Positions 1 to 61,623 of a DNA stretch of 61,623 nucleotides are shown here, one piece after another. Both the position numbers and the translations under genes were made by a program. This DNA is from an uncultured Pirellulales bacterium (GTDB taxonomy: Bacteria; Planctomycetota; Phycisphaerae; Sedimentisphaerales; Anaerobacaceae). Positions within the stretch are counted from its first letter, which is position 1. Each line of letters begins with the position of its first letter. Under the pieces are notes generated by a model that had not been told where the DNA came from, made no database searches, and saw nothing but the letters and a program-made list of their open reading frames with translations. The DNA lies in NCBI GenBank assembly GCA_964405375.1, contig CAYONQ010000001.1, positions 1-61,623 on the forward strand, in the 5' to 3' direction.

Positions 1-463
<463 letters not shown>

Positions 464-723
464 TGATTTGTCAAAACCCCAAAGAATCGGGGATTTTGTC
501 ATCAGAAGGCTCAACACTCTCACAAGCTATAGGCTTGATACGCGAAAGTGCTGAATTAACTGAAATTAAGCCGACTCGATAAAGCGTACATTTTATCACA
601 TCGGCTGCACTTTCGCTGCATAATGGCTTAACTGTTAACTTGTCAAAGAGCAATTTTGGCATCTTCAGAAGTAAACAGCAGCCAAGCATTCAGTATCATC
701 ACCCTACTTGGCCACCTCAATAT

Positions 724-751
724 ATTTTAACGCAAATAAGTATATCGTCAA
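724..751 (-). promoter_or_regulatory. Putative sigma70-type rRNA promoter (minus strand: TTGACG, 16-nt spacer, TAAAAT) with an A/T-rich UP-like tract at 755-800
   Basis: The plus strand has cgtcaa at 746-751 and atttta at 724-729. An A/T-rich run lies immediately upstream in the minus-strand sense. The site is about 265 nt upstream of the 16S 5' end. Confidence 0.4.
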
Positions 752-1281
752 TAGAAATAAGGTAAGAAAAGTAAAAATTTTTTGTTTTTTTGCAGGAGCT
801 AATTGCCTGCCGGGGGGGGGGCGATCTACAATATATCGGCGGTATCTAAGTTCAATTAGAGGAAACTCGCTTGCGAGACGACTGATTACGATACCCATCA
901 CCAGCGAATTATTCTGCTTATAGACAGTGGAGGCGGCGGGTTAAAAGGCGATTTTTAGGTTCAGCGAACTCAACAGAAATCGAGGTATGGTTATGGATAC
1001 AGGCCATTTTCAGGCGGACAGTGTAGAAAACAATATCGTGGGGAGTGCAGCATATCTGACAGCGTGGATTGATAAGCAGTACAAGGCGGAAGGTGAGCCG
1101 GCGATGCCGTCGTTTATCAACGGCGAGGCGGCAATATTTTATTGGGGACCGGTTGAGCCAACAGAACAATAAATAATTGACTATTTACTATTGACCCTTT
1201 ACTATTGGGGAAAAATAGGCGTTTAGAAACATTGTTACATTCCACAGTAAAGAGCAATTGGGTCTCTGGGTGTCTATTTCG

Positions 1282-2895
1282 ATGAAAGTTTGGCAAAGAA
1301 AAGCGATTCGTGTAATAACCATAGCGGCTATCGGGCTGCTTGTAAGCGGCTGTGGTGAGCCGAGAGGCACAAAACAGCTTGGCCCCACGATAGAGCTGGG
1401 CACTACAGTAGGGTCGTTAGCTGAGGTGTTTGCATTCGATGCGATAGTCGTGGAAGGATATGCGCTGGTAGGCGGACTAAACGGGACGGGGTCGGCAGAA
1501 TGCCCGCCCCGGGTGAGGGAATACCTTGAAAAATACATCCTGAAGCAAATACCCGAGCAAAAGGACGTTGAGAGTTTTATCAGCAGCAAGGACACGGCTG
1601 TAGTAGTGGTGCGTGGAATAATACCGGCGGATGCCTCAAAGAACCAATACTTTGATGTAGCGGTAATTTCCCCTGCAGGTACACAAACCACATCTTTAGA
1701 AGGCGGGTGGCTGTACGGCGCCGACCTTTATCAGGCGGGACGTATGGGTATAGGCGCAAAGTCGCTGGCGGTGGCAGAAGGGCCTGTTTTCATAGATACA
1801 ATCGGCACCTACGAAACAAATAAAAGGGCAGGCTACGTTCTTGCCGGCGGAGTTGTTCTGGATGATTATAAGATAAGCTTAGGTCTGCGACAGCCGGATT
1901 ACAGGATAGCGAACGCCATTCGGAACCGTTTAAATGAGCGTTTCGGGCCTGATACGGCCAAGGCGGTGTCGGCCGGTAAGATTGAATTGAAGGTGCCGGC
2001 TGAATACGGAGAACAGAAGCGGCGTTTCGTATCAATAGTCAAGTCAACATATCTTACCCAAGACCCGCAGACCACCGAAGAAAGAATAAGAACATTTGTC
2101 ATAAAACTTGCTACCGGAAAGGATAAAGAGGAAAGCGAGAAAGCTCTTGAAGCAATAGGCAATAAAAGCGTTGGCAAATTAGGTTCGCTGTTGAATTCAT
2201 TTGACGAGGAGGTCCGGCTGCGGGCGGCCAGATGTATGCTCAATTTAGGCAGCGACCGTGGGCTGGATACTCTGCGGCAAATAGCGTTAGGTAAAGATTC
2301 ACTCTATCGCCTCGAGGCGATGGAGGCAATCACAGCAGAGGCGAGCGGCAGCGATGCGGCTTTCGTTTTAAGGAGACTACTGCGTGACGATGACTTTGAC
2401 ATCCGGTTAGCTGCATACGAGGGTTTGCGAAAACTGGACGACATCGCCATAACAAGGAAATTAGTCGGAGGCAATTTTTATTTAGAGCAAATTGTGCAGG
2501 CCAAGCAGCCGGCGATATATGTTTCCCGAAGCGGTCAGCCGCGAATCGTTCTATTTGCTGCGCCGCTATATTGCAGGGACAATATCTTTGTTCAATCAGC
2601 CGACGGTAATATAACAATAAACGCTCCGGCCGGTCAGGAATATGTCTCGATAATGCGCAAACACCCCAAACGGCCCAGTGTGGTAGTGCAGTTGAGAAGC
2701 TCTTTTGAGCTCAGCGACATCATTCAAACGCTGTGCGAAGAGCCGATTAAAAGAGCCAAGCGAGGCCAGCGTGGTTTAAACGTTTCATACGCTGAAGGAA
2801 TCGGCCTTCTGAAACAGATGTGCGAGAAAGGTGCGGTACAAGCGGAGTTTTATACGGGGGAGCTGCCAAAAACCAACCTAATTGTCAAGAAATAA
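1282..2895 (+). CDS. Lipoprotein with an N-terminal FlgI (flagellar P-ring)-like domain and C-terminal HEAT/armadillo-like repeats
   Basis: A signal peptide plus lipobox (LLVSGC) is present. VEGYALVGGLNGTGS resembles the FlgI GYGLVVGLxGTGD motif, and similarity continues for about 250 aa. Repeats such as EEVRLRAARCMLNLG and DFDIRLAAYEGLRKL look HEAT-like. The start was moved to ATG 1282 (MKVWQRK). Confidence 0.6.
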   Translation: MKVWQRKAIRVITIAAIGLLVSGCGEPRGTKQLGPTIELGTTVGSLAEVFAFDAIVVEGYALVGGLNGTGSAECPPRVREYLEKYILKQIPEQKDVESFISSKDTAVVVVRGIIPADASKNQYFDVAVISPAGTQTTSLEGGWLYGADLYQAGRMGIGAKSLAVAEGPVFIDTIGTYETNKRAGYVLAGGVVLDDYKISLGLRQPDYRIANAIRNRLNERFGPDTAKAVSAGKIELKVPAEYGEQKRRFVSIVKSTYLTQDPQTTEERIRTFVIKLATGKDKEESEKALEAIGNKSVGKLGSLLNSFDEEVRLRAARCMLNLGSDRGLDTLRQIALGKDSLYRLEAMEAITAEASGSDAAFVLRRLLRDDDFDIRLAAYEGLRKLDDIAITRKLVGGNFYLEQIVQAKQPAIYVSRSGQPRIVLFAAPLYCRDNIFVQSADGNITINAPAGQEYVSIMRKHPKRPSVVVQLRSSFELSDIIQTLCEEPIKRAKRGQRGLNVSYAEGIGLLKQMCEKGAVQAEFYTGELPKTNLIVKK

Positions 2896-2988
2896 TCGCC
2901 CTGCAGCCGATAATAATAGCGTGCAGCACGTAGTGTATAGTTTTATCCGGCCGGCATTCGCCATCCACTAATTACAGCAGGAGAAGAA

Positions 2989-5900
2989 ATGAGACTTGAG
3001 AAAATCGTCCTTGACGGCTTCAAAAGCTTTGCGGACACGACACAATTTACGTTCGACTCGCCAGTAACGGCCATTGTCGGCCCGAACGGCTGCGGCAAGA
3101 GCAATATTGTCGATGCAGTTAAGTGGGTATTAGGCGAGCAAAGCGTCAAAAGTCTTCGAAGCGGACAAATGGCTGATGTGATATTCGGCGGAAGCAGCAG
3201 CAAAAAGCCCATCGGTTCGGCAGAAGTGAGCTTGCTTATCACGGGTACGGTGGGGCAATTGCCGATTGAAGCCGAGCAGGTGCAGATAAGCCGGCGGATA
3301 TACAAAAGCGGTGAAAGTGAATACCGGATAAACAACAAAATCTGCCGACTAAAAGACATCCGTGAACTATTTATGGATACCGGCGTAGGAGCGAGGGCCT
3401 ACTCGATTATCGAGCAGGGTCAGGTCGAGCAGTTAGTAACCGCATCGAAGACGGACAGAAGGATTTTATTCGAAGAAGCAGCGGGCATAAGCAAATATAA
3501 GGCACACAAGAAAGAGGCACTTCGCAAACTGGAACACACGGAACAAAACCTGCTGCGAGTGGCAGATATTTTAGGCGAAGTAGCAAAGCGGCTACGAAGT
3601 GTGAAACTTGCGGCGGGTAAGGCGAGGAGCTACCTTCAATACACGCAAAGATTGAAAGAGCTGCAGGTCAACTACTCGTTAGCTGAGTTCGATAAGAATC
3701 ATACCGAAAGCACGGAGAAGAGCGCTGCGCTTAGCCAGTTGGAGGAGGAATTTTCGGCTATTGCGGCGGAGGTGGCAAAAAACGAGGCATCCATAAGCAA
3801 CCTGGGACAGGAAATAATAGAAACGGAGAACCGAATAAATCGCACGGACAACACCGTTGTAACCGTCGCAAGCAGAATCGAACAGCAGCTTCAACGCATC
3901 GAATTTCTGCGGTCGAGGGTTACGGAACTACAGCAGAGAAAGGCGGCTGCAGAAGACAGGGTTGGAAAGTTACAGGAGCAAGAGGGCGCTTTTATAAAAG
4001 AGCTGGCACAATACCGGCTCGAACTACAAAAAAGCGAAGAGGCACTCGAAGAGAAAACCCGGGCCATTGAGCAAATCCAAAAAGCCATCCGACAAATAAA
4101 CGCCGAATGTGCCTCGCTGGAGGCGGAGCTGGAAGATGAGAAGTCCGGCATTATCGATATAGTCAGAAGAACGGCGCAGCTTCATAACGAGCTTCAGAGT
4201 ATCGGTGCTTATCGCAACAACCTATCCAGTCAGAAAGACCGTCTGTCCAATCAGGCGGAAGAGGGGCGAGCGGAACTTGAGAAGCTTCTGGCCGAAAAGG
4301 CACAATACAATGCACGTCTGAACGACATTGAAAAGGTATTAGGCGAATTGACAGAGAACCTGGAAGCCAAGCGCAAAGATGCGGAAGAAATCACCCGCCA
4401 GATTGCAGCGGACAACAGGCGGTTAGCGGCCAGCCGGGAGGCACAAAGCGCTCTGGCCGGCGAATTGGCGGTATTAGCGGATATGGAGAGAAGGCGTGAG
4501 GGGCTTGGAAACGGCGTGAAAGACATTCTGACAAATCGGTCGGAAAACGATTACGTCGAAGGAATACTGGCAGACATAGTGGCGGCTGACATCAAATATG
4601 CAACTGCCGTCGAGGCAGCACTCGAAGGCAAAACAGACGCTGTGGTAATCAACAGCACCGCCAAGTTGCTGGCCGATATGGAGACAATTGAAAAACCCGA
4701 CGACAGGGTGAATTTTCTCTGTGCGGATAAGATAGAGCCGTTTGTGGACAAAGAAGACCTGTCAAAATTTCAGGGTGTAAAGGGCAGAGTGGTCGAATTC
4801 GTAAACTACGACAGCAAACACGCACCGTTAGTGTGGGGGCTGCTGGGCAAAACGATAATCGTCGATTCGATTGAGGATGCTATAAAATTAGCTGAGAAGT
4901 TAGGGCAACAGTATAAATTTGTTACGCTGGCGGGAGAATCTTACAGCGCCGACGGGGTGATAAAAGTCGGGCCTTTAGGAAAAACGACCGGCTTAATATC
5001 GCGCAAAAGCCGATTGCGCCAACTCCAGCAGACCATCGCCAGCACCACAGAAGAGATAGGCACGCTCGAAAAGCAAATAGAGAAGAACAGTCAGGCGAAC
5101 GAACATTTAGTTAAATTGTGCAAGGAGCTGCGAACGGCCGTCTATGAAGCGAATACAGAAAAAACGGAGATAAGCTCAAAACTCACCGTCCACGAGCAAA
5201 ATATACAACGGCTCGGAAAGGAACAGCCGTTGATAGCCGGTGAGATTGACCTGCTTGAGGCCCAGATTTCCCAATCGGTCCAGAAAGAATACGATTCGAA
5301 ACAAAAATTAGACGAGCTTGAGGTGGTGAACAATCAGCGGACGGCACACATAAAAGAGCTTGAGAGCAGATACGCCGAGCAAAAACTACAACAACAGTTA
5401 CAGACGGAACAACTGACTGATTTGAAGGTTGCCGTCGGACAGATTACCGAACATCGAGGAGCACTTACGAAAACGATTGCATCCGTGACAGGCCAGATGC
5501 AGGCAAACCGGACGGCTGCCGAGACGGCACTGACAGAAATCGAAAACTCGAAAATCGAGATTCAAAACTCGCAAAGAGACATCCTCAACAGTGAGGCAGA
5601 GGTATCCGGGCTGTTTATCGAGAAAGAAAAGAGACAGCAGGACAGCAGCGTACTTCACGAGAAAATAGAAGAACTGCTCGAAGAGCAAAAACAAGCTGAA
5701 CAGCTCGTCCGCCAAAAACGAAGCGAACAAGGTGAAATTGAGCAGAAAATCAATCAACTTAAGATAGAATTAGGGCAATTGGAGGTAAGACAGCAAGACC
5801 TTGTTGAACGAGTGCAGGACGAACTGCAGATTGATTTGCGTGCTGCGTATGGAGATTACACCGCCGGCGAGGTCAACTGGGACGAAATCAGAGAAGAGAT

Positions 5901-6561
5901 AGGCGAGCTTCGAGGCAAAATCGAACGATTAGGCAACGTTAACGTCGATGCAATAGACGAGCAGGAAGAGCTGGAGCAACGGCATAACTTTTTAAGCAGC
6001 CAGGTTGAAGACCTTAATTCAAGCAGAAGCCAATTGCAGCAATTGATAGGCCGGCTTAACAAACAAAGCAGAGAGCGGTTCAGCCGGAGTTTCGAAGAAA
6101 TCCGGCTTAATTTCCAGCAGATTTTCCGCAAGCTGTTCGGCGGCGGCAAGGCGGACATAGTTCTTGAAGAGGCCGAAGATATCCTCGAGGCGCCGATAGA
6201 GATAGTGGCGCGGCCGCCCGGCAAAGAAACGATGAGTATATCGCTGTTGAGCGGCGGTGAAAAGGCGCTGACGGCGATTGCGCTTTTGTTTGCGGTTTTC
6301 AAGACAAAGCCATCGCCATTCTGCTTCCTTGACGAAATCGATGCGGCGCTGGACGAGGCAAATAACGAGCGATTCAATCTACTGCTTCGGGAATTTCAAA
6401 AGGACTCGCAGTTTGTGATAATTACCCACTCCAAGCGCACGATGAGTATTGCGGACGAGTTGATTGGGATAACAATGCAAACACGGGGGGTGAGCAAAAA
6501 GATAAGCGTCAGATTCGACCAGTTCGACGAGGTTGAAGAAGAGGCCGCTGCGGTAGCGTGA
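2989..6561 (+). CDS. smc: Chromosome segregation protein SMC
   Basis: Evidence includes the N-terminal Walker A (FKSFADTTQFTFDSPVTAIVGPNGCGKSN), long coiled coils, a hinge, the C-terminal signature LSGGEKALTAIALLFA and Walker B FCFLDEIDAALD. The RBS aggaga precedes the ATG. Confidence 0.97.
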   Translation: MRLEKIVLDGFKSFADTTQFTFDSPVTAIVGPNGCGKSNIVDAVKWVLGEQSVKSLRSGQMADVIFGGSSSKKPIGSAEVSLLITGTVGQLPIEAEQVQISRRIYKSGESEYRINNKICRLKDIRELFMDTGVGARAYSIIEQGQVEQLVTASKTDRRILFEEAAGISKYKAHKKEALRKLEHTEQNLLRVADILGEVAKRLRSVKLAAGKARSYLQYTQRLKELQVNYSLAEFDKNHTESTEKSAALSQLEEEFSAIAAEVAKNEASISNLGQEIIETENRINRTDNTVVTVASRIEQQLQRIEFLRSRVTELQQRKAAAEDRVGKLQEQEGAFIKELAQYRLELQKSEEALEEKTRAIEQIQKAIRQINAECASLEAELEDEKSGIIDIVRRTAQLHNELQSIGAYRNNLSSQKDRLSNQAEEGRAELEKLLAEKAQYNARLNDIEKVLGELTENLEAKRKDAEEITRQIAADNRRLAASREAQSALAGELAVLADMERRREGLGNGVKDILTNRSENDYVEGILADIVAADIKYATAVEAALEGKTDAVVINSTAKLLADMETIEKPDDRVNFLCADKIEPFVDKEDLSKFQGVKGRVVEFVNYDSKHAPLVWGLLGKTIIVDSIEDAIKLAEKLGQQYKFVTLAGESYSADGVIKVGPLGKTTGLISRKSRLRQLQQTIASTTEEIGTLEKQIEKNSQANEHLVKLCKELRTAVYEANTEKTEISSKLTVHEQNIQRLGKEQPLIAGEIDLLEAQISQSVQKEYDSKQKLDELEVVNNQRTAHIKELESRYAEQKLQQQLQTEQLTDLKVAVGQITEHRGALTKTIASVTGQMQANRTAAETALTEIENSKIEIQNSQRDILNSEAEVSGLFIEKEKRQQDSSVLHEKIEELLEEQKQAEQLVRQKRSEQGEIEQKINQLKIELGQLEVRQQDLVERVQDELQIDLRAAYGDYTAGEVNWDEIREEIGELRGKIERLGNVNVDAIDEQEELEQRHNFLSSQVEDLNSSRSQLQQLIGRLNKQSRERFSRSFEEIRLNFQQIFRKLFGGGKADIVLEEAEDILEAPIEIVARPPGKETMSISLLSGGEKALTAIALLFAVFKTKPSPFCFLDEIDAALDEANNERFNLLLREFQKDSQFVIITHSKRTMSIADELIGITMQTRGVSKKISVRFDQFDEVEEEAAAVA

Positions 6562-6563
6562 TT

Positions 6564-6598
6564 CGTATCTCGTGAAGCGTATCTCGTATTTCGTGAAA
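6564..6598 (+). repeat. Heptad tandem array (cgtatct cgtgaag cgtatct cgtattt cgtgaaa) filling the smc to zinc-ribbon intercistronic gap
   Basis: Five in-phase 7-bp units lie directly between the smc stop (6559-6561) and the RBS and ATG at 6606. Confidence 0.85.
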
Positions 6599-6605
6599 GG
6601 AGCTT

Positions 6606-6914
6606 ATGAAGAAGTGTCCGTTTTGCGCAGAGGAAATTCAGGATGAGGCGATAAAGTGTCGTTTTTGCGGCGAGTTTCTCGAAAAGGTCGGCGCACCAAA
6701 GACAAAATGGTACCATTCCACGGCCGTCATAGTAATTGCGCTTCTTTGCTTAGGGCCGCTTGCTCTGCCTTTGGTATGGCTGCACCCGCATTATAAAATA
6801 ATTACCAAGCTTGTAATCACAGGTTTAGTTATTGGGTTTAGTATTCTGTTCACTTATCTTATCGGCTACACGTACCGTAATTTAATAGAACAGATAGAGG
6901 GGTTAGGGATTTAG
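6606..6914 (+). CDS. Zinc-ribbon domain membrane protein
   Basis: The N-terminus has [21 protein letters not shown] (CxxC...CxxC) followed by two hydrophobic helices. The RBS aaaggag is present. Confidence 0.7.
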
Positions 6915-6997
6915 TAAGTTCGTACTGCGATGTGGATTTCTGCCAGCGGCTTTCGTGAGGACAAGTTTCGCAGGAACGACGCTATGGGAAGATGTAG

Positions 6998-8224
6998 ATG
7001 GCGAGAGGATTTGATAAACATATTTTGAAGAACAGGATGGTTGTTTTGGGTGAGCCGATGGAGGGGGTTGGGTCGGGGGCGTTCGATTTTATGCTGCCGG
7101 GCGGGGCAGCGCGACTTCCAGAGGGCTGCTGCGGGGCGGCTTCCGTCATATCCGACTGGATATTCAGAGGAGCGGGCGATAAAGACAGCAGGGAATTGGG
7201 GGATGCACTCGACGGGTTGGGGCTACACCGTGCCAGTTCGGTGGGCAGCAGTCATATAACTATCGGAGCGGCGCTGGAGGCTGGCAACTTAACCGAGGCG
7301 ATAGAGTTGTACGCTGATATTATACTGCGGGCGAGCTTGAAAGAAGAACAGTTCGAATTGGCCAGGCAATTAGCAATCGATGAGGTGAAGGCCCTCGACG
7401 ATAACCCGAGACAAAAGGTTATGTTAAAGCTGCGAGAGCGGTTTTATCCGAGCCCTCTGGGTCGCAGCAGCTTAGGGGAAATTGATGAACTAAAGACGCT
7501 GACCGCAGAAAAAACGAGGCAAATCATAGAAGATAATTTTAATCTTTCACAAACAATCTTTTCAGTTGCGGGCAAATATGACTTCGATGCGATTGTAAAA
7601 CAGATGGAAAATTTACTCGAAACGGGCCGGCAGAAGGCCCTCATGCCGGTTACGCTCGGTCCCAGAGCAGACAAATATACACATATTCATAATGAAGGTG
7701 CACAGGTGCATATCGGGTTGATGACCGAGACGGTCAAGCCGACCGATGCGGACTATTACAATGCGAGGGTGGCGGTATCGGTTCTTTCAGGCGGGATGAG
7801 TGCGAGATTATTTACAGAAGTTCGTGAGAAGCGAGGGCTGTGCTATGCAGTCGGTGCGCGGTATCACGGCTTGAAAGAGGCGGCCGGTATAGCGTGCTAT
7901 GCCGGCACGACGCCGGAAAAGGCGCAGGAAACGCTCGATGTGATAACGGCTGAGTTCGGCCGGCTCGCCGAAGGCGTCAGCAAAAAGGAAATTGAGCGGG
8001 CGAAAGTCGGGCTTAAAAGTGCGCTCATTCTGCAAAGCGAATCGTCCAGCAGCAGGGCCAGCGCTATCGGAAACGATTACTATATATTAGGCAGGGTCCG
8101 AAGCTTAAATGAAATCAAGGATAAAATCGAGGAAACAAGCGTGGATTCCATATTAGGTTTTTTGCGGAATAATAAGTTCGAGGACTTTACGGTGGTAACA
8201 ATCGGGCCAAAGTACCTAAAGTGA
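6998..8224 (+). CDS. M16 family (pitrilysin/insulinase-like) peptidase, non-catalytic subunit type (no HxxEH motif)
   Basis: The M16 C-terminal region LFTEVREKRGLCYAVGA is present. The position of the HxxEH motif reads SVISDWIFRGAG. The gene is paired with the catalytic M16 gene downstream. Confidence 0.8.
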   Translation: MARGFDKHILKNRMVVLGEPMEGVGSGAFDFMLPGGAARLPEGCCGAASVISDWIFRGAGDKDSRELGDALDGLGLHRASSVGSSHITIGAALEAGNLTEAIELYADIILRASLKEEQFELARQLAIDEVKALDDNPRQKVMLKLRERFYPSPLGRSSLGEIDELKTLTAEKTRQIIEDNFNLSQTIFSVAGKYDFDAIVKQMENLLETGRQKALMPVTLGPRADKYTHIHNEGAQVHIGLMTETVKPTDADYYNARVAVSVLSGGMSARLFTEVREKRGLCYAVGARYHGLKEAAGIACYAGTTPEKAQETLDVITAEFGRLAEGVSKKEIERAKVGLKSALILQSESSSSRASAIGNDYYILGRVRSLNEIKDKIEETSVDSILGFLRNNKFEDFTVVTIGPKYLK

Positions 8225-8327
8225 GCTAAAGTGCCTAAAGTGAGCTAAAGTGCCTAAAGTGAGCTAAAGTGAAAAAATTATCCATAACTTTAGGCATTTT
8301 AGGCACTCCAAACTTTAGGCACTTAAA
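8211..8327 (+). repeat. Intercistronic element: tandem gtgNNctaaa units followed by inverted ctttaggcac units (long imperfect hairpin)
   Basis: At 8221-8273 the sequence is gtgagctaaa gtgcctaaa x2.5. Inverted copies are actttaggca (8287-8296), ttttaggcac (8297-8306) and actttaggcac (8312-8322). The element overlaps the upstream stop codon and ends 10 nt before ATG 8337. Confidence 0.85.
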
Positions 8328-8336
8328 GAGCAGAGT

Positions 8337-9551
8337 ATGAAATTTGAGAAGAAGAAATTGGCAAATGGGTTGGTTATTACCGGCGAGGTGAATAACCGCG
8401 CCAAATCGGCGGCGGTGGGTTTTTTTGTTAAAACCGGCTCACGTGACGAGAGTAAGCAAATAAACGGCGTGTCGCATTTTTTGGAACATATGCTGTTCAA
8501 AGGCACCGAAAAACTAAATGCGTTTGAAGTTAATGAGGCGTTCGACAGGACAGGGGCACAATTTAACGCCTTTACCAGCGAGGAAAATACCGTCTTTTAT
8601 GCGGCGGTTTTGCCGGAATATTTAGCGGAGGTTACGGGATTGTGGATAGAGCTGATGAGGCCGGCGCTGCGAGATGAAGACTTCGATATCGAGAAAGACG
8701 TAATCAAAGAAGAGATTGCGATGTATAAGGATATGCCGAGCTTTGACGTTATGGAAAGGTGCAGGAGCTTGCACTTCGACAGCCATCCCTGCGGCAACAG
8801 TGTCTTAGGCAGCGAGGAAAACATAAATAATTTAACGGCTGAACAGATGCGGGGCTATTTTACCAGCCGATATGCGCCGAATAATATGGTATTAGCGGTT
8901 GCAGGCGCTTTTGAATGGGAGCAAATATGCTCGATTATCGAGGGTGGCTGTGGCAAGTGGCAAACCCAGAGTGTCGCAAGGCCGCTGGAAGAGGCAGCAG
9001 GTAGTAAAAAGAAAAAGCGTGTCGAAAAGCCAAGTCTGGCTCGCGAGCATATATGCCTGATGAGCCCTGCTGTGAGCGCCCAAGACAAGCGAAGATTCAC
9101 CGCTTCACTTCTGGGTGTTATTGTCGGTGACAGCGTAGGGTCAAGGTTCTTCTGGGAATTAGTTGACAAGGCGTTGGCGGAAACGGCAACGATGCAATTC
9201 GGGGCTATGGACGGCACGGGGGTATTTTGCAGCTATATCCGCTGCAGCGGTGAAAACGTTCCCAAAGTTCTCGAAACGATAAGGGATATTTTTAGTAATC
9301 TTGCCAAAGATGGTATAACCAATGACGAATTGAAAAAGGCAAAGAACAAGGTATTAAGTGCACTGGTGATAAAGAACGAGCTTCCTATGGGTCGGCTTAT
9401 TGACCTGGGCTTTAACTGGATATACTTAGAACGGTACTGTACCATTGAAGACGACATCAGCGCAATTAAGGCAGTATCCGTCAATGATGTTCATTCGCTG
9501 ATAAAGCAGTTCAGGCCGGGCGATTTCACGCAATTTTCGATAGGGCCTTAA
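8337..9551 (+). CDS. M16 family zinc peptidase, catalytic subunit
   Basis: The HxxEH zinc motif is present in GVSHFLEHMLFKGT, and the downstream E lies in NAFTSEENTVFY. Confidence 0.88.
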   Translation: MKFEKKKLANGLVITGEVNNRAKSAAVGFFVKTGSRDESKQINGVSHFLEHMLFKGTEKLNAFEVNEAFDRTGAQFNAFTSEENTVFYAAVLPEYLAEVTGLWIELMRPALRDEDFDIEKDVIKEEIAMYKDMPSFDVMERCRSLHFDSHPCGNSVLGSEENINNLTAEQMRGYFTSRYAPNNMVLAVAGAFEWEQICSIIEGGCGKWQTQSVARPLEEAAGSKKKKRVEKPSLAREHICLMSPAVSAQDKRRFTASLLGVIVGDSVGSRFFWELVDKALAETATMQFGAMDGTGVFCSYIRCSGENVPKVLETIRDIFSNLAKDGITNDELKKAKNKVLSALVIKNELPMGRLIDLGFNWIYLERYCTIEDDISAIKAVSVNDVHSLIKQFRPGDFTQFSIGP

Positions 9552-9940
9552 AGAAAAACCGACCATCGTACTCGAAGCCCCTCTTTACAGCAGGACCGTG
9601 TTAGCCAGCCGACACTCCTGTCTCATCAATGTAAGTTTCATCCCTATAACATCAATCAGGAACAACAGGCCAAACCACTGAAAGCTGAGGATGAATTTCA
9701 TCTATTGAACAAAGGATGTGAGGCGGGCGTAGAAAAAGACAGTCAAAGCATCAAATTTACAACAAAAGGCGCTTCATTATAAGATAAAGTAATTACATAT
9801 TCAGGTTTGCTTAACATCGGGGCATCTACAGAAAAATATAAACATCAAGCGATGTTTTTGTAACTTCCCCATTAGCAAGGTTTTACATTCACAAGGAGGT
9901 GCGGCCTTGCCCGTCTTGCACCACTTTTAACGTCTTTGCG

Positions 9941-9969
9941 TTGACTTAAGCGGTTTCAAGTGTTATAAT
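9941..9969 (+). promoter_or_regulatory. Near-consensus sigma70 promoter: TTGACT, 17-nt spacer, (TGt)TATAAT
   Basis: ttgact lies at 9941-9946 and tataat at 9964-9969, with an extended -10 tgt at 9961-9963. The folC ATG at 9979 is only 10 nt downstream of the -10. Confidence 0.6.
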
Positions 9970-9978
9970 TAAGTGTTT

Positions 9979-11400
9979 ATGGCAAAATCAGCAAAAACAA
10001 CCGGAAAGAAACGAACAAGAAAAATCCCTACCAAGCTCGCCAAGGTCAAGAGCAAAAAGGCGTTTAAGAGCTACGATGGGGCAATTAAGTACCTTTTAGG
10101 GAAGACAGACTACGAAAAGCAAAGGCATCTGCGGTACAATGTCGATACGTTTAATCTCAACAGGATGGAGAAGCTGCTGTCTTTAGTGGGCAATCCGCAT
10201 AAAAAAATCGCCACAGTCCATATAGCCGGCACAAAAGGCAAAGGCAGCACAGCCACAATGCTGGCGAAGATGCTTGAGGCAAACGGTTATAAGGTTGGAT
10301 TATACACATCCCCCCATGTGGTTCACCTGCATGAGCGAATTGCAGTCAACTCCAAAATGATTAACAAATCAGAAATGCACGGGCTACTGAACCGCATTTA
10401 CGCACCGGTTGAGAAGATGTCAAAGACCGAGTCCGGGGCCCCTACCTTCTTCGAGATTATGACGGCATTGGCGTTTATGCATTTTGCGGATGTTAAGACC
10501 GATATCTCGGTAATCGAAACAGGTTTAGGCGGCAGATTAGACAGCACCAACGTTATTCGGCCTGAAGTGGTCGGTATAACCAGTTTGAGCATTGACCACC
10601 AGCATCAATTAGGCGAAACAATCGACAAAATCGCATGGGAGAAGGCCGGTGTATTCAAGAGGGGTGTTCCAATTGTTACCGTGCAACAGGACCCGAAGGC
10701 GATGCGTGTTCTAAAGTCGCAGGCCAGCGCTATAAAGGCGCCAATGAGCACAACCGGCCAGGACATTGACTTCTCATATCGATTCGAGACATCGCGGGAA
10801 CATGGGCCGCATACGAGGGTCTGCCTGACAACGCCGACGAGTAAATTTGAACACCTGCGAGTGCCTTTACACGGCAAGCACCAAGCCATTAACTGCGGGC
10901 TGGCTCTGGCTATGCTGGATAAACTTAAGGTAATCGGCTACAAAATAGACGAAGAGAAAACAACCAGGGGATTGGACAGCGTCTCGCTAACCGGCCGAAT
11001 GGAAATGATTTGTGATGACCCGAGGATTATGATAGACGCCGCTCACAACGCCGCCAGCATCCGGGCCCTGATACATGCAACAGGTCAGAATATCCCTTAC
11101 GACTCTATGGTGGTAATCTTCGGCTGTAATGACGGCAAAGACGTCGAAGGGATGCTGCGTGAGCTGCAATATGGAGCCGACAAGGTGATATTCACCCGCA
11201 GTAACTCGGCGAGAGCGAAGTCTCCGGTGGAACTGGCGGATATGTATACCGAGATATGCGGCAAGATGTGCCAGACCGCTACGAGCTTAGGTGAGGCACT
11301 GCGGCTTGCCGGAAGCGCTGTCGGCAAAGAAGACCTGATTTGTATTACGGGCAGCTTTTATCTCATCGGCCAGGCCAAAGTGCGTATGCAAGCCAGCTAA
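9979..11400 (+). CDS. folC: Bifunctional folylpolyglutamate synthase/dihydrofolate synthase
   Basis: The Mur-ligase P-loop HIAGTKGKGST is present, along with SLSIDHQHQLG and DAAHNAAS motifs. The start is probably ATG 9979 rather than GTG 9973. Confidence 0.9.
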   Translation: MAKSAKTTGKKRTRKIPTKLAKVKSKKAFKSYDGAIKYLLGKTDYEKQRHLRYNVDTFNLNRMEKLLSLVGNPHKKIATVHIAGTKGKGSTATMLAKMLEANGYKVGLYTSPHVVHLHERIAVNSKMINKSEMHGLLNRIYAPVEKMSKTESGAPTFFEIMTALAFMHFADVKTDISVIETGLGGRLDSTNVIRPEVVGITSLSIDHQHQLGETIDKIAWEKAGVFKRGVPIVTVQQDPKAMRVLKSQASAIKAPMSTTGQDIDFSYRFETSREHGPHTRVCLTTPTSKFEHLRVPLHGKHQAINCGLALAMLDKLKVIGYKIDEEKTTRGLDSVSLTGRMEMICDDPRIMIDAAHNAASIRALIHATGQNIPYDSMVVIFGCNDGKDVEGMLRELQYGADKVIFTRSNSARAKSPVELADMYTEICGKMCQTATSLGEALRLAGSAVGKEDLICITGSFYLIGQAKVRMQAS

Positions 11401-11661
11401 TCACGTCAGAGCAGGTGCACACCAGCAGCCACCGGCGACAAAAGAGACGACCTTTCTTTCCCATATAAGATACATTACTGGTTTTTCTCTTTACTGATAG
11501 TAGGTCAGATTTAGGTCTTCTTAATCGACTTTTTATACCCAAAGCCAAAGAGGCGAAAAATAGATTAAAATGGTCTTGGCAGTTTTCCAAGATGCAGGAT
11601 AATATCTGCTGATTTCTACGTAATGCTTTAGCTTCTATCGCAGCAAGAGAGAAATAAGGAA

Positions 11662-12996
11662 ATGGTCAATTCAACGGTTAGCAGCAAGACAACAAGCTCA
11701 TCTCAGTCGGGCCCGGAACTGACCCGCGGCCGACGGTTAGGGAAGTATCGGCTTGAAAAGCGGCTCGGCATCGGCGGTATGTGCGAGGTCTGGAAGGCCA
11801 AGGACTGCGTGGAGGGGATATGGGTGGCCCTGAAGATACCTCAGGCGGACATTAACGGCGAGCGCGATAACCAGAGCTTATTCAGGGAGATTCGGCTGGT
11901 TGCGCAGCTTCGTCATCCCCACATAATGCCGGTCAAGAACGCGGACATCATTGATGACTATGCGGTGATGGCAACCGAACTGTCGGTCGGGACTTTAGCC
12001 GACCGCTGTAAACCTATGTCGGTGCGGCGAATCATATCCATTACCGCCCAGGTGCTCGACGGGCTGGCCTACGCACACCACAATCGGCTGGTACACTGCG
12101 ATGTTACGCCGGGTAATATATTTCTTTTTCCAAACGGCAGGGCTGCGCTGGGGGATTTCGGTATTGGTTTGCGGCTTAAAGGCCGGATGAAAACTATAGA
12201 CGAATACGGCACTGTCGGGTACGTGGCGCCCGAGCAGGCGTATGGCCGACCCACCTATTGCAGCGACTGTTTTGCCGTTGGGTTAATCCTTTACGAATAT
12301 CTGACGGGGGTCCTTTTGCGGTGGCCCTTTCGCTGGCCCGGCCGGGGCTACAAGCGCCTGTGCGAGCGGACAAATACGGCTATGGCAAAATTCCTGCAAA
12401 AGTCTTTGTTGGTTAGCCCCGCCCGGCGATTTGCCAATGCCGAACAGATGCGAATGGCGCTGCTTCAGGCAATACCCAGAAACCTTAGAGGTAAGCTGGC
12501 CTTGAAATCGGTGGGTAAAGAAAAGGACGACTGGCGCAAGGTGCGGCGTAAGGCCTTTATCAGGCGATACGGCAAGGTTTTTCCCACCATTTTCCGGTGT
12601 GTGGAATGTGGCGAGCCGATAGCCGAGAGTATGGCGGTCTGTCCGTGGTGCGGCAGCAGCCGGAACCGGTTCGACACTCACAGTGAATTCAGCTATATCT
12701 GCCCGCGCTGCCATAAGGGTGTGCTGGGTGAGTGGCGATACTGCCCGTGGTGCTACGGTGCGGGTTTTAAGTCGCCCAGTTCCGAGCGTTCAAAGGGTGT
12801 GCGTTATCACGACCGGTGCAAGTACTGCGACGGCAAATTGATGCGTTTTATGCGATACTGCCCGTGGTGCCGGCGGAAGGTGCGACAGAAGTGGACTGTA
12901 GCAATCTTTCCAGAAGTATGCGGTCGATGCGGCTGGCCGGTAGATTCCAGCTTCTGGAATTACTGCCCGTGGTGTAAACAGGGCTTGATTCAATAA
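11662..12996 (+). CDS. Ser/Thr protein kinase with four C-terminal zinc-ribbon (CxxC...CPWC) modules
   Basis: Kinase motifs include the glycine loop with VALKIP lysine, the HCDVTPGNIF catalytic loop, the DFG motif (LGDFG) and VAPE. The C-terminus carries VECGEP..VCPWCG, CPRCH..YCPWCY, CKYCD..YCPWCR and CGRCG..YCPWCK. Confidence 0.88.
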   Translation: MVNSTVSSKTTSSSQSGPELTRGRRLGKYRLEKRLGIGGMCEVWKAKDCVEGIWVALKIPQADINGERDNQSLFREIRLVAQLRHPHIMPVKNADIIDDYAVMATELSVGTLADRCKPMSVRRIISITAQVLDGLAYAHHNRLVHCDVTPGNIFLFPNGRAALGDFGIGLRLKGRMKTIDEYGTVGYVAPEQAYGRPTYCSDCFAVGLILYEYLTGVLLRWPFRWPGRGYKRLCERTNTAMAKFLQKSLLVSPARRFANAEQMRMALLQAIPRNLRGKLALKSVGKEKDDWRKVRRKAFIRRYGKVFPTIFRCVECGEPIAESMAVCPWCGSSRNRFDTHSEFSYICPRCHKGVLGEWRYCPWCYGAGFKSPSSERSKGVRYHDRCKYCDGKLMRFMRYCPWCRRKVRQKWTVAIFPEVCGRCGWPVDSSFWNYCPWCKQGLIQ

Positions 12997-13090
12997 TAAA
13001 CTCAAACTGACCGATGGCCAGTTTGAAAATGTAAAAATCAAAGTGCAAAACGCAAAATTGCGGAATGTATTGTCAAAAATAGAGTTACAT

Positions 13091-13119
13091 TTAACCCGCC
13101 CCTCGGAGGGGCGGGTTAA
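13091..13119 (+). terminator. Perfect 12-bp GC-rich hairpin (ttaacccgcccc / ggggcgggttaa) between the kinase and the phosphatase
   Basis: The stem arms are 13091-13102 and 13108-13119. No clear T-tract follows, so it may be an attenuating or processing hairpin rather than a full terminator. Confidence 0.5.
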
Positions 13120-13173
13120 ACATTTGCTACAAATCGGTTAGCTTGAGTAATAAAGGAAAGCGAAAAGTCATAA

Positions 13174-13956
13174 ATGATGAAAGACGCCGGCGGTAACCTA
13201 AAAGGACACTTTCCATTTTGCTGGGGTGCAGTTAGTGATACAGGCAAGGTGAGGAAGGAAAACGAGGATACGTTTCTGGTCGAGCCGGAATTGGGTCTGT
13301 TTCTGGTTTCAGACGGTATGGGGGGTGAGCGTGGAGGGGCGATTGCATCGAATATTGTGGCTGAAGACCTGCCCGTGATGATTGAGACCAGATTAGACAA
13401 ACTCAAATCACACAGCCCCCGGGCGATAAGAGCGCTTTTCAAAAAGACCATTATCGAACAAAGCAGACAAGTGCAGATGGAAGGGACAAGTGAGAGCGGC
13501 TACAAAGGGATGGGAGCAACGGTCGTTATGACACTGTTAAAAGACGGGCGGGCATACATCGCAAATCTGGGCGACAGCAGGATGTGTCGTTTTCGCAAAG
13601 GTAAGCTCGCGCAGCTTACGAAGGACCACTCGGTCGTATCCGAGCTTCTGCACGAAGGCAAGATTAGGCCGGAGGAAGCGGAAGGCCACGCCGCTGCGGG
13701 CCAAATCACGCACTACGTCGGTATGGAAGAAAAGGTCATCCCTTACGTACGGACATTTACTCTCAAAGAAAAAGACCGGCTGCTGCTGTGTACCGATGGG
13801 CTAACAGATATGGTAGATGACGCAGCCATTGCTGATATATTAGCAGGTGAGACAGAACCACAGGCGGCATCTGAAGCGCTTGTTGATGCGGCCAATGCTG
13901 CCGGCGGCTATGACAATGTTACGGCTATGGTTATCGATTGGCTTGGTCGTTCATAA
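13174..13956 (+). CDS. PP2C-family Ser/Thr protein phosphatase (Stp1-like)
   Basis: Motifs are EDTFLV, VSDGMGGERGG, LCTDGLTD and GGYDNVTAMVI. Confidence 0.9.
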   Translation: MMKDAGGNLKGHFPFCWGAVSDTGKVRKENEDTFLVEPELGLFLVSDGMGGERGGAIASNIVAEDLPVMIETRLDKLKSHSPRAIRALFKKTIIEQSRQVQMEGTSESGYKGMGATVVMTLLKDGRAYIANLGDSRMCRFRKGKLAQLTKDHSVVSELLHEGKIRPEEAEGHAAAGQITHYVGMEEKVIPYVRTFTLKEKDRLLLCTDGLTDMVDDAAIADILAGETEPQAASEALVDAANAAGGYDNVTAMVIDWLGRS

Positions 13957-14034
13957 TAACAGCCCAAAAAGCTGCCTCGGGAATTACCTCACCCCATAGA
14001 AATGTTTTCTCACCTACAAAGATTACCGGCAATT

Positions 14035-14043
14035 TGTTATAAT
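14035..14043 (+). promoter_or_regulatory. Possible extended -10 promoter element (TGtTATAAT) upstream of the radical SAM operon
   Basis: tgttataat lies at 14035-14043, the same 9-mer as in the folC promoter. No good -35 is present. Confidence 0.35.
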
Positions 14044-14114
14044 TGCAGGTGGAATAACACAACAGGGTACGAACATCTGTCTGGATTGCCTTTTCGCCGG
14101 ATGGGCCATAAAAG

Positions 14115-15098
14115 GTGAGGGTTAAGTTGAAAGTTCAGTGCGAATTATGTCCGAAAAGGTGTGTAATTAAACCGGGCCAAAGCGGTGAGTGCCGGGTGAG
14201 AATCAACATCGACGGGGTGCTGCGAACGGTGGTTTATGGATACCCGTGCTCAATCCATATCGACCCTGTGGAAAAAAAGCCACTTTTTCACTTCCTGCCG
14301 AGCAGCGGAATTCTTTCACTTGCTACTGTCGGGTGTAATCTTCACTGCAGGAACTGCCAGAACTGGGAGATATCGCAGGCCAATCCGGAAGACAGCCAGG
14401 CGGCATTCTGCCCGCCTGAAAGACTCGTGGCATTAGCCAAGTACTACAACTGCCCCTCGGTGGCGTATACCTATACCGACCCGATTGTCTATTATGAATA
14501 TACCTACGACACGGCGAAGCTGGCCCGGGATAAAGGGATACGCAATGTGCTTGTAACAGCCGGCTATATCAACACCGAGCCGTGGAAACGACTGCTGGAA
14601 TACGTGGACGCAGCGAACATTGATTTGAAAGGAATTACCGATGATTTTTACCGGCAGGTGTGCTTTGGAACATTAAAGCCGGTGCAGCAGGCCCTGATAG
14701 AAGCTGCGGCCAGCGGAATACTGCTTGAGGTTACGAACCTGATTATCCCGACGTTAAACGACAAACCCGAGGAGATACGGCAACTCGCCCGCTGGGTCAA
14801 GATGAATCTCGGCAGCGATATACCGCTGCACTTTTCGAGATTCTTTCCGCGTTACAAGATGCGGCATCTGCCGCAAACTTCGTCGAAGACATTAGATATG
14901 GCCCGTGAGATTGCGGTCAGCGAAGGGCTGCACTACGTTTACATAGGAAATATTCGAAGCAAAACCGGGCAGAACACGTATTGTCCGGGCTGCAAGGCGC
15001 TTCTCATTGAGCGAAGCGGCTATACTATTCTGCAGAACCGGCTCAAAGATGGGTTTTGTCCGGATTGCGGTAGAGAGATATACGGGGTCTGGAAATGA
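14115..15098 (+). CDS. AmmeMemoRadiSam system radical SAM enzyme (PflA-like activase family)
   Basis: The CX3CX2C radical SAM cluster is in GCNLHCRNCQNWEIS. The N-terminal CELCPKRCVIKPGQSGECRVR and C-terminal CPGC...CPDCG Cys pairs are typical of this family. It is immediately followed by Memo and AMMECR1 domains. Confidence 0.85.
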   Translation: MRVKLKVQCELCPKRCVIKPGQSGECRVRINIDGVLRTVVYGYPCSIHIDPVEKKPLFHFLPSSGILSLATVGCNLHCRNCQNWEISQANPEDSQAAFCPPERLVALAKYYNCPSVAYTYTDPIVYYEYTYDTAKLARDKGIRNVLVTAGYINTEPWKRLLEYVDAANIDLKGITDDFYRQVCFGTLKPVQQALIEAAASGILLEVTNLIIPTLNDKPEEIRQLARWVKMNLGSDIPLHFSRFFPRYKMRHLPQTSSKTLDMAREIAVSEGLHYVYIGNIRSKTGQNTYCPGCKALLIERSGYTILQNRLKDGFCPDCGREIYGVWK

Positions 15099-15277
15099 CA
15101 CGCAGAAAATTTATTGAGAAATTGATAAAGGCGGGGTCGGTAATTATTGTGGGCGGCTGGCATCTGACGAAAAAGGCCTCGCCGCGGAGATTTGTGCGGG
15201 CCCTTCGAATTAAAAAATATCCCGGCTCTCTAAAGCCCCTGCGTAATATCCATAAACAAGGCAAGTGGAGCGGCTGA
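15095..15277 (+). CDS. 60-aa basic mini-protein with a twin-arginine-like N-terminus (MTRRKFIEKLIKAGSVIIVGG)
   Basis: The ATG overlaps the rSAM stop (ATGA at 15095-15098), and its stop (15275-15277) lies 1 nt before the next ATG (15279). It fills the gap exactly. Codon usage looks genic. Confidence 0.55.
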   Translation: MTRRKFIEKLIKAGSVIIVGGWHLTKKASPRRFVRALRIKKYPGSLKPLRNIHKQGKWSG

Positions 15278-15278
15278 T

Positions 15279-16883
15279 ATGAACAAGCGAACCAAGAAAA
15301 TTACCCTGAGAAAATCCATTCTGGGTTTTGTGATTTTATTTCTGGTCATTCTCGCTGTTGTCTTCTGGGACGTGCGTATCCCGGAACCCATGGTCCCGGT
15401 GGAGGAGGGCCCAGCGCCAAAAAAAGCAGAGCCGGTAAAGGTGGCGAAGGCCGTTCTGCACTCGCCGCTTGCCGGCAAATGGTATCCCGCCGATGGACAG
15501 GCACTTAGCAGACAGATTGAGGGGTTTTTTCAAAAAGCGGATGTCGAGCCGAGAGCGGATGTAATTGCGTTGATTCTGCCGCACGCGGGGTATCAGTTCT
15601 CCGGCCAGACGGCGGTCTGCGGGCTGGCGACCACCGATAAAGAATATAAACGCATCGTCATCATCGGCCCAAGTCACTATGTGCCTATGGAAGATATGCT
15701 GAGCGTGCCGAGGGTAACACATTACGAAACGCCGTTAGGAGAGATACCTCTGGATGTGGAGTTTATAGAGAAGCTCCTGAAACACCCGGTATTTCAGAAC
15801 TCGCCGCAGACACACGAGTACGAGCACAGCGTTCAGATAGAGCTGCCGCTGCTACAATACCGGCAAAAGGATTTTAAGCTCGTGCCGATTGTGGCCGGGG
15901 CCTGCTCATCAGAAACAATTGAGAAGGCCGCCGCCGTTTTGAAAGGTCTGGTTGACGATGGGACAGTTGTAATCGCAAGCTCGGATTTTGTGCACTACGG
16001 CCGCAACTATGGTTACGTGCCGTTTACGGAAAATATACCTGAACAGATAAAGAAACTCGATATGGGGGCGTACGAACACATTGCCAGGTTAGACATTGGG
16101 GGCTTTCTGGAATATAAGCAGAGAACCGGCGCAACTATATGCGGCTATATTCCGCTTGCGATATTGCTTTCGATGTTAGACAAATCGGCCGAGGCGAAGC
16201 TGATAAAATACACAACCTCCGGCGAGCTGACGGGGGATTTCAGCAATTCGGTGAGCTACCTTTCGGTGTCCTTTTCAGGGAGGTGGGGAAACGTGGCGGG
16301 AATCGAGCCGCAGACGACTAACCCCGGATTGACCGAAGAAGATAAGGAGCAACTCCTGAATTTAGCGAGGCAATCTCTGGTTTACTTCCTGGAGAACCGC
16401 CGCGTCCCGCAGCTATCAGAACTAAACGTTACGGCCAACGAGGCGATGAAATCTCCACGTGCGGTGTTTGTAACGCTCAAGAAGAATTCTCATCTGAGGG
16501 GTTGTATAGGTGATATTTTTCCACAACGGCCTTTATGCAGGTCGGTAGCTATCAATGCGATTAACGCTGGTGTTAATGACAGGCGTTTTCTGCCGGTAAC
16601 AAAACAAGAGTGTAACGATATTACAATCGAGATATCCGCACTGACGGCACCGCAGCCCATCGGGTCGGCGGATGAGATAAGAATCGGCATAGACGGTGTC
16701 GTGTTAAATAAGGACGGCCGGTCGGCTGTGTTTCTGCCCCAAGTTGCGCCCGAGCAGGGCTGGGACGTTAATCAAATGCTCACACACCTGTCGCTGAAGG
16801 CGGGTTTGAGCGGCGATGCCTGGAAGGAAGGTGCGAGCTTTCTGGTGTTCCAGGCGGTTATTTTTGGTGAAGAAGAAAGATGA
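15279..16883 (+). CDS. Fusion of AmmeMemoRadiSam system protein B (Memo-like) and protein A (AMMECR1-like), with an N-terminal transmembrane anchor
   Basis: The N-terminus KKITLRKSILGFVILFLVILAVVFW is a predicted TM helix. Memo motifs are LPHAGYQFSG and SSDFVHYG. The AMMECR1 motif LRGCIGDIFPQ and SAVFLPQV lie in the C-terminal roughly 190 aa. Confidence 0.85.
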   Translation: MNKRTKKITLRKSILGFVILFLVILAVVFWDVRIPEPMVPVEEGPAPKKAEPVKVAKAVLHSPLAGKWYPADGQALSRQIEGFFQKADVEPRADVIALILPHAGYQFSGQTAVCGLATTDKEYKRIVIIGPSHYVPMEDMLSVPRVTHYETPLGEIPLDVEFIEKLLKHPVFQNSPQTHEYEHSVQIELPLLQYRQKDFKLVPIVAGACSSETIEKAAAVLKGLVDDGTVVIASSDFVHYGRNYGYVPFTENIPEQIKKLDMGAYEHIARLDIGGFLEYKQRTGATICGYIPLAILLSMLDKSAEAKLIKYTTSGELTGDFSNSVSYLSVSFSGRWGNVAGIEPQTTNPGLTEEDKEQLLNLARQSLVYFLENRRVPQLSELNVTANEAMKSPRAVFVTLKKNSHLRGCIGDIFPQRPLCRSVAINAINAGVNDRRFLPVTKQECNDITIEISALTAPQPIGSADEIRIGIDGVVLNKDGRSAVFLPQVAPEQGWDVNQMLTHLSLKAGLSGDAWKEGASFLVFQAVIFGEEER

Positions 16884-19800
16884 GATTTGCCCGCCCCGTT
16901 AGAAGTAAGTTGCAAGGAGAGGATACTGCCGCTGCCGTGCGGATTTCTAACGGGGCCCGCCGGTTTCTGATATTCAGTTATGGTTTGTTTACTATTGCCG
17001 CCCAGGCGCTTCTGTTTCGCGAGTTTATCACCACCTTCGAGGGCAACGATATAAGCGTTGGGATATTCTTCGGCTCGTGGTTTTTGTGGGTTGGTTTGGG
17101 GGCGATGCTGGTTTACAAAGCAGAGGCGGTGGCTAAGAAGCTGGTTCGCAACATGGAATTTCTGTTTCTGGCCTATCTGCCGGCTTTTATATTAGAGTTA
17201 ATACTGATTATCCAGGCCCGTGAGCTTGCAGGCATCGAGCCGTATGCACTGTTGAGCGTACGGGCCATTCTGCTTTTATCAATAGTGGTTAGCGCACCGG
17301 TCAGTGTCATTACGGGGATGCTGTTTCCCACCGCCTGCCGATGGGTCCAGCAGGAGAGGGAACTGCCTGTTTCGTATGTGTATATCACCGAGGCGGCGGG
17401 AGGCTTCACCGGCGGACTCGGTGTAACCGTTCTTCTGGGATTTGGCGTAAGTTCGGCAACGGTTTTTCTTATACTTGCCTTTGTCGTCTGTCTATCGGTA
17501 TCTGTCATTCAATTTGCCAAGGCGAGAGAGCGGCGCTCGGACGGTTTACCGTCTCGACTTTCTATCGTTCGATTGTCCGTATATTTGCTGCCTCTTTTTG
17601 TGGTGCTTTGCTTAGCCGGCGGGGCTGATAGGCCGTTGATGCGTTATGTGCGAGTTGTAAAATGGACAAAGCTGCTTCCTAAAGACGCTCTGGTTGGGTC
17701 ATTCCAGACAGCCCAGGCCGAGTATCTCTACGGGGTCTATCACGGTCAATGGATAGCCGTTCGCGAAGGCAGTGTTACCGAATCGCTGCCCGATGAAGAA
17801 ACCGCCGGTCGAATAGCCGCTACGGCTCTGTGCCAGAATCACGACGCTAAAAGAATCCTGGTGGTGGGTTCGGGATTGGGGCTGTGCGGCGAATTTCTGC
17901 GCCTGAGACAGATTGAGCAGGTGACCTGGGCACACTGCGACAGTGAATACGTCCAGAAGGTCAACAGATTCATACCGGCGGAACTTAAAATCAACGATGA
18001 GCGGTTATCTTATCTTGCCGGTGATGTTCGCTCTCTGCTGGGCCGCCGCCCTGCAAAAGACAGCGAAAGAAAACCCTATGACATAGTAATCATCAATCTG
18101 CCCGATGCGACCAGCTCGGTCCTTAACCGTTACTTCACGCTTGAATTTTATCAGCAGGTCAAAGAACGCTTAAGTCCTGACGGCGTGCTGGGAGTTCGTA
18201 TAGCAGGCGGTGAAAACATTATGGGCACCGAGCTAATCAATCTCGGCGCCTCTACAAAGCTGACGCTGGAGAAGGTCTTCTCGCAGCTTGTTTTAACGCC
18301 CGGCGAGGATACCTGGTTCATCGCATCCGATTCAGAAAATCTTACCGGCGACCCCGGCACTTTGCGGGACCGCTTTGCAACGATAGAAGGCGGAAGCGAC
18401 ATTCTTGCCGCCGAGGCGCTGCTTAGTATCTATCTGCCGGGGCGTGCGGCCACAGCCGTTGAGAACTATTCTGCTGCAGATTTACCGCAGGCACTTCTGA
18501 TTAACCGCGATTCGAGACCGCTGACGCATCTATACAGCTTATTACTCGCAGCGAAACAATCAGGGGCGCCGATTACAAAACTCGTTAAACATCTGGCTTT
18601 GGCGGGGCCGTCGGCCTTTCTTATCCCCGTTCTGATTTTTGTGGTCTTGCGGGTTATCTACATATTAAAAACAGCTCAGCGAGACATAAGGTCCAGCTTC
18701 GACAGTGCATTTCTGGTTTTCTCAGCGGGGTGGGTGGCAATCGGCGTTGTGATTTCTCTGATGTTTTTGTATCAGACCCGTTTCGGCTCGCTGTACCTGC
18801 ACATCGGGGTTATTTCATCTTTGTTTATGGCGGGCCTGACCGCCGGCGCAGTTTTAACTTCGTATCTCGTGAAGCGCAGGGGTAAGATGCTGCTGTTTAA
18901 AGTAATCCTGCTACATATACTAATCCTAATCGTAATCGCTTTTTGGCCGGCTGAACTGTGGACACATCCGGCGTTTGCGATTGCATTTGTTCTCTGCGGG
19001 CTGTGTTCGGGCAGTTACTTTCCGCTGGCTGCCGGCCAGCTTGCCGATTCTGCGTTTGAGCCGGGCCAGGCCGGCAGCAAGCTCGAAACCGCCGACCACC
19101 TCGGTGCATCAGCAGGAGGTGTGCTGACGAGCATTGCGCTTGTGCCTGTGCTGGGGACGAGGGCGACCTTATTCGTATTTGTTCTTCTCATTCTGGCCAA
19201 CGTGCCGGCTGCGGCACTAAAGATATACAGGCCAAAGCTGGTTTTTTCTTCGGATGCAGGTGCTTTTAGCTTACGTCGGCTCGGCTATATCTTATTCGGC
19301 GTGGGTCTGGCCGTTATGCTGTGCTCGAACCTGCTTATCTATGCCGGCAGAGGGCTGAGGCCGTCACTGTCGCAGTATGCGGCCCAGGCACTGGCCGGCG
19401 AATCGCACATCGAGCAGGCATCAGCGGTTGTCGGTGACAATGCCAAAAAGGTCAGCTATTTCAAGGTCTATGAGCCCGCTGATACGGCAGCGGAAAAGGC
19501 AACCAAAGAAATAGATACCAAACCGCCGGAGCCGGGAGCCCAAAAACTAACCGGATACATCTTCAGCTCCGAGGAGCTGGCGGACGAGGTTCGCGGATTC
19601 GGCGGTAAGATGAATCTTGCCATTTATGTGGATACTGCCGGCAGACTGATTAACTTCCACATAATACGGTCAAATGAAACGCCTTCATACCTTGAGATGC
19701 TCGGCCAATGGCGTGGGCTTCTCAATGGTCGTGAGCTTTTCCGGTCCCGGCCGTTCGCCGACGTTCACGCTGTAACCGGTGCCACCGTAAGCTCTATGGC

Positions 19801-20890
19801 CGTTCTTTCGGCACTGGAATCATCCGGCAATAGATTCGCAATGCAGATTCTCGGCAGGACTCTTGAAGCCGGGCCAAAAGAACAGCCCCATCTGGCCAAT
19901 TACCTGCCGGATACGCAAGGGGCATATCTGATTAGCGTCTTCGCACTTACACTTATTGTAATCTACAGAGGCGGATTCCGGAGCAGACTGGCGGTACTTG
20001 CGTTTAATCTTGTTGTCGGCGGTATTATCTTAAACGCCCAGTATTCGAGCGAACAGATAGCGACCGTACTGTCTTTGCAAACCCCCGCTATGGGATTTTC
20101 GGGGGCATTTCTGCTGGCCGTAGGAATACCAATACTCGTTATATTCTTCGGCAACATCTATTGCGGCTACATCTGTCCATTCGGAGCTGCGCAGGAGCTG
20201 CTCGGCTACGTCGTTGGCGGAAGATTCAAACAGGCGATATCAACAGAAGATATGCGGAGGGCAAGATTCGTCAAATATGCGGTTCTCTTTGTTTTGATAA
20301 TCGTGTTCTTTATTTCAAGAAATCGCACGACTCTGGCAACGGACCCGCTCATAAGGATTTTCAATCTTCGATTTTCAATCTCCAATTTTCAATCAGCAAT
20401 ACTGCTGATAGCAGCGGCAGCTTTGATTGGCTCGATTTTCTATACTCGCTTCTGGTGCCGATATTTGTGTCCCGCAGGGGCCTTTCTGTCACTGTTTAAC
20501 AAGGTGGTGATACTAAAGCGGTACCTGCCGATAAAGAGATTTGGCAGATGTGAATTCGGCCTTACCGGGCAAGACCAGATGGACTGCTTATACTGCGATA
20601 GATGCCGTTACGAGGTAAAAACAACTAAAGAACCCCTGCTGCAGCCCCGTGCGCCGGTGAAGCTGATGAGCCGGTACTTTATGGTAGGTGTACTTATAAT
20701 AGCAGTAGTTGCGTCGACGGTTTCTGTAAGCAGATTTTTACAGGTTACTGCCGGTGGCCTTGAGCGGACCGCCGTTTCGGTGGCTTCCGGCGGTCAGCCG
20801 CGAGACGTCGATTTACAGCGTATCCGCGAGATGATTCGGCAGGGGAAACTGGCCGACAAAGAAGCTGAGTTCTACGAAAAGACTGATTAG
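16880..20890 (+). CDS. 1336-aa polytopic membrane megaprotein: fused MFS-like/spermidine-synthase-like module, FMN-binding domain, and NosR/NapH-like CX3CP plus 4Fe-4S module
   Basis: There are about 7 TM helices, then a SpeE-like fold (ILVVGSGLGLCGE, YDIVIINLPDA, LSPDGVLGV), then about 8 more TM helices. An FMN_bind-like segment ends in VHAVTGATVSSMAV. TM helices carry CGYICPFGAAQE and WCRYLCPAGAFLS. A Cys cluster reads CEFG...CLYCDRCRY. The ATG overlaps the upstream stop (ATGA). Confidence 0.8.
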   Translation: MRFARPVRSKLQGEDTAAAVRISNGARRFLIFSYGLFTIAAQALLFREFITTFEGNDISVGIFFGSWFLWVGLGAMLVYKAEAVAKKLVRNMEFLFLAYLPAFILELILIIQARELAGIEPYALLSVRAILLLSIVVSAPVSVITGMLFPTACRWVQQERELPVSYVYITEAAGGFTGGLGVTVLLGFGVSSATVFLILAFVVCLSVSVIQFAKARERRSDGLPSRLSIVRLSVYLLPLFVVLCLAGGADRPLMRYVRVVKWTKLLPKDALVGSFQTAQAEYLYGVYHGQWIAVREGSVTESLPDEETAGRIAATALCQNHDAKRILVVGSGLGLCGEFLRLRQIEQVTWAHCDSEYVQKVNRFIPAELKINDERLSYLAGDVRSLLGRRPAKDSERKPYDIVIINLPDATSSVLNRYFTLEFYQQVKERLSPDGVLGVRIAGGENIMGTELINLGASTKLTLEKVFSQLVLTPGEDTWFIASDSENLTGDPGTLRDRFATIEGGSDILAAEALLSIYLPGRAATAVENYSAADLPQALLINRDSRPLTHLYSLLLAAKQSGAPITKLVKHLALAGPSAFLIPVLIFVVLRVIYILKTAQRDIRSSFDSAFLVFSAGWVAIGVVISLMFLYQTRFGSLYLHIGVISSLFMAGLTAGAVLTSYLVKRRGKMLLFKVILLHILILIVIAFWPAELWTHPAFAIAFVLCGLCSGSYFPLAAGQLADSAFEPGQAGSKLETADHLGASAGGVLTSIALVPVLGTRATLFVFVLLILANVPAAALKIYRPKLVFSSDAGAFSLRRLGYILFGVGLAVMLCSNLLIYAGRGLRPSLSQYAAQALAGESHIEQASAVVGDNAKKVSYFKVYEPADTAAEKATKEIDTKPPEPGAQKLTGYIFSSEELADEVRGFGGKMNLAIYVDTAGRLINFHIIRSNETPSYLEMLGQWRGLLNGRELFRSRPFADVHAVTGATVSSMAVLSALESSGNRFAMQILGRTLEAGPKEQPHLANYLPDTQGAYLISVFALTLIVIYRGGFRSRLAVLAFNLVVGGIILNAQYSSEQIATVLSLQTPAMGFSGAFLLAVGIPILVIFFGNIYCGYICPFGAAQELLGYVVGGRFKQAISTEDMRRARFVKYAVLFVLIIVFFISRNRTTLATDPLIRIFNLRFSISNFQSAILLIAAAALIGSIFYTRFWCRYLCPAGAFLSLFNKVVILKRYLPIKRFGRCEFGLTGQDQMDCLYCDRCRYEVKTTKEPLLQPRAPVKLMSRYFMVGVLIIAVVASTVSVSRFLQVTAGGLERTAVSVASGGQPRDVDLQRIREMIRQGKLADKEAEFYEKTD
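20356..20397 (+). repeat. In-frame 3 x 14-bp tandem repeat inside the megaprotein CDS (gattttcaatcttc gattttcaatctcc aattttcaatcagc)
   Basis: This is direct reading of the sequence. It encodes IFNLRFSISNFQS between predicted TM segments. Confidence 0.85.
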
Positions 20891-20907
20891 TTTGTAGATA
20901 TGATAAA

Positions 20908-20936
20908 AGCGTGGCGGTCGTTATGACCGCCACGCT
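20908..20936. terminator. Bidirectional hairpin terminator between convergent genes (12-bp perfect stem agcgtggcggtc / gaccgccacgct)
   Basis: The arms are 20908-20919 and 20925-20936 with a 5-nt loop. It lies between the + gene ending at 20890 and the - gene ending at 20972. Confidence 0.7.
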
Positions 20937-20971
20937 CGTAATGCCTCTTCAAAGCCAGATTAAATCGGTGA

Positions 20972-23833
20972 TTAATCTTCATCCAATATCACAACAAGGG
21001 CCCTGTTAGGCAGGCCAAGTTTGTAATTGGCATCGGGGTCGATGGTGATAATCACCTGCTCTGCATTGTCAGGGTCACCATCGTCGATAGGCGTAACGTC
21101 AATGGTCGCAGTAGAATCACCGCCGGCAATCGTTACCGAGCCGCTCAGCGTTGAGTAATCAGTGCCGGCTGTTGCATCTCCACTTACGCTATAATCCACG
21201 AGCAGCGATGATGCGGTATCACCTGTGCGATATACTTTAAATTCGCCGGCGACTTCGTTCACTTCGTAAGCACGGGAATTAGAGGCGGCGACGAATACAA
21301 TAGTAGTGTCATCTCCATTGGGGTCGGTATTATTAAGATACTCCTCTATGTTGGTATAGCCATCGTTGTCGGCGTCCTGGCTGTGGTCCAAGATGTTGGG
21401 GTCGAGAATGCTGCTGTATTGCTCTTCCCAGTAGTTCGGCATACCGTCGCTGTCGTTGTCAGCCAGCGCTGTAAGCGAGTAAAGTGTTGGCCAGCTGCCG
21501 ACCTCATCCTCATCGTCAATGATGGTTCCTCTTCCAATTACAACGTCGCCTATAATACGCACATCAACGGAGTCTACGGCAGGCAAACAGGCACCGGCGT
21601 CGGCAATGACACGTGCATAGGCCGTGTTCGGGTCATCGGTAGCAACTGGGACAACATCATATGGCTCCGACTGTTTGTAAGCCGCTACCAGTGGTTCTGT
21701 AAAGTAGGCGTAGTCAAATCTCCAGAGAACCCACGGGTCTGCCGGATTGTACTCATCGAGCGAATTATCCTCAATATATGATTTGGCGCCAATGCACTGT
21801 TCCTTGTAAATGTGGATGGTGTTGTCGCCGGGTCTGTCTTTGTAATAGTTTCCGACGAAATTGCTTAATGTAATAGTGGCATCATCAGAGTTGTAACCCG
21901 GGGTGGAGTCGAGCCAGCTGTAGATTACATTGTTTCGCCAATCAAAGATCCATCCTATCTTGTCGGCGCCATTGGTATTTTCCGGTCGCGGAGACCGCGT
22001 CTTATGATGTGCATAAAGGTTGTGGTGATAGGTAACTTCTTTGCCATAGTCACCGACGATTAAGGAAGCATAACCGTGGTATACGTCGCCATGAGTCGAA
22101 TGGTTCAGACTCTCGCTAATTATACACCACTGGACGGTAACGTCATCGGAGTGAGTAACTGAAAATGTTTCATCCACCGACCAGCTCGCCGAACAGTGGT
22201 CGAACATAATCCTATTGGCGTGGTAGGCCGACATACTATCCGGCTCAAAAGCCACGTTGTCGCCGGGGCGAGCTCGTAGATAGCGGACAATCACATCATC
22301 AACATAAGGAACTCTAAAACCATAATCCTTAAGGGTTATTCCATCACCCGGAGCGGTCTGACCTGCAATGGTGCAGTAAGAATTCTCAACATTCAAGGTA
22401 TCCTTCAGCGTTATGGTGCCTGAAACGTTAAATACAACGGTTCTGGGCCCCGTGGCATCTGTTGCGGCACGCAAACTGCCGGCAACGGGGGCCTCCATAG
22501 AGTTGTAGTCCTGAAGATTTGTGACAAAAAGTACCGTCCCTCCGCGGCCGCCCTTGGCGCCCTTGCCGGGACCTTCAGCAGTCGGGAATGCCGGGGTGTC
22601 TGTATTAAATGTCCATATCGGGCCTTTGCAGGGAATATTGGCGTCATCGAGCTCGTCTATGCGCCAGTAATAAACAGTGTCCCGCTCAAGTCCGCCGGGG
22701 TCAAAGCTGTTGACATCAAAGTTGCCCTTATAGACGTTGGGGTCGCCCGGCCCGGTCGCGACCGGCCAGGAGTTATTGGCATCACTAACATCGTTCAAAT
22801 TGGTGCCGAAGTACACATCGTGCGAGTTTGCATCATCCGCAGGCGCCCATTTAAGAACAACATTGCTGTCCATGCAAAATGCTTCATCAGCAGGATAGGG
22901 ATTGCTGGCCCATCCGCCAGTACCGGCAATATCCGCTATATCGGCCGCCGACAGTGCGCTATTGTAGATGCGCACATCGTCCATTTTGCCGTCAAACCAG
23001 GCAACCATATTCTTTTTAACGCCTATTCTTACGGGCTCATCATTAAGTATGCCACCGGCGGTAGTTTGTGCGGTGATTCCCGCCGGAAAACCGTCTATAT
23101 AGAAGTTAACGGTCTTCAACGTGGTCAGGGTAACAGCTACATGTTCCCAGTCTCCGGCACTCACAGGAGCAGCTGATTCATAATACACAAAATTTGCACC
23201 TGTACTGGTTTGATGTACCAACCTCAACTTACCGCCTGCGATCGTCATGAATACATAATTTCCCGGATAGTTATCTGCCGCCGTACCGCTGGGCTGTTTG
23301 CCCACAATAGTAGCGGCGGCGGCGGTGCTATCCAGCTTCACCCAGGCGGCAATAGTAATGTTGCTGTCGACGTCGAGACTGTCATCGGTATCCGGAACAC
23401 TAACGTAATCACCGACGCCATCGAAATCAAGTGCGTAGATTCCCTCTGCGCCGGCGACCCAGTTGGGGTCACCGTTGAGCGTGCCGTCGTTGTCGTTGCC
23501 GCTCGAATCGTAGGCGATACTGCCGGAACCCTCTTCAAACCTCCACCGGCCGACAAGACTTGGCCGGGTTAACCAGCGTTTTGCCCATAAAGTATAATCA
23601 TCAAAATCAACGTTGTTATTATCCTCATCAAAGTTGGCCCCGTTGCACCAGTTGTTCGTCGCATTGCAATCGTTCAGCCACTCGGCAGCGAATGCGTCGA
23701 GGTCCTTCCAGTCGATGGAATCGTCCTTAACCAAGTCATAATCGACCGCTGAAACCAGACCCGACACACCAAGTATCACCGCCAGAAGCACCGGCACAAG
23801 GTATGAAAAAAGGTAAGTATTATTATTCTTCAT
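20972..23833 (-). CDS. Secreted multidomain protein: dockerin-like N-terminus, LamG (concanavalin A-like) domain, pectate-lyase-like beta-helix, thrombospondin type-3-like Ca-binding repeats, Calx-beta domain
   Basis: A signal anchor is present. Domain evidence is LamG (GRWRFEEGSGSIAYDSSGNDNDGTL), the PL1-like start TAEGPGKGAKGGRGGTVLFVTNLQD, DNDSDGMPNYWE and DADNDGYTNIEEY repeats, and Calx-beta (VDYSVSGDATAGTDYSTLSGSVTI). Confidence 0.75.
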   Translation of the reverse strand: MKNNNTYLFSYLVPVLLAVILGVSGLVSAVDYDLVKDDSIDWKDLDAFAAEWLNDCNATNNWCNGANFDEDNNNVDFDDYTLWAKRWLTRPSLVGRWRFEEGSGSIAYDSSGNDNDGTLNGDPNWVAGAEGIYALDFDGVGDYVSVPDTDDSLDVDSNITIAAWVKLDSTAAAATIVGKQPSGTAADNYPGNYVFMTIAGGKLRLVHQTSTGANFVYYESAAPVSAGDWEHVAVTLTTLKTVNFYIDGFPAGITAQTTAGGILNDEPVRIGVKKNMVAWFDGKMDDVRIYNSALSAADIADIAGTGGWASNPYPADEAFCMDSNVVLKWAPADDANSHDVYFGTNLNDVSDANNSWPVATGPGDPNVYKGNFDVNSFDPGGLERDTVYYWRIDELDDANIPCKGPIWTFNTDTPAFPTAEGPGKGAKGGRGGTVLFVTNLQDYNSMEAPVAGSLRAATDATGPRTVVFNVSGTITLKDTLNVENSYCTIAGQTAPGDGITLKDYGFRVPYVDDVIVRYLRARPGDNVAFEPDSMSAYHANRIMFDHCSASWSVDETFSVTHSDDVTVQWCIISESLNHSTHGDVYHGYASLIVGDYGKEVTYHHNLYAHHKTRSPRPENTNGADKIGWIFDWRNNVIYSWLDSTPGYNSDDATITLSNFVGNYYKDRPGDNTIHIYKEQCIGAKSYIEDNSLDEYNPADPWVLWRFDYAYFTEPLVAAYKQSEPYDVVPVATDDPNTAYARVIADAGACLPAVDSVDVRIIGDVVIGRGTIIDDEDEVGSWPTLYSLTALADNDSDGMPNYWEEQYSSILDPNILDHSQDADNDGYTNIEEYLNNTDPNGDDTTIVFVAASNSRAYEVNEVAGEFKVYRTGDTASSLLVDYSVSGDATAGTDYSTLSGSVTIAGGDSTATIDVTPIDDGDPDNAEQVIITIDPDANYKLGLPNRALVVILDED

Positions 23834-24107
23834 CTGCTATCCTCCTTTAAAAATAAAAACTGTTAATATGATTTGACTGTCGCCACAGTTTCCTCCTCCT
23901 CACTTTTGTGGGGATATACCTGCCGCCGGCAGGTAAAGTGGCACGTGAAACCTGTTTATTTGTATTAAAGCATTATACCAAGAATCAGCCAATACGTCAA
24001 CATTTGCAAAAAAAAAGGGGGAATATGAATAACGCTGCATATAGGTAATTAGAGCCGCCGGACAGAAACCAGCCGGGAAATACCAGATAAACCGCCAATT
24101 AACGGCG

Positions 24108-25166
24108 TTAAACGGTGATTTCGATGATTTTAACCCTGCTCAAATCCGCTGTTCCCAGCCCTAATTTCTCGGCATAGCTAAGCGTCGGAGCAATCGTTTG
24201 CCGGTCAAAACCATCATCATTATCATCCAGGATTTGCGCACAATAAGCGTCTGTAGCAACCATATCGCCGGATATGATAATTTTGTTGATATCCTTTATG
24301 ACCGAGCCAGGTTTAAAACTGGGGCCTCGGACAGTTAAAATCTTTCGGGCATCGACTATGGTCAGTTCGGGGCGCATTGCATCGGCGAATTCAGCGACGG
24401 TTTTCATAAAAAAGTCTTTGCCCTGCTCGCCGAATTTTTTGAGCTGATTGTGGGAATCCATCCGCTGGGAACAGCAAACGGCACCATAGAAGTTTTTCAA
24501 GGCACAGGTCATAAACGCATTGCCGTGGGTCTTAAGCATCGGCTGATTGATTATGACCGATGCAGCCAGCAGATGCGGATTGACCTTAATATCAGGGTTT
24601 TTCTGCCACCGGTCGCAATAGACAGAGACATACTGCTTTTCATCAGCAGGGTGGGTGCATATTACCTCAACACCCGCCGATTCGGCGATTTCAAAGACCT
24701 TATTTACCTTAAAGACGTATGCCGGGTCGTTATAGCGGTTCAGGACATAGGGGTCGGAAGAGTCGCAAATGGTTACTTTGCCGGCACCGCTTTCTTTCAG
24801 ATGTCGAGCAATTGAAACCAAAAAATGCGGGTCGGAACCGGTTGGGTAAACTCGATGTGAGCCGTAATTGGGCTTGATGAACGCACTATCACCGGCAGCT
24901 ACAATTTTTCCGAGTCCGCCGATGGCATCCAGCCCCTTTGCCAGCATTTTTTCGGTGTCTTTGCCTTCAACAGCAACCAATAAGGGTTTGCCGTCCTCGA
25001 CAAAGAGATTTGATTTTCCCAGCCGGGGCTGTAATTTCTTCTCTTCGCCAGCCCGGATTGAAGACGGCGCAGCTAAATAGGCCGAGATGGCGCTTACAGT
25101 TTTCAGGAATTGCCGGCGCGAAAACCGCAAACGCCACCACCTACACTTATCGCTGGTGCCGTTCAT
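24108..25166 (-). CDS. DUF362 domain protein with a twin-arginine signal
   Basis: SRRQFLKTVSAISAYLAAP is a Tat-type signal. The core AFIKPNYGS...KVTICDSS is DUF362-like. Confidence 0.7.
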   Translation of the reverse strand: MNGTSDKCRWWRLRFSRRQFLKTVSAISAYLAAPSSIRAGEEKKLQPRLGKSNLFVEDGKPLLVAVEGKDTEKMLAKGLDAIGGLGKIVAAGDSAFIKPNYGSHRVYPTGSDPHFLVSIARHLKESGAGKVTICDSSDPYVLNRYNDPAYVFKVNKVFEIAESAGVEVICTHPADEKQYVSVYCDRWQKNPDIKVNPHLLAASVIINQPMLKTHGNAFMTCALKNFYGAVCCSQRMDSHNQLKKFGEQGKDFFMKTVAEFADAMRPELTIVDARKILTVRGPSFKPGSVIKDINKIIISGDMVATDAYCAQILDDNDDGFDRQTIAPTLSYAEKLGLGTADLSRVKIIEITV

Positions 25167-25204
25167 ATCTCACTTGTCTCTATAAAGTAGAGTTAGTGAT
25201 TCTA

Positions 25205-27301
25205 TTACGAATCAAAGAACTTCGACAATTCTCTTAGATTTTTAACCGGGTTGAACCTTCGGGTAAGATTGTTGTATCTAACCCAGAAATAAGCAATTAC
25301 ATAATCATTCTTCAACTCTTCGACGAAGCCGTCTCTTTTTTCCCAGGCTGCCAGCGCATTTGCAACAAGCTTCTTTACCTCTTGGGTATCCAATTGTTCA
25401 ATTCTCTGCTTTACCTTTTCATTCGGGTACGTGTCGCCCACGCCTAATCTGAACCTCCGTGGATAAAGGTCAATATCCAGCGCTGTTAATTTTCTTGTGG
25501 CCCGCGTCGCATCCACCGTCAGTTCGGTGTAACGCAATCCCTTTTTATAGAATTCGACCCTTCTGCGAATCAAATCATCATCCGCCATCTTTTCGGCCTC
25601 GGCCAAATCCTGACGGCATTGCTGGAGCAATTCCGGTGTGAAAAGTACAAGTAAGCGCGTGTTCGCAAGTGAGTTACAACTGACATCTTTTCCGTCCTTC
25701 GTCGCCTCGTTCCATGCCTGTTCAAGCCGTTCGTGAAATCTTTTGACCGGGCCGGCTGCTTTACCAAATCCCTTCTGATAAAAATCATCAAGTATCTGCT
25801 GCTCATCAAGTGAAGTATCCCACAACAGTTTGCCGGCAACATAATAATTTATGCCATTAACTCCGAACTCATCTCCTGACTGCGTCTGATAGAGGTCGAT
25901 TCCGTGCCTATACAGGTACCTTATCGAATCGGCGATATGGGACATTACCAGCCGATGTATACCCGGCCAGGAGCCGTTTATAAAGTACTCATAGATGCCC
26001 GTTTTTTCAGAGGCCTTCGCCCAGCCCGCCGCAATTCCTTCATGCTCGGCCTTGCTTTTGGGGTTGGCATGTCTGTAACAGCTCCACAGACAATATTGAG
26101 GAACCGTAAACGGATGCAGTTTGATTCTCTTTGGAGGTGTAATGTAGCTGGAATATGCCATTGAAACAACGTATTTGCCCGGATGAGTTTTCTGGACCTC
26201 TTCGGCGACCTGATTGATGTAGGTATAGACCCTGTCAGTTATAACAGTACGTCTGGCACGCCTTGCTTGCGTCTCTTCCGCATCGATACCTTCTCCTTCA
26301 ACGACCTCTCTCACATCCAGCGCCCGACACCTCTCGCATTCACAGTATCCGCCTCCATCGTTGAGGGTTACATGAACACCGTCATAATCAGGATGTTCAT
26401 CAAGAAAGTTTCTCACCCACTCGACGACAACTTTGATCACCTCCGGATTGGCCGTGCATATCTGCCCTTCGTGTTTGTAATCGTAATCCGCACCCGGCAC
26501 ATCGCGTTTTCCGTTAACCAATGCATAGTATTCGGGATGCGTTTTGCCGTATTTCTCAGGAGGGAAAATCTCGCCCAGACAGTGCCCGCCATATATCTTC
26601 ATCCCTCCCCACTTATTCCTTTTTTCCCACAATTCAACCTCTTTTTGATGCTGCCGAGTAATGCCTAAAAGAAGCTCTCTTGCGTGCATTTCGGTGGGCC
26701 CTGTGGTGGCACCCCAGAGCGCCCCGCCCGGCCCGCGGTCGCGCCATTTGAAATCCGGCTGGTCGGTATCATCAATCTGACCGACCTTTATCATTTTCTT
26801 TTGGGGAACGACCTCGCCTAATTCGCCCGGCCAAAGCCATCTAACGCCGAGGTACTTCTCCAAAAATGAATAAACGGCAAACTGGGTGCCTGCATCATCC
26901 TTTCCGACCAAAGAGAGGACATTATCACTCGTTTTGATTCTAAAACCCTCTCTTTCAAGCTTATCGGCAGCCAGCCTGGCGTTTGCATTGATTTTATTTT
27001 GCCCGACGGCTATTACATTGCCGGAAAATTCCTCGCCATCTTTCTTTATCGGAATCAAGGCACCTGAAACCTTTTTGATGTAACTTTGAAGCTCTTCAGC
27101 CACAAACATTTCATCCCCACTGGCACGGCTGCCGACTACGATGACTGCCGCGGGCTGGCCTTTTTTGACAATTATGAACTTCTCAGGATGCTGAGCAGAG
27201 GCAGCACTGTATGCAAATCGCGCCAAAAAAGCCAATAGCACAACCACAAAAACCGAAGTCATTAGCTTCCACCACATAATTAAGCTCCTTTCAAAAACCA
27301 T
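25205..27301 (-). CDS. DUF4838-like putative glycoside hydrolase (secreted)
   Basis: A signal peptide is present. HPEYYALVNGKR...QICTANPEV...NDGGGYCECERCRALD is the pattern I associate with DUF4838. The start could be the internal Met at 27277. Confidence 0.55.
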   Translation of the reverse strand: MVFERSLIMWWKLMTSVFVVVLLAFLARFAYSAASAQHPEKFIIVKKGQPAAVIVVGSRASGDEMFVAEELQSYIKKVSGALIPIKKDGEEFSGNVIAVGQNKINANARLAADKLEREGFRIKTSDNVLSLVGKDDAGTQFAVYSFLEKYLGVRWLWPGELGEVVPQKKMIKVGQIDDTDQPDFKWRDRGPGGALWGATTGPTEMHARELLLGITRQHQKEVELWEKRNKWGGMKIYGGHCLGEIFPPEKYGKTHPEYYALVNGKRDVPGADYDYKHEGQICTANPEVIKVVVEWVRNFLDEHPDYDGVHVTLNDGGGYCECERCRALDVREVVEGEGIDAEETQARRARRTVITDRVYTYINQVAEEVQKTHPGKYVVSMAYSSYITPPKRIKLHPFTVPQYCLWSCYRHANPKSKAEHEGIAAGWAKASEKTGIYEYFINGSWPGIHRLVMSHIADSIRYLYRHGIDLYQTQSGDEFGVNGINYYVAGKLLWDTSLDEQQILDDFYQKGFGKAAGPVKRFHERLEQAWNEATKDGKDVSCNSLANTRLLVLFTPELLQQCRQDLAEAEKMADDDLIRRRVEFYKKGLRYTELTVDATRATRKLTALDIDLYPRRFRLGVGDTYPNEKVKQRIEQLDTQEVKKLVANALAAWEKRDGFVEELKNDYVIAYFWVRYNNLTRRFNPVKNLRELSKFFDS

Positions 27302-27333
27302 ATATTGTAACGTTGATACACAATTCGCCAGCC

Positions 27334-27893
27334 ATTATTACACACAATTGACAGGACTTACAACAAAAAAATGTGTGCAAATATCAGATTTTCACGAATG
27401 TAAACCAGACAATTTTCAATAATTTAGTAATTCAGCCCGCTGGTTTTGACGAAAGTATCTGAATAAACGGCCTTTCAGAACCGATAGTAAGTCAGGTTAA
27501 GCGAGACCCAAAATGCAGTAAAATGCACTTAGGAATCCGGCTTGTAGCGGAGAGATAAAAATGGCGAAACATCGCAAAAAAACACGAAAATCACAGGCCA
27601 AGCTGCAGGAGCTTGCCACTGTCGCGTTCACCGAGGACGCAGAACAGGCCAGGGACTATGAGACCTTACTGAAGAACAACGATATACCCGTCATCATCGA
27701 AGAACAGGACGAATCCGCCCAAGATGGCGTTAAAGGCATTGCTGTAATGGTCCCTGAGGATTTTCTCGATGAGGCACACGTAATAATCGAGTCGCAGGAT
27801 GCCTATGATGATTTTTACGATTTTGCGTTGGAAGAAGAAGACGAGGACGACTTCGACAGCGACCTCTTCGAGGGCGAGTTTTAACCGCCACCA
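27334..27893 (+). repeat. Left arm of a roughly 555-bp inverted duplication (partner 45570-46124)
   Basis: Alignment by eye with the reverse complement of 45570-46124 shows the same order of leader, CDS and 9 nt after the stop, with scattered substitutions and one 3-bp indel in the acidic tail. Confidence 0.9.
27561..27884 (+). CDS. Small acidic protein, possibly DUF2007-like fold (copy 1)
   Basis: The 107-aa protein has a basic N-terminus [12 protein letters not shown], a beta-alpha-beta-like core and a poly-acidic C-terminus. A near-identical paralog lies at 45579-45899. Confidence 0.7.
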   Translation: MAKHRKKTRKSQAKLQELATVAFTEDAEQARDYETLLKNNDIPVIIEEQDESAQDGVKGIAVMVPEDFLDEAHVIIESQDAYDDFYDFALEEEDEDDFDSDLFEGEF

Positions 27894-28096
27894 ACCAAGC
27901 AACATCACAGCCGTAAAGTGCTGCAAAAATAATAACCAAATTCGGTCAATCCATAAGCGGTCCTTTTCTACCACTAATGCACAGCGATGAATGTCGAATC
28001 CAAGGGGAAAAGACTTGATATGCACGGGATTATTGATAAACTTGCGACGACAGGTGGGAAAACACAAATAGAAACTACATAAGAGAGGTATCGAGA

Positions 28097-29752
28097 ATGG
28101 CTGATTATTCAACGAGTTTAACAGGAGAGAAATTCCCCATACCCCAGAAAGACGAGTACGATGCGGAGTTCAGGCGCATCGAATCGCTGGCAGAGGCGGC
28201 GCGGGCCGAGGGCAAGGAAATCGTTGTGGTGATGGGCCTGGGCTTCGTCGGTGCGGTTATGGCCGCTATCATTGCCGACAGTGTCGATAAGAAAACGGGC
28301 AAACCGAACAAGTTTGTCATCGGCTGTCAGCGGCCAAGCGTTCGAAGCTACTGGAAGGTCCCGCTGTTTAACCAGGGCATCTCACCGGTGAAGGCGGAGG
28401 ACCCTGAGGTCGAGCCGATGATAGCCCGTTGTGTGCTCGAGAAAAAAACGCTTGTCGCCACATACGACAGCGATTGTCTCAAATTAGCCGACTGTGTAGT
28501 TGTGGACGTGCAGTGCGATTATACAAAACAGGACCTCGGCAATATGCGAACCGGAATAGCGGAAATGAAGGCCCTGGAAGCAACAATAAAGACCATTGGC
28601 GAAAAGATTCCGCCGAAATGCCTGACGCTTATCGAGACGACTGTTGCTCCCGGCACGACGGAATTCGTTGCACTGCCCATTATGAAAAAGGCATTTGCCG
28701 ACCGCGGCATAGACTCGGAGCCGCTGCTGTCGCACAGCTTTGAGCGGGTTATGCCCGGTAGAGAATACGTCTCATCGATACGGGATTTCTGGCGGGTCTG
28801 CTCCGGCTGTAACGCCGAAGCGAGGCATCGCGTCGAAAAATTTCTACGAGAGGTGCTGAATACCGAAGAATACCCCCTGACCGTTATGGACCGCCCTATC
28901 GAGTCGGAGACCACCAAAATCGTTGAGAATTCCTATCGCGCCACCATATTAGCATTTCTCGACGAGTGGAGCCTGTTTGCGGAGCAAAACGGCGTGGACT
29001 TGATTAAGGTCGTCAAGGCAATAAAGATGCGGCCCACGCACAGCAACATCATATTTCCAGGGCCGGGTATCGGCGGATACTGCCTGCCAAAGGATGGCGG
29101 GCTGGGGTACTGGGCGTACAAGCACATTCTCGGTTTCGACGACGATATCTTCAAGATAACACCAATGGCAATCGACACCAACGACACACGCGGTCTTCGT
29201 GCGGCAACGCTGACAGAAGAGGCCCTGAAAGATATGGGTCGGCAGACAGCCGGCGCAGCCATACTTTTGTGCGGGGCCAGCTATCGGCAGGATGTGGCCG
29301 ACACCCGTTACAGCGGCTCAGAGATAGTCTTTCGCAAGCTGACCGAGATGGGAGCCGATATGCGGGTGCACGACCCGTATCTCGAGCACTGGTTCGAGCT
29401 GGAGCAGCAGGACACATACCCAGCCCCCGGTCATTCGTGGGCGAGATTTTTCCGCAATCAGGACAATGTGGTTAATACCCGTGTTCAGAACGACCTTGCC
29501 GCCGCGATTGCCGGTGCCGATGCGGTGATATTGGCCGTGCCGCACGAACCTTACCTTGAACTCGACCCCGACAAAATAGTTGAATGGGTGGGAAAACCGC
29601 TGGCGGTGATTGACTGCTTCGGCATACTGGAAGACGAAAAAATCCGCCGGTATCTCGAACTGGGCTGTGAGGTAAAGGCCCTCGGTCGAGGACACATCAA
29701 ACGTATAAAAGAAGAAATACAAAAAGCAAAAAGCGTATCTCGTGAAGCGTGA
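28097..29752 (+). CDS. Nucleotide-sugar dehydrogenase (UDP-glucose/GDP-mannose dehydrogenase family), long form
   Basis: The Rossmann motif VVMGLGFVGAVMA and the catalytic Cys motif GIGGYCLPKDG are present. At 551 aa it is longer than typical family members. Confidence 0.85.
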   Translation: MADYSTSLTGEKFPIPQKDEYDAEFRRIESLAEAARAEGKEIVVVMGLGFVGAVMAAIIADSVDKKTGKPNKFVIGCQRPSVRSYWKVPLFNQGISPVKAEDPEVEPMIARCVLEKKTLVATYDSDCLKLADCVVVDVQCDYTKQDLGNMRTGIAEMKALEATIKTIGEKIPPKCLTLIETTVAPGTTEFVALPIMKKAFADRGIDSEPLLSHSFERVMPGREYVSSIRDFWRVCSGCNAEARHRVEKFLREVLNTEEYPLTVMDRPIESETTKIVENSYRATILAFLDEWSLFAEQNGVDLIKVVKAIKMRPTHSNIIFPGPGIGGYCLPKDGGLGYWAYKHILGFDDDIFKITPMAIDTNDTRGLRAATLTEEALKDMGRQTAGAAILLCGASYRQDVADTRYSGSEIVFRKLTEMGADMRVHDPYLEHWFELEQQDTYPAPGHSWARFFRNQDNVVNTRVQNDLAAAIAGADAVILAVPHEPYLELDPDKIVEWVGKPLAVIDCFGILEDEKIRRYLELGCEVKALGRGHIKRIKEEIQKAKSVSREA

Positions 29753-29768
29753 AGTGTATCTCGAACTA
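29734..29768 (+). repeat. Heptad array (cgtatct cgtgaag cgtgaag tgtatct cgaacta) containing the dehydrogenase stop codon
   Basis: Five in-phase 7-bp units use the same words as 6564-6598. The TGA at 29750-29752 lies inside a cgtgaag unit. Confidence 0.8.
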
Positions 29769-29816
29769 AATCCGGGGTATAAATGTTATCCCTACAGTAA
29801 GCAGGGGGAATGGAAA

Positions 29817-31988
29817 ATGTATAAAAAATGTATAGTGGCATTCGGTTTGGTTTTGGTGATGCTTTTTCCTGCCGAACCGGCAGCAGCGAAGACTGTCACC
29901 ACGAAGTGGGAAGGCAATGCGGAGACAATATATGATACCGGTTTTGTGCATATGCTCAGAAAATATCCCGGCGAAGGCGTAGGGCTGTTCAATATAGACC
30001 TTATCGAGAACGATTCACCCGGTGCAGGGGCCAGTGAAAAAGGTGTGTACCAGGATGTCGTATGGGGCAAAAACAGGGCGAGAAAATTGCTTTATCTGGA
30101 CGAACCTCGTGCCGAAAATGCCTTCCTTGTGATTCTCTGCAGCAGGGGTAAACATCCTCTGCGGTTCAGAATAAATAACAATGACGGCCGGGAGAATAAG
30201 TGGGTTACTTCAATGTCTCCTGAGTACACGGTCCAGTGGAGCCAATTCCCCGCAGAGTGGCTCACCAACGGTGAGAATATCATCGAATTATATTGCCCCG
30301 AGGCCGAGTCCGCAAAAGAAGGATGGAGCATCTACCTTTCCCGTGCCGATGAGTTCGAGATTGGCGGCGGCGACCCTGAACATGTGGGCGAAACATCGTT
30401 TAAGTCGTTCGACGACGGCAAATCCTGGAAGCAAAGTCCTTTCGGCCCCGATGGAAAGCTCAGGGCGGAGTACGGTGTGAGAATAAGTCTCGACCGGTAT
30501 GTCAAGACCGGCTGGCTGAAAAGCCCTGTAATCGACCTCTGGCGGGGAGACTCCAAAGACTTCATAGTGCCGGTACGCATAGTAAAGAAAGTGAGGATTG
30601 TAATTCGGTCCGAAGTTCCTGCCGGGACAGGCATTGAGTATTACCTCCGCAAAGGCACACATCCAGGCCCATTTTCCGAGGACCGGGGGCCGTATGAACC
30701 GATTGGCAGCGGAGAATCCGTCGATATTGAGTTGGACGACAAGAATATGAGCGGCCGTTTTATTCAACTCAAGGCCGTACTTTCCACAACCAATCCGCTA
30801 AAAACACCTCTGGTAAAACATGCTTCTGTAACAGTTGAACTTCTCCAAGGTGGGCCTTCTCACGACAGCATAACGGTCTTGAAGGCGGAAAATCCAATCA
30901 TCAAGTACTCTTCAATAGACTTCGAATGGGAAAAAGCCGACAGGCCTGAGTTCAAAGAGCTTCGCAATCGCGAAAATCTCGACGCCGTCTCCGCAGGCAG
31001 TAAGACCCAATTCGATGCAATGATTAAACTTCTCGAGTACGCCACAACGCGAGACTATCCAAGTTACCAGCATCCGCGACCCGAGTATCCCAGATGGGAT
31101 GCACTGTCGATTCTTGACCATATCGATAAACACGGCACGGCCGGTTTTTGTCTTCAGCACAACCTCTTACTTAGCGGCTTGTGTATGGCATACGGCTGGC
31201 AAGGACATTTTATGAATGCGAAGAACCACGAGATAATCGATGTCTGGAGCGATGATTTTGCCAAGTGGGTGTATCTGGATGCCAGCTACTACAACCATTA
31301 TTTTTTCAATACGAAAACAGGGGAACCAATGAGTATTCTTGACCTTCATAACGCCTACCTTGATTACTTTTTCCCCGACCGTGCTATTGACTGGGCCAAC
31401 GACGATGTTAGCTGGCCCAGCGCTCTGGAGATTATTAAGCAGAGGAAGGACCCACCACCAGTGAAACGCAGTTCCACCACGTATCAGGATAATGAAAAGG
31501 TTGGATATATGGGTTTTGTAAACGCCGTTTTTATGCGGATGGTGCCGCGCAACAATTTTTATGAAAAGCCGTATCCAATACCGTTTAATCAGGGCTGTTC
31601 ACCGACGGCGTGGACCGGTTACGTCAACTGGTATGACGACCGCACGCCGCCTATGCGTCAGTTCCGTTGGTACACCGACCGGCCCCGTGATATGTGGCCC
31701 GACCTGAATCTCGTTCACGTCGATGCTACAATGGCCCACAGCAATAAGTTTCTTTACCTGCGTTTCGAGACCTATACACCCAATTTCAGTCACTTTGAAG
31801 TGGATGAAAACGACGGCGGCTGGAAAAGAATAGAGGGCGACCGCTGGACATGGGTCCTTGCATCGGGCAATAATACCCTCCGTGTCCGAGCGATGAACAA
31901 GCTTGGGGCCAGAGGCAATCCGTCGGTGTTTGAGGTCTGCCGCCATAATGTCCCTTTAATAGAAAAAGGCAGATTCTCTGACGATTGA
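29817..31988 (+). CDS. Secreted protein with a transglutaminase-like Cys-His-Asp core
   Basis: A signal peptide follows MYKKCIVAFGLVLVMLFPAEPAAA. The core GFCLQHNLLLSGL...NHEIIDVW...WVYLDAS matches the transglutaminase-like C/H/D spacing. The start was set at ATG 29817 with RBS ggggga. Confidence 0.6.
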   Translation: MYKKCIVAFGLVLVMLFPAEPAAAKTVTTKWEGNAETIYDTGFVHMLRKYPGEGVGLFNIDLIENDSPGAGASEKGVYQDVVWGKNRARKLLYLDEPRAENAFLVILCSRGKHPLRFRINNNDGRENKWVTSMSPEYTVQWSQFPAEWLTNGENIIELYCPEAESAKEGWSIYLSRADEFEIGGGDPEHVGETSFKSFDDGKSWKQSPFGPDGKLRAEYGVRISLDRYVKTGWLKSPVIDLWRGDSKDFIVPVRIVKKVRIVIRSEVPAGTGIEYYLRKGTHPGPFSEDRGPYEPIGSGESVDIELDDKNMSGRFIQLKAVLSTTNPLKTPLVKHASVTVELLQGGPSHDSITVLKAENPIIKYSSIDFEWEKADRPEFKELRNRENLDAVSAGSKTQFDAMIKLLEYATTRDYPSYQHPRPEYPRWDALSILDHIDKHGTAGFCLQHNLLLSGLCMAYGWQGHFMNAKNHEIIDVWSDDFAKWVYLDASYYNHYFFNTKTGEPMSILDLHNAYLDYFFPDRAIDWANDDVSWPSALEIIKQRKDPPPVKRSSTTYQDNEKVGYMGFVNAVFMRMVPRNNFYEKPYPIPFNQGCSPTAWTGYVNWYDDRTPPMRQFRWYTDRPRDMWPDLNLVHVDATMAHSNKFLYLRFETYTPNFSHFEVDENDGGWKRIEGDRWTWVLASGNNTLRVRAMNKLGARGNPSVFEVCRHNVPLIEKGRFSDD

Positions 31989-31994
31989 GGACAA

Positions 31995-33047
31995 ATGGAT
32001 ATTAAGAACAAGCGAATAGCTATTCTGGCGCCGGTGGCGTGGCGGACACCGCCTCGGGCATACGGCGCCTGGGAGACCGTCGCCGGCAATATCACAGAAG
32101 GATTAGTGGCTCGTGGCTGGAAAAACGTAACACTTTTTGCAACTAAAGAATCAATAACAAACGCTAAACTTGTCGGCTTTGTCGAGAGGGGCTACGAAGA
32201 AGACAAAACACAAATCCCGCTGGTATCCACCTGCCTGCACATCTCCAAATGTTTACAGCGGGCTGACGAATTCGACCTGATTCATAGCAACTTCGATTAT
32301 CTGCCGTTAACCTACCTTCCGTTCATAAAGACCCCGATGCTGACCACCATTCACGGCTTCTCCGACCCGGACATACTGCGGGTTTATCACGACCACAAAG
32401 ATACTTACTACGCCTCCATCAGTGACTCCGACAGGGACCCTGATTTGCCTTACCTTGCGACGGTTTATAACGGTATTGACCTTTCCAATCTCACCTTCAG
32501 AGAGACACCAGGCGATAAGCTCGTACATTACGGGCGCATACACCTTGATAAGGGGACACATCTGGCCATTGAAGTTGCTAAAAAATGCGGACGGGACCTG
32601 ATAATAGCGGGTATAATCCAGGACCAGGAGTACTTCGACAAGCTTATCAAACCCCACATCAATGACACTTCGATTAAGTTTATCGGCCCGGTTGACCCTG
32701 TTCAGCGTAATGCGCTTCTCAAGGAGGCGTATGCGGTTATTCATCTTAATACCATCCCGGAGCGGTTCGGCCTGGTAATGGCTGAATCGATGGCGGCGGG
32801 CGTGCCGGTAATTGCGATGGATTTGGGCTCCTGCAGGGAGGTTATCGCAGATGGGCAGACCGGCTATTTAGTCAACAGCGTGGACGAAGCGGTAGAGCGT
32901 GTCGGCAAAATCGAGCGTATCGAACGTAAAAAATGCCGTCAGCGTGTAGAAGAGAACTTTACCATCGATTGTATGGTCGAGGGCTACGAAAAGGTGTACG
33001 AGGAAATCTTTCGAAAAGAAGCTCAAAAGAAAAGACCATCGAAGTGA
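31995..33047 (+). CDS. Glycosyltransferase family 4 (GT-B)
   Basis: The C-terminal motif is PERFGLVMAESMAAGVPVIAMDLGSCREVIADGQTGYLV. Confidence 0.85.
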   Translation: MDIKNKRIAILAPVAWRTPPRAYGAWETVAGNITEGLVARGWKNVTLFATKESITNAKLVGFVERGYEEDKTQIPLVSTCLHISKCLQRADEFDLIHSNFDYLPLTYLPFIKTPMLTTIHGFSDPDILRVYHDHKDTYYASISDSDRDPDLPYLATVYNGIDLSNLTFRETPGDKLVHYGRIHLDKGTHLAIEVAKKCGRDLIIAGIIQDQEYFDKLIKPHINDTSIKFIGPVDPVQRNALLKEAYAVIHLNTIPERFGLVMAESMAAGVPVIAMDLGSCREVIADGQTGYLVNSVDEAVERVGKIERIERKKCRQRVEENFTIDCMVEGYEKVYEEIFRKEAQKKRPSK

Positions 33048-33107
33048 CGCCGCTAAATAAGGCGCCGTTGTAACGAATACAGCTAAATCGAGGTTGTTTC
33101 CCCGCTA

Positions 33108-34763
33108 ATGGAGCGACCAGTCAACAAACCATTTATCCTTTTAATTTACGTGGTTTTGGCTGTGGTCACGTTCATCGCCTTTGAGCCGGCTCGTCTAAAC
33201 GGCTTTGTCAACTACGATGACGACGATTACGTTACCAAAAACCCACAGGTGTCAGCAGGAATAACGCCTGAATCCGTTAGATGGGCCTTCACCACGCCAT
33301 ATATGGCCAACTGGCATCCGTTGACCTGGCTAAGCCACATGCTGGACTGCGAGCTTTTCGGGTTAAACTCTCTCTGGCACCACCTGACCAGTTTGTCATT
33401 TCACATAGCAAATACACTGCTTCTGTTTTGGGTCCTGAAAAGGACGACGGCAGCGGTCTGGCAAAGTGCGTTTGTGGCGGCGGCGTTTGCCCTGCACCCT
33501 TTGCGCGTCGAGTCCGTTGCGTGGGTAGCCGAACGCAAGGACGTCTTGAGCGGCTTTTTCTGGATGCTGACTATGGCTCTCTACGTTCGATACACCGAGC
33601 GTGTCAGTATCGGCAGATACATAGCGGTATTTCTATCTTTTGGGTTGGGGCTTATGGCCAAGCCGATGTTGGTAACCCTGCCGTTTGTGCTGTTGCTTTT
33701 AGACTATTGGCCTCTTGGACGTTTCCAGTTTGGTCAAGATGCCGGCTACAGGTCATTGTTTCACCTGGTCAGGGAGAAGGTTCCTCTCTTTGTCCTTTCG
33801 GTAGCATCAAGTGTGGTTACCTTTATCATCCAGCAAAGTGCCGGTGCAATGAAGCCGGCGGAGAGCTTCGGCCTGAGTACTCGCATATCAAACGCCATTG
33901 TTTCTTATATGGGGTATATCTTCAAGATAATATGCCCCAGTGGTCTGGCGCCTCTGTATCCACACCCGGGCGGTAATTTGCCTCGATGGCAGCCGATAGT
34001 CTTCTTTGTGATATTAGCTGTTGCATCAGCAGCCGTAATTTATATGCGCCGGCGTTACCTTATAGCGGGCTGGCTGTGGTATCTCGGAACGCTGGTACCG
34101 GTTATCGGGCTGGTGCAGGTGGGCGAGCAGGCAATGGCCGACCGCTACACTTATCTGCCGTCGATTGGAATCTTCATTATGGTCGGCTGGGGTGCTAACG
34201 AACTTTTAGAGCGGTGGCGATACCGAAAAATGGGGCTTGGAATATCAGCAGCAATGGTGTTAGCTGCCTTACTAATATGCACCCGAACGCAGGTGCGATA
34301 CTGGCAAAACAACTTAACCCTGTTCAAGCATACAATTGAAGTAACCAGCAACAATTTCGTTATGCACAGCAATTATGGAAATGCTCTGCTCGAAGAGGGC
34401 AGGATTGAGCCGGCGATTGAAAATTATAATGAGGGGCTGCGGATTAAACCTAATTACGCCGCCGCCATTAACAATCTTGCCTGGATTCTGGCCACTACCG
34501 AAGATGTGAGGTTTCGCAATCCAGCCGACGCTGTTAAACTTGCCCAGAGAGCGTGTGTACTTACCAATCATAAAGACGCTGAGGCACTGGATACGTTAGC
34601 TGCCGCCTATGCTGCGGCGGGCAGATTCGAGAAGGCGACAGAGACCGCTGAAAAGGCGCTGGAGCTGGCCGTCTCCGCAGGCAGAAAAGACCTCGCAGCA
34701 GAAATCCGGAACCGGCTGCGACTGTATCAGGCGCACCAGCCGTATCGCCAGAAACAACCTTGA
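33108..34763 (+). CDS. GT-C fold membrane glycosyltransferase with C-terminal TPR repeats (TMTC/DUF1736-like protein O-mannosyltransferase homolog)
   Basis: The first-loop acidic motif is NYDDDDYV. HPLRVESVAWVAERKDVLSGFF resembles the DUF1736 signature. About 10 TM helices are followed by TPR repeats. Confidence 0.7.
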   Translation: MERPVNKPFILLIYVVLAVVTFIAFEPARLNGFVNYDDDDYVTKNPQVSAGITPESVRWAFTTPYMANWHPLTWLSHMLDCELFGLNSLWHHLTSLSFHIANTLLLFWVLKRTTAAVWQSAFVAAAFALHPLRVESVAWVAERKDVLSGFFWMLTMALYVRYTERVSIGRYIAVFLSFGLGLMAKPMLVTLPFVLLLLDYWPLGRFQFGQDAGYRSLFHLVREKVPLFVLSVASSVVTFIIQQSAGAMKPAESFGLSTRISNAIVSYMGYIFKIICPSGLAPLYPHPGGNLPRWQPIVFFVILAVASAAVIYMRRRYLIAGWLWYLGTLVPVIGLVQVGEQAMADRYTYLPSIGIFIMVGWGANELLERWRYRKMGLGISAAMVLAALLICTRTQVRYWQNNLTLFKHTIEVTSNNFVMHSNYGNALLEEGRIEPAIENYNEGLRIKPNYAAAINNLAWILATTEDVRFRNPADAVKLAQRACVLTNHKDAEALDTLAAAYAAAGRFEKATETAEKALELAVSAGRKDLAAEIRNRLRLYQAHQPYRQKQP

Positions 34764-34847
34764 CCAAATAAGAAATGGTACATCGGATTTATCTCTTTTC
34801 GACCTCGTTCAAAAAGTATAAAATAAAATCGGCACCAGAATTAAAAG

Positions 34848-37382
34848 ATGATTGATTTGAACAAAACATTTGAACCAGCTAACCACAAAATACAATTAAG
34901 AATCGCAATCTTTATTATTCTGGTTCTAAGCGCATCTTTTTCCCTTCTCGTCGTAAAGGCGGTGTACGACCCGGATGTCCCATTTTTAAAAATCAATTCC
35001 CGTGCAAACTGGATACTGTATCAGCTTTGCCCTGAGACTAATATCAAAACAGGCAGCTTCATCAACCTCACTACCGAGTTTACCAGGGATTTTGAACTCG
35101 CCGCCGTGCCATCTAAGGTTCATCTACACATTAAAGGCTTCAAGACGTACGATTTATGGATTAACGACGAGCTTTCGTGCAGCTCTAAACCCGAGAGAAA
35201 CTGGAAAAAAACCAATGTGCTGGAGATTTCCCGCTTTCTGAAAGAGGGTGCAAATACGATAAAAGTCGAAGTTACCTGTAAATACGGCCCTGCCGCCCTT
35301 TGGCTCTATACCGAAGGTCTGCAAAATGATATTAAAACAGACACCACCTGGATGGCTTCTATATCGGGCAGCCCCGCTTTTGCCGCAGGCCTGGCGAACG
35401 ATTGCTTTATACATCCAGTCAGCTTGGAAGCCGTGCGACCTCTCAATGCGCTGGCTAAAAAGCTCCCAATGTTGATTCTGTTTTTTGTTCTCTCCTGCAC
35501 AGTCTTTTGGCTGTACAATTACAAGCAAAAAGAGGCGAAACCCAACAGTCTGCCGGCTCTAAGGTTTTTGACGTTCACCCCGAAATCCGTTTTGATAATC
35601 TCGATTATACTTTGGACAATATTATTCATAAACAACCTCCCCAGAATAATGCCTCTTGAACTGGGCTTTGACGCCCCCGAACACATTGAGTATGTACAGT
35701 ATCTTCTCAAGCATCATTCTCTTCCCCTTGCAAACCACGGGTGGGAAATGTATCAGCCGCCGTTGTTTTATATTCTTTCAACGCTGATTTTTTCTTTTGC
35801 CAGGCTCATCTTCTACAATGAGAACGCCTACTTCTCGTTACATCTGATTCCATTTCTCTGCGGCATCGGCCAAATTTATCTTGCCTACCTCGCGGCTCGA
35901 ATACTTTTTTCCAACAGCAAAACCGCACAGGCCGTCTCAGTGGCTATGGCGGCCCTGATACCTATGAACATTTACATCTCTCACTACTTTTCCAACGAGT
36001 CCCTCTGTGCCTTCCTGATGGGTCTGTCAATACTCGCTGCGATAATAATACTTAATAGTGACCGGATCTCATCGAGACAGTTTGCTCTGCTCGGCTTGGT
36101 TACAGGATTGGCCCTGCTGACAAAATTTACCGCCTTGACTATATTGCCCGTTATCTCGTTGATACTTCTATACAAACTGCTGTCCGAAGAAAAATGCCCC
36201 TTAGCCACGCTTGCCAGGCATTTTGGCCTGATGTTTGTGCTTATAGCTGTTATAGCGGGCTGGTTCTACGTACGCAACTGGGTGCATTTCGGAAAGGTCT
36301 TCGTCGGCAACTGGGATGCCTCGGCGGGATTTCATTGGTGGCAAGACCCCGGATACCATACCTACAAATACTTTTGCCGATTCGGTAAAGTATTTTCTCT
36401 ACCCTACTTTGCCGGCAGCTACTCGCTGTTTGATTCCCTCTATTCAACCTTTTGGGGTGACAGCCAATTAGGTGGAATGGCAACGTATGCTGACCGCCCC
36501 CCGTGGAACTACGAATATGCGTCCACAGTTTATCTGCTCGCAATACCAGCAACACTGGCAATTGTAATTGGAGCGTTCCGCGCAGCCGGTAAGGCAATAT
36601 TCCATACCAGCAAAAACTGGTTGTTAATCCTGTTCTGCATTTTTGCCATAATCTGCAGCATAGTTTATATTAACCTTCGGCTGCCCTACTACGGCCAGGC
36701 AAAGGCCTTCTACGGCCTTTCCGCTATGCTGCCAATAAGTCTAATCTTCGCACTCGGATTTAATACTCTCGACAAATGGCTCAAGAATAAAAACCTGCTC
36801 TTCCTGCGGACCGCTCTTTATGGCTGGTTCGGCACACTGGTGCTGACGGTATTGTTCTCCTTGCTTGTAAGGGCCGGTCAAATGCAAGCGCCACCTGACC
36901 CGTTTGTCCTTGCCGAACAGGGCAAACTCAGCTATGCCATCACGCATTATACCCAATTGCTGCGCGATGACCCCGGCGACCGCAACAGCCACTACGAATT
37001 AGCAACGGCTTATGCCCTGCAGGGTGAATACAATAAAGCGGTTGAACACTACAGAAAAGCCGTTCAGCTAAGAGGCGACTGGCCTGAGGCGCTAACCAAT
37101 CTTGCTTTGGTGTTGGCAAACAAACCGGATGCCAGCCATTCCGACAAGGCCCAAGCTGTTCAATACGCCGAACGCTGCTGCCAACTGACCGGCTACCTGC
37201 GAATCGAACCGTTAAAAACACTTGCTGCCGCCTATGCTGCGGCGGGCAGATTCGAGGAGACGACAGAAACCGCTGAAAAGGCGATAGAAGTGGCCGTCTC
37301 CGTAGGCAGAAAAGACCTCGCAGCGGAAATCCAGGACCGGCTGCAATCGTATCAGGCCGGCCAGCCGTATCGCCAGAAGTAA
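34848..37382 (+). CDS. GT-C fold (PMT_2/ArnT-like) membrane glycosyltransferase with an N-terminal extracytoplasmic beta-sandwich-like domain and C-terminal TPR repeats
   Basis: Many TM helices are present, with the loop ELGFDAPEHIEYVQYL. The C-terminal TPR is nearly identical to that of the upstream gene. Confidence 0.65.
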   Translation: MIDLNKTFEPANHKIQLRIAIFIILVLSASFSLLVVKAVYDPDVPFLKINSRANWILYQLCPETNIKTGSFINLTTEFTRDFELAAVPSKVHLHIKGFKTYDLWINDELSCSSKPERNWKKTNVLEISRFLKEGANTIKVEVTCKYGPAALWLYTEGLQNDIKTDTTWMASISGSPAFAAGLANDCFIHPVSLEAVRPLNALAKKLPMLILFFVLSCTVFWLYNYKQKEAKPNSLPALRFLTFTPKSVLIISIILWTILFINNLPRIMPLELGFDAPEHIEYVQYLLKHHSLPLANHGWEMYQPPLFYILSTLIFSFARLIFYNENAYFSLHLIPFLCGIGQIYLAYLAARILFSNSKTAQAVSVAMAALIPMNIYISHYFSNESLCAFLMGLSILAAIIILNSDRISSRQFALLGLVTGLALLTKFTALTILPVISLILLYKLLSEEKCPLATLARHFGLMFVLIAVIAGWFYVRNWVHFGKVFVGNWDASAGFHWWQDPGYHTYKYFCRFGKVFSLPYFAGSYSLFDSLYSTFWGDSQLGGMATYADRPPWNYEYASTVYLLAIPATLAIVIGAFRAAGKAIFHTSKNWLLILFCIFAIICSIVYINLRLPYYGQAKAFYGLSAMLPISLIFALGFNTLDKWLKNKNLLFLRTALYGWFGTLVLTVLFSLLVRAGQMQAPPDPFVLAEQGKLSYAITHYTQLLRDDPGDRNSHYELATAYALQGEYNKAVEHYRKAVQLRGDWPEALTNLALVLANKPDASHSDKAQAVQYAERCCQLTGYLRIEPLKTLAAAYAAAGRFEETTETAEKAIEVAVSVGRKDLAAEIQDRLQSYQAGQPYRQK

Positions 37383-37401
37383 CATTACTCAAGCAGGCGG
37401 G

Positions 37402-38265
37402 CTATCGCGGCCTTTGAGCCATAAACAGTATGGCCTTTTTATATTTCTCCGGCGATAAGGTTTCTTTCAATATCCTGCGAATCTGGCGCATAGGAGTCCG
37501 CTGGGTTGTGTGCGTGATGACGATATGCTCGTTCTGCAGCTTTTCGATTAGCGCTGCAAACTCGTTGATGTGCATATGCCTGCCTGCCTCTGCCCTGCCG
37601 GTGTGCTCGACATCATAGAAGGTGCACTCGGCGATTAGAATCCTGCTTTCTACGATGTATTTCAACAGCGAGAAATCCACATACTGCGTATCGCCAAGGT
37701 ATGTAACAATCGGAATCTCCAGCGGGTAATCAATCTCAATGCCCTGTTTTTTCAACTCGACGATTTGCGGTCCTGTAAGCTTTGCATACTCTGGCTTGAG
37801 CTTCTTTCGCCTCTCGATTACGCTGTAACCGACGGAGCCCTTGCTGTGTTTCGTCGGGAATACTCTGGTAAAGAGATTCGGCTTTATCTGGTATTCGTCG
37901 CCGGCTTTTACACCGACGAGATTGGCAGGTATTCTATTGCCGTCCAGCCGGCTCCATGCGTCGATGATTTCCCTCATCGGGCCTAACAAATTTTCAGGGG
38001 CCAGAATCGTTCCTGCAGATTGGCCTGAGAAATTACGGTGTGACAGGTAATACGCAATACCCGCAGCATGGTCCATATGCCCGTGAGTAAGCAGAACGTT
38101 ATTTATGGAGATAACCTGGTTGGGTGCCTTGCCTATATCGAAGCAGACGTCTAATTGCGGCATTGCGACGACTGTCTCTTCACCAGCGACCGAATAGCCG
38201 ATGATTTCCAAATCGTCTATCTTGATATGTACTAAATTGTGGCTTGGCATCGGCCTTTCCTGCAC
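37402..38265 (-). CDS. MBL-fold metallo-hydrolase (RNase Z-like)
   Basis: The HxHxDH motif is in LLTHGHMDHAAG. The C-terminal His/Asp pattern is VITHTT. Confidence 0.8.
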   Translation of the reverse strand: MQERPMPSHNLVHIKIDDLEIIGYSVAGEETVVAMPQLDVCFDIGKAPNQVISINNVLLTHGHMDHAAGIAYYLSHRNFSGQSAGTILAPENLLGPMREIIDAWSRLDGNRIPANLVGVKAGDEYQIKPNLFTRVFPTKHSKGSVGYSVIERRKKLKPEYAKLTGPQIVELKKQGIEIDYPLEIPIVTYLGDTQYVDFSLLKYIVESRILIAECTFYDVEHTGRAEAGRHMHINEFAALIEKLQNEHIVITHTTQRTPMRQIRRILKETLSPEKYKKAILFMAQRPR

Positions 38266-38356
38266 TTACAAAGACCTGATATTAGTGATAAGCGTTAGTG
38301 GTGTCAATTTGTTTCTCACAACCGCTTGCGAACTGCCGAAGGGCGGGTTACCATAT

Positions 38357-38377
38357 TACGAGATACGAGATACGAAC
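38357..38377 (+). repeat. Heptad array tacgaga tacgaga tacgaac ending 1 nt before the ATG at 38379
   Basis: It is the reverse complement of the gtatctcgt word family seen at 6564-6598 and 29734-29768. Confidence 0.75.
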
Positions 38378-38378
38378 T

Positions 38379-39113
38379 ATGCCTGATAAGCGAACACATA
38401 GAGGCCCGCATCCGGCAGATGCCAAATTATTTGCCCCTGCCGTGATTGCCGATTTACGAGCAGCCCTTGCCGATTTTTCGCTTTTGCTGACGAAGGGCTA
38501 TGCTGATAAAAGCGCCCTTAAGTTAGTCGGGGACAAACTTTCGCTTACGGAAAGGCAACGGCTGGCAATTATGCGAAGCGCCTGCTCCGACCAGCAGCTC
38601 GCCTCCCGAAGCGAGTGCGAAGTCAGGATTGCCGAACTCACCGGCCAGCCGATTGCTATTGATGGTTATAATGTCCTGATAACGACTGAGGCGGCAATGA
38701 GCGGCGGCTGTATCTTTAAGGGACGGGATGGCTGCTTCAAAGATTTGGCGAGCATACACGGGACGTACCGCAAAGTTACCGAGACGATACCCGCTGTTCA
38801 GCTTATAGGCCAATTCTTAAAAGAGGTTGGCGTAAGCGATTGTTTGTGGCTTTTAGATAGCCCGGTCTCGAACAGCGGCCGATTGAAAACGCTAATCGGC
38901 GAACTGGCCGACAAAAACAACTGGCACTGGGAAATCGAACTTCTCCTGAGTCCCGATGCTAAGCTGATAAAAACTGACTCGATTGTAGCCAGCAGTGACA
39001 GCGTTGTGCTTGACGGCTGCAAAAGATGGGTGAATTTAGCCCGCGCCATTATCGAGGCGAAACTGCCCAAAGCCCACTTGATAGATTTATCAGAAGAAGA
39101 CCGCAGCTATTAA
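38379..39113 (+). CDS. DUF434-like protein (possible DUF434 plus DUF5616 architecture)
   Basis: Recognition of the pattern KRTHRGPHPAD...LTERQRLAIMR...DGYNVLIT is from memory only. The start was set at ATG 38379. Confidence 0.45.
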   Translation: MPDKRTHRGPHPADAKLFAPAVIADLRAALADFSLLLTKGYADKSALKLVGDKLSLTERQRLAIMRSACSDQQLASRSECEVRIAELTGQPIAIDGYNVLITTEAAMSGGCIFKGRDGCFKDLASIHGTYRKVTETIPAVQLIGQFLKEVGVSDCLWLLDSPVSNSGRLKTLIGELADKNNWHWEIELLLSPDAKLIKTDSIVASSDSVVLDGCKRWVNLARAIIEAKLPKAHLIDLSEEDRSY

Positions 39114-39412
39114 ACTCTGACCGACAAACCTTCGGGTTTTTGCTGTTAGGAGGGTTATTCTCCCCTGCGGCGATTTTTCTCGTGATGACCCATTTTTGCG
39201 AGCGCACGTTTGAATCCCGAAACAATCGGGACAAGATTGGCTTTGTTTGGGTTTGTTTTTTTAGAGCCTGGAAACGATTTAATTTCCATAATCCTTTGTG
39301 AAAAATAAGGTTGCGTTCATTTTGTCGTTTCGGAAATTGGGTTTGTTTTGCATAATCATTCATTTTTGATTGATTAGAGTTTCCGCTGAAAGCAGACGAC
39401 AGAGGACAGCAA

Positions 39413-39475
39413 GAAATCCGAAATCCTAATATCGAAATCCGAAACAATCTCAAAATCCAAATGACCCAAATTCAA
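39413..39475 (+). repeat. Degenerating heptad array (gaaatcc gaaatcc taatatc gaaatcc gaaacaa tctcaaa atccaaa ...) in an AT-rich non-coding region
   Basis: This is direct reading of the sequence. The 7-bp phase is kept over about 9 units. Confidence 0.7.
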
Positions 39476-39894
39476 AACAAATTGAACATTAACGAACGAC
39501 TGGACTTGACTTGGGCCTGCTGGCCTGAAGACCTTGCCCTACGGGGCGGTTTGTCGTTTGCCTACTGGCAAACTGGTAGGAATTTTAACATATTTTCAAA
39601 CAAAAGTCAAACGAAAAAGAATCTGGCGTCCATTTTTTTCTGACGTTTACGCCATAAAAAACGAGGTTTAAGACACTTAAGCTGTTACTGCACATCCCGT
39701 TGCTCTGTGCCATAAAAAATTTTCCTTATTTTAGACAAAAACCGAAATGGATATCCTTGCCTATGGCATGGCCTAGAAATGGGGTATAACGAGCAATTTT
39801 TACATAGATTTCAGTCTTACCCGATGTATAATAGTTAGCGGATAAATATAGCTTTATCCGCCTGTGGCGGATTCTTCAACAGCAAGGGGTTTTT

Positions 39895-41443
39895 ATGAAA
39901 AGACTCGTTCGGCTCGCGGCTTATCTTTGTCTTTCACCATTCTGGTCTACCGGCCAGAACAGTGCTATTGCTGCCGAGGATATTGTCCGGCTGGTAAAAG
40001 ACGTCAAGCCCGCCGTCGTCTTAATACAGACCTTCGATGCCGACAGCCAGCCAAGCGGTAGTGCCAGCGGCTTCTTCATAAATGACAAAGCCCACATTAT
40101 CACCAACCACCACGTTATCGAAGGCGCTTACTCTGCCACCGTTAGAACCTCGTCCGGCAGGGAATATGCCGTTGAAGGCATCCTTGCAAGTGACATCAAG
40201 GCCGACATCGTCAAATTATCGGTCAACATACAGGACTCCAACATCACCCCATTGAAACTAAGCACCACAATACCATCGGAAGGCGAAGACATCGTGGTTA
40301 TCGGAAGCCCCCCTCGGCCTTGAGGCAAGTGTATCGACCGGCATAGTGTCGGCAGTTCGGGACATACCCGCCTTCGGCAAAATCCTCCAGATAACCGCTC
40401 CTGTCTCGCCCGGCTCAAGCGGCAGCCCTGTCTTAAATACCAAAGGGGAGGTAATCGGCGTAGCTACATTTATCGCTACCGAAGGCCAGAATCTCAACTT
40501 CGCCATACCTGTAGAAAAAATCCTCTCCTTAAAATATACCCCTGTGCCTGTCAAGCTGGGGCAATTCCATATCCCAGCACCCGATGTGAACGATGCCGAA
40601 TTGCTCTACATAAAAGGCCTGCTGCAGGTTTGGCAGGAAAACTGGGCTGATGCACTTACCTACTTCCAAAAAGCCGTATCAAAAAGGCCACAGTACGCTG
40701 ATGCCTGGTTTTATGTCGGTTATTGCTACGGCGAGCTTGGCCGCCACCGAAAGGCAATAGATGGCTATAAGCAGGTCATCAGAATCAAGCCCGATGACGC
40801 CGAGGCACACCATAATCTCGGTGTTTCTTACGGCGAACTCGGCCGCTATCGAGAGGCGATAGAGGCCTTTAAGCAGGCCATCAGAATCAAGCCCGATGAC
40901 GCCGAGGCATACGATAATCTCGGCGTTGCTTACGACAACCTTGGCCGCTATCAAGAGGCGATAGATGCCTACAAGCAGGCAATCAGAATCAAGCCCGATG
41001 ACGCCGATGCGCACTATAATCTCGGCGTTACTTACTACACGCTTGGCCGCTGGCAAGAGGCGATAGATGGCTTTAAGCAGGCCATCAGAATCAAGCCGGA
41101 TGACGCCGAGGCACACTATAATCTCGGCGTTACTTATGGCCAGCTTGGCCGCTGGCAGGAGGCGATGGAGTCATTTAAGCAGGCAATCAGAATAAAGCCG
41201 GATCTCGCCGAAGCACACTATAGTCTCGGCAATTCTTACGGTCAGCTTGGCCGCTGGCGGGAGGCGATAGCGGCATTTAAGCAGGCAATCAGAATCAAGC
41301 CGGATTACGCCGAGGCACACCGTAATCTCGGTGTTGCTTACTTTCTAATCGGCGACAAGGACTCCGCTCTCGAGGAATACAAAATTCTCAAAACATTAGA
41401 TGTAGAAGATGCCAACAACCTTTTTAACTTAATTTCTGAATAA
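39895..41443 (+). pseudogene. Trypsin-like (S1C/DegP-type) serine protease fused to TPR repeats, interrupted by a +1 frameshift in a C6 run
   Basis: ORF 39895-40323 carries the His (ITNHHVIEG) and Asp (DIVKL) regions and ends in [12 protein letters not shown] 40346-41443 carries [13 protein letters not shown] (catalytic Ser). Deleting one C of 40308-40313 gives the continuous sequence [23 protein letters not shown]. Confidence 0.85.
40700..41340 (+). repeat. Coding tandem repeat, 102-bp period (34-aa TPR units, about 6-7 highly similar copies)
   Basis: atcagaatcaagcc recurs at 40778, 40880, 40982, 41084 (atcagaatcaagccgga) and 41288. The repeated peptide is [34 protein letters not shown]. 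Confidence 0.9.
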
Positions 41444-41574
41444 AGCCGAATAAACTATGGAAAGCAGACTTGTTGAAACTTTTAACCAGGCCAAATTCCG
41501 ACACGTTTTTGCTGTTCATTTCAATCGTAAATAGTAAATTGTAAATCGCCAATTCCCTGTCGGCGCAATAAATT

Positions 41575-41600
41575 GGCCGTGGGTCGGGCGACCCACGGCC
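41575..41600. terminator. GC-rich hairpin (ggccgtgggtc / gacccacggcc) between convergent genes
   Basis: An 11-bp perfect stem with a 4-nt loop. Confidence 0.55.
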
Positions 41601-41612
41601 GAGCAATGTTGC

Positions 41613-41644
41613 ATACAAGCCCCCCCTCTTATGTCGGCTTGTAT
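41613..41644. terminator. Second hairpin (atacaagcc / ggcttgtat) between convergent genes
   Basis: A 9-bp stem with a 14-nt C-rich loop. Confidence 0.35.
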
Positions 41645-41667
41645 TCAGAAGTATTATGTGTTAGCAA

Positions 41668-41937
41668 TTAAGAGTCCGTTTCGGTTTCATCGAATTTCTG
41701 CTTCAAAAATACGCCCGTACGCCGGGCGGCGTCCTTGCCAAAATCAATACACTTGTGCATCCCGCTGTTAAAAGACTGTGCCAATTCGTCTGACTGGAAC
41801 GCCGAATATACAAGCCCTTCCTCGCAGGATTTTAAGTCCTGATTCTCCGGCACAGGTGCCAAGCAGTAGATTGCGGTTGCAAAGCCGGCGAAATACACTA
41901 TCAGCAAAAATATGAGCTTGCCCCTCCAGCCCCCCAT
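41668..41937 (-). CDS. Small membrane-anchored hypothetical protein
   Basis: The start was set at MGGWRGKLIFLLIVYFAGFATAIYCLAP with RBS gaggggga. It has one TM helix and no recognised family. Confidence 0.5.
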   Translation of the reverse strand: MGGWRGKLIFLLIVYFAGFATAIYCLAPVPENQDLKSCEEGLVYSAFQSDELAQSFNSGMHKCIDFGKDAARRTGVFLKQKFDETETDS

Positions 41938-42025
41938 ATAAGTTCCCCCTCTAAATAGATTTTTATCGGATGCAACCGCCCCCGTGGCTAATGCCATTAA
42001 AAATATAACATAAAAACGGCCATAG

Positions 42026-43156
42026 TCAAACGGCCGGTGGATTTTTATCCAAAATTTCTTTCAATGTATTACAAACAATCGCTATCTCATCTTTAGTTAG
42101 ATTATTATAAAACGGCAAGGCAATAGTGCTTTGGGACACGGATTCGGTAACAGGGAAATCGCCCTTTTTGTAGCCGAACTGCGCTGAGATAAACGGCTGC
42201 AGATGCACAGGTGAAAAGTAATTGCCGACCTGGACACCCTGCTCTTTCATCTCTTCCAGAATCCTGTTGCGCTGTTCTAAAGTGAACCCATTTGTCAGGC
42301 GGACAACAAAGACGAACCAGCTTATCTCGCAATCAGCGGGCTCGGAAGGCACTATCAACCGCTCGTCCGCCGCCAGCATTTCCTGATACCATTTTGCAAC
42401 CTGCCGGCGTTTGGCCTTGATTTCATCTATTCTCGAAAGCTGCACAATCCCAATCGCACAATTGATGTCGCTTAGCCGGAAGTTATAGCCCAGCCGTTCG
42501 TGGTTTAGCCAGCCGCCACCTTTGCTTCTGCCTTGATTGCGAAGTGATACGCACACATCCGCCAAATCGTCATCGTCGGTCAGAATCACCCCGCCCTCGC
42601 CCGTAGTTATCTGCTTATTGGGATAAAAAGCGAAAGCGCTCATCGTGCCGAATGTCCCAACTTTTTTCCCATTCAACGCAGAACCCAGTGCCTCACAGCC
42701 GTCCTCAATCACCGCCAGGTTGTGTTTCCGGGCAATTTCGCAGACCTTATCGATGCCAGCAGGATTGCCAAAAAGCTCTACCGGCAGAATGGCCTTTGCT
42801 TTGCTGGTTATCTCTGACTCGATTTTCGCAGCGTCGATGTTTAAGGTTACAGGGTCAACATCGACAAAGACCGGCTTGGCGCCGGCCATCATAATAGTCG
42901 TTGCCGAGGAAATGAAGGTAAAAGGCGTGGTAATGACCTCATCGCCGGGTCCAATCCCTAACGCCGGCATACACAAAAACAGGCCGCTGGTGCCGCTGTT
43001 GACGGCCACAGCCCGTTTTCTGCCGATATACCCGGCAAAGGCATCCTCAAACTCTGCCAGCTTGGGACCCAGCGAAAGGTCAGGGCTGCGAAGCACCGCA
43101 CAAACCGCCTCGATTTCCTTTTCGGTGATATCCGGCCGAGATAGATTTATCAACAT
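42026..43156 (-). CDS. DegT/DnrJ/EryC1/StrS family PLP-dependent sugar aminotransferase
   Basis: Motifs are AVNSGTSGLFL, DEVITTPFTFISSA and SFYPNKQITTGEGGVILTDD (PLP lysine region). Confidence 0.9.
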   Translation of the reverse strand: MLINLSRPDITEKEIEAVCAVLRSPDLSLGPKLAEFEDAFAGYIGRKRAVAVNSGTSGLFLCMPALGIGPGDEVITTPFTFISSATTIMMAGAKPVFVDVDPVTLNIDAAKIESEITSKAKAILPVELFGNPAGIDKVCEIARKHNLAVIEDGCEALGSALNGKKVGTFGTMSAFAFYPNKQITTGEGGVILTDDDDLADVCVSLRNQGRSKGGGWLNHERLGYNFRLSDINCAIGIVQLSRIDEIKAKRRQVAKWYQEMLAADERLIVPSEPADCEISWFVFVVRLTNGFTLEQRNRILEEMKEQGVQVGNYFSPVHLQPFISAQFGYKKGDFPVTESVSQSTIALPFYNNLTKDEIAIVCNTLKEILDKNPPAV

Positions 43157-43478
43157 AGGAAAAACCCTTCCTTAAAACGAATAATTATTACTGTAAACCT
43201 GACCACATATCTGCGGTTCTGCCTAACAACCCAATATTAACCCCTTCCAACAGATAAATCAAAGGCATTTTTCTGACCTTTGCAGATTGAATATGTCCGG
43301 TTTTTAATTTTATTTTCTTCTGAAAAACCACAAGCACTTATGGGACGTAGTATCTTATAGGCAGCGGTTTATTCGGCTGCAAACCGTAAATTTACAATTT
43401 ACGTCTTAAACGGCCTCGCTTTAAGGCCGAATAAGGGTATATAACATAGTGCGAATACACAGTAATGGGAATCAAAAA

Positions 43479-44057
43479 ATGGCAAAAGGTAAAAACGTAT
43501 TAACGACAGGCGACGTGGCCAGGATTTGCAACGTTGCTCCCCGAACAGTCTCCAAGTGGTTTGACAACGGCCAGCTGAAGGGCTACCGCATACCCGGCAG
43601 CAAGGACCGGCGAATACCTGTCAACGAGCTGATCCGTTTTATGAAAGCACACAATATGCCCGCAGCAGCACTGCCGGTCGGCAAAATCAGGGTCCTTATA
43701 GCAGACAGCAACACCGATACAACCTCAGCTTTGGCCGATGCCCTGCGAACCAAAGCAGATTACGAAGTGCAAACCGTCCACAGTGATTTCCAGACCGGCT
43801 TAACCGCACAGAAATTTGCCCCACACGTACTGCTGATAAGTCTTCTGGCCGAAGGCATAAACGCAGCAAACATATGCAAAGCCATCCGCTCCAATGAGGA
43901 TTTGCAGACCATCAAAATCATAGCGCTTGCGAACCGGCTAAGTGACTCTGAGTCCGCCGCTTTACTGCAGAAGGGCTTTGACGGCTACATATCCGACCCC
44001 GCCGACGTCACTGAAATTATCAAAAAGATTGAAGAAACAACTGCGATTATCTATTAG
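43479..44057 (+). CDS. Excisionase/MerR-type helix-turn-helix fused to a receiver-like domain lacking the phospho-acceptor residues
   Basis: The HTH is LTTGDVARICNVAPRTVSKWFDNGQLKGYRIPGSKDRRIP. The receiver-like fold begins RVLIADS, and LLISLL occupies the position where the conserved Asp is expected. Confidence 0.65.
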   Translation: MAKGKNVLTTGDVARICNVAPRTVSKWFDNGQLKGYRIPGSKDRRIPVNELIRFMKAHNMPAAALPVGKIRVLIADSNTDTTSALADALRTKADYEVQTVHSDFQTGLTAQKFAPHVLLISLLAEGINAANICKAIRSNEDLQTIKIIALANRLSDSESAALLQKGFDGYISDPADVTEIIKKIEETTAIIY

Positions 44058-44091
44058 CAGCCGCCGGTTTATCTTCAGCCACTAATAAAAA

Positions 44092-44116
44092 ACCGGTCCC
44101 ACAGACCGGTCTTTTC
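44092..44116 (+). terminator. Rho-independent terminator (accggtc ccaca gaccggt cttttc)
   Basis: A 7-bp stem with a 5-nt loop, flanked by an A-run upstream and a T-rich tail downstream. Confidence 0.7.
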
Positions 44117-44218
44117 TGTGTAACAGTTACTCTTATCCGCAGTCATTAGAATTTTACCGTTCAATACAGCTATTCCTGATGCTTGACAGCAATAATTTTG
44201 AGTCTAAAATCACGGTCT

Positions 44219-45172
44219 ATGGCTAATTCGGCGCCACAGAAGAAGAAAAGGAAAAGACATAATCCCTTTACGGATTGGTTCTGGTATGTTGCGCTGCGGA
44301 TTCTTGTGATTTTCCTTTACCTTTTTGACGTCGAGACCAATCTAAAGACCGCTTGTTTTCTTGGCCGACTGCTGTGGAAACATTATCACCGGGGCCGAAA
44401 GCGGGCGCTGAATAATCTTCGCGCAAGCTTCCCGGAAAAAAGCGAACAATGGTTATGGCACACCGGACGACGAAGTTTCGAGCATATCGCAATGCTGGCA
44501 ATTGACATATTGTTCACGCCGCGATTGGTGAAAAAGCACAACTGGCGGGACTATTCGCAGTTTAAAACCGCCGAAAAGGCCAAGTGGCTGATGAAAGAAG
44601 GCAACGGTATGATTATGGTCGCGGCCCACTACGGCAACTTTGAGATTATGGGCTATATGCTGGGGCTGTTCGGTTTTAATGTTTATAGTATTGCCCGGCC
44701 GTTGGACAACAAGTTTATTAATAGCTACCTGTATGAGGTCCGCCGGCAAGTCGGCCAGAAAATAATCGATAAAAAAGGCGCAGCCGAGCTTATGGAGGAT
44801 ATCGCCTCAAGAGGTGCGACACTCTGCTTTATCGCCGACCAGGATGCCGGCAGAAAAGGGATATTCGTTGACTTCTTCGGCCGTAAGGCCAGCACCTACA
44901 AAAGCATAGCCCTACTTGCTATCACCAATAATGTACCGATAGGCGTAGCTTATAGCAGAAGGATTGATAACCGTTTTTACTTTGAAATTGGGATTAATCG
45001 AATTATCTTCCCCGAAGAGTGGGCCGAAAGAGACGACGCCCTTGAGTGGGTTACCGCAGAATATACCAGGGCAATAGAGCAATTCGTACGGGAAGAACCG
45101 AGCCAGTACTGGTGGCTACACCGCAGATGGAAACATCGGCCAAAAAAAGAGATACAAACAGCCAAGGGGTAA
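44219..45172 (+). CDS. Lysophospholipid/lipid A biosynthesis acyltransferase (LpxL/HtrB family)
   Basis: An N-terminal TM helix is present. The HX4(D/E) motif is in AAHYGNFE. ADQDAG and downstream family-like conservation are present. Confidence 0.75.
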   Translation: MANSAPQKKKRKRHNPFTDWFWYVALRILVIFLYLFDVETNLKTACFLGRLLWKHYHRGRKRALNNLRASFPEKSEQWLWHTGRRSFEHIAMLAIDILFTPRLVKKHNWRDYSQFKTAEKAKWLMKEGNGMIMVAAHYGNFEIMGYMLGLFGFNVYSIARPLDNKFINSYLYEVRRQVGQKIIDKKGAAELMEDIASRGATLCFIADQDAGRKGIFVDFFGRKASTYKSIALLAITNNVPIGVAYSRRIDNRFYFEIGINRIIFPEEWAERDDALEWVTAEYTRAIEQFVREEPSQYWWLHRRWKHRPKKEIQTAKG

Positions 45173-45219
45173 TTTAACCGGAAAATCCCGGTCTTGTGAA
45201 ACCATCCTGCGAGTTGGGC

Positions 45220-45528
45220 TTACTTTTCTTCTTTCTTAAACTGCTCAAGCGATTGCGGCTCGGCCACCTTGCGGTAGCCAAGTGCCTTTATCACCTCAAG
45301 AACCTCGGTCCAGGTTGGAAATGGTCTTGCATTTTTTCTTTTATACTCGTCAATAGCCATAACAAATTCAAACTGTTCGTCCGACATATCGCCTTCTTCG
45401 GCGGATTTTCGCTCATCGCTTCTGCGTCTGCCCGGGCCTCGCCGGCGGTCCAGTCCTAAACGCCTGTCAACAACATCCCGCCTGCGGTCTTCACCCGACC
45501 GACGCTCTATGAAATGCTGATTGTCCAT
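45220..45528 (-). CDS. Hypothetical protein with an Arg/Asp-rich N-terminal half (DRR repeats) and a conserved-looking C-terminal helical domain
   Basis: The ORF has a start at MDNQHF, and the coding frame is maintained. No family was recognised. Confidence 0.45.
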
Positions 45529-45569
45529 TTGTACCTCGTATCCGATATCCACATCACACACAATAAATC

Positions 45570-46124
45570 TGGTGGCGGTTAAAGCTCGTCCTCGAAGAGG
45601 TCACTGTCAAAGTCCTCGTCTTCTTCTTCCAGCGCAAAATCGTAAAAATCATCATAGGCATCCTGCGACTCGATTATTACGTGTGCCTCATCGAGAAAAT
45701 CCTCAGGGACCATTACAGCAATGCCTTTACCGCCGCCTTGGGCGGATTGGTCCTCTTGTTTGATGATGACGGGTATATCGTTGTTCTTCAGCAGCGTTTC
45801 ATAGTCCCTGGCCAGTTCGGCATCTTCGGTGAATGCAACGGCGACAAGCTCTTGCAGCCTGGCCTGTGATTTTTGAGTTTTTTTGCGATGTTTCGCCATT
45901 CTATCTCTCCGCTACAAGCCGGATTCCCAAGTGTATTTTATTGCGTTTTGAGTCTCGCTTAACCTGACTTACTATCGGCTCTGAAAGGCCGTTTATTCAG
46001 ATATTTTCGTCAAAATAAGCCGTTTGAATTATTAAATTATTAAAAATTACCCGCCCCGCAATTGTGAAAATTTGACATTTGTGCACATTTTTTTGTTGCA
46101 AATCCTTGCAGCTGTATGTAATAA
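45570..46124 (-). repeat. Right arm of the inverted duplication (partner 27334-27893)
   Basis: See the left arm. The reverse complement aligns over the leader, the CDS and 9 nt after the stop. Confidence 0.9.
45579..45899 (-). CDS. Small acidic protein, possibly DUF2007-like fold (copy 2)
   Basis: The 106-aa protein differs from the product of 27561-27884 at roughly a dozen positions plus one Asp indel. Confidence 0.7.
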
Positions 46125-46323
46125 CAAGGCCTGAATGTTGTTCTTTTGCGGGAAAGCCCCAAATATAAGGGCGTTCAGGCAGGGAGTTTTATTTGTGGTT
46201 CTTCACAAATGGGGTCCCGAGGCCGACAAAACACAAAAGCAGTTTCCCGATAGTACGCCGGCTTCAAGGATATGATGCCGGACTATTAAAACTTAACTTT
46301 TTTAATATGGAGGATTTTTGTCA

Positions 46324-46509
46324 ATGGCAAAGAAAAAAGAATCTCTGATTGTAGCCAGCAAAGTTAAGGCCTATATCAAGAGCAAGAAGATGATGACCTC
46401 ATCTGAGTTGCTCGGAGCACTCAACGATGCTGTCTATCGTATGCTTGACGGTGCTGCTGCCCGAACCAAGGCCAACCGCCGCAGTACAGTCAAGGCACAG
46501 GACCTGTAG
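46324..46509 (+). CDS. Histone-fold DNA-binding protein candidate (DUF1931 / bacterial histone HBb-like singlet)
   Basis: MAKKKESLIVASKVKAYIKSKKMMTSSELLGALNDAVYRMLDGAAARTKANRRSTVKAQDL matches the remembered DUF1931 pattern (L-V-x-SKVK-x-IK ... A-x-x-A-x-x-x-GRKTV-x-x-xD). A strong RBS ggagga lies 9 nt upstream of ATG 46324. Confidence 0.6.
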   Translation: MAKKKESLIVASKVKAYIKSKKMMTSSELLGALNDAVYRMLDGAAARTKANRRSTVKAQDL

Positions 46510-46625
46510 AGAAAACTGCTGTTTTGTAAAAGCAGCCCATTCTGCGAAAAAACCGCAAAATGGGCACTCAACAGCTAACATCTTTTGAACAGGTATCTTA
46601 CGTCTGCGATAACGCTGCTAAAGTG

Positions 46626-46663
46626 AGCCGTTCCGCGGTGGAAAAGCGGAACGGCTTTTCTTA
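46626..46663 (+). terminator. Rho-independent terminator (agccgttccgc / gcggaacggct followed by ttttctt)
   Basis: An 11-bp perfect stem (46626-46636 and 46646-46656) with a 9-nt loop and a T-tract. Confidence 0.8.
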
Positions 46664-47119
46664 ATTGGCTATCTCCAGCTTTGTTAACTACCTTGCATTG
46701 CAGCTATTACTCGTTTTTAGTTATCAGTCCTTGACTGTACATTTAAAAACATTCAATCAAAAAACGCACGGCTAACCACAAGCCGTCGAATACACAACCT
46801 ACGGAGTTTCTTAGCCCTTACAGACCGGTAAAATCCGCTTTACCAGTATCAAAATTCCTATTTTTGGGAAATTTGTTGAACTTATTGTCCCAAAAAGCCC
46901 GATTTATATAGCAAGGACTAAAGCAAAGGCGGTATTTTTCTATCAGCTAACGGTTAAGAATACATAATTTCCTGCCGATGAAGCAACAGCCGCCAGATTG
47001 CAAATCGGCTATCCGGCATGCAAAGATAAAAGGCCACTTGTGGTGAGAGGATTTTAGAAAATGTTAATCGTAACTTCCTATCTAACAGGTAGTTACTTAA
47101 ATAGTTTGGTGAAAGTAGC

Positions 47120-48397
47120 ATGAGAGTCTTGATGTTGGGCTGGGAGTTTCCTCCGTTTATCAGTGGCGGACTTGGTACGGCCTGCTACGGGCTTACCAAA
47201 GCAATGGACCAGCTCGGCATAAAAGTAACCTTTGTGCTGCCCAAAATGGTTGATAACCAATATTCCACCCATGTAAAGCTGATAAGCCCCGACAGCCATA
47301 TGTGGTCGGCTTTCAGATTCGACAAGCTGAAAAATGTGGCATTCCGCACAATCAGCTCACCGTTACAGCCGTATTCAACACCCAGCGCCTACCAGAGACG
47401 AATCGAGGAGACCTTAAGCCAAAAACACGGCGGCAGCATCAGCTCAGCCGGTCAATTCGGAACAGACTACAGCGGCGATATGTACGCCGAGGTTCACCGT
47501 TATGCTGCGGTTGCTGCTGAATTAGCCAAGAATGAGCAGTTTGACATCGTTCACGCCCACGACTGGATGACCTACCCTGCCGGTATTGTGGTCTCGGCAA
47601 CGAGCGGAAAACCGCTGATTGTGCACGTGCACTCGACCGAATTCGACCGCAGCGGCGAAAACGTCAACCAGATGATTTACGACATCGAGCGAAAGGGAAT
47701 GCACGCAGCACATAAGGTAATCGCTGTCAGCCACTTTACCCGCAACATCATAATCGGCCGATACGGTATCAGCGGTCAAAAGGTCGAAGTAGTCCACAAC
47801 GGCGTAGAGCACAACGGAAACGGCAACTGGTCTTTAGCTGAAAGTGGCATCGGCAAAAACGAAAAAATCGTCCTGTTTTTGGGCAGAATTACAATGCAAA
47901 AAGGCCCCGAATACTTCCTGCAGGCAGCCAAAAAGGTCCTCGAAGTGATGGACAACGTCAAGTTCGTTATGGCCGGCTCCGGCGACTTAATGCACCGCGC
48001 CGTCGAAATGGCAGCGGAGCTGGGCATCGGTCACAAAGTGCTCTTCACCGGCTTCCTGCAAGGCGAGGCCGTCCAGAAAATATACAAAATGGCCGACCTT
48101 TTCGTGATGCCTTCCGTCTCCGAGCCATTCGGCATAGTACCTCTCGAAGCGCTGGAAAACGATGTGCCTGTCATAATAAGCAAACAAAGCGGCGTGTCAG
48201 AAGTCCTGATGCACGCCCTTAAAGTTGACTTCTGGGACGTCAATGAGATTGCCAATAAAGTTATAGCGATACTAAAATACCCCCCGCTGCAAGAAACATT
48301 AGCGAACTACGGTAATTTTGAGGTAAGGAGACTTCGCTGGAAAGATAGCGCCACAAAGTGTTTGAGAATTTACGAGGAAACACTGGTCGCTGTCTGA
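47120..48397 (+). CDS. GT-B glycosyltransferase, glycogen/starch-synthase-like (GT4/GT5)
   Basis: The N-terminus MRVLMLGWEFPPFISGGLGTACYGL is present, together with a C-terminal PSVSEPFGIVPLEALENDVPVI motif. It is clustered with GH57 and debranching enzyme genes. Confidence 0.75.
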   Translation: MRVLMLGWEFPPFISGGLGTACYGLTKAMDQLGIKVTFVLPKMVDNQYSTHVKLISPDSHMWSAFRFDKLKNVAFRTISSPLQPYSTPSAYQRRIEETLSQKHGGSISSAGQFGTDYSGDMYAEVHRYAAVAAELAKNEQFDIVHAHDWMTYPAGIVVSATSGKPLIVHVHSTEFDRSGENVNQMIYDIERKGMHAAHKVIAVSHFTRNIIIGRYGISGQKVEVVHNGVEHNGNGNWSLAESGIGKNEKIVLFLGRITMQKGPEYFLQAAKKVLEVMDNVKFVMAGSGDLMHRAVEMAAELGIGHKVLFTGFLQGEAVQKIYKMADLFVMPSVSEPFGIVPLEALENDVPVIISKQSGVSEVLMHALKVDFWDVNEIANKVIAILKYPPLQETLANYGNFEVRRLRWKDSATKCLRIYEETLVAV

Positions 48398-48402
48398 AAA
48401 AT

Positions 48403-48486
48403 GTGAATCGTGATTGGTGAAGCGTGAATCGAGACACGAACCACGAGACACGAACCACGAGACACGAACCACGAGACACGAAATAT
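48403..48486 (+). repeat. Twelve phase-locked heptads (gtgaatc gtgattg gtgaagc gtgaatc, then [gagacac gaaccac] x3.5, then gaaatAT) running into the GH57 start codon
   Basis: Counted base by base. It starts 6 nt after the stop at 48395-48397, and the last unit contains the A and T of ATG 48485. Confidence 0.9.
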
Positions 48487-49732
48487 GGCTTCGGTATGCT
48501 TCTACTTTCAAGTACATCAGCCCCTGCGATTGAGGCACTATACGGTATTTGACAAGAACGACCAATATTTCGACGATTATAAAAATGCCTCTATCTGCAG
48601 AAAGGTGGCGAACAAATGCTACCTTCCCACCAACCGGCTGCTTCTGGACATAATAAAAAGGTATAAAGGTGAATTTAAGATAGCATACAGTATAACCGGC
48701 GTATTACTGGAGCAGCTCCAGAAATACTCACCAGAGGTTATGAGCACCTTTGATGCTCTGGCGGAAACCGGCTGTGTGGAGTTCCTGGCCGAGACGTATT
48801 ATCATAGCTTGAGCTTTTTATACTCACGGGATGAATTCATAGAGCAGGTGAACAAGCACCTCGAAACCATCGAACATATCTTCGGTCAAAAACCCCGAGT
48901 GTTTAGAAATACGGAGCTGATATACAATAACGATTTAGCTTCACTTGTCGAATCAATGGACAAATTCGATGCGATAATAACCGAGGGTGCAGACCACATA
49001 TTAGGTTTTAGAAGCCCCAATTTCATTTATCAGCCCAAGGACTGCAGCAAGCTAAAGCTTCTGCTTAAAAACTATTCCCTCAGCGACGATATCGCCTTTA
49101 GGTTCTCCAACCGCAGTTGGTCACAGTGGCCTTTGACGGCAGAGAAATTCGCCGGATGGATAAGCAATGTCAATGGAAACGGCAACGTGGTCAACCTGTT
49201 TATGGATTACGAGACATTCGGCGAACACCAATGGAAGGATACGGGCATATTTGACTTTATGCGGCACCTGCCGGAACAGATTCTAAACCATCCTGACAAT
49301 AACTTCAAAACCCCAAGTGAGATAGTTCAGCTTTACCAGCCCGTGGACACGATTGATGTGCCCCATCTCATAAGCTGGGCAGATACCGAAAGGGACCTGT
49401 CGGCCTGGCTGGGAAACGCAATGCAGTCCAACGCAATTCACGAGCTTTATCGGCTTGAAAAGAAAATCAAGAAAACCGGCGACAAAAAAATCATCGCCGA
49501 CTGGCGAAAACTGCAGACATCAGACCATTTTTATTATATGTGCACGAAATACTTTGCCGACGGCGACGTGCATAAGTACTTTAACCCGTATGACTCGCCT
49601 TACGACTCTTACATTAACTTTATGAACGTGCTGGACAATCTTAACAACCGTTGTTCCAGGCAGATAATCGGGGGGACGGCTTACAGTCCGTCGCAAAATA
49701 AAAACCCGCCCCATTTACAAACGGTAAATTAA
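48485..49732 (+). CDS. Glycoside hydrolase family 57 (alpha-amylase/alpha-glucan-active)
   Basis: The N-terminal FYFQVHQPLRL motif is present, along with a GH57-like TEGADH region and FMDYETFGEHQW. Confidence 0.85.
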   Translation: MASVCFYFQVHQPLRLRHYTVFDKNDQYFDDYKNASICRKVANKCYLPTNRLLLDIIKRYKGEFKIAYSITGVLLEQLQKYSPEVMSTFDALAETGCVEFLAETYYHSLSFLYSRDEFIEQVNKHLETIEHIFGQKPRVFRNTELIYNNDLASLVESMDKFDAIITEGADHILGFRSPNFIYQPKDCSKLKLLLKNYSLSDDIAFRFSNRSWSQWPLTAEKFAGWISNVNGNGNVVNLFMDYETFGEHQWKDTGIFDFMRHLPEQILNHPDNNFKTPSEIVQLYQPVDTIDVPHLISWADTERDLSAWLGNAMQSNAIHELYRLEKKIKKTGDKKIIADWRKLQTSDHFYYMCTKYFADGDVHKYFNPYDSPYDSYINFMNVLDNLNNRCSRQIIGGTAYSPSQNKNPPHLQTVN

Positions 49733-49779
49733 CTGTCTGACTTGAATCTTACCGTAACAGCGCCTTTTGGAGTAGAGTT

Positions 49780-51834
49780 GTGTTAACATTGCAAAAAACC
49801 GGCGGTGTCGAAATCACCTCCGTATCGACAGCCGAAAAAAACATTGAGGATTTACTAACCAAGGAATGGCTGCTGACCAACAGCCGCGGTGGCTACGCAT
49901 CATCAACCATCGTCGGTTGCAACACCAGAAGATACCACGGCCTGCTCATCGGCTCACTTAACCCGCCCGTTAACAGGATAATGGCGCTGGCAAACTGCCT
50001 CGAGATGATTGTAATTAACGGCAACGTAATCAATCTTTCGACCTTTGAATTCAACGATAAATTCGCACCGCAAGGCCACACGTATCTTCTGCGATTTCGC
50101 CACGACATCGGGGTGCATTTTGATTACCAGCTTTCACAACTGAACCTGACCAAATCCGTTTATCTTGCCCGAGACACGGATACGGTCGGGCTGGTGTACG
50201 ATTTTACCGCTGTGCAGAGAAAAGTAGAATTCGTTCTTCGCCCCTTTATAGCTCTGCGGGATTTCCACGCACTGCAAAAATCTTACGCCCCGTTATGCTA
50301 TGAGAGATTTGAGAACACGCTGGCAGTTCACTATGATACACAGGGCGGCTCACCTCTAACGACAAGTTACCAAACCCCATCCTCGGACAGATGCGAACTG
50401 CTCATTAGATCTGACTCTGCAAACTTTGAAAAGGACGAGCAGTGGTGGTTCAATTTCGTATATCGCAACGACAGAGAAAGAGGTCAGGATTTTACCGAGG
50501 ATTTATGGACGCCCGGCTTTTTCAAATGCAAAATAGAAAAGCCCACCAAAATCATCTTCTGGGCAAGTCTTCGCAATCACCGCCGGCAAAATCAGCAGCC
50601 GGATAACATTAAAAAACTCTGCAAAAATTTGCAAAGGCATCAAAATACCGTAATCACCGCCGCTAAGACCAAAGATAGGAAACTTACAACCCTTTGCCTG
50701 GCCGCCGACCGGTTCATAAGCAAACGGCGAGTAAATCAACACTACAGAACCACCATTTTAGCCGGCTTTCCCTGGTTTGCAGACTGGGGCAGAGACGCCT
50801 TTGTCGCCCTGCCGGGACTGCTGCTGTCGACCGGCAGATTCGAGCAGGCAAAATCAGTCCTGACCACCTGGGCACAGGCAGCCGACAACGGTATGATTCC
50901 AAATCGCTTTGACGACCGCAGCGATACCGCCTACTTCAACAGTATAGACGCATCCCTGTGGTTTATCAATGCGGCCTTTGAATACTTAAATGCCACCGAT
51001 GACTTAGAAACCTTCACACAAGAGCTTCTACCCACCATTCACCAGATAATAGATTCCTATTACAACGGCACGCGATTTGACACCCGTGCCGATACCGACG
51101 GGCTTATAACCTCCGGCAGCGAGGACACCCAGCTAACCTGGATGGACGCAAAATACGAAGGCGTCGCCTTCACACCCAGATATGGAAAGGCAGTGGAGAT
51201 TAACGCCCTGTGGTATAACAGTTTTTGCCGGCTGGCTGAATTCTACGCCGACAGAGATAAAAAGGCCGAAAGGCACTTCAAATCCATAGCAGCCAAAGTC
51301 AAGAAAAGCTTCTGCGAACTATTCTGGAACGAAACAACCGGCTACCTGAACGACTGCATTTTGCCTGACGGCTCTGTCGACTCGACGCTCCGGCCGAACC
51401 AGATATTCGCCGTTTCACTGCCCTTTTCACCACTGCCGCCAAAGCTCGCAAAGCACGTGGTGGACACAGTGCAAAAAGAGCTGCTCACACCTTACGGCCT
51501 GCGAACATTAAACACTCAATCCAGCCATTATAAAGGCAGATACACAGGCCCCCAGCAGCAGCGAGACCAGGCCTACCACCAGGGCACAGTCTGGCCGTAT
51601 CTGATTGGGCCGTTCGTAGAGGCATATCTGAAGGTCAACAACTTCAGCCCAGAAAGCAAAGACGAAGCGGCTGATTTCATTGAGCCGCTGATGCAACACT
51701 TAACCGAGGACGGCTGCCTCGAACAATTAGCCGAAATATTCGACGGCGACCCCCCACATCAGCCAAGGGGCTGTATCGCACAGGCCTGGAGCGTCGCCGA
51801 ACTCATCAGGGCATACCGGCTCATAAACTCATAA
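49780..51834 (+). CDS. Amylo-alpha-1,6-glucosidase / glycogen debranching enzyme (GDE_N plus GDE_C)
   Basis: Motifs are TRRYHGLLI, GFPWFADWGRDAF, QLTWMDA and AYHQGTVWPYLIGPF. The start is GTG. Confidence 0.88.
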   Translation: MLTLQKTGGVEITSVSTAEKNIEDLLTKEWLLTNSRGGYASSTIVGCNTRRYHGLLIGSLNPPVNRIMALANCLEMIVINGNVINLSTFEFNDKFAPQGHTYLLRFRHDIGVHFDYQLSQLNLTKSVYLARDTDTVGLVYDFTAVQRKVEFVLRPFIALRDFHALQKSYAPLCYERFENTLAVHYDTQGGSPLTTSYQTPSSDRCELLIRSDSANFEKDEQWWFNFVYRNDRERGQDFTEDLWTPGFFKCKIEKPTKIIFWASLRNHRRQNQQPDNIKKLCKNLQRHQNTVITAAKTKDRKLTTLCLAADRFISKRRVNQHYRTTILAGFPWFADWGRDAFVALPGLLLSTGRFEQAKSVLTTWAQAADNGMIPNRFDDRSDTAYFNSIDASLWFINAAFEYLNATDDLETFTQELLPTIHQIIDSYYNGTRFDTRADTDGLITSGSEDTQLTWMDAKYEGVAFTPRYGKAVEINALWYNSFCRLAEFYADRDKKAERHFKSIAAKVKKSFCELFWNETTGYLNDCILPDGSVDSTLRPNQIFAVSLPFSPLPPKLAKHVVDTVQKELLTPYGLRTLNTQSSHYKGRYTGPQQQRDQAYHQGTVWPYLIGPFVEAYLKVNNFSPESKDEAADFIEPLMQHLTEDGCLEQLAEIFDGDPPHQPRGCIAQAWSVAELIRAYRLINS

Positions 51835-51963
51835 CGCATCGTGCGCCCCTTTCGAAAACCACGCCAATCCACACCCGTTTTTTGTCCTTTCCGAGATTAG
51901 ATGAAATATGGTATAATTGCGCAACATACGCAGAGAAACGAAATAATTTGGGAGGCCGCAATT

Positions 51964-52827
51964 ATGAAAAACACAATCCTCACAAGTACGGGAACACTCA
52001 TAGTAGTTTTCGCCTTGGGCCACTTATCTTCAAACCTGTACGCACAAGTAAATCGAGAACAAAGCCCTGCCGAAACAGAGCAAGCAGCTACCGAAACCCC
52101 TCGAGAAACCAACCAGTCAAGACCAAGAGCGAGCTTTGTTAAAATGGCAGACTTCTATCTAAGAGACGGCCAGCTCGTATTCGGAGAGCTGCTCTCGGAG
52201 GACAAGAATAAAATCACCGTCAAACAGTTGGACGAAAGCAGGATTATCGTATCCACCTACAGTAAGAGAGAGATTGATACCAGGTCGCTGCACATCAAAA
52301 ATACACCCGAGTTCAAGTACTACATAGAGCTGGCCGAATACTTCGCCGGCAGAACCTGGGACTTCAGGGACGACCCCGACGATTTTATACAGGCGATTCG
52401 CTGCTACGAGAAGGCCAAACAATCAATCACAGACACTCAAAGACAAGAGAACGAAACCGAGCAAATAGACAAAAGAATAGAACAACTGCAGTCAGACAGA
52501 GAAATCTGGATAAGAGAGGTGCAATCGCGGGCACAGCTAAGGAAACTGGAGTTTGAAGCGGAGACCGAAAAAAGAATCAAAGAGCTCGAAGACAATATCA
52601 GTGAAACCAGCCGGCAGCTCAACGAAAGTGTCGCAGATATGAAGGAAAACTATCAGAAACTTGAAACAGGTATCTCCCAGCTAAACAATGAGCTGTCCCG
52701 CCAGAACGAGCAGATTAGGGCCAACAGAAGACTGATTGACCGCATCTATTATCGTAACCAACGGCACTGGCCACAGTTCTATTATTATCCATACAGAAGG
52801 CAGGGCGAGCCCCCTGAGAAGGATTAG
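51964..52827 (+). CDS. Secreted coiled-coil hypothetical protein
   Basis: A signal peptide follows MKNTILTSTGTLIVVFALG with RBS gggagg. A long heptad-rich Glu/Gln/Arg segment follows. Confidence 0.55.
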   Translation: MKNTILTSTGTLIVVFALGHLSSNLYAQVNREQSPAETEQAATETPRETNQSRPRASFVKMADFYLRDGQLVFGELLSEDKNKITVKQLDESRIIVSTYSKREIDTRSLHIKNTPEFKYYIELAEYFAGRTWDFRDDPDDFIQAIRCYEKAKQSITDTQRQENETEQIDKRIEQLQSDREIWIREVQSRAQLRKLEFEAETEKRIKELEDNISETSRQLNESVADMKENYQKLETGISQLNNELSRQNEQIRANRRLIDRIYYRNQRHWPQFYYYPYRRQGEPPEKD

Positions 52828-52891
52828 CCCGGCGGCAAACAACCAAAAAAGATAATCAGTTCCGGCGGGACATCGAGTCATTAAAGCGGCA

Positions 52892-53689
52892 TCAACCCTC
52901 GATTGCCTTTTTGACCTCTTTTAAGAATGTCGAAACTTCGGTGAGCATTTTCTCTTTGTTCGCCAGATTTTCCTCAATCAGCCCCACTATCTTTGAGCCG
53001 ATTATCACGCCGTCGGCTCCCGCCCGAGCGATTGTTGCCGCATGGGCGGGCTTGCTGATTCCAAAACCTACGCAAACCGGCACACTGGTTAGCTTTTTCA
53101 ATCCGCCGACCAGCCCCTCGACCAGGCCGGAAAGCTCCTCTCTGCTTCCCGTAACGCCTAACAGCGAGACAGTATAAATAAAGCCGGTCGTCTTGGAGGC
53201 AATAACCCTCATTCTCTCGGTGTCGGTATTTGGCGTAATCATAAAAACAGTGTCAAGGCCTGCCTGCATAGCGGGCGCTATAATCTCATCCGCATCGTCA
53301 ATACTCAAATCGGCAATCAAAACGCTGTTGACGCCGGCATGGTGAAAATCATCGAAAAATTTCTGCACCCCATACTGATAAACCAGATTGTAATACATCA
53401 GCAGTCCAATCGGGATATCCTTATAATCCTTTACCTTTCGGATAAACTCCAGCCCTTTCGCCACATTCATCCCACCCTTAAAGGCACGAATGTCGGCCTT
53501 CTGGATTGTCGGCCCGTCCGCTATCGGGTCGGAGAACGGGATACCTAATTCCAAAATATCTGCCCCTGCATCGGTAGCCGCCTTTACAATCGCAACGCTC
53601 GTATCGAAATCCGGGTCGCCGATGACGAAAAACGGTATCAACGCCGCCCTGTCTAACTCCGAAAAAACCTGCTTATACGTCCTCATCAA
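52892..53689 (-). CDS. trpA: Tryptophan synthase alpha chain
   Basis: Motifs are GDPDFDTS, ELGIPFSDPIADGPTIQ and GFGIS. Confidence 0.95.
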   Translation of the reverse strand: MMRTYKQVFSELDRAALIPFFVIGDPDFDTSVAIVKAATDAGADILELGIPFSDPIADGPTIQKADIRAFKGGMNVAKGLEFIRKVKDYKDIPIGLLMYYNLVYQYGVQKFFDDFHHAGVNSVLIADLSIDDADEIIAPAMQAGLDTVFMITPNTDTERMRVIASKTTGFIYTVSLLGVTGSREELSGLVEGLVGGLKKLTSVPVCVGFGISKPAHAATIARAGADGVIIGSKIVGLIEENLANKEKMLTEVSTFLKEVKKAIEG

Positions 53690-53696
53690 TCACTCC

Positions 53697-54872
<1,176 letters not shown>

Positions 54873-54893
54873 ATCTCATACCTCAAGTTACGA

Positions 54894-54967
54894 GTGACTA
54901 AAGTTACAAGTGCCTAAAGTTAAGAAAATTTAGCTCACTTTAGCTCACTTTAGTTCACTTTAGGCAC
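54894..54967 (-). repeat. Second copy of the gtgNNctaaa tandem-plus-inverted intercistronic element (between trpF and trpB, sense orientation on the minus strand)
   Basis: The minus strand reads gtgcctaaa gtgaactaaa gtgagctaaa gtgagctaaa, then a spacer, then ctttaggcac ttgtaa ctttagtcac. It lies 3 nt after the trpF stop and 21 nt before the trpB ATG. Confidence 0.85.
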
Positions 54968-54970
54968 TTC

Positions 54971-55594
54971 TCATCCTCTCAAGTGTCTTATATTTTCAAA
55001 TAATTCTTTCATCTTCTTGTGGTCCTTCTTGCCCGGCGACGCCTCAATGCCGCTGCAGACATCAATCCCGTAAACTCCCAACTCAACCGCATCTGCCGCA
55101 TTATCGGGATTAATCCCCCCTGCCAGAAAAATACGCTTGCCGATATGCCCTATGATATTCCAGTCGAAGGTCAGCCCCGTGCCGCCGTATTTCTCAGGAT
55201 GGAAGGCATCCAGCAGGACGGTATCCGTAAAGTAATCCTCCGCTTTTTCGATATCTTCCTGACTTTTTACTCGAATTGCCTTCATTGTCCTCACATCAAG
55301 AGAAAGAAGCGACTGACAGAACTGCGGACTCTCATCGCCGTGCAGTTGCACCCAGTCTAAATGACACCGGCTGATTGTTTCACGAATCTGTTCGAACGAG
55401 GCGTTCACAAACACGCCGGCAATATCTATAAAACCAGGCAACCTGTTTATTATTTCCATCGCCTTTTCCGGCGGCACATACCGGGGACTTTTCGGATAAA
55501 AATTAAACCCTAACAAATCTGCACCCATATCCATCGCCGCCGCGGCGTCCTCATAATTGGTAAGACCGCAAATTTTAACCTTCACTATCAACAT
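54971..55594 (-). CDS. trpF: Phosphoribosylanthranilate isomerase
   Basis: Motifs are KICGLT, GADLLGFNFYPKSPRYV and LAGGINPDN. At 207 aa there is no fused TrpC domain. Confidence 0.92.
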   Translation of the reverse strand: MLIVKVKICGLTNYEDAAAAMDMGADLLGFNFYPKSPRYVPPEKAMEIINRLPGFIDIAGVFVNASFEQIRETISRCHLDWVQLHGDESPQFCQSLLSLDVRTMKAIRVKSQEDIEKAEDYFTDTVLLDAFHPEKYGGTGLTFDWNIIGHIGKRIFLAGGINPDNAADAVELGVYGIDVCSGIEASPGKKDHKKMKELFENIRHLRG

Positions 55595-55629
55595 AAACCG
55601 TCGCTCGTGCCCCGTGAACCGTTTTTTGT

Positions 55630-56643
55630 TTATACTTTATTCGAAACCTCGATTAACTTTTCCAAGCAAGTCAATGCCGCACCATCGCTGACTGAGGCAT
55701 TCGCCAGCTCAATTGCCGATTTGAAATCTTCTGCCAAGCCGCTGACAATTATCGCAGCAGCGGCGTTTAGAATAACAATATCTTTGCGAGGCCCATGCTC
55801 CCTGCCGCTAAGTATGTCACGCAAGACCTTCGCACTTGCTTTAGCATCTGTTACCTTCAATTCCTCTATATCAGCCAACCTGATGCCAAAATTCTCGGGA
55901 TTCAGCTCCTTAAAGGTGATTCGACCTTCTTTTAATTCTGCTATTTTGGTAATCCCGGCTGTGCTTATCTCATCCAAACCGTCACTGTGAACCACCATTG
56001 CATACCTTGTCCCCAGCAGCTTAAGCGCCTCTGCAACGCTCTGCATCAGACCTTCATCGCCGACACCGAGCAGTTGAGCCGATACGTTGGCCGGGTTGGC
56101 TAAAGGCCCGAGAACATTGAAAACCGTCCTGAAGCCAAGCTGCTTTCGTATCGGCTGAACGTATTTCATCGCCGGATGAAAGCGAGGTGCAAACATAAAG
56201 CCGATATGCGCCTGTTTTATGCACTCTGCGACGGTCTCGGCGCCGGCATCTATCTTAACCCCTAACTGCTCAAGCACGTCCGCCGAGCCGCAGCCGCTGG
56301 TTATCCCGCGATTGCCGTGCTTGGCGATATAGACACCTGCGCCTGCCGCCACTATAGCAGCAGCAGTCGAGATGTTAGAGGTCTTAAATCTCCCTCCGCC
56401 CGTGCCGCAGGTATCAATCAGGTTATCAACGTCAACCTTGACACGGACGGCATGACTTCGCAGCGATTTGGCAAGTCCCGCCAGTTCCGCCGCCGTTGCC
56501 CCTTTTATACGCATCGCAGTAAGAAACGCAGCAATCTGCGGCTCGCTTACCCCGCCTTCAAAAATAATATCTAAAAGCCCAGTCGCCTGCTCAAAAGGCA
56601 AATCTTTACCGTCTAATAACAAATTAATATATTCAGTTATCAC
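55630..56643 (-). CDS. trpD: Anthranilate phosphoribosyltransferase
   Basis: Motifs are DTCGTGGG, KHGNRGITSGCGSADVLE and NVLGPLANP. Confidence 0.95.
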   Translation of the reverse strand: MITEYINLLLDGKDLPFEQATGLLDIIFEGGVSEPQIAAFLTAMRIKGATAAELAGLAKSLRSHAVRVKVDVDNLIDTCGTGGGRFKTSNISTAAAIVAAGAGVYIAKHGNRGITSGCGSADVLEQLGVKIDAGAETVAECIKQAHIGFMFAPRFHPAMKYVQPIRKQLGFRTVFNVLGPLANPANVSAQLLGVGDEGLMQSVAEALKLLGTRYAMVVHSDGLDEISTAGITKIAELKEGRITFKELNPENFGIRLADIEELKVTDAKASAKVLRDILSGREHGPRKDIVILNAAAAIIVSGLAEDFKSAIELANASVSDGAALTCLEKLIEVSNKV

Positions 56644-56669
56644 CGCTATCTTTAGCCCTTCTTCATGTC

Positions 56670-56689
56670 ATTCCTGCGGAAGCAGGAAT
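56670..56689. repeat. Short palindromic hairpin attcctgc-ggaa-gcaggaat between trpG and trpD
   Basis: An 8-bp perfect stem with a GNRA-like ggaa loop. It belongs to a gtcattcc...ggaatcc type motif. Confidence 0.6.
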
Positions 56690-56703
56690 CCAGTTTCTCT
56701 TTT

Positions 56704-57351
56704 TCACTTTTCAATTCCTCTGCGACCTCTGCGCTCTCCGCGGTTCATCCTATTTTCATTCTTCGCCGCTGCTATCGAAAGGATATTTTCGATTATTTTA
56801 CCGCCTGCCGGCGTCAAGATGCTTTCCGGATGGAACTGCACACCGAATATCGGAAGCTCCTTGTGCTGAATACCCATATTGATACCTTCGAACTCAGCGG
56901 TCTGCTCTAAGCAATCCGGCAGCTTTGCGGTACAGAGACTGTGATACCGCCCTGCCTGCAGTGGATTTTCCACGCCGGCAAATATGCCCTTCTGGTTGTG
57001 TGTTACCCTCGAGGGCTTGCCGTGCATCGGTACCGGCGAATGGCCAATTTCGCCGCCGAAGTGCTGCACAATCACCTGATGGCCGAGACACACCCCGAAT
57101 ATGGGCAGCTTGTCCTTGAAGTAACCCACCGCCGCCAATGATACGCCCGCCGTGTCCGGCGTACCCGGGCCGGGCGAAATCACAAGTAAATCCGGGGCAA
57201 ACTCATCGGCTAATGCTCGGAGCTCCTCAAGCTCGGTGTCGGCACGATAGACCCTGGCCGTACAATTACGCTTGCAAAAATCATCGACAAGATTGTACGT
57301 GAAAGAATCGAAATTATCGATGAACAAAACTTTTCTGCCTGTAGTTTTCAT
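56704..57351 (-). CDS. trpG: Anthranilate synthase component II (glutamine amidotransferase)
   Basis: Motifs are GVCLGHQ (catalytic Cys) and FHPES. An extension of about 20 aa (AAAKNENRMNRGERRGRRGIEK) is encoded by repeat-like DNA. Confidence 0.92.
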   Translation of the reverse strand: MKTTGRKVLFIDNFDSFTYNLVDDFCKRNCTARVYRADTELEELRALADEFAPDLLVISPGPGTPDTAGVSLAAVGYFKDKLPIFGVCLGHQVIVQHFGGEIGHSPVPMHGKPSRVTHNQKGIFAGVENPLQAGRYHSLCTAKLPDCLEQTAEFEGINMGIQHKELPIFGVQFHPESILTPAGGKIIENILSIAAAKNENRMNRGERRGRRGIEK

Positions 57352-57366
57352 AGGACTTTGTCCTTA

Positions 57367-58959
57367 TTATTCGCCACGAATCGCACGCAAACACGACATC
57401 GCCTTGTGCTCGGTCTCCTCGAACTCGGTCTTCGGGACACTGTCGTGCACGATGCCCGCACCAACCCGAATATAGGCGGTATGATTCTTGACCTGCAGCG
57501 ACCTTATTGTTATGCAGCTGTCGAACTGGCCGTCCACCGTCAGATAGCAAACCGCCCCGCCGTAGTAGCCGCGCTTGGTCTTCTCAAGCCGGCGAATTAT
57601 CTTCATCGCCTCAATCTTCGGAGCGCCCGTAAGCGTGCCCATATTCATCGTGGCAAGATAGGCGTTCAAGGCATCAAGACCATCAGCAAGTGTGCCTTTA
57701 ACGTTACTTACCAGATGCTGCACCGAGGCGTACTTCTCGACCGTCAGCAGCTCGGTAACGATTCTGCTGCCCGGCCGGGCCACACGTGCAATATCGTTTC
57801 TGGCCAAATCGACCAACATTATATGCTCGGCCAATTCCTTATGGTCGAGCTTCAATTCCGCCTCATACCTAAAATCAGTGTCGGCATCGATAGTATCTCC
57901 GACCCTGCCCCTGGGCTTTGTGCCGGCTATAGGCCGAATCTCCACATTACGCGGCTCTGTCCCGCTGACACGCAGGTTCAATTCCGGACTGGAGCCAAGC
58001 AGTATCGTATTGGGGGTATTTAGATAAAACATATACGGCGAAGGATTTAATTTCCTCAGCCGTTTGTAAATATCTAACGGCTCATCCGGACAGGGCTCAA
58101 TCCTGGTCCTGCTCAAGACCACCTGAAAAATATCGCCGTCAATAATGTGCCGCTTGGCGGTCTTGACCATCTCCTCGTACTCCGGCTGACTTGTATCAGC
58201 CGACGACTCTGCAAGCGGGCCGGCATACTCCCGCACCTTCGGCACATCAAGTTGTGCAATGCTGGAATAGTAATCAAGGCACTGCTGTGCCTCGGCGATT
58301 ATCTGCTCACGGTCGCCGTCGGTTATCACGCAATTGACAATCACGAAACCTTCCCCTGCCTTGTGGTCACATAGAAATATATTGTCGGCAAAGTAAAGCT
58401 CATAATCGGGATTGCCCAGCAGGTCGTCTTCATTGGGCGGAAGTTCCTCAAACTGGTCTATGAAATCGTAGCTTATAGCCCCGAGCAGTCCGCAGTTTAC
58501 GCGAAACGGCTTGCTGGCTAACCGAAACGCAAACGCCACCGCCCGCAGCACATCCATCTGATTTACGCTCGTCAGCCGGCTCCGCTCATCAACTATTTCT
58601 TTAGTTTGTTTAATCCTGCCGGTAATTTGCTCGTCGCCGAATTTGACCGATTCGCAGAAAGCGAACCTGTCCTTATCGGCTGATAGATATTTCAGCATTC
58701 GGCTGCCGGTATCGCTCAGGGCCTTTATGGTAAACTCGGCACCGGTGCCGGTAAGATATAGCGCCGGCCTTGCTGTACCGAAACTGAGTGCATTTTCCGC
58801 TAAATAGTCGCTCGCCTCGAGCAAGCAGCAATTCTTTGCCCGGCCGTAGTCGCTGAGCCGCGCAAAGAAATCCACCGGCTCAGCTATGTCAATCTCTTTG
58901 ACAATCGGCACAATCTCGCCGGGCGAGGCATCAAGTATTATCTCTCGATAATCTTCCAT
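57367..58959 (-). CDS. trpE: Anthranilate synthase component I
   Basis: Motifs are LLEASD, SPSPYMFYL, GTLTGAPK and RGYYGGAV. Confidence 0.95.
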   Translation of the reverse strand: MEDYREIILDASPGEIVPIVKEIDIAEPVDFFARLSDYGRAKNCCLLEASDYLAENALSFGTARPALYLTGTGAEFTIKALSDTGSRMLKYLSADKDRFAFCESVKFGDEQITGRIKQTKEIVDERSRLTSVNQMDVLRAVAFAFRLASKPFRVNCGLLGAISYDFIDQFEELPPNEDDLLGNPDYELYFADNIFLCDHKAGEGFVIVNCVITDGDREQIIAEAQQCLDYYSSIAQLDVPKVREYAGPLAESSADTSQPEYEEMVKTAKRHIIDGDIFQVVLSRTRIEPCPDEPLDIYKRLRKLNPSPYMFYLNTPNTILLGSSPELNLRVSGTEPRNVEIRPIAGTKPRGRVGDTIDADTDFRYEAELKLDHKELAEHIMLVDLARNDIARVARPGSRIVTELLTVEKYASVQHLVSNVKGTLADGLDALNAYLATMNMGTLTGAPKIEAMKIIRRLEKTKRGYYGGAVCYLTVDGQFDSCITIRSLQVKNHTAYIRVGAGIVHDSVPKTEFEETEHKAMSCLRAIRGE

Positions 58960-59001
58960 TTCTCACATCACGTAACACTATGTTGAAAACTCGCAACGAC
59001 C

Positions 59002-59140
59002 GTCATTCCTTCGCTTCGCTCCGCCATTAGGTGCTCTGCGGAAAGGACAGGTCTGAACACGGCAACAGCAAAGTGAAGAATCTCCTTACCGCTCGAAAAC
59101 GGTGAGATTTTTCGCCCATTTTCGGCGGACTCAGAATGAC
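59002..59140 (-). other. Roughly 140-nt nested-helix element in the trpE 5' leader
   Basis: Four nested complementary pairs were read from the sequence: 59002-59008/59134-59140 (gtcattc/gaatgac), 59020-59025/59124-59129 (tccgcc/ggcgga), 59079-59084/59104-59109 (aatctc/gagatt) and 59088-59091/59100-59103 (accg/cggt). Confidence 0.45.
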
Positions 59141-59318
59141 ACCGAAGCTTCTCAATGGCGCAATTTCGTAGCTGTTTTTTGCATTTTTTCACAATTATTC
59201 CTCACTTTTTTCTTTTTTTTTTGCAATTTCTCTTCGCTTTTTTACATCTTTTCGCAATTTTTCTCCACTTTTCTACCTTTCTTAAGCAGCTTTTACCCCA
59301 AAATCACCCAAAATACAA

Positions 59319-59357
59319 TAAAAAACGCAGCTTGCTATCCGACAGGCTGCGTTTTTT
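59319..59357. terminator. Bidirectional rho-independent terminator (A-run, aacgcagc ... gctgcgtt, T-run)
   Basis: The stems are 59324-59331 and 59346-59353, flanked by aaaaaa and tttttt. It lies downstream of the ankyrin gene and upstream of the trp leader. Confidence 0.7.
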
Positions 59358-59803
59358 CACAAATACAATAATTTCTTAACAGCAAATTACCGCTCACCTG
59401 CCGGACTTATCCTGCAGGCCACCACCACTCAATGGTATTTTTACGGTTAATTTGCCTCATAATACTGACATTAAACCAATTCCATTCAACTTTGTCAAGC
59501 AGAAATGAGGTACTACACCTCTCGCTATTAAGCCGGCTTACGTGCCATAATGCATTTTTCTGATTTTAAAGAGATTGGCTTGAAACAGCAGGGAAAAACA
59601 GTAAAAAAGTAATCAAGCAGTGGCGAAATTTAAGCTCCCTGCTTAATCAAAGAATAACGCTTATATTCAATAACACTGAATTTACCGGCAACTGCACCGG
59701 TATAGACCCTGAAAGGGGCTTAATCCTGCAATTAGACACCGGCGGGGTAAGAATGTTCGACGCCGCTCACACAACAATCGCAAAATAAAAACATATCTAT
59801 GTG

Positions 59804-61387
59804 TCAATGACTTACCCATTCCGCGAACAACGAAAGCTCTTGCGGAGTATAACCATTCTTGTCCTTAGCGTTTATATCAGCACCCTTGTTAATCAACAAC
59901 TGTTCTATACTCTGGTGACCAAACACACTTGCATAGTGCAGCGGCGTCTGTTCAGATCGATTTGCGGCATCAACAGCGGCGCCACTACCCAGAAACAACT
60001 TCACAATTTCAGCATGTCCCCACTGTGCTGCCGAATGAAGTGGTGTATCGCCTACCACAAAAACCACCCGTATCAATCCCATTATCTGAAGTCTTGGATT
60101 TCGCTGTTGCTTTGCCCTAGCCCGACGGTACCTCAACAGCTCAGAAATCGTATCAAAATCATCCGGCGGAATCGCGTCAATGTTACTTCTCGCTTCGGAT
60201 GCCTTGGTGTTAACATTCGCCCCCGCTTGCAGCAAGAGTTGTACTATATCGTTATGCCCTTTTGCCGCTGCCCAATGTAGCGCACTTTCGCCACTTTTTC
60301 CTTGTTTGTTAACATCAACTCCGCTTTCTAACAACATCCTCACAACCGCCCTATTACCTAAAGCCGCCGCCAAATGCAAACTCGGCAGGCCGAACCTGCT
60401 CGTCCCATTTGGGTCTGCACCATGCGCCAAAAGGAGTTCGGCTATCTCGGTCTCACCGGCCCGGACTGCTGTGCCCAACACCGACTCCCGCAAACCGCTG
60501 TCTACAGCATTGGCCAGTGACGGATTACCCCGGAGCAGCTCCTCTACCTTCTGCAGGTCTCCGAGCCAGGCCGCATCGCTGATTGCGTACTCTGCTCCTC
60601 GCGAGACAAGAAGGCGGGCCGTTGCTTTCATTGCTTTTTCATCAACGGTTCTATCCACTGCTTGTACCGCCCAGTTCAGCGCTGTCAATCCCCGGTCATC
60701 TCGGGCTTTTATATCTGCTCCGCTTGCCAAAAGAAGCTCAGCCACCTTCCGCCTGCCGCGCTTTGCAGCCCAATGAAGCGGAGTTTGGCCATACTTGCTC
60801 TTTGCATCCACTTTGGCCCCATGTTTTATAAGCACCTTTGCCGCCTCTGTGGCTCCGTCTTTTGCGATGAAATGCAAAGGCGTAATATCCAGCTTGTCCT
60901 GCCAGTTAACGTCGGCGCCATTGGCAATTAATGCCTCGGCAACATCGCCATTTGATGCATAACATAAAGGCGACCGCTGCAACTTGTGTTGTTCACCATT
61001 TATATCACCACCATAAGATACAAGAGGCGCCACCACATTTGCGTGTCCTCCCCTAGCTGCTACCTCAAGCGCGGACACACCATGTTCGTCTCGCACGTTG
61101 GCTTCGGCGCCTTTGGAAAGTAACAGTTCGACAAGATCGCTATGCCCATACATTACAGCAAGGTGCAGGGCAGGTATACGTATGCCCTTGCCCCTGGTAT
61201 TAACCGCAGACACAAGATTCGGGTCATTTGTTAAGAACTGCTGAACAGCTTTGAGGTCGCCGGCGATTATAGCGTCGAAATATGTATTTTGTATTTCGAC
61301 CTCAGTAGCACCCCTGGCTTGGCTATAAAACAGCAACCCCAAACTTAAGACCAAGACTGAAGATAGCATTATCTTGCGTTTACTCAT
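59804..61387 (-). CDS. Secreted ankyrin-repeat protein (about 13 repeats)
   Basis: A signal peptide (MSKRKIMLSSVLVLSLGLLFYSQARG) is present. Repeated TPLHxAAxxGHxxxVxLLLxxGAxxN units follow. Confidence 0.9.
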   Translation of the reverse strand: MSKRKIMLSSVLVLSLGLLFYSQARGATEVEIQNTYFDAIIAGDLKAVQQFLTNDPNLVSAVNTRGKGIRIPALHLAVMYGHSDLVELLLSKGAEANVRDEHGVSALEVAARGGHANVVAPLVSYGGDINGEQHKLQRSPLCYASNGDVAEALIANGADVNWQDKLDITPLHFIAKDGATEAAKVLIKHGAKVDAKSKYGQTPLHWAAKRGRRKVAELLLASGADIKARDDRGLTALNWAVQAVDRTVDEKAMKATARLLVSRGAEYAISDAAWLGDLQKVEELLRGNPSLANAVDSGLRESVLGTAVRAGETEIAELLLAHGADPNGTSRFGLPSLHLAAALGNRAVVRMLLESGVDVNKQGKSGESALHWAAAKGHNDIVQLLLQAGANVNTKASEARSNIDAIPPDDFDTISELLRYRRARAKQQRNPRLQIMGLIRVVFVVGDTPLHSAAQWGHAEIVKLFLGSGAAVDAANRSEQTPLHYASVFGHQSIEQLLINKGADINAKDKNGYTPQELSLFAEWVSH

Positions 61388-61623
61388 TATCTTATCCTCT
61401 CTGTCAAATCCGCCTTTATTAGTTTATTATAGCACCTTATTCGTCCGAAGGCCCGCAAAATCTGATTTAATGATATGTTTTGCGCCCAACCCATTCGATT
61501 CTGCGAAAAAAACCAAACCTCAGGCTCCATCCTCGACTTTATCTGCCAGCCATATTTTGCTATGCCTTTGGCGTGACCCCCGAAAACTGTACCATTGTCA
61601 ATTAGAGAGTATCCGATAAAATC

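Follow-up and report, generated by a model that had tools for sequence, protein, structure and literature searches.

A conserved four-gene block that may encode an extracytoplasmic variant of the AmmeMemoRadiSam system

A variant system that may face the periplasm

Four coupled genes in a 61,623-nt stretch of DNA from an uncultured Pirellulales bacterium (the whole stretch is called the window below) are best read, in our opinion, as one conserved module, namely an extracytoplasmic (periplasm-facing) variant of AmmeMemoRadiSam. This reading is computational, has no experiment behind it, and is given a probability of roughly 0.55. The block is a variant of a known system whose function remains unsolved; what is newly seen is the presence of export signals on all linked Memo-AMMECR1 proteins, of Tat signals on most of the related radical SAM proteins (rSAMs) sampled, and the pairing of a mini-ORF with rSAM truncation. 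No description of an extracytoplasmic AmmeMemoRadiSam variant was found in the searchable literature, and no radical SAM enzyme is known to us to have been described as exported or as located outside the cytoplasm. If the reading is true, this would be, to our knowledge, the first to work there.

The four genes and their products

The block comprises the following ORFs:

14115-15098, + strand: rSAM, 327 aa
15095-15277, + strand: mini-ORF, 60 aa
15279-16883, + strand: Memo-AMMECR1, 534 aa
16880-20890, + strand: megaprotein, 1336 aa

The original prediction, made from sequence alone, had described four coupled ORFs on the + strand within 14115-20890, and this held, coordinates and junctions being confirmed: an ATGA overlap between rSAM and mini-ORF (15095-15098), a 1-nt gap between mini-ORF and Memo-AMMECR1 (TGA-t-ATG, 15275-15281) and an ATGA overlap between Memo-AMMECR1 and megaprotein (16880-16883). 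The same overlap junctions were seen again in another planctomycete locus, L001. The motifs it had quoted (CNLHCRNCQNW, which is aa 74-84 of the rSAM, HAGYQFSG and LRGCIGD) were all found, and the AmmeMemoRadiSam identity held as well, with TIGR04337, TIGR04336 and TIGR04335 all above curated cut-offs. Two of its terms held only in part: the ‘trio’ takes only two genes, since Memo and AMMECR1 are fused in one 534-aa protein, and the resemblance of the ‘NosR-like’ megaprotein to NosR/NapH is limited to its C-terminal third.

The rSAM reaches 383.8 bits with TIGR04337 (cut-off 220) and also matches Pfam Radical_SAM; its next-best NCBIfam matches are glycyl-radical activases, at 41-51 bits (TIGR04041, TIGR02493, TIGR02494). 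Its start is likely to be TTG 14127 (323 aa) rather than the GTG 14115 given by the ORF finder, because the former is preceded by GGTGAGGG and because 323 aa matches the calls in L001 and L003. Two cysteine motifs were located by sequence:

14334..14357, + strand: CX3CX2C motif (CNLHCRNC) of the radical SAM [4Fe-4S] cluster
14982..15068, + strand: C-terminal CxxC...CxxC (CPGC...CPDC)

The first is invariant in alignment A5; the cysteines of the second are invariant or nearly so, and could possibly form a zinc ribbon or an auxiliary-cluster site. Neither a SPASM nor an RRE domain was among the profile matches of the window rSAM. Compared with its family, this protein is truncated at the N-terminus, the TIGR04337 match beginning at model position 11, and no signal peptide was found on it.

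The mini-ORF is a real gene, as shown by homologous clusters of constant length (490 clusters, with exactly 60 aa in 110 of the 120 listed) and by substitutions concentrated at third codon positions; in other phyla too, its place is between the genes for rSAM and Memo. Its product opens with a Tat-type N-terminus (M-T-R-R-K-F-I, 15098-15115), followed by a short hydrophobic stretch rich in Gly/Ser and by a conserved C-terminal half that is very basic; its conserved residues are P30, R31, F33, A36, Y42-P-G, L49 and the terminal W58-S-G60. Profile support for the signal is borderline: TIGR01409 yields 15.0-18.6 bits on the family against a cut-off of 16.7, which one member, P0196, passes (18.6). 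For the window mini-protein itself, there was no TIGR01409 match, and Pfam TAT_signal gave nothing significant.

Memo-AMMECR1 scores 231.7 bits with TIGR04336 (cut-off 26) and 162.9 bits with TIGR04335 (cut-off 99), matches PF01875 and PF01871, and contains the motifs PHAGY, GPSH, DFVHYG, TICG and LRGCIG. It is organized as follows:

15318-15374, + strand: N-terminal signal-anchor, aa 14-32 (hydropathy 2.9, KR-rich N-terminus)
15468-16268, + strand: Memo domain, aa 64-330
16359-16865, + strand: AMMECR1 domain, aa 361-529

That the fusion is marked for export or anchored is shown by the computation: each of the linked Memo-AMMECR1 proteins examined (14/14) begins with a signal peptide, an anchor or a lipobox, and orthologues at six loci (L008, L019, L023, L027, L098 and L118) bear cleavable signal peptides or lipoboxes.

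Architecture of the megaprotein

From its N-terminus, the megaprotein contains seven transmembrane (TM) helices, a SpeE-like domain, eight TM helices, an FMN_bind domain and a NapH/NosR-like Fe-S module, and Pfam matches above gathering scores were obtained for Spermine_synth, MFS_1, FMN_bind and Fer4_5 (two stretches):

16949..17620, + strand: first TM bundle, 7 helices, aa 24-247 (AF2, hydropathy, positive-inside counts)
17690..18604, + strand: aminopropyltransferase-fold (SpeE-like) domain, aa 271-575 (Foldseek, phmmer)
18611..19348, + strand: second TM bundle, 8 helices, aa 578-823 (AF2 helices)
19595..19819, + strand: FMN_bind domain, aa 906-980 (PF04205, 32.3 bits; RnfG subfamily match)
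19922..20518, + strand: NapH/NosR-like membrane Fe-S module (PF12801, two stretches, 58.3 bits)
20549..20605, + strand: cysteine cluster C1224-x11-C1236-x2-C1239-x2-C1242 (invariant in alignment A2)
20675..20887, + strand: last TM helix (aa 1266-1284) and conserved tail

Close homologues number 680 in Phycisphaerae (64-88% identity), and more than 100 full-length representative clusters extend down to 30% identity. The AF2 model of aa 1-840 is of good quality (pLDDT 87.5, pTM 0.89) and that of the full-length protein is poor (pLDDT 54.8), sidedness being inferred from helix counts. The N-terminus is predicted to be cytoplasmic. Because eight helices separate the SpeE-like domain from the FMN domain, the two are predicted to share one side of the membrane; by homology, the FMN_bind domain is placed outside the cytoplasm.

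In Foldseek searches, the best matches of the SpeE-like domain are polyamine aminopropyltransferases (1uir, E 5e-10, target TM-score 0.69-0.71 over ~300 columns), with METTL13 matches at 1e-4. In the phmmer alignment, it retains the nucleoside-binding acidic residues D354, D382 and D401; its glycine loop, GSGLG, has no acidic residue and the first Asp of D-x-x-D-P is replaced by Asn406. The second TM bundle has a weak MFS_1 match (PF07690, 41.4 bits, cut-off 33.4, aa 591-746). The flavinylation motif, defined as [S/T]GA[S/T] (PMC8238504), appears as TGAT at aa 966-969, and T969 (19784-19786) is invariant in 29 diverse homologues. The NapH/NosR-like module gives partial matches to NapH and NosR and has two CX3CP motifs with invariant cysteines (C1095/C1099 and C1193/C1197). 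The C1224-C1242 cluster, in a KR-rich loop predicted from its charge count to be cytoplasmic, brings the invariant cysteines of this module to eight.

The tail of the megaprotein ends in ...PRDVDLQRIREMIRQGKLADKEAEFYEKTD (consensus GxPRxVDxxRxxxxIxxGxLSxxEAxxY). This end resembles the N-terminal segment of canonical TIGR04337 enzymes that is missing from the window rSAM, and in a tail-rSAM chimera the TIGR04337 match reaches model position 2 and gains 5.2 bits. The tail is found in Planctomycetota, L008 and L021, and not in L013, L015, L022, L027 or L019.

Two equivalog assignments of the megaprotein were considered and rejected: spermidine synthase for the SpeE-like domain (50.6 versus a cut-off of 472) and NosR for the whole (NF046105, 51 bits versus 1000).

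Conservation of the block across phyla

The conservation of the block across phyla is shown by computation. Colinear rSAM, mini-ORF, Memo-AMMECR1 and full-length megaprotein genes were retrieved from seven Planctomycetota loci (L001-L005, L011 and L012; Phycisphaerae and Pirellulales), from Thermodesulfobacteriota (L008), from Nitrospirales (L013, L015 and L022), and from one deltaproteobacterial and one unclassified MAG, with flanking genes unrelated from locus to locus. Versions with split genes occur in Acidobacteriota, Omnitrophota, Auribacterota and Myxococcales. Thus, an MFS-SpeE-only protein lies beside a Tat-rSAM and Memo-AMMECR1 in the acidobacterial L018, L023 and L084, the last operon including a Fer4_5 polyferredoxin gene; FMN_bind-Fer4_5 and MFS-SpeE are separate genes in L021; and the rSAM adjoins a DsbD_2-FMN_bind-Fer4_5 fusion in L026 and a DsbD_2 in L031. 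No ApbE or Tat genes were found in the 61,623 nt of the window, a point that speaks against the extracytoplasmic reading.

One could argue that the megaprotein is a mere neighbour, i.e. an independent membrane polyamine aminopropyltransferase joined to a NosR-like regulator or electron carrier. In favour of this view, its homologues are annotated ‘spermidine synthase’ or ‘4Fe-4S binding protein’ in source databases, L007 and L016 have homologues without AmmeMemo neighbours, and in L002 the megaprotein gene is set apart from the other three by an insertion of 2.7 kb (toxin-antitoxin/HNH), which means that its strict coupling is not obligatory. Against it, adjacency is kept in at least six phylum-level lineages despite changing flanks, and the halves of the megaprotein, when separately encoded, each adjoin AmmeMemo genes. 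Moreover, the spermidine-synthase and NosR equivalog cut-offs are missed widely, two acidic positions typical of aminopropyltransferases are substituted, and MFS-SpeE proteins neighbour 28/53 rSAMs with a Tat signal in cis and 15/22 truncated ones, versus none of the seven clearly canonical. We regard this explanation as very unlikely.

Tat signals in cis and in trans

In a metagenome sample of 80 loci, most related rSAMs were found to bear a Tat motif of their own (43 loci), so that the usual presence of a Tat signal on these proteins is shown computationally. Of 120 close relatives of the acidobacterial rSAM, 117 have retained RR[SA]FL together with a hydrophobic region and a cleavage-type site (A-W-A); the acidobacterial Tat-rSAM matches Pfam TAT_signal (E 2e-4), and its TIGR04337 core (386.8 bits) begins at residue 51, downstream of the Tat-type segment. 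The presence of a downstream mini-ORF with a Tat motif depends on the class of rSAM:

rSAM truncated, without signal: 19/21 loci
rSAM with Tat signal in cis: 1/44 loci
rSAM with hydrophobic anchor: 0/6 loci
rSAM full-length, without signal: 0/10 loci

With all non-truncated classes pooled, the mini-ORF is present in 1/60 loci. It is thereby shown, by computation, that the mini-protein is found where the rSAM lacks its own N-terminus; these counts are without phylogenetic correction, and the motif classes rest on our own regular expressions. In some lineages, the N-terminal positions missing from the rSAM core are found on the mini-protein. Indeed, the canonical ‘EAMFW’ segment closes the mini-proteins of L098, L118 and L156 and, once it is joined to the core, the TIGR04337 match reaches model position 2 (+6.4 bits in L098, +6.7 in L118). 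The C-terminus of the window mini-protein does not match the TIGR04337 N-terminus, hence its homology to a detached N-terminus rests on position, architecture and L098-type intermediates. That it is a detached Tat signal escorting the rSAM is an inference, co-export being untested.

Alternatively, the rSAM could be cytoplasmic and the mini-protein its substrate, a precursor peptide following the logic of PqqA/PqqE, MftA/MftC and QhpC/QhpD. In this scheme, Tyr42-Pro-Gly or the C-terminal Trp-x-Gly would be the site of modification; the peptide would then leave through Tat and, once in the periplasm, be processed or put to use by Memo-AMMECR1, with the megaprotein as electron donor. Several points favour this scenario: a small, highly conserved peptide is encoded just 3' of the rSAM gene, with Y42-P-G and W58/G60 invariant; the cytoplasm provides both SAM and reductant; the Tat signal is on the mini-protein itself; and a related rSAM clade was reported in peptide-processing systems (PMC7159879). 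However, the mini-ORF is present in only 0-1 of the 50 loci with a Tat-signal or anchored rSAM, against 19/21 for truncated ones, which argues against a substrate role, because a substrate would be needed in both cases. In addition, the L098, L118 and L156 mini-proteins end in the very segment missing from the enzyme, signals in cis imply enzyme export in most relatives, and the four-gene block encodes neither a RiPP recognition domain nor a protease or exporter. This scenario seems unlikely.

On which side of the membrane?

A second alternative is that the whole assembly lies on the cytoplasmic face of the membrane, where hydrophobic N-termini and RR motifs would be only tethers and the megaprotein a scaffold exchanging electrons with the quinone pool, in either direction. 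SAM-dependent chemistry is known in the cytoplasm only, the anchor of the window Memo-AMMECR1 looks uncleaved, without a clear signal peptide, and the Tat HMM scores of the mini-protein are borderline. Furthermore, the rSAMs of six lineages bear a plain hydrophobic anchor without RR, which would mean Sec insertion of an Fe-S enzyme and is hard to square with export. Against this alternative, which we also hold to be improbable, stand the canonical cleavable signal peptides and lipoboxes of orthologous Memo-AMMECR1 proteins, the RRSFL, hydrophobic region and AxA-type site of acidobacterial rSAMs, and the N-in/C-out orientation predicted from KR-rich N-termini. Likewise, ApbE-flavinylated FMN_bind domains are extracytosolic in every characterized system (PMC8238504), and DsbD_2 partners transfer reducing power outward.

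The original prediction had also proposed that AmmeMemoRadiSam, mini-ORF and megaprotein act together as a single redox machine dedicated to the membrane or envelope, as opposed to a soluble trio in the cytoplasm, and had named beforehand a lack of synteny in other genomes as what would refute it. Synteny proved strong across phyla, and the single machine is supported, on computational grounds only. The rejection of a soluble trio is supported by the Memo-AMMECR1 export signals in all linked loci and, further, by Tat signals on or adjoining the rSAM.

A proposed mechanism

Under the preferred extracytoplasmic reading, the rSAM would ancestrally have been exported by Tat, and the mini-protein would be its former N-terminal part, detached and now encoded directly 3' of the rSAM gene. 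In the cytoplasm, the mini-protein would bind the rSAM core, already folded and loaded with Fe-S, take it through the Tat pathway by ‘hitch-hiking’, and might afterwards tether it at the membrane, Memo-AMMECR1 reaching the same compartment via Sec. Electrons from the cytoplasm or the quinol pool would travel along the NapH-like Fe-S centres of the megaprotein to a covalently bound periplasmic FMN, a putative tethered flavodoxin substitute that would reduce the rSAM cluster; the C-terminal ‘EAEFY’ tail of the megaprotein may dock the rSAM. SAM might be co-exported bound to the rSAM (the single-turnover activase logic, cf. PFL-activating enzyme), or the 15-TM/SpeE-like half of the megaprotein might supply it; no route for SAM into the periplasm is known to us, which counts against the extracytoplasmic reading. 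The target of the radical chemistry that the trio would then carry out might be Memo-AMMECR1 itself or an unidentified substrate in the envelope.

Comparison with known systems

AmmeMemoRadiSam (TIGR04335, TIGR04336 and TIGR04337) was named ‘Memo-AMMECR1 systems’ by Burroughs et al. (2019, JBC), whose abstract reportedly gives further Memo gene contexts, so that part of the present association is perhaps already there. The canonical system is taken to be soluble, and no functional paper on it was found in the literature searched. The window block shares with it three family models above cut-offs, adjacent genes, the CX3CX2C motif and the Memo/AMMECR1 signature motifs. It differs by the fusion of Memo and AMMECR1 behind an export anchor, by an rSAM lacking the first ~10 model positions of the family, and by two extra conserved partners, the Tat-motif mini-protein and the 1336-aa membrane protein.

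FMN_bind and NapH-like proteins are a recognized extracytosolic electron-transfer module, in which an FMN_bind N-terminally fused to the PF12801 module is the majority architecture (Meheust et al. 2021, PMC8238504). The megaprotein likewise has an [S/T]GA[S/T] FMN_bind domain, extracytosolic by homology, N-terminal to a PF12801 module with two CX3CP motifs. Unlike NapH-like and NosR systems, it carries a fused 840-aa 15-TM/SpeE-like module, and its partner is a radical SAM trio instead of a respiratory reductase or oxidase; PMC8238504 says nothing of Memo, AMMECR1, radical SAM, spermidine or MFS. The fold match to SpeE and to METTL13, a methyltransferase with the SpeE fold, includes the N-terminal beta domain, and the ribose/adenine-binding acidic residues are retained; in contrast to SpeE, the domain sits between bundles of 7 and 8 TM helices, is predicted to be periplasmic, has GSGLG instead of GGG(D/E)G and lacks the first Asp of D-x-x-D-P.

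PflA-family activases, the next-best rSAM matches, suggest a protein-directed activase stoichiometric in SAM, but the rSAM scores far under their cut-offs and no glycyl radical enzyme is present at the locus. As in the PqqA/PqqE, MftA/MftC and QhpC/QhpD pairs, a small conserved peptide with invariant aromatics adjoins a radical SAM gene; here, however, the peptide is nearly absent when the enzyme has its own export signal and supplies the missing N-terminus of the enzyme in some lineages, and the rSAM has neither a SPASM nor an RRE domain.

Among small Tat-signal proteins, TIGR02811 (‘formate dehydrogenase region TAT target’) offers another comparison. Tat hitch-hikers include the hydrogenase large subunit, carried by the small subunit, and DmsB, carried by DmsA. 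A signal-less, cofactor-bearing partner translationally coupled to an RR-signal protein is common to these cases and ours, and the complementary distribution of Tat signals in cis and in trans fits hitch-hiker export. What would set the present system apart, as proposed here, is a carrier that is little more than a signal peptide and a ~30-aa docking segment, this segment being derived by fission from the N-terminus of its passenger, a radical SAM enzyme.

Gene content of the operon

The operon comprises four coupled genes.

Open reading frames of the operon (from the ORF listing)
14115-15098, + strand: ORF 1, radical SAM enzyme of the AmmeMemoRadiSam type (rSAM), 327 aa as listed
15095-15277, + strand: ORF 2, mini-protein, 60 aa
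15279-16883, + strand: ORF 3, Memo-AMMECR1 fusion, 534 aa
16880-20890, + strand: ORF 4, membrane megaprotein, 1336 aa

The four consecutive + strand ORFs of the original prediction were confirmed at these coordinates, as were their junctions: in the raw sequence, ATGA overlaps lie at 15095-15098 and 16880-16883, and ORFs 2 and 3 are joined as TGA-t-ATG with a 1-nt gap. The first product scores 383.8 bits against TIGR04337 (cut-off 220) and displays a CX3CX2C motif (CNLHCRNC, aa 74-81); the next-best families, glycyl-radical activases, are distant, and a PDB sequence search with rSAM returned nothing at E 1e-3. Its likely start is TTG 14127, preceded by a Shine-Dalgarno-like GGTGAGGG, so that the enzyme would count 323 aa, as called in related contigs. 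The predicted AmmeMemoRadiSam gene trio was only partly upheld: all three families are present, but on two genes, as ORF 3 encodes a single protein that meets TIGR04336 (Memo-like; 231.7 bits, cut-off 26, aa 64-332) as well as TIGR04335 (AMMECR1-like; 162.9 bits, cut-off 99, aa 358-529). The three components, adjacent and overlapping in the window, are also encoded together in at least 15 other loci.

Co-transcription is inferred from the gene overlaps only, since a promoter scan of the operon performed no better than on shuffled sequences and a terminator scan was uninformative. An Rfam scan of 13700-21300 yielded a single match, ALIL, at chance level (E 0.55), and no riboswitch upstream.

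The names of close homologues and the housekeeping neighbours (SMC, a Mur ligase, trp genes and glycogen genes) identify the window as ordinary chromosomal DNA of a planctomycete of the Sedimentisphaerales/Phycisphaerae type.

Other features observed in the window
1258-2895, + strand: FlgI (flagellar P-ring)-like region and HEAT repeats in one protein, an unusual pairing
11662-13956, + strand: Ser/Thr protein kinase carrying double zinc ribbons at its C-terminus, and PP2C phosphatase, directly upstream of the operon (same strand, 158-nt gap)
20972-23833, - strand: 953-aa secreted protein with Laminin_G_3, weak pectate-lyase and Calx-beta domains
24108-25166, - strand: DUF362 protein, 3 kb downstream of the operon, bearing a clear twin-arginine signal (SRRQFLKTVSAISAYLAAPSSIRA)
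29742-31988, + strand: 748-aa ORF without Pfam match at E 1e-3, in a glycosyltransferase/TPR region, overlapping the end of a UDP-glucose/GDP-mannose dehydrogenase-like gene
51901-52827, + strand: 308-aa ORF without Pfam match at E 1e-4

The gene for the secreted protein converges on the 3' end of the operon (81-nt gap) and thus marks the end of the transcription unit. A Pkinase gene is also found upstream of an Acidobacterial cluster (L084, 4535-6283), which could be a coincidence or a regulatory link. In its Acidobacterial version (L018, L023, L084), the system is directly flanked by genes for DUF6599 and for DUF362 with a Tat (twin-arginine export) signal. The DUF362 gene was nevertheless rejected as a part of the module, as it does not adjoin the block in L001 or L002, two of the loci compared with the window; a connection remains possible and unproven.

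Anatomy of the megaprotein

The megaprotein matches Spermine_synth (aa 312-437), MFS_1 (aa 591-746), FMN_bind (aa 906-980) and, in two stretches, Fer4_5 (aa 1076-1213). An AF2 model of aa 1-840, built on a diverse 40-sequence alignment, is confident (pLDDT 87.5, pTM 0.89). It begins with a bundle of seven TM helices (aa 24-247), followed by a soluble alpha/beta domain (aa 271-575) and a second bundle of eight TM helices (aa 578-823). For aa 1-1200, modelled on a shallow alignment of 56 sequences, pLDDT was 54.8 and pTM 0.40, leaving helix counts alone usable. In a Foldseek search of the AF2 model, the TM bundles had no informative PDB match, and the soluble domain was the only part recognized, resembling polyamine aminopropyltransferases over approximately 300 columns (1uir, E 5e-10, TM-score on target approx. 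0.7) and, more weakly, the SpeE-fold methyltransferase METTL13. According to a phmmer alignment, the ribose/adenine-binding acidic residues D354 and D382 are retained, and D401 too, with GSGLG in place of GGG(D/E)G and Asn406 in place of the first Asp of D-x-x-D-P. The spermidine synthase equivalog test failed (best 50.6 versus 472; overall, scores of approx. 50 versus cut-offs of 250-540). We consider it likely that this SpeE-fold domain binds an adenosyl ligand without being a canonical spermidine synthase.

The second half satisfies the NapH-like criterion, namely PF12801 (58.3 bits) and PF04205 (32.3 bits) within one protein. Its [S/T]GA[S/T] flavinylation motif is TGAT (aa 966-969), T969 being invariant in 29 diverse homologues, and eight cysteines are likewise invariant, forming two CX3CP motifs and C-x11-C-x2-C-x2-C. 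The proposed NosR-like character held in part: similarities to NosR, NapH and RnfG are partial and sub-threshold, the NosR equivalog NF046105 reaching 51.4 bits against a cut-off of 1000 at model positions 488-619 only, and no nos genes were found near the operon. No ApbE was found among the window ORFs, the rest of the genome being outside the search.

The sidedness of the megaprotein is an inference; the full-length model is too poor to display it. The SpeE-fold domain is placed on the FMN_bind (periplasmic) side because an even number of helices (eight) lies between them and because positive-inside counts are self-consistent with the N-terminus inside. By analogy with NapH and NosR, the CX3CP motifs and the cysteine cluster would face the cytoplasm, and the final tail is predicted to be periplasmic.

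Conservation of the gene block across phyla

Close relatives of the megaprotein (64-88% identity) number 680 in Phycisphaerae. An exhaustive search of 50%-identity representatives with aa 137-1336 as query retrieved 953 clusters at E < 1e-30; full-length proteins (approx. 1300 aa) account for over 100 of these, with identities down to 30%. Loci L004-L083, obtained with a diverse alignment and one genome per species, were surveyed by tblastn with the window proteins and by direct ORF reading. The rSAM, Memo-AMMECR1 and full-length megaprotein genes are colinear in Phycisphaerae, Pirellulales (L005), Thermodesulfobacteriota (L008), Nitrospirales (L022), Myxococcales (L027), a deltaproteobacterial MAG (L015) and an unclassified MAG (L013); in Thiohalocapsa (L019), the megaprotein precedes Memo-AMMECR1. 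Genes beyond the block are not shared among the window, L001 and L002. A lack of synteny in any other genome would have refuted the original prediction, and this is clearly not the case, as the block recurs across phyla.

Where the halves of the megaprotein are separate genes, each still adjoins AmmeMemo genes. Indeed, an MFS-SpeE-only protein (approx. 790 aa) neighbours rSAM and Memo-AMMECR1 in Acidobacteriaceae (L018, L023, L084) and Omnitrophota (L031), and in L021 rSAM is grouped with an MFS-SpeE protein and a separate FMN_bind-Fer4_5 protein. A DsbD_2-FMN_bind-Fer4_5 fusion precedes rSAM in Auribacterota (L026) and UBP3 (L067), and the Acidobacterial operon runs Fer4_5-polyferredoxin, DUF6599, DUF362, rSAM, Memo-AMMECR1. 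Exceptions exist, namely megaprotein homologues without AmmeMemo neighbours in Lentisphaerae (L007) and Magnetococcus (L016). The possibility that the megaprotein is an unrelated neighbour of the AmmeMemo genes is made very unlikely by this synteny, which holds across phyla and with split genes. We infer that the four genes very likely constitute one functional module.

Two further observations were made in these loci. In L002 and L003, otherwise syntenic Planctomycetes, a toxin-antitoxin/HNH cassette of approx. 2.7 kb separates the Memo-AMMECR1 gene from that of the megaprotein (L002:7457-9740). Read from the opposite strand throughout, the cassette comprises genes for an HTH_3 antitoxin-like protein, a Gp49/HigB-like toxin and an HNH_3/AP2 protein, plus three small ORFs; in L002, a phage-integrase fragment lies upstream at 2643-2912. 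Besides, DsbD_2 (CcdA-like thiol-disulfide transporter) modules are found by rSAM at L031:13599-14222 (- strand) and L026:1744-3435 (+ strand), adjoining or fused with the FMN_bind-NapH module, a hint that thiol reducing power might also be exported for this AmmeMemoRadiSam variant.

Export signals and a proposed split of the radical SAM enzyme

A hydrophobic N-terminal segment right before the Memo domain is present in all 14 Memo-AMMECR1 proteins of linked loci. Canonical cleavable signal peptides are seen in L008 (...LSFA/QE), L019 (...ASNA/AP) and L023, and lipoboxes in L027, L098 and L118. The window protein displays a KR-rich N-terminus and then a strongly hydrophobic helix, and is therefore predicted to be N-in/C-out. 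Both Memo-AMMECR1 and the FMN domain are likely extracytoplasmic, and every component besides rSAM is inferred to bear an export feature.

A profile built from three copies of the mini-ORF detected 490 protein clusters, and 110 of the 120 listed are exactly 60 aa long. M1, T2, R3, R4, K5, F6, W23, P30, R31, F33, A36, Y42-P43-G44, L49, W58, S59 and the C-terminal G60 are invariant or nearly so, the opening M-T-R-R-K-F-I, to be compared with the Tat consensus S/T-R-R-x-F-L-K that precedes a moderately hydrophobic region, being (almost) invariant in 110 clusters. Nucleotide differences between copies fall mostly on the third codon position (e.g. 13/8/31 and 14/10/32); both alternative frames are stop-rich. 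Conservation and codon-position bias show that the mini-ORF is a genuine gene. A frameshifted N-terminus of Memo-AMMECR1 was considered and rejected, given the fixed 60-aa length in 110 clusters and the fusion's own anchor. Pfam and NCBIfam searches returned no family match for the window mini-protein, including no TIGR01409 match and no significant Pfam TAT_signal. Within the family, TIGR01409 (cut-off 16.7) is passed by the member P0196 (18.6) and just missed in L012 (16.2), L015 (15.0) and L022 (15.1), so that HMM support for a Tat signal straddles the curated threshold.

The radical SAM enzymes themselves differ at their N-termini. Window-type rSAMs start a few residues ahead of the first cysteine motif, with the TIGR04337 match beginning at model position 11. 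The Acidobacteriaceae enzyme carries a 50-residue N-terminal extension composed of RRSFL, a hydrophobic region and A-W-A/GP, matched by Pfam TAT_signal at E 2e-4, and its core scores 386.8 bits against TIGR04337 from residue 51. The motif is kept in 117 of its 120 closest clusters, several of which bear the NCBI name 'AmmeMemoRadiSam system radical SAM enzyme'. A metagenome scan with a diverse rSAM alignment provided 80 loci (44-55% identity to the L021 enzyme), in which N-termini mostly present a Tat motif, together with a few plain hydrophobic anchors and a minority of canonical signal-less starts ('M..EAxFYEKL...C.LCP'); an anchor without RR was found on six rSAMs. In two Acidobacterial-type loci with Memo-AMMECR1 and MFS-SpeE neighbours (L105:5700-6060 and L151:5600-6060), the rSAM ORF apparently lacks the Tat signal present in their close relatives L133, L137 and L144, possibly because the signal was lost, another start is used or the assembly is wrong.

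The mini-ORF and these signals have complementary distributions.

Tat-motif mini-ORF downstream of rSAM (loci with at least 250 nt downstream of rSAM)
rSAM truncated, no signal: 19/21
rSAM with Tat signal in cis (on rSAM itself): 1/44, the single case looking spurious
rSAM with hydrophobic anchor: 0/6
rSAM full-length, no signal: 0/10

The mini-ORF was thus detected in 19 of 21 truncated rSAM loci versus 1 of 60 others, according to our own motif rules and without phylogeny correction. In the former it begins at or right after the rSAM stop codon, and the combination of truncated rSAM and mini-ORF is spread over at least seven phylum-level lineages (Planctomycetota, plus L008, L013, L015, L021, L022, L027, L095, L098, L108, L111, L118 and L156).

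The mini-proteins of L098, L118 and L156 finish with '...KEAMFWRRL', a segment with which TIGR04337 enzymes canonically begin. Joining this segment to the core moves the start of the match from model position 11-12 to 2, with gains of 6.4 bits (L098) and 6.7 bits (L118). On this evidence of gene fission, we favour the reading that the mini-protein derives from the N-terminus of a Tat-exported rSAM, a putative Tat signal and the first rSAM segment having become detached and relocated downstream of the core gene.

A rival explanation is that the mini-protein is a precursor peptide or substrate of rSAM, following the logic of PQQ, mycofactocin or QhpC. Its invariant Tyr and Trp-x-Gly make this idea attractive. 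However, the mini-ORF is missing in 49 of the 50 loci in which rSAM has its own Tat signal or anchor, L098-type mini-proteins end in an rSAM segment, and no SPASM or RRE match was found (Pfam, NCBIfam), so that we hold this explanation to be unlikely. Another alternative, a complex at the cytoplasmic face of the membrane, is also improbable, as orthologues bear cleavable signal peptides, lipoboxes and AxA-type Tat signals.

The reading as a detached Tat signal is less direct in the window lineage, where the C-terminal half of the mini-protein has diverged (YPG...WSG) and brings no score gain. A direct equivalence between this C-terminus and the TIGR04337 N-terminus was rejected, as the chimera did not score higher. 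Joining the C-terminal tail of the megaprotein (...KEAEFYEKTD) to the window rSAM adds 5.2 bits, and the match then reaches model position 2. This tail, behind the final TM helix, resembles the TM-plus-linker N-terminus of anchored rSAMs in L026 and L067, in which the rSAM gene comes after the NapH-like gene. The likeness suggests a shift of gene boundary that left the first rSAM residues on the megaprotein.

Likeness to rSAM N-termini
20732-20887, + strand: last TM helix and tail of the megaprotein, alike to rSAM N-termini in Auribacterota (L026) and UBP3 (L067)

A proposed mechanism

All our findings are sequence inference: composition, conservation, signals and complementary distribution are shown computationally, and Tat hitch-hiking has only indirect support, from the complementary distribution and the fission evidence. 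In the proposed mechanism, rSAM would fold and receive its clusters in the cytoplasm, then be bound by the conserved C-terminal half of the mini-protein and carried through Tat, Memo-AMMECR1 being exported via Sec. The megaprotein would take electrons from quinol or a donor in the cytoplasm and relay them via its Fe-S centres to a covalent FMN, the counterpart of the flavodoxin that serves cytoplasmic radical SAM enzymes, and rSAM may be held there, perhaps through the EAEFY tail. An outward flow of reducing power via the DsbD_2, NapH-like and polyferredoxin partners of other phyla fits this scheme. Its weakest link is the source of SAM. The enzyme could carry bound SAM along during export, which would suffice to activate a protein partner in a single, PflA-like turnover; alternatively, the 15-TM/SpeE-fold half could bind and deliver SAM. 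Candidate substrates would be Memo-AMMECR1 itself or an envelope lipid or polymer.

Not all parts of this scheme are equally secure. For the window enzyme, we lean by a narrow margin towards export together with the mini-protein, whereas a supply of SAM by the SpeE-fold half seems doubtful. The bolder joint reading holds that a widespread clade of rSAMs is exported by Tat to the periplasm, that in several phyla, and in the Sedimentisphaerales-like organism of the window, the signal has been split off into a 45-65-aa protein escorting the enzyme in trans, and that one membrane protein supplies both low-potential electrons and SAM; as a whole, we would give it a probability a little under one half.

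If rSAM is exported, a first extracytoplasmic case would overturn the working view that radical SAM enzymes act only in the cytoplasm, a route supplying SAM to the periplasm would be implied, and Tat would acquire a new use, with the signal peptide made a separate gene by fission of its passenger. There is a substantial chance of something categorically new, namely radical SAM chemistry by an exported enzyme whose Tat signal is split off. With 953 megaprotein clusters, and Tat motifs on most rSAMs of the 80-locus sample, this is not a single-genome curiosity.

Comparison with known systems

Memo and AMMECR1 are conserved from archaea to humans, MEMO1 being associated with cell migration and cancer, and AMMECR1 with an X-linked syndrome. 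To our knowledge, neither their biochemical function nor the substrate of the bacterial AmmeMemoRadiSam trio is known. The families of this system are curated, yet the literature searched contained no functional study and only passing mentions of the name; neither 'periplasmic radical SAM' nor 'extracytoplasmic radical SAM' was found in it, nor anything relevant on AMMECR1 with radical SAM, spermidine synthase or NosR, or on membrane spermidine synthase. An eLife paper speaks of 'recently-described Memo-Ammecr1 systems', citing Burroughs et al. 2019, whose abstract (PMC6664185) reportedly links further Memo contexts to nucleotide-base and isoprenoid modification; earlier notice of part of the neighbourhood can therefore not be excluded. 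A survey of flavinylation (PMC8238504) mentions neither Memo, AMMECR1, radical SAM, spermidine nor MFS.

The window operon satisfies the definition of the AmmeMemoRadiSam system in full, with all three family models, the CX3CX2C motif and gene adjacency. The variant also offers constraints that can be tested: the system would act on the periplasmic face of the membrane and draw electrons from NapH-like Fe-S centres leading to covalent FMN, with a nucleoside-binding membrane partner and with the mini-protein and the megaprotein tail as docking elements. As for NapH-like flavinylated systems, the megaprotein unites FMN_bind and PF12801 in one protein and possesses the flavinylation motif, covalent FMN being inferred. 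ApbE-flavinylated FMN_bind domains are extracytosolic in all characterized systems, and the 'NapH-like' fusion of FMN_bind and PF12801 is the commonest architecture of a recognized, mostly uncharacterized class of transmembrane electron-transfer systems (PMC8238504).

Follow-up and report, generated by a model that had tools for sequence, protein, structure and literature searches.

A membrane fusion protein encoded in an AmmeMemoRadiSam-type operon, with a predicted extracytoplasmic spermidine-synthase-like domain and a NosR/NapH-like module

Closest described systems

The closest described proteins are NosR, NapH and RdhC (PceC), which transfer electrons in the membrane, together with the NapH-like flavinylated systems (Méheust et al. 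2021, PMC8238504); such modules are used in a modular way to pass cytoplasmic or quinol electrons to enzymes on the outer face of the membrane. In the case of PceC, an exocytoplasmic FMN domain and its covalently bound FMN were shown experimentally, and NosR is cited with the same topology (PMC5928378). A spermidine-synthase-like (SpdS-like) domain behind seven transmembrane helices is known from the fungal NHMT (AN4663), a proven methyltransferase of the N-terminal histidine of secreted LPMOs, which acts on proteins past the secretory membrane (PMC10349129). The 'fused MFS/spermidine synthase' family NF037959 is of unknown function, and so is AmmeMemoRadiSam, a three-gene system (TIGR04335, TIGR04336 and TIGR04337) whose radical SAM enzyme, AmrS, resembles PflA-like activases. 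Finally, cofactor-containing heterodimers, e.g., NiFe hydrogenases, may be exported by Tat 'hitchhiking' (cited in PMC10924467).

Here, we analyzed a window (the whole stretch of DNA under study, 61,623 nucleotides) which encodes a protein of 1336 aa, called the fusion below; all features given lie on the + strand. With NosR, NapH and RdhC the fusion has in common a predicted extracytoplasmic FMN_bind domain with the [S/T]GA[S/T] motif, followed by a membrane module that carries CX3CP twice and has predicted cytoplasmic Cys ligands. Here, five helices separate the FMN domain from these Cys ligands, which fits a NosR-like arrangement. However, the fusion has one non-canonical Cys4 site (CX11CX2CX2C), against two ferredoxin-type motifs in NosR and NapH and none in RdhC (PMC5928378); it has an additional C-terminal helix and tail, and it is joined to an 830-aa MFS/SpdS-like module. 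It also lacks any nos, nap or rdh context, scores far under the curated cut-offs, and its presumed client, the AmmeMemoRadiSam system, is absent from the survey in PMC8238504.

The name of NF037959 is borne by unfused relatives of the N-terminal module (N-module), which share with the fusion both the layout of 7 TM, SpdS-like domain and 7 TM, and the signature YD..NLPDP.T..LNR.YT.EF; in the fusion, however, the SAM-type signature is altered (H352) and the N-module is joined to the presumed electron conduit. NHMT similarly has a 7-TM anchor followed by a SpdS-like seven-beta-strand domain (that of METTL13 is also comparable), and the acidic residue of GxG(D/E)G is hydrophobic in both proteins, I322 in NHMT and L333 in the fusion. 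Nevertheless, homology of the TM regions is not shown, the 7-TM domain of NHMT was found by its authors only in fungi, and the sidedness of its catalytic domain was left undetermined (PMC10349129). NHMT retains the SAM-binding Glu (E340), whereas the fusion has His at the aligned position, and NHMT has neither the second TM bundle nor the redox module.

All three AmmeMemoRadiSam components are present in the window over the curated cut-offs. In contrast to the canonical system, Memo and AMMECR1 form one polypeptide with an anchor or signal for export, and a membrane protein joins the set as its fourth member. AmrS has a Tat or Sec tag in unfused systems; in the window's clade it is truncated at the N-terminus and has a small RR protein as companion. 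This signal-less Fe-S enzyme encoded beside a small twin-arginine partner may recall Tat hitchhiking, a likeness that is only inferred; the window's RR partner, however, has only ~60 aa.

The fusion is a genuine and conserved protein

The earlier note, made without database searches, had described an unusual megafusion of a polytopic spermidine-synthase-like module, an FMN-binding domain and a NosR/NapH-like iron-sulfur module. The ORF (16880..20890) and every domain and motif listed there were confirmed. It is a single ORF, overlapping the stop of the preceding Memo-AMMECR1 gene as ATGA, with GSGLG at aa 330-334, TGATVSS at aa 966-972, CGYICP at aa 1095-1100, CRYLCP at aa 1193-1198 and CX11CX2CX2C at aa 1224-1242. 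Pfam matches exceeded the gathering scores for MFS_1 (41.4 vs 33.4 bits), Spermine_synth (aa 312-437, 34.5 vs 22.9 bits), FMN_bind (aa 906-980, 32.3 vs 22 bits) and two copies of Fer4_5 (58.3 vs 22 bits). In Foldseek, spermidine synthases (TM-score to target 0.55-0.68) and subunits of the RnfG type were the only matches to the confident cores of the structure models.

At least 120 close full-length homologues (63-88% identity) come from independent assemblies, and after clustering at 50%, some 115 full-length representatives, with identities down to 29%, show this architecture as well. Of 900 related representatives at E<=1e-30, nearly all among the best 150 cross the junction. Thus, the fusion is not a result of chance or mis-assembly; it is real and widely conserved, and appears to be ancient. 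The merging of two genes by mis-assembly or frameshift, named earlier as a possible refutation, was not found, as independent assemblies carry the same ORF. The word 'unusual' held only in part: the family is large and deep, so 'undescribed' is more suitable than 'rare'. No paper describing linkage of a NosR-type module to a SpeE-like fold was found in the literature searched.

The fusion gene belongs to an AmmeMemoRadiSam operon

Gene order and ATGA overlaps show an operon in which the fusion gene comes fourth, in translational coupling, after the genes for AmrS, a 60-aa RR ORF and Memo-AMMECR1; matches to TIGR04337, TIGR04336 and TIGR04335 are all well over the curated cut-offs. AmrS (14115..15098, 327 aa; TIGR04337 383.8 bits vs cutoff 220) contains CELCPKRC at aa 9-16 and the radical SAM motif CX3CX2C at aa 74-81. 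It is leaderless, and since it begins near position 11 of the family model, the 'EA.FY' N-terminal segment is missing. The 60-aa ORF (15095..15277) overlaps the AmrS stop as ATGA and stops 1 nt ahead of the next ATG; it consists of MTRRKFI (a Tat-like RR motif), a short hydrophobic region and a basic tail with C-terminal KWSG, and MTRR.F, PR.F, YPG and KWSG are conserved across 64 species. Curated Tat models did not reach their thresholds on this ORF. Memo-AMMECR1 (AmrB+AmrA; 15279..16883, 534 aa) was recognized by Pfam Memo (204.9 bits) and AMMECR1 (163.2 bits) and by TIGR04336 (231.7 bits) and TIGR04335 (162.9 bits). It bears the Memo-type motifs PHAG/GPSH/DFVH/CGY and the AMMECR1 motif LRGCIG, and we read its basic N-terminal stretch and TM helix (MNKRTKKITLRKSILGFVILFLVILAVVFW) as a signal anchor.

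This order and strand were kept in 64/64 species-level loci, the count being limited to loci with at least 2.9 kb of upstream sequence, and also in distant clades, including a Deltaproteobacteria-labelled MAG. Linkage of the fusion to AmmeMemoRadiSam genes extends to at least 80 species and to clades down to 29% identity, and survives a mobile-element insertion at one locus (L002). No recurrent reductase gene was present in the flanks of the fusion loci examined. The N-terminal ~830 aa also stand alone, and in several phyla this separate protein is almost always encoded next to Memo-AMMECR1 and AmrS: Memo/AMMECR1 or AmrS lies within 3 kb of this unfused N-module (NCBI 'fused MFS/spermidine synthase') in 71/80 loci, and 8/80 have no scored partner gene within that distance. 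Split versions, whose search had been advised, do exist, i.e., the C-terminal ~500 aa occur as a separate adjacent FMN_bind+Fer4_5 gene (L089, L154 and L170), and DsbD_2 takes the equivalent place at L086, L144, L153, L160 and L163.

A hydrophobic N-terminus is present in 68/74 fused-clade and 31/46 unfused Memo-AMMECR1 partners, with lipobox-like motifs in many. AmrS of unfused systems has an RR/KR leader with a hydrophobic region in 35/53 cases and a hydrophobic-only, Sec-like or anchor N-terminus in a further 6/53, and DsbD_2-linked AmrS proteins have classic Sec signal peptides. All four AmrS proteins tested were bona fide TIGR04337 members; the Tat-type leaders stayed below curated thresholds (12-18 bits vs cut-offs 16.7-24). 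As partner proteins carry export signals, the system is suggested to work outside the cytoplasm, whereas the window's AmrS, having no signal of its own, may be cytoplasmic. To our knowledge, no periplasmic SAM pool is known, and no description of an exported radical SAM enzyme was found in the literature searched.

The SpdS-like domain lacks aminopropyltransferase residues

On the basis of hydropathy, model helices and positive-inside statistics, we read TM1-6 (16961..17524) as an MFS-like N-half with the N-terminus inside, TM7 (17558..17623) as an additional helix that crosses to the SpdS-like domain outside, and TM8 (18602..18673) as another leading back to the cytoplasmic side. TM9-14 (18701..19228) are read as the MFS-like C-half from conservation, topology and the MFS_1 match, which aligns aa 591-746 to profile positions 173-346. 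A conserved, membrane-embedded E171 in TM5 (EAAGGFTGGL) is mirrored by D739-H740 (DHLGASAGGV) in the C-half. Sequence statistics suggest that TM1-6 and TM9-14 would form an MFS-like 6+6 core.

The SpdS-like domain (17642..18574), of class I methyltransferase fold and predicted to be extracytoplasmic, is supported by Pfam, PDB sequence alignment, Foldseek, residue frequencies and topology. It contains GSGLG, H352-C-D354, D382, D401, N406 and N416-R417. According to the PDB sequence alignment and residue frequencies, L333 stands where SpeE has D/E, and N406 occupies the place of the SpeE catalytic Asp. The acidic residues that define aminopropyltransferases are therefore missing, and the domain is most unlikely to be an aminopropyltransferase; all SpeE equivalog models gave only 35-55 bits, far under their cut-offs of 250-537. 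Moreover, since the window's clade has His (H352, 97%) at the position of the SAM-ribose-binding Glu and the glycine motif is degenerate in deep fused clades, SAM binding by this fusion is doubtful. The window's N-module gave no match to NF037959 at E<0.01 (model cutoff 40 bits).

FMN domain and putative iron-sulfur conduit

TM15 (19277..19351; hydropathy, model helices and positive-inside statistics) would lead out to the FMN_bind domain (19397..19879), which is of RnfG/NqrC/NosR type and predicted to be extracytoplasmic (Pfam, NCBIfam and Foldseek; E 1.5e-5 for its model against RnfG). In the deep family alignment, G967, A968 and T969 each reach a conservation of 90% or more. As T966-G-A-T969 fits the flavinylation motif [S/T]GA[S/T] defined in PMC8238504, T969 (19784-19786) is the predicted FMN attachment site. 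The NapH/NosR/RdhC-type membrane module, TM16-20 (19913..20473), is assigned from Fer4_5 x2, invariant Cys/Pro, topology and the family description in PMC5928378, and its CX3CP motifs (20162-20179 and 20456-20473) lie at inner helix ends. The CX11CX2CX2C motif (20549..20605), predicted to be cytoplasmic from four invariant Cys and topology, is probably a single [4Fe-4S] site, by inference. All eight Cys of these motifs are invariant in homologues down to 26% identity.

Scores of the modules were too low for membership under the curated cut-offs of NF037959, NosR, NapH and RnfG, so we regard them as divergent relatives. The NosR/NapH-like call of the earlier note is upheld in that sense, and its likeness to 'fused MFS/spermidine synthase' holds for the name of the unfused relatives, the fusion itself being outside NF037959. 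Its claim that no ApbE is encoded in the window was also correct for all 36 ORFs of at least 150 aa, a scope that is not the genome. What it had missed were the AmmeMemoRadiSam operon, the predicted extracytoplasmic position of the SpeE-like domain and, in the pocket it proposed for inspection, the loss of aminopropyltransferase residues.

Predicted topology and C-terminal tail

In both the close and the deep alignments, K+R density was mostly 0.14-0.27 in predicted inner loops vs mostly 0.00-0.08 in outer loops; the acidic inner loop aa 720-737 is an exception to the positive-inside pattern. The helix count was reproduced by the structure model. However, both AlphaFold models are weak in the membrane regions (pLDDT 52), and sidedness thus rests on hydropathy, the positive-inside rule and analogy. 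These statistics suggest that TM7 and TM8 hold the SpdS-like domain on the outer side, where the FMN domain would also lie, and that the Cys4 site and both CX3CP motifs are turned towards the cytoplasm.

The last helix, TM21 (20663..20734), is present in 119/119 close and 81/86 long deep homologues and would lead out again, placing outside the tail motif KLADKEAEFYEK (20846..20881; family consensus LS..EA.(F/Y)Y). In the TIGR04337 register, this motif equals the N-terminal 'EA.FY' segment of canonical AmrS. EA.FY occurs in 113/119 close fusion tails, yet in 0/70 fused-clade AmrS, 0/77 unfused N-module tails and 1/1545 background ORF tails. Hence, as far as sequence goes, the tail carries the AmrS segment that its own AmrS lacks.

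Proposed role

We favor, at a probability of about 0.6 and with no experimental datum for any member, the view that the fusion is the membrane component of an AmmeMemoRadiSam-type system with enzymes on the outer face of the cytoplasmic membrane. In this view, electrons from a cytoplasmic or membrane donor would enter the NosR/NapH/RdhC-like module and pass through the Cys4/CX3CP sites to FMN bound covalently to T969, attached by an ApbE that would have to be encoded elsewhere, and the flavin would hand them to exported partner enzymes. The MFS-like core and SpdS-like pocket may transport or hold a small molecule used by these enzymes, which would be SAM-like in unfused relatives but is uncertain for the window's fusion; the tail may dock AmrS or Memo-AMMECR1. 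If true, the fusion is a membrane hub from which an AmmeMemoRadiSam system outside the cytoplasm receives electrons and perhaps a SAM-like ligand; the chemistry, substrate and product of this system are unknown.

Alternative explanations

The strongest rival, though unlikely, is that the topology is off by one helix on each side. The SpdS-like domain would then be a cytoplasmic SAM-dependent methyltransferase in the central MFS loop, modifying a cytoplasmic AmrS product, and only the FMN domain would face outward, servicing exported Memo-AMMECR1. SAM is a cytoplasmic metabolite, and the central loop of MFS proteins is cytoplasmic; furthermore, the window's AmrS is leaderless and the AF2 models leave sidedness unsettled. 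Against this, TM7 and TM8 are strongly hydrophobic (KD 2.3-2.6) and helical in the model, their flanking loops obey the positive-inside rule in both alignments, two extra helices are not needed for a cytoplasmic insertion, and partner enzymes of unfused systems carry export signals.

The remaining readings are much weaker. The 60-aa ORF could be a RiPP or peptide-cofactor precursor (cf. PqqA, MftA and QhpC), modified by AmrS at its C-terminal W-x-G, exported by Tat and finished outside by Memo-AMMECR1, the SpdS-like domain and the flavin. In favor of this, the ORF is short and highly conserved, its translation is coupled to that of a PflA-like radical SAM enzyme, and C-terminal W-[SA]-G is conserved in operons of fused proteins. 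However, none of the unfused-system loci, with the same enzymes, carries such an ORF; among the loci compared it goes with leaderless AmrS alone, and its presence is the exact complement of a leader on AmrS itself. Distant versions exist at L084/L085 and at L154/L170, and the tails of the latter pair end in LAG, not W-x-G, and carry the AmrS N-terminal segment KEA.FY. This tail and the complementarity suggest a detached leader rather than a substrate.

It is also improbable that the fusion, like NosR or PceC, donates electrons to a periplasmic reductase whose gene is not linked to it, its proximity to AmmeMemoRadiSam genes being mere synteny. NapH-like modules do serve many oxidoreductases modularly (PMC8238504), but the depth of the linkage, its survival at L002, the similar linkage of the N-module alone in other phyla and the lack of a recurring reductase gene in the flanks speak against it. 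A membrane-bound polyamine synthase/transporter, as implied by the JGI label 'spermidine synthase', is likewise hardly tenable: the Spermine_synth and SpeE Foldseek matches support it, but Leu replaces the acidic residue that selects dcSAM and Asn replaces the catalytic Asp, SpeE equivalog scores are far too low, and the topology prediction places the domain outside the cytoplasm. An assembly artefact, for which the unusual ORF length was the sole supporting point found, is all but excluded, since hundreds of assemblies made independently, among them MAGs with chromosome-level records, have the continuous ORF.

The fusion is a single gene with a wide family

The megafusion is encoded by one uninterrupted ORF of 1336 aa (window 16880-20890, + strand). 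All motifs quoted in the earlier note were found in it at exact positions: GSGLG (aa 330-334), TGATVSS (aa 966-972), the two CX3CP motifs CGYICP (aa 1095-1100) and CRYLCP (aa 1193-1198), and the CX11CX2CX2C cluster, here called Cys4 (aa 1224-1242). The same note had left room for a mis-assembled or merged pair of genes, and this possibility is rejected, since the same continuous, full-length ORF recurs across many independent assemblies. A word-indexed search returned at least 120 full-length homologues of 63-88% identity from such assemblies, labelled Sedimentisphaerales, Phycisphaerae or Planctomycetota and annotated as '4Fe-4S binding protein' (NCBI) or 'spermidine synthase' (JGI). An exhaustive search of 50%-identity representatives, with a query region spanning the junction, gave 900 proteins at E<=1e-30. 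Among the 150 best representatives, 115 are at least 1100 aa long, and nearly all match across the spermidine-synthase-like (SpdS-like) domain, the TM bundle, FMN_bind and the NapH-like module, at identities down to 29%.

The Pfam families MFS_1, Spermine_synth (aa 312-437), FMN_bind (aa 906-980) and Fer4_5 (two copies) were all assigned to the fusion above their gathering scores. The NCBIfam models for NosR, NapH, RnfG and the SpeE equivalogs showed only weak similarity, far under their cut-offs. The FMN_bind assignment of the earlier note therefore held (32.3 bits against a gathering score of 22), while its NosR-like assignment held in part: the motifs are present, but the curated NosR, NapH and RnfG scores fall far short. 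By curated cut-offs, the fusion lies outside NosR, NapH, RnfG, SpeE and NF037959 (the 'fused MFS/spermidine synthase' model). AlphaFold2 was run with 33-sequence alignments on two overlapping segments, aa 1-1200 and aa 790-1336 (mean pLDDT 51.9 and 52.4, respectively). Only the SpdS core and the FMN domain of these models are usable, and neither domain packing nor sidedness can be read from them; the reliable regions resemble only spermidine synthases (TM-score to target 0.55-0.68) and RnfG of the Rnf complexes.

In an alignment of homologues at 26-49% identity, none of the eight Cys in the CX3CP and Cys4 motifs varies. D354, D401 and R417 in the SpdS-like domain are likewise invariant, and so are E171 and D739, which are embedded in the membrane; G967-A968-T969 is conserved at 90% or more. 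A shorter class of fusions (P0151, P0152, P0157, P0165, P0171, P0212, P0253, P0254 and P0269; up to 1240 aa) stops just past Cys4, without the last TM helix and the EA.FY tail that follows it in longer members; the motif is found in 2/28.

The fusion is part of an AmmeMemoRadiSam operon

The genes of the AmmeMemoRadiSam system lie immediately upstream of the fusion, a genomic context that the earlier note had overlooked. They encode the radical SAM enzyme AmrS (14115..15098; TIGR04337, 383.8 bits, cut-off 220), a 60-aa ORF (15095..15277, + strand) and a Memo-AMMECR1 fusion (15279..16883), in which both Memo (AmrB; TIGR04336, 231.7 bits) and AMMECR1 (AmrA; TIGR04335, 162.9 bits) exceed their cut-offs of 26 and 99. 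The junctions among the four genes (ATGA, TGAnATG and ATGA) indicate translational coupling. We examined 80 species-representative genomes carrying the fusion (52-72% identity), and the order AmrS, small ORF, Memo-AMMECR1, fusion was found on a single strand in all 64 loci whose upstream sequence reaches 2.9 kb or more; the remaining loci are cut by contig ends. The operon is kept in distant clades, namely L084 (a MAG labelled Deltaproteobacteria) and L085 (another Planctomycetes MAG), and also in L002/L003 (one genome in two assemblies) despite a mobile element between Memo-AMMECR1 and the fusion. The genes flanking the operon are not conserved among related loci. Membership of the fusion in the AmmeMemoRadiSam operon, with conserved adjacency, is thus shown.

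The element separating Memo-AMMECR1 and the fusion in L002/L003 (7457-9740) is a small mobile or phage-like cassette with HTH, Gp49-like, HNH/AP2 and small ORFs. In L056 (JAIVYN010000116.1) a fusion 66% identical to that of the window, with a complete upstream operon, stands on a contig binned as 'Candidatus Aegiribacteria', which may reflect either mis-binning or horizontal transfer. Paired M16 (insulinase/PqqF-like) peptidase genes lie 5 kb upstream of the operon in the window (6998-9551, + strand), and directly downstream of it in L085 (12361-14601, - strand).

No riboswitch was found by an Rfam scan of 13000-21500, where the sole match, ALIL (17 bits, E 0.62), is ascribed to chance. Promoter matches were no commoner than in shuffled sequence. 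Terminator-like matches numbered 15 against a shuffle mean of 8, yet they do not mark the ends of the operon.

The N-terminal module also occurs unfused and split

Unfused and split forms of the fusion exist; the earlier note had proposed a search for split versions, and these were indeed found. With a profile of distant fusion members, we detected proteins of 700-835 aa that match the N-terminal half only (the N-module, i.e., the MFS-like helices with the SpdS-like domain). NCBI gives the name 'fused MFS/spermidine synthase' to their relatives, which come from MAGs of KSB1, Acidobacteriia, Bacteroidota and Ignavibacteriales. Within 3 kb of the unfused N-module, an AmrS-type radical SAM gene was found in 58/80 and Memo in 50/80 metagenomic loci; at least one of them was present in 71/80 (89%) and both in 39/80, many of these contigs being truncated. 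In the split form L089 a 409-aa FMN_bind+Fer4_5 gene starts within the N-module gene, and in L154 and L170 a separate gene of this kind lies nearby. In five further loci (L086, L144, L153, L160 and L163) the gene directly upstream of the N-module encodes DsbD_2, another kind of transmembrane reductant carrier. From this distribution we infer that a subclass of AmmeMemoRadiSam systems has the N-module as a general fourth component, and that the transmembrane redox conduit is an interchangeable accessory which was fused on in the lineage of the window.

Several observations concern these loci. In all five, the DsbD_2 (CcdA-like) gene is flanked by AmrS on one side and the MFS/SpdS-like gene on the other (5255-7995 in L086), and L086 has a second radical SAM gene upstream. 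Unfused N-modules (L117 7992-10127, and P0310) match PRK03612, the model for membrane-bound 'polyamine aminopropyltransferase', over both the TM and the SpeE parts (143-184 bits), which raises for those membrane SpeE proteins too the question of a catalytic domain placed outside. A DUF362 protein with a Tat-like leader, FSRRQFLK, is encoded 3 kb downstream of the fusion (24108-25166, - strand). Since DUF362 is found near the system in 13/85 unfused loci vs 0/82 fused-clade loci, its presence in the window is read as probably coincidental. In one unfused clade (13 loci within L134-L169) Tat-tagged DUF362 paralogues flank the system, where they could conceivably serve as an alternative redox partner at the outer face.

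The SpdS-like domain has lost the residues that define aminopropyltransferases

In an alignment with T. thermophilus SpeE, the GGGEG of the enzyme corresponds to GSGLG of the fusion, so that L333 replaces an acidic residue, and the catalytic Asp of 'iiDLtDP' (the first D of D-x-x-D-P) aligns with N406. Position 333 is Leu in 99% of the close clade and hydrophobic or small across 339 family members, with no acidic residue among those common in the deep or unfused groups; position 406 is Asn in 97%, 52% and 65% of the three groups. The SpeE equivalog models score 34.9-55.3 bits on the fusion against cut-offs of 249.55 (TIGR00417), 260 (PRK00811) and 472 (PRK03612). The aminopropyltransferase-defining residues are thus lost, and the function of a polyamine synthase is rejected: the dcSAM-selecting acidic residue has become L333, the catalytic Asp has become N406, and the SpeE scores lie below the cut-offs. 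The replacement at position 333 is the same as that of I322 in the fungal NHMT, which joins a 7-TM anchor to an SpdS-like domain and acts as a methyltransferase on the N-terminal His of secreted LPMOs; there, the substitution was used to argue for a SAM-dependent methyltransferase and not a spermidine synthase (PMC10349129). The NF037959 model (cut-off 40 bits) does not match the N-module of the window, while it scores 51.8 bits on P0310 and 33.3 on the L117 protein.

Unfused family members keep a canonical SAM-type signature, that is (G/S)GG(V/I)G, E352 (94%), D354 and D382. In the clade of the window, position 352 is His (97%), with the invariant D354 two residues on, and deep fused clades show a degenerate glycine loop. 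Judging from these residues, with no binding data at hand, SAM binding is plausible for the family; for the window protein it remains uncertain because of the E352 to His change and the degenerate loop in the deep fused clades.

The C-terminal module resembles NosR- and NapH-type electron conduits

The flavinylation and Cys motifs of the C-terminal module are conserved. Like NosR, the fusion has an FMN_bind domain predicted to lie outside, in which T966-G-A-T969 fits [S/T]GA[S/T], and its flavinylation is inferred from this fit. Like NosR and NapH, it carries two CX3CP motifs in its membrane module, invariant in the deep family. It differs from both in having one Cys4, where they have two ferredoxin-type 4Fe-4S motifs at the C-terminus (PMC5928378); in L154, the split homologue has two CxxCxxCxxxCP motifs. 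NosR (NF046105) scores 51.4-59.8 bits against a cut-off of 1000, with the match confined to aa 1083-1212, NapH (TIGR02163) 39.4-41.2 against 213, and RnfG (TIGR01947), for which the fold alone matches, 33.4-36.7 against 102. A further difference from NosR, NapH and RdhC is genomic, as no nos, nap or rdh genes were found among the 36 window ORFs or in related loci. ApbE was likewise absent from the 36 window ORFs scanned. By analogy with NosR, NapH, RdhC and 'NapH-like' systems, we consider it well supported, though still an inference, that this module conducts electrons from the inside to the outside.

The SpdS-like and FMN domains are predicted to face outward

Hydropathy and model helices give the following order along the fusion: 7 TM helices, SpdS-like domain, 8 TM, FMN_bind, 5 TM, Cys4, 1 TM and the tail. 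Membrane proteins follow the positive-inside rule, and the termini and the central loop of MFS proteins are cytoplasmic. In both the close and the deep alignments, the K+R density is mostly 0.14-0.27 in loops predicted to face inward and mostly 0.00-0.08 in those predicted to face outward, except in loops of 3-5 residues and in the acidic loop at 720-737. TM1-6 and TM9-14 appear to fit an MFS-like 6+6 core, with the mirrored motifs E171-AAGGFTGGL and D739-HLGASAGGV. Pfam MFS_1 scores 41.4 bits (gathering score 33.4), the C-half alone being matched (profile 173-346). The 6+6 reading rests on hydropathy and a pseudo-symmetric motif; the membrane part of the model is of low confidence.

On the same sequence statistics, TM7 and TM8 are predicted to bracket an outward-facing SpdS-like domain, TM15 to lead out to FMN_bind and the NapH-type module to end inside; TM parity would then have TM21 take the tail outside. 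That the SpdS-like domain, the FMN domain, the tail and Memo-AMMECR1 all lie at the outer face is an inference with solid backing, albeit purely computational. For PceC, an outward FMN-binding domain with covalent FMN on a conserved Thr has been established experimentally, and NosR is cited there with a like orientation (PMC5928378).

Putative export signals of Memo-AMMECR1, AmrS and the small ORF

In the Memo-AMMECR1 protein of the window, which begins with MNKRTKKITLRKSILGFVILFLVILAVVFW, a basic stretch leads into a TM helix. The Memo domain has a hydrophobic N-terminus ahead of it in 68/74 fused-clade and 31/46 unfused-system partners, and a lipobox-like L-x-x-C is seen in many of the latter. 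AmrS of the unfused system has an N-terminal extension (median 79 aa before the C..CP..C motif); among 53 such proteins, 21 carry RR and 14 KR, each followed by a hydrophobic region, and 6 have a hydrophobic N-terminus only. Examples of the leaders are SRRRFLKYG, TRRELIKMG, DRRTFLKLA and SKREFLK. AmrS proteins linked to DsbD_2 have classic Sec signal peptides with AxA sites, e.g., MRRIFSACVILLLITLFSQTSYA with cleavage before GG. The four AmrS proteins tested all qualify as genuine members of TIGR04337 (340-384 bits), and their extension falls outside the family model.

The pattern (S/T/D)(R/K)R.F(L/I)K followed by a hydrophobic region is present in the leaders of AmrS and of the small ORF. However, the Tat-signal models all remained under their cut-offs (12-18 bits vs 16.7-24; TIGR01409 16.7, PF10518 22.7). 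The small ORF of the window gave no match, those of L084 and L170 gave 15.9 and 18.4 bits, and the AmrS leader of L093 gave 12.0 bits with TIGR01409 and 18.4 with PF10399 (Rieske Tat signal). In three of the cases tested, the best match was a Tat-signal or Rieske Tat-anchor model, always below threshold. Export of the radical SAM enzyme is thus inferred from leaders that curated Tat models do not accept, and no description of an exported radical SAM enzyme was found in the literature searched. Leaders of the Tat type (RR/KR and a hydrophobic region) were seen on AmrS of L093, L104, L117, L141 and about 35 other loci among L086-L170.

The fused-clade AmrS has no extension in 64/67 cases (median 8 aa). 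Its start falls near position 10-11 of TIGR04337, a model whose positions 1-6 read 'EA.FY.' (register from L117). The 60-aa ORF is conserved in 64 species, with MTRR.F, a hydrophobic region, PR.F, YPG and a C-terminal KWSG; in the window it has the Tat-like motif MTRRKFI and ends in KWSG. Its counterparts in the distant fused clades end in HAWAG (L084) and HDWAG (L085), and those in the split-NapH loci L154 and L170 have tails with KEARFY and KEAKYF. A motif scan found no small ORF in unfused loci whose AmrS has its own leader; it occurs only in systems that combine a leaderless AmrS with a NapH/FMN module. The 'EA.FY' segment precedes the Cys motif in 37/51 unfused-system AmrS vs 0/70 of the fused clade, and 'LS..EA.(F/Y)Y' follows the last TM of the fusion in 113/119 close and 69/86 long deep proteins (compare the window tail KLADKEAEFYEKTD with the L107 AmrS segment WKWSKEALFYEKTD). 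An EA.FY-type motif is found in 0/77 unfused N-module tails and 1/1545 other ORF tails.

A profile of the small ORF scored at best 12.2 bits on AmrS leaders (shuffles 8.9) and aligned the RR region alone, thus homology is not demonstrated. With this comparison marginal and RR rarely preceding the last TM, the links of the small ORF and the tail to AmrS rest only on distribution and motifs, i.e., for the small ORF, its position, the complementary distribution and the KWS and KEA.FY motifs. The idea that the last TM and the tail are a fossil Tat leader is unsupported, as an RR-like motif stands before that TM in only 6/119 close and 16/86 deep proteins.

A proposed working of the system

All evidence here is computational. 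We propose that the conduit would carry electrons from inside to outside, as in NosR, NapH and RdhC. With weaker support, the MFS core and the SpdS-like pocket would deliver or bind a small ligand for enzymes at the outer face, and the tail would dock a partner enzyme.

Two readings of the location of AmrS survive, and we find little to choose between them. In the first, AmrS leaves the cytoplasm as a hitchhiker on the small RR protein and docks at the tail beside the flavin, which would supply the electron required by radical SAM chemistry. In the second, AmrS of NapH-containing systems is cytoplasmic and the tail recruits Memo-AMMECR1; the decayed SAM signature of the fused SpdS-like domain would then reflect a lost need for external SAM.

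A bolder form of the export reading, to which we give a substantial chance, though one well below even, is an extracytoplasmic radical SAM system with a dedicated supply of SAM and electrons, possibly the first of its kind. On the export reading so extended, the leader of AmrS, its own Tat- or Sec-type sequence in most unfused versions, would have become the separate RR protein of about 60 aa in NapH/FMN versions, that of the window included, and through Tat hitchhiking this protein would bring out an AmrS that has no leader. SAM would be exported or presented by the MFS core together with the SpdS-like pocket, and the NapH/FMN conduit would give the low-potential electron for SAM cleavage. 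The outward tail 'LS..EA.FY' would supply the missing N-terminal segment of AmrS and dock the enzyme beside the flavin, next to exported Memo-AMMECR1.

Relation to known systems

The kinds of components are known: flavinylated conduits of the NapH/NosR/RdhC type, the 'fused MFS/spermidine synthase' family and the AmmeMemoRadiSam triad. Apparently undescribed are a fourth, membrane component for AmmeMemoRadiSam, an exported form of the system and the fusion to an electron conduit; the architecture was not described in the literature searched on AmmeMemoRadiSam, membrane spermidine-synthase-like proteins and exported radical SAM enzymes. SpeE, Memo, AMMECR1 and radical SAM all go unmentioned in the survey of modular 'NapH-like' systems by Méheust et al. 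The contexts of Memo, AMMECR1 and radical SAM genes are analysed by Burroughs et al. 2019 (JBC; PMC6664185), whose abstract reportedly ties Memo contexts to the modification of nucleotide bases and aliphatic isoprenoids.

Conservation of Memo and AMMECR1 extends from bacteria and archaea to humans, and both have links to disease, while their molecular function, as that of the bacterial triad, is unknown. Our results show a fourth, membrane-embedded component accompanying the triad in several phyla, and suggest that in these lineages the system is built to act outside the cytoplasm. Reducing power would cross the membrane by interchangeable routes: NapH/FMN (fused or separate), DsbD_2 and, possibly, Tat-tagged DUF362. 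AmmeMemoRadiSam is a candidate client for one of the many uncharacterised 'NapH-like' flavinylated conduits. If AmrS is truly exported, the assumption that radical SAM enzymes are confined to the cytoplasm would be overturned and a dedicated export of SAM implied. The open question of Memo and AMMECR1 becomes approachable by experiments on topology, flavinylation, Tat-dependent export, SAM binding and tail docking.

Other ORFs of the window

In a 545-aa ORF (1258-2895, + strand), HEAT repeats are oddly combined with a FlgI (flagellar P-ring) region. Two ORFs match no Pfam family, one of 308 aa (51901-52827, + strand) and one of 748 aa (29742-31988, + strand); the latter lies within a sugar-nucleotide dehydrogenase, glycosyltransferase and TPR-PMT_2 cluster (28097-37382). 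Finally, ankyrin repeats extend nearly throughout a 527-aa protein encoded at 59804-61387 (- strand).

Follow-up and report, generated by a model that had tools for sequence, protein, structure and literature searches.

On the forward strand of the window, by which we mean the whole stretch of 61,623 nt that was analysed, twelve heptanucleotides in a single phase (48403-48486) lie between a GT4/GT5 glycosyltransferase gene and a GH57 glycoside hydrolase gene and run into the start codon of the latter. What kind of element is this array, how did it arise, and does it bear on the translation of GH57?

Anatomy of the array and its locus

Read directly from the sequence, the array consists of the units GTGAATC GTGATTG GTGAAGC GTGAATC GAGACAC GAACCAC GAGACAC GAACCAC GAGACAC GAACCAC GAGACAC GAAATAT(G), of which the twelfth includes the A and the T of the GH57 ATG at 48485. 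The pentanucleotide AAAAT, directly after the TGA of the upstream gene (48395-48397), and the array together make up the intercistronic spacer of 87 nt. The genes of the locus and the parts of the array are the following.

47120..48397, + strand: GT4/GT5 glycosyltransferase, glycogen/starch-synthase-like (Pfam Glycos_transf_1, 1.4e-36; Glyco_transf_5, 3.8e-19)
48403..48430, + strand: left half of the array, GTGAATC GTGATTG GTGAAGC GTGAATC; 5' arm of the predicted RNA hairpin
48430..48482, + strand: right half of the array, (CGAGACA CGAACCA) x3.8, identical 14-mers
48471..48484, + strand: start-proximal core ACGAGACACGAAAT, adjoining the ATG at 48485 and conserved among orthologous spacers
48485..49732, + strand: GH57 glycoside hydrolase (Pfam Glyco_hydro_57, 6.2e-78), whose ATG closes the array
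49780..51834, + strand: glycogen debranching enzyme (amylo-alpha-1,6-glucosidase; GDE_N and GDE_C), with an ordinary GGAG upstream

The four units of the left half agree with one another at 15 of 21 positions at a lag of 7, and in the CG register they read CGTGATT/GGTGAAG/CGTGAAT, the word family of two further sites of the window, at 6555 and 29734. For the right half, Tandem Repeats Finder (TRF) returned a period of 14 over 48430-48482, with the unit CGAGACACGAACCA, 3.8 copies, 100% matches and a score of 106. Its words are the reverse complement of CGTGTCT/CGTGGTT, which are close to the words of the left half and of the sites at 6555 and 29734, and the array is thus composed of two mutually inverted halves. 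The words of this main family that start with CG are, in the window, CGTGAAT, CGTGATT, CGTGAAG, CGTATCT, CGAGACA and CGAACCA. The 55 nt preceding the ATG (48430-48484) have the composition A24 C18 G12 T1, the sole T being the base that adjoins the ATG. The array is devoid of G runs, with a C/A-rich sense strand and a G/T-rich opposite strand that lacks GGG.

None of the motifs GGAG, GAGG and AGGA occurs in the 25 nt before the GH57 ATG. The sequence and the TRF analysis therefore bear out the preliminary description of this DNA as to the letters of the array, the phase of its twelve heptads, its run into the ATG and the missing Shine-Dalgarno (SD) sequence. An SD-like motif was found at 15 of the 41 crude ORF starts of the window, against a background of 9.6%; since about 60% of the genes are without one, its absence at GH57 is not special here. 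Positions 1-464 of the window (- strand) correspond to the 5' part of a bacterial 16S rRNA gene, the 3' end of which, with the anti-SD, lies beyond the window. This fragment is the only Rfam match over the window, and none was obtained at any of the arrays.

An N-terminal extension of GH57 through the array was considered and rejected, as the in-frame GTG at 48410 reaches a TGA after five codons. Gene callers mis-start GH57 at spacers of this type, giving either extensions of 21-36 aa of translated repeat or a truncated protein with a TTG start. Such repeat-derived mis-starts of GH57 are a practical matter for annotation.

Orthologous spacers and the start-proximal core

Orthologues of GH57 at 60-86% identity are encoded in MAGs labelled Phycisphaerae, Sedimentisphaerales, Anaerohalosphaeraceae or Planctomycetota, and the same GT4/GT5 gene lies upstream of GH57 in relatives too. 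A protein-based scan of metagenome contigs yielded only relatives at up to 87% identity, and closer ones were obtained through a search for homologous proteins and the contigs that encode them. When metagenome contigs were scanned for strain variants with exact 22-mers, no matches were returned. Over positions 44791-56210 of the window (11.4 kb, with the array included), the JGI metagenome contig L001, from sample 3300031553, matches it at 100% identity; this contig may come from the same population. The spacers that could be compared unit by unit are given below, each with its length, the remainder of that length on division by 7, the energy of its predicted fold (spacer only) and the number of 200 shuffled sequences that fold as well.

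Window: 87 nt, 12 heptads, 3 mod 7; -25.8 kcal/mol, z -2.79, 1/200 shuffles
L166 (NCBI GCA_030629185.1), GH57 85% identical: 80 nt, 11 heptads, 3 mod 7; -15.5 kcal/mol, z -0.71, not significant, 50/200 shuffles
L083 (JGI 3300049473), GH57 90% identical: 73 nt, 10 heptads, 3 mod 7; -22.6 kcal/mol, z -2.94, 3/200 shuffles
L082 (ENA ERZ25073475), GH57 95% identical: 52 nt, 7 heptads, 3 mod 7; -9.9 kcal/mol, z -0.73, not significant, 46/200 shuffles

A comparison of copy number between relatives, which the preliminary description had proposed together with a check of independent assemblies, thus gives a series of 12, 11, 10 and 7 heptads. An assembly artefact is ruled out, as homologous arrays are present in four independent samples. 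With the ATG as the fixed point, the heptad register extends in all four into the last part of the upstream coding sequence (CACTGGT CGCTGTC TGAAAAA and variants), and a MAFFT alignment of the spacers contains single gaps, precisely 14 and 35 columns long. The left half is kept in phase in L083 and L082. L166 retains one CGTGATT unit and has amplified another 14-mer, CGAGCCA CGAGATA; because this differs from the 14-mer of the window, the expansions are independent. Together, spacer lengths that are congruent in 7 nt, single gaps and independent expansions mark slippage by whole units, as far as sequence can tell.

The same series could be taken to indicate a contingency (phase-variable) locus, at which units would be gained and lost within a population and would thereby switch or grade GH57 expression. 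We consider this very unlikely. Array length does differ between close lineages, the identity of the 14-mers in the window implies that the expansion is recent, and simple-sequence repeats in 5'-UTRs can, by the account in PMC12721329, drive phase variation. However, the two assemblies attributed to the same population, the window and L001, do not differ anywhere in their common 11.4 kb, and GH57 is a housekeeping glycogen enzyme with no surface or restriction function. All the variation observed is between lineages whose proteins are 85-95% identical, a comparison that is silent on the rate of switching.

Beyond these four spacers, the orthologues divide according to what adjoins the ATG. At 80-88% identity, one to three copies of ACGAGAY are placed against the ATG while the remainder of the spacer is unrelated, the spacers ending for example in ATACGAGATACGAGAT, AATACGAGATTAAAGATT or AAACGAGATACGAAAA, each followed directly by ATG. 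At 73-78% identity, an SD-like GAGGG, AAGGA or GAGGAG is found in the place of ACGAGAY. The motif, as ACGAGAY(ACGAAAT), adjoins the GH57 ATG in the loci L082-L085, L166, L002, L004, L007, L010 and L012, and also in L092, L095, L096, L098-L100 and L103. Since the nearer orthologues keep ACGAGAY and the more distant ones have an SD, the right half of the array can be regarded as the amplified form of a conserved start-proximal motif located at the place of the SD. The ACGAGAY core is the conserved and probably functional part of the array, and its position where more distant relatives have their SD makes it most likely that it belongs to a translation-initiation leader that would operate independently of an SD.

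The orientation of the motif is in line with such a role. In 370 kb of close relatives, ACGAGAY lies 0-35 nt upstream of an ORF start in 35/118 cases in sense and in 7/118 in antisense, compared to a mean of 5.2% and a maximum of 10% for 59 permuted control words; this near-start signal comes mostly from GH57 orthologues, which represent one evolutionary event, and comprises about six independent gene contexts. Apart from GH57, ACGAGAY abuts the DUF434 gene of the window and, among the relatives, the debranching enzyme gene (L087, L090, L091) and two genes of L008.

In the predicted fold of the window spacer, an imperfect hairpin is formed between the left half and the units at the beginning of the right half, and the last 20-30 nt before the AUG, which are C/A-rich and nearly U-free, are left unpaired. 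The accessibility of the start (-20 to +12) is ordinary, with a mean unpaired probability of 0.488 (rank 28 of 40 genes) and a value of 0.464 +/- 0.08 for shuffled spacers. We therefore dropped the idea that the array opens the start codon, as accessibility equals that of shuffled spacers. The role in translation initiation that the preliminary description had suggested thus finds no support in start accessibility; it is plausible for the start-proximal core alone, because the core is conserved. An intrinsic (rho-independent) terminator was likewise rejected, as the hairpin lacks a U tract and the sequence downstream is nearly U-free, and no terminator-like site or promoter was found on the + strand of the spacer (48398-48484).

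The reading that we favour, with moderate confidence, is that the array is a slippage-driven heptanucleotide repeat, similar in kind to STRR and TAACTGA, which grew out of a conserved leader motif next to the start codon, located in the place of the SD. The mechanism that we infer would be set in a spacer that is transcribed with the three genes of a glycogen operon, the GT4/GT5 synthase, GH57 and the debranching enzyme, in this order. Replication slippage, in steps of 7 and 14 nt, would have amplified two short seeds of the ancestral spacer. The first seed would be a CGTGAWT-type word just 3' of the stop codon, and the second its approximate inverse, ACGAGAY-ACGAAAT, directly 5' of the GH57 start codon. 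As the start-proximal core, the latter would be under selection within a leader that lacks an SD. The extra copies would be recent and specific to each lineage, as suggested by 14-mers that are 100% identical in the window. On the mRNA, base pairing between the left words and the right-hand words nearest to them would give an imperfect hairpin between the two cistrons, the tail staying single-stranded up to the AUG, and with such a pairing scheme both the hairpin and the length of the leader would change with copy number. Copy number may in this way tune the output of GH57 relative to that of the synthase.

Heptad repeats elsewhere in the window and in the clade

The array at GH57 is not the only one of its type in the window. 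A scan for self-similarity at lags of 7 and 14 returned five segments, compared to one for all other lags from 4 to 15 together and none in 50 Markov shuffles. The further sites are listed here in order of position.

1176..1210, + strand: ATTGACT ATTTACT, a different family with period 14; non-coding, left of ORF 1258 (TRF 1176-1207)
6555..6598, + strand: same word family as the main array, in the gap between an SMC gene and a zinc-ribbon gene; CGTGATT CGTATCT CGTGAAG CGTATCT CGTATTT CGTGAAA (TRF 6555-6597)
18861..18876, + strand: the 16-mer CGTATCTCGTGAAGCG, its third exact copy in the window; within the MFS domain region of ORF 16880-20890
20356..20397, + strand: GATTTTC AATCTCC, period 14, x2.8; Pfam-free C-terminal region of ORF 16880-20890 (TRF 20356-20394)
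29734..29768, + strand: same word family as the main array; CGTATCT CGTGAAG CGTGAAG TGTATCT CGAACTA (TRF 29724-29763)
38357..38378, + strand: TACGAGA TACGAGA TACGAAC T, abutting the ATG at 38379 of a DUF434/DUF5616 gene (TRF 38357-38375, 100%)
39413..39444, + strand: GAAATCC, about 4.6 degenerate copies, in a gap of 781 nt
41523..41547, + strand: GTAAATA-type heptads, x3.4, in a convergent gap with no start codon nearby (TRF 41523-41546)

Eight sites besides the main array had been named in the preliminary description. Six of them were recovered by TRF, and a seventh, given as 39413-39475, is repetitive only to about 39444. The eighth, 43385-43403, was discarded as a heptad array: TRF makes no call at this site, which reads as the palindrome CGTAAAT..ATTTACG. 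The preliminary description did not include the copy of the 16-mer at 18861-18876. The positions of the arrays relative to genes are diverse. That at 6555-6598 begins on the SMC stop codon and ends at the GGAG SD of the ATG at 6606, and that at 29734-29768 spans the stop codon of a UDP-glucose-dehydrogenase-like gene, which ends at 29752, as well as the GTG at 29742 that is the first in frame in the following ORF. At 38357-38381, TACGAGATACGAGATACGAACT followed by ATG presents the words of the right half of the main array in the same orientation, which is inverted relative to the members of the family at 6555 and 29734. The 14-mer of the 1176 site, ATTGACTATTTACT, recurs in L008, L120 and L013 with differing flanks, and no similarity was found between its locus in L008 and that in the window.

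We extended the TRF analysis to a data set of 1.77 Mb, composed of the window and 164 related loci, at a score of at least 40 and with a crude ORF map that assigns 88% of the bases to coding sequence and leaves 11.6% of the sequence as intergenic. Repeats with a period of 7, 14 or 21 numbered 49 in intergenic sequence and 37 in crude ORFs, and those of all periods 97 and 238, respectively. With heptad periods accounting for 49 of the 97 intergenic repeats, and for 86 repeats in the real sequence versus 12 in a Markov-shuffled copy, heptad phasing predominates among the intergenic tandem repeats of this clade. Its commonest form has a period of 14, with two alternating heptads. A genome-wide tandem-repeat scan had been proposed in the preliminary description; in the window and related loci, intergenic enrichment is present on the crude ORF map. 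The strict placement at gene junctions that had been claimed is confirmed as an enrichment (49/86 in the 11.6% of sequence that is intergenic) and fails as a rule, given 37/86 inside crude ORFs. In co-directional gaps, 15 arrays lie nearer to the start and 12 nearer to the stop; convergent gaps, which have no start codon, contain 8 and divergent gaps 7. Proximity to start codons was therefore rejected as a rule for heptad arrays, and, with no overall preference for the start side and with arrays in convergent gaps, most of the arrays in the clade need no translational role. A phase-locked CG dinucleotide was likewise rejected as a signature of the clade, as the related loci show no excess of period 7 compared to other periods, although the words of the main family in the window start with CG.

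These figures bear on the reading that the array, core included, is a purely neutral product of slippage, and that heptads are intergenic only because indels of 7 nt frameshift genes. We regard it as possible, if somewhat unlikely. It would account for arrays that occur in all types of gap roughly in proportion to gap bases and without a bias to the start side, for word families that vary from genome to genome, and for the ordinary accessibility of the GH57 start. Tandem repeats upstream of GH57 are found at 13 of 160 loci against a background of 10%, which also led us to reject this spacer as a repeat hot spot, and a general tendency of prokaryotes towards heptanucleotide slippage has been put forward (Mrazek 2007, as cited in PMC4679880). 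Three observations argue against neutrality. ACGAGAY persists at the GH57 ATG over 80-95% identity as the remaining spacer sequence changes, and it takes the place of the SD of distant relatives; its sense bias near starts is strong (35 versus 7); and within 61 kb there are three occurrences of the 16-mer CGTATCTCGTGAAGCG, one of them in a conserved MFS domain. Three exact copies of this length, one of them within a domain, indicate that local slippage alone is insufficient.

Alternatively, the array might act as a multivalent platform, each heptad offering one binding site to a protein that recognises single-stranded RNA and covers about 7 nt (a cold-shock-domain protein, S1 or similar). We judge this unlikely, and equally so its second part, in which copy number would set occupancy and hence the translation or stability of the GH57 message. 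A strict 7-nt phase that persists across two word sets and across lineages would be explained in this way, as would the nearly U-free single-stranded tail and the orientation of ACGAGAY towards starts; moreover, CspB of B. subtilis binds heptamer repeats with one protein per heptamer, and S1, Csp and Csr proteins have been proposed as partners of the TAACTGA repeats (PMC4679880). The binding protein is, however, hypothetical, and arrays are also located in convergent gaps and occur in either orientation. One sequence-specific reader is made unlikely by the many unrelated word families within a single genome (CGTATCT, ATTGACT, GAAATCC, GTAAATA, GATTTTC). Quite unlikely, in our estimate, is a wider version of the idea, a clade-wide post-transcriptional system in which an RNA-binding protein would read the 7-nt register, ACGAGAY would be a pad that replaces the SD, and slippage would serve as an evolvable dial for the ratios of operon enzymes, here glycogen synthase versus GH57.

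It is also conceivable, though highly improbable, that the array is an element of the DNA, either an extragenic palindrome of the REP/BIME type or a series of sites at which a protein would bind the duplex. The two inverted halves do constitute an imperfect palindrome, and the word family is dispersed over five sites. In the spacer between GH57 and the debranching enzyme of L087, CGTATCT CGTGAAT CGTGAAT is followed by inverted ACGAGAT words, and in a second intercistronic family, with a period of about 10, tandem words are likewise succeeded by inverted ones. Against this, repeats of 7 or 14 bp do not keep in phase with the turns of the DNA helix, and three of the five sites carry words in a single orientation and no palindrome. 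Inverted partner arrays were rejected as a general feature, being found in 4/72 cases versus 1/72 in controls.

Relation to known heptamer repeats

The consensus words of the STRR repeats are CCCCAGT (STRR1), TTGGTCA (STRR2) and CAACAGT (STRR3). None of these is found in tandem in the window, and the 1.77 Mb data set contains one TTGGTCA pair. TAACTGA has five single copies in the window and is never in tandem in the 1.77 Mb; GGGAATC and GGGGAYT are not in tandem in the data set either. The assignment to an STRR-like heptanucleotide repeat family, made in the preliminary description, is supported. Its choice of STRR as the closest precedent is not, as the TAACTGA repeats (PMC4679880) and a Nostoc recO array (bioRxiv 10.1101/2022.06.06.494920) abut start codons. 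A literature search that covered sources other than subscription journals found no report of heptamer or heptanucleotide repeats in Planctomycetes, and the preliminary description likewise knew of none in Planctomycetota. This is a known kind of repeat, and what is new here is the phylum (Planctomycetota, Phycisphaerae) and the repeat words.

The function of heptanucleotide repeats has been unresolved for decades in cyanobacteria (STRR) and in giant sulfur bacteria (TAACTGA). The main value of the present locus is a clean natural series of copy number at one orthologous start codon, leading from an SD to one ACGAGAY, to two or three copies, and to 7, 10, 11 and 12 heptads. Such a series is suited to a direct reporter test, and it makes an old question somewhat more testable while revealing no new kind of element.

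TAACTGA heptamers are known from marine Beggiatoaceae, some Cyanobacteria and Bacteroidetes, where many of the arrays reach to a few nt from a start codon and replace the SD, and a translational role has been proposed for them, their function being unproven (MacGregor 2015, PMC4679880). Indels in increments of 7 nt are described in the same work for heptamer repeats of Cyanothece strains. The main array resembles this system in its tandem intergenic units of 7 nt, a start codon within a few nt, the lack of an SD and indels in steps of 7 nt. It differs in its unit words, in the alternation of two heptads (period 14) and in its two mutually inverted halves; moreover, several unrelated word families coexist in one genome here, and the clade is without a preference for the start side. 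Placement of the TAACTGA type, with the array ending at the start codon in a fixed orientation and no SD, is found at the main array and at 38357-38378, but not at the arrays of the clade generally.

In Nostoc PCC 7120, heptamer arrays are located upstream of recF and recO, the latter consisting of GACYAAT x8 and overlapping the start codon in its first bases, and deletion of the recO array caused a modest change of reporter activity (bioRxiv 10.1101/2022.06.06.494920). As with these arrays and with STRR of heterocystous Calothrix and Nostoc, we observe tandem heptamers dispersed between genes, and the overlap with a start codon is shared with recO. The phylum and the words are different, and the array described here is known from sequence alone. 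The G-rich intergenic heptamers GGGAATC and GGGGAYT of Xanthomonas and Nostoc (Rehm 2015, PMC4692102) are comparable in that length and sequence vary between close relatives at the same gene pair, and some of them occur as inverted pairs able to form stem-loops, like the inverted halves of the main array. Those repeats form G-quadruplexes, whereas the main array is without G runs.

Finally, the survey of Mrazek 2007, as cited in PMC4679880 and PMC4692102, gives the heptanucleotide as the commonest long simple-sequence repeat (LSSR) in most prokaryotic genomes, with units that are not multiples of 3 kept out of coding regions and polymerase slippage as the proposed cause. In being tandem and polymorphic in length by whole units, and as one of a set of period-7/14/21 repeats that are depleted from coding sequence on the crude ORF map, the present array is a heptanucleotide LSSR in that sense, and it shares with the LSSRs, as they are cited there, both the predominance of the heptanucleotide and slippage as the proposed cause. 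The LSSRs are a statistical class rather than a defined element, and to this class the present case adds a traceable series that leads from a single conserved motif to twelve units.

Heptads at start and stop codons

The DUF434/DUF5616 gene of the window has an orthologue, 78% identical, in L008, a related locus from another assembly, and in both loci heptads adjoin the start codon. The heptads themselves differ, with three copies of TACGAGA at 38357-38378 in the window and 2.5 copies of AGTCAAT AGTAAAT at 3776-3810 in L008, whereas DUF434/DUF5616 orthologues more distant than that of L008 have no heptad array at this position. The presence of arrays at the same start codon in these two loci could be due to chance, because about 10% of upstream regions contain a tandem repeat.

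Within the heptad array at 29734-29768, the UDP-glucose-dehydrogenase-like gene reaches its stop codon and the following long ORF (29742-31988), for which no Pfam match was obtained, has its first in-frame GTG, the two codons together spanning 29742-29752. GTG 29742 is a putative start of this ORF. The site at 43385-43403, located in a divergent gap, had been listed in the preliminary description as a further heptad array, but it is a short palindrome, CGTAAAT TTACA ATTTACG.

GH57 starts and surroundings in relatives

Public gene calls have wrongly placed the GH57 start at the spacer in the homologous proteins P0005, P0010, P0011, P0016 and P0037 and in L083, the relative with a 90% identical GH57. 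The result is an N-terminal extension of 21-36 aa made up of translated spacer or heptad-repeat sequence, as in P0016 (HEPRDTSHEIRDTKYETRN), or, in L083, a truncated gene call with a TTG start.

In the related loci L049, L140 and L141, mutually inverted heptad arrays lie on both sides of GH57. L049, from a relative richer in GC, carries a GGACTTT-type array upstream of the gene and a TCCAAAG-type array just downstream:

1917-1942, heptad array beside GH57 in L049
3168-3200, heptad array beside GH57 in L049

Two more arrays, of period 14, are found near this gene, one of them consisting of 4.6 copies of AATCTCC AATCTGA.

Other features of the window

1-464, minus strand, 5' part of a bacterial 16S rRNA gene (model positions 1-443), running past the left edge; ORFs listed here are spurious
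45570-46124 and 27335-27893, inverted duplication of ~555 nt (87.7% identity), with a DUF2007-family gene in one copy (45579-45899)
40727-41341, six copies of a 102-nt repeat within ORF 40346-41443; its 34-aa unit is presumably of TPR-like length
59175-59280, 3.4 copies of a T-rich 31-nt repeat, in the gap upstream of a minus-strand gene ending at 58959

A second intercistronic repeat family

The window also contains two copies of an intercistronic repeat with a period of ~10 (9+10=19):

8209-8325, plus strand, copy 1
54873-54970, read on the minus strand, copy 2

Each is ordered as (GTGCCTAAA GTGAGCTAAA)n, followed by inverted copies ACTTTAGGCAC and then by the start of the next gene. Both share one orientation relative to the downstream gene. 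This layout, in which tandem words and inverted words would give a hairpin, is also that of the main heptad array; the period, however, differs.
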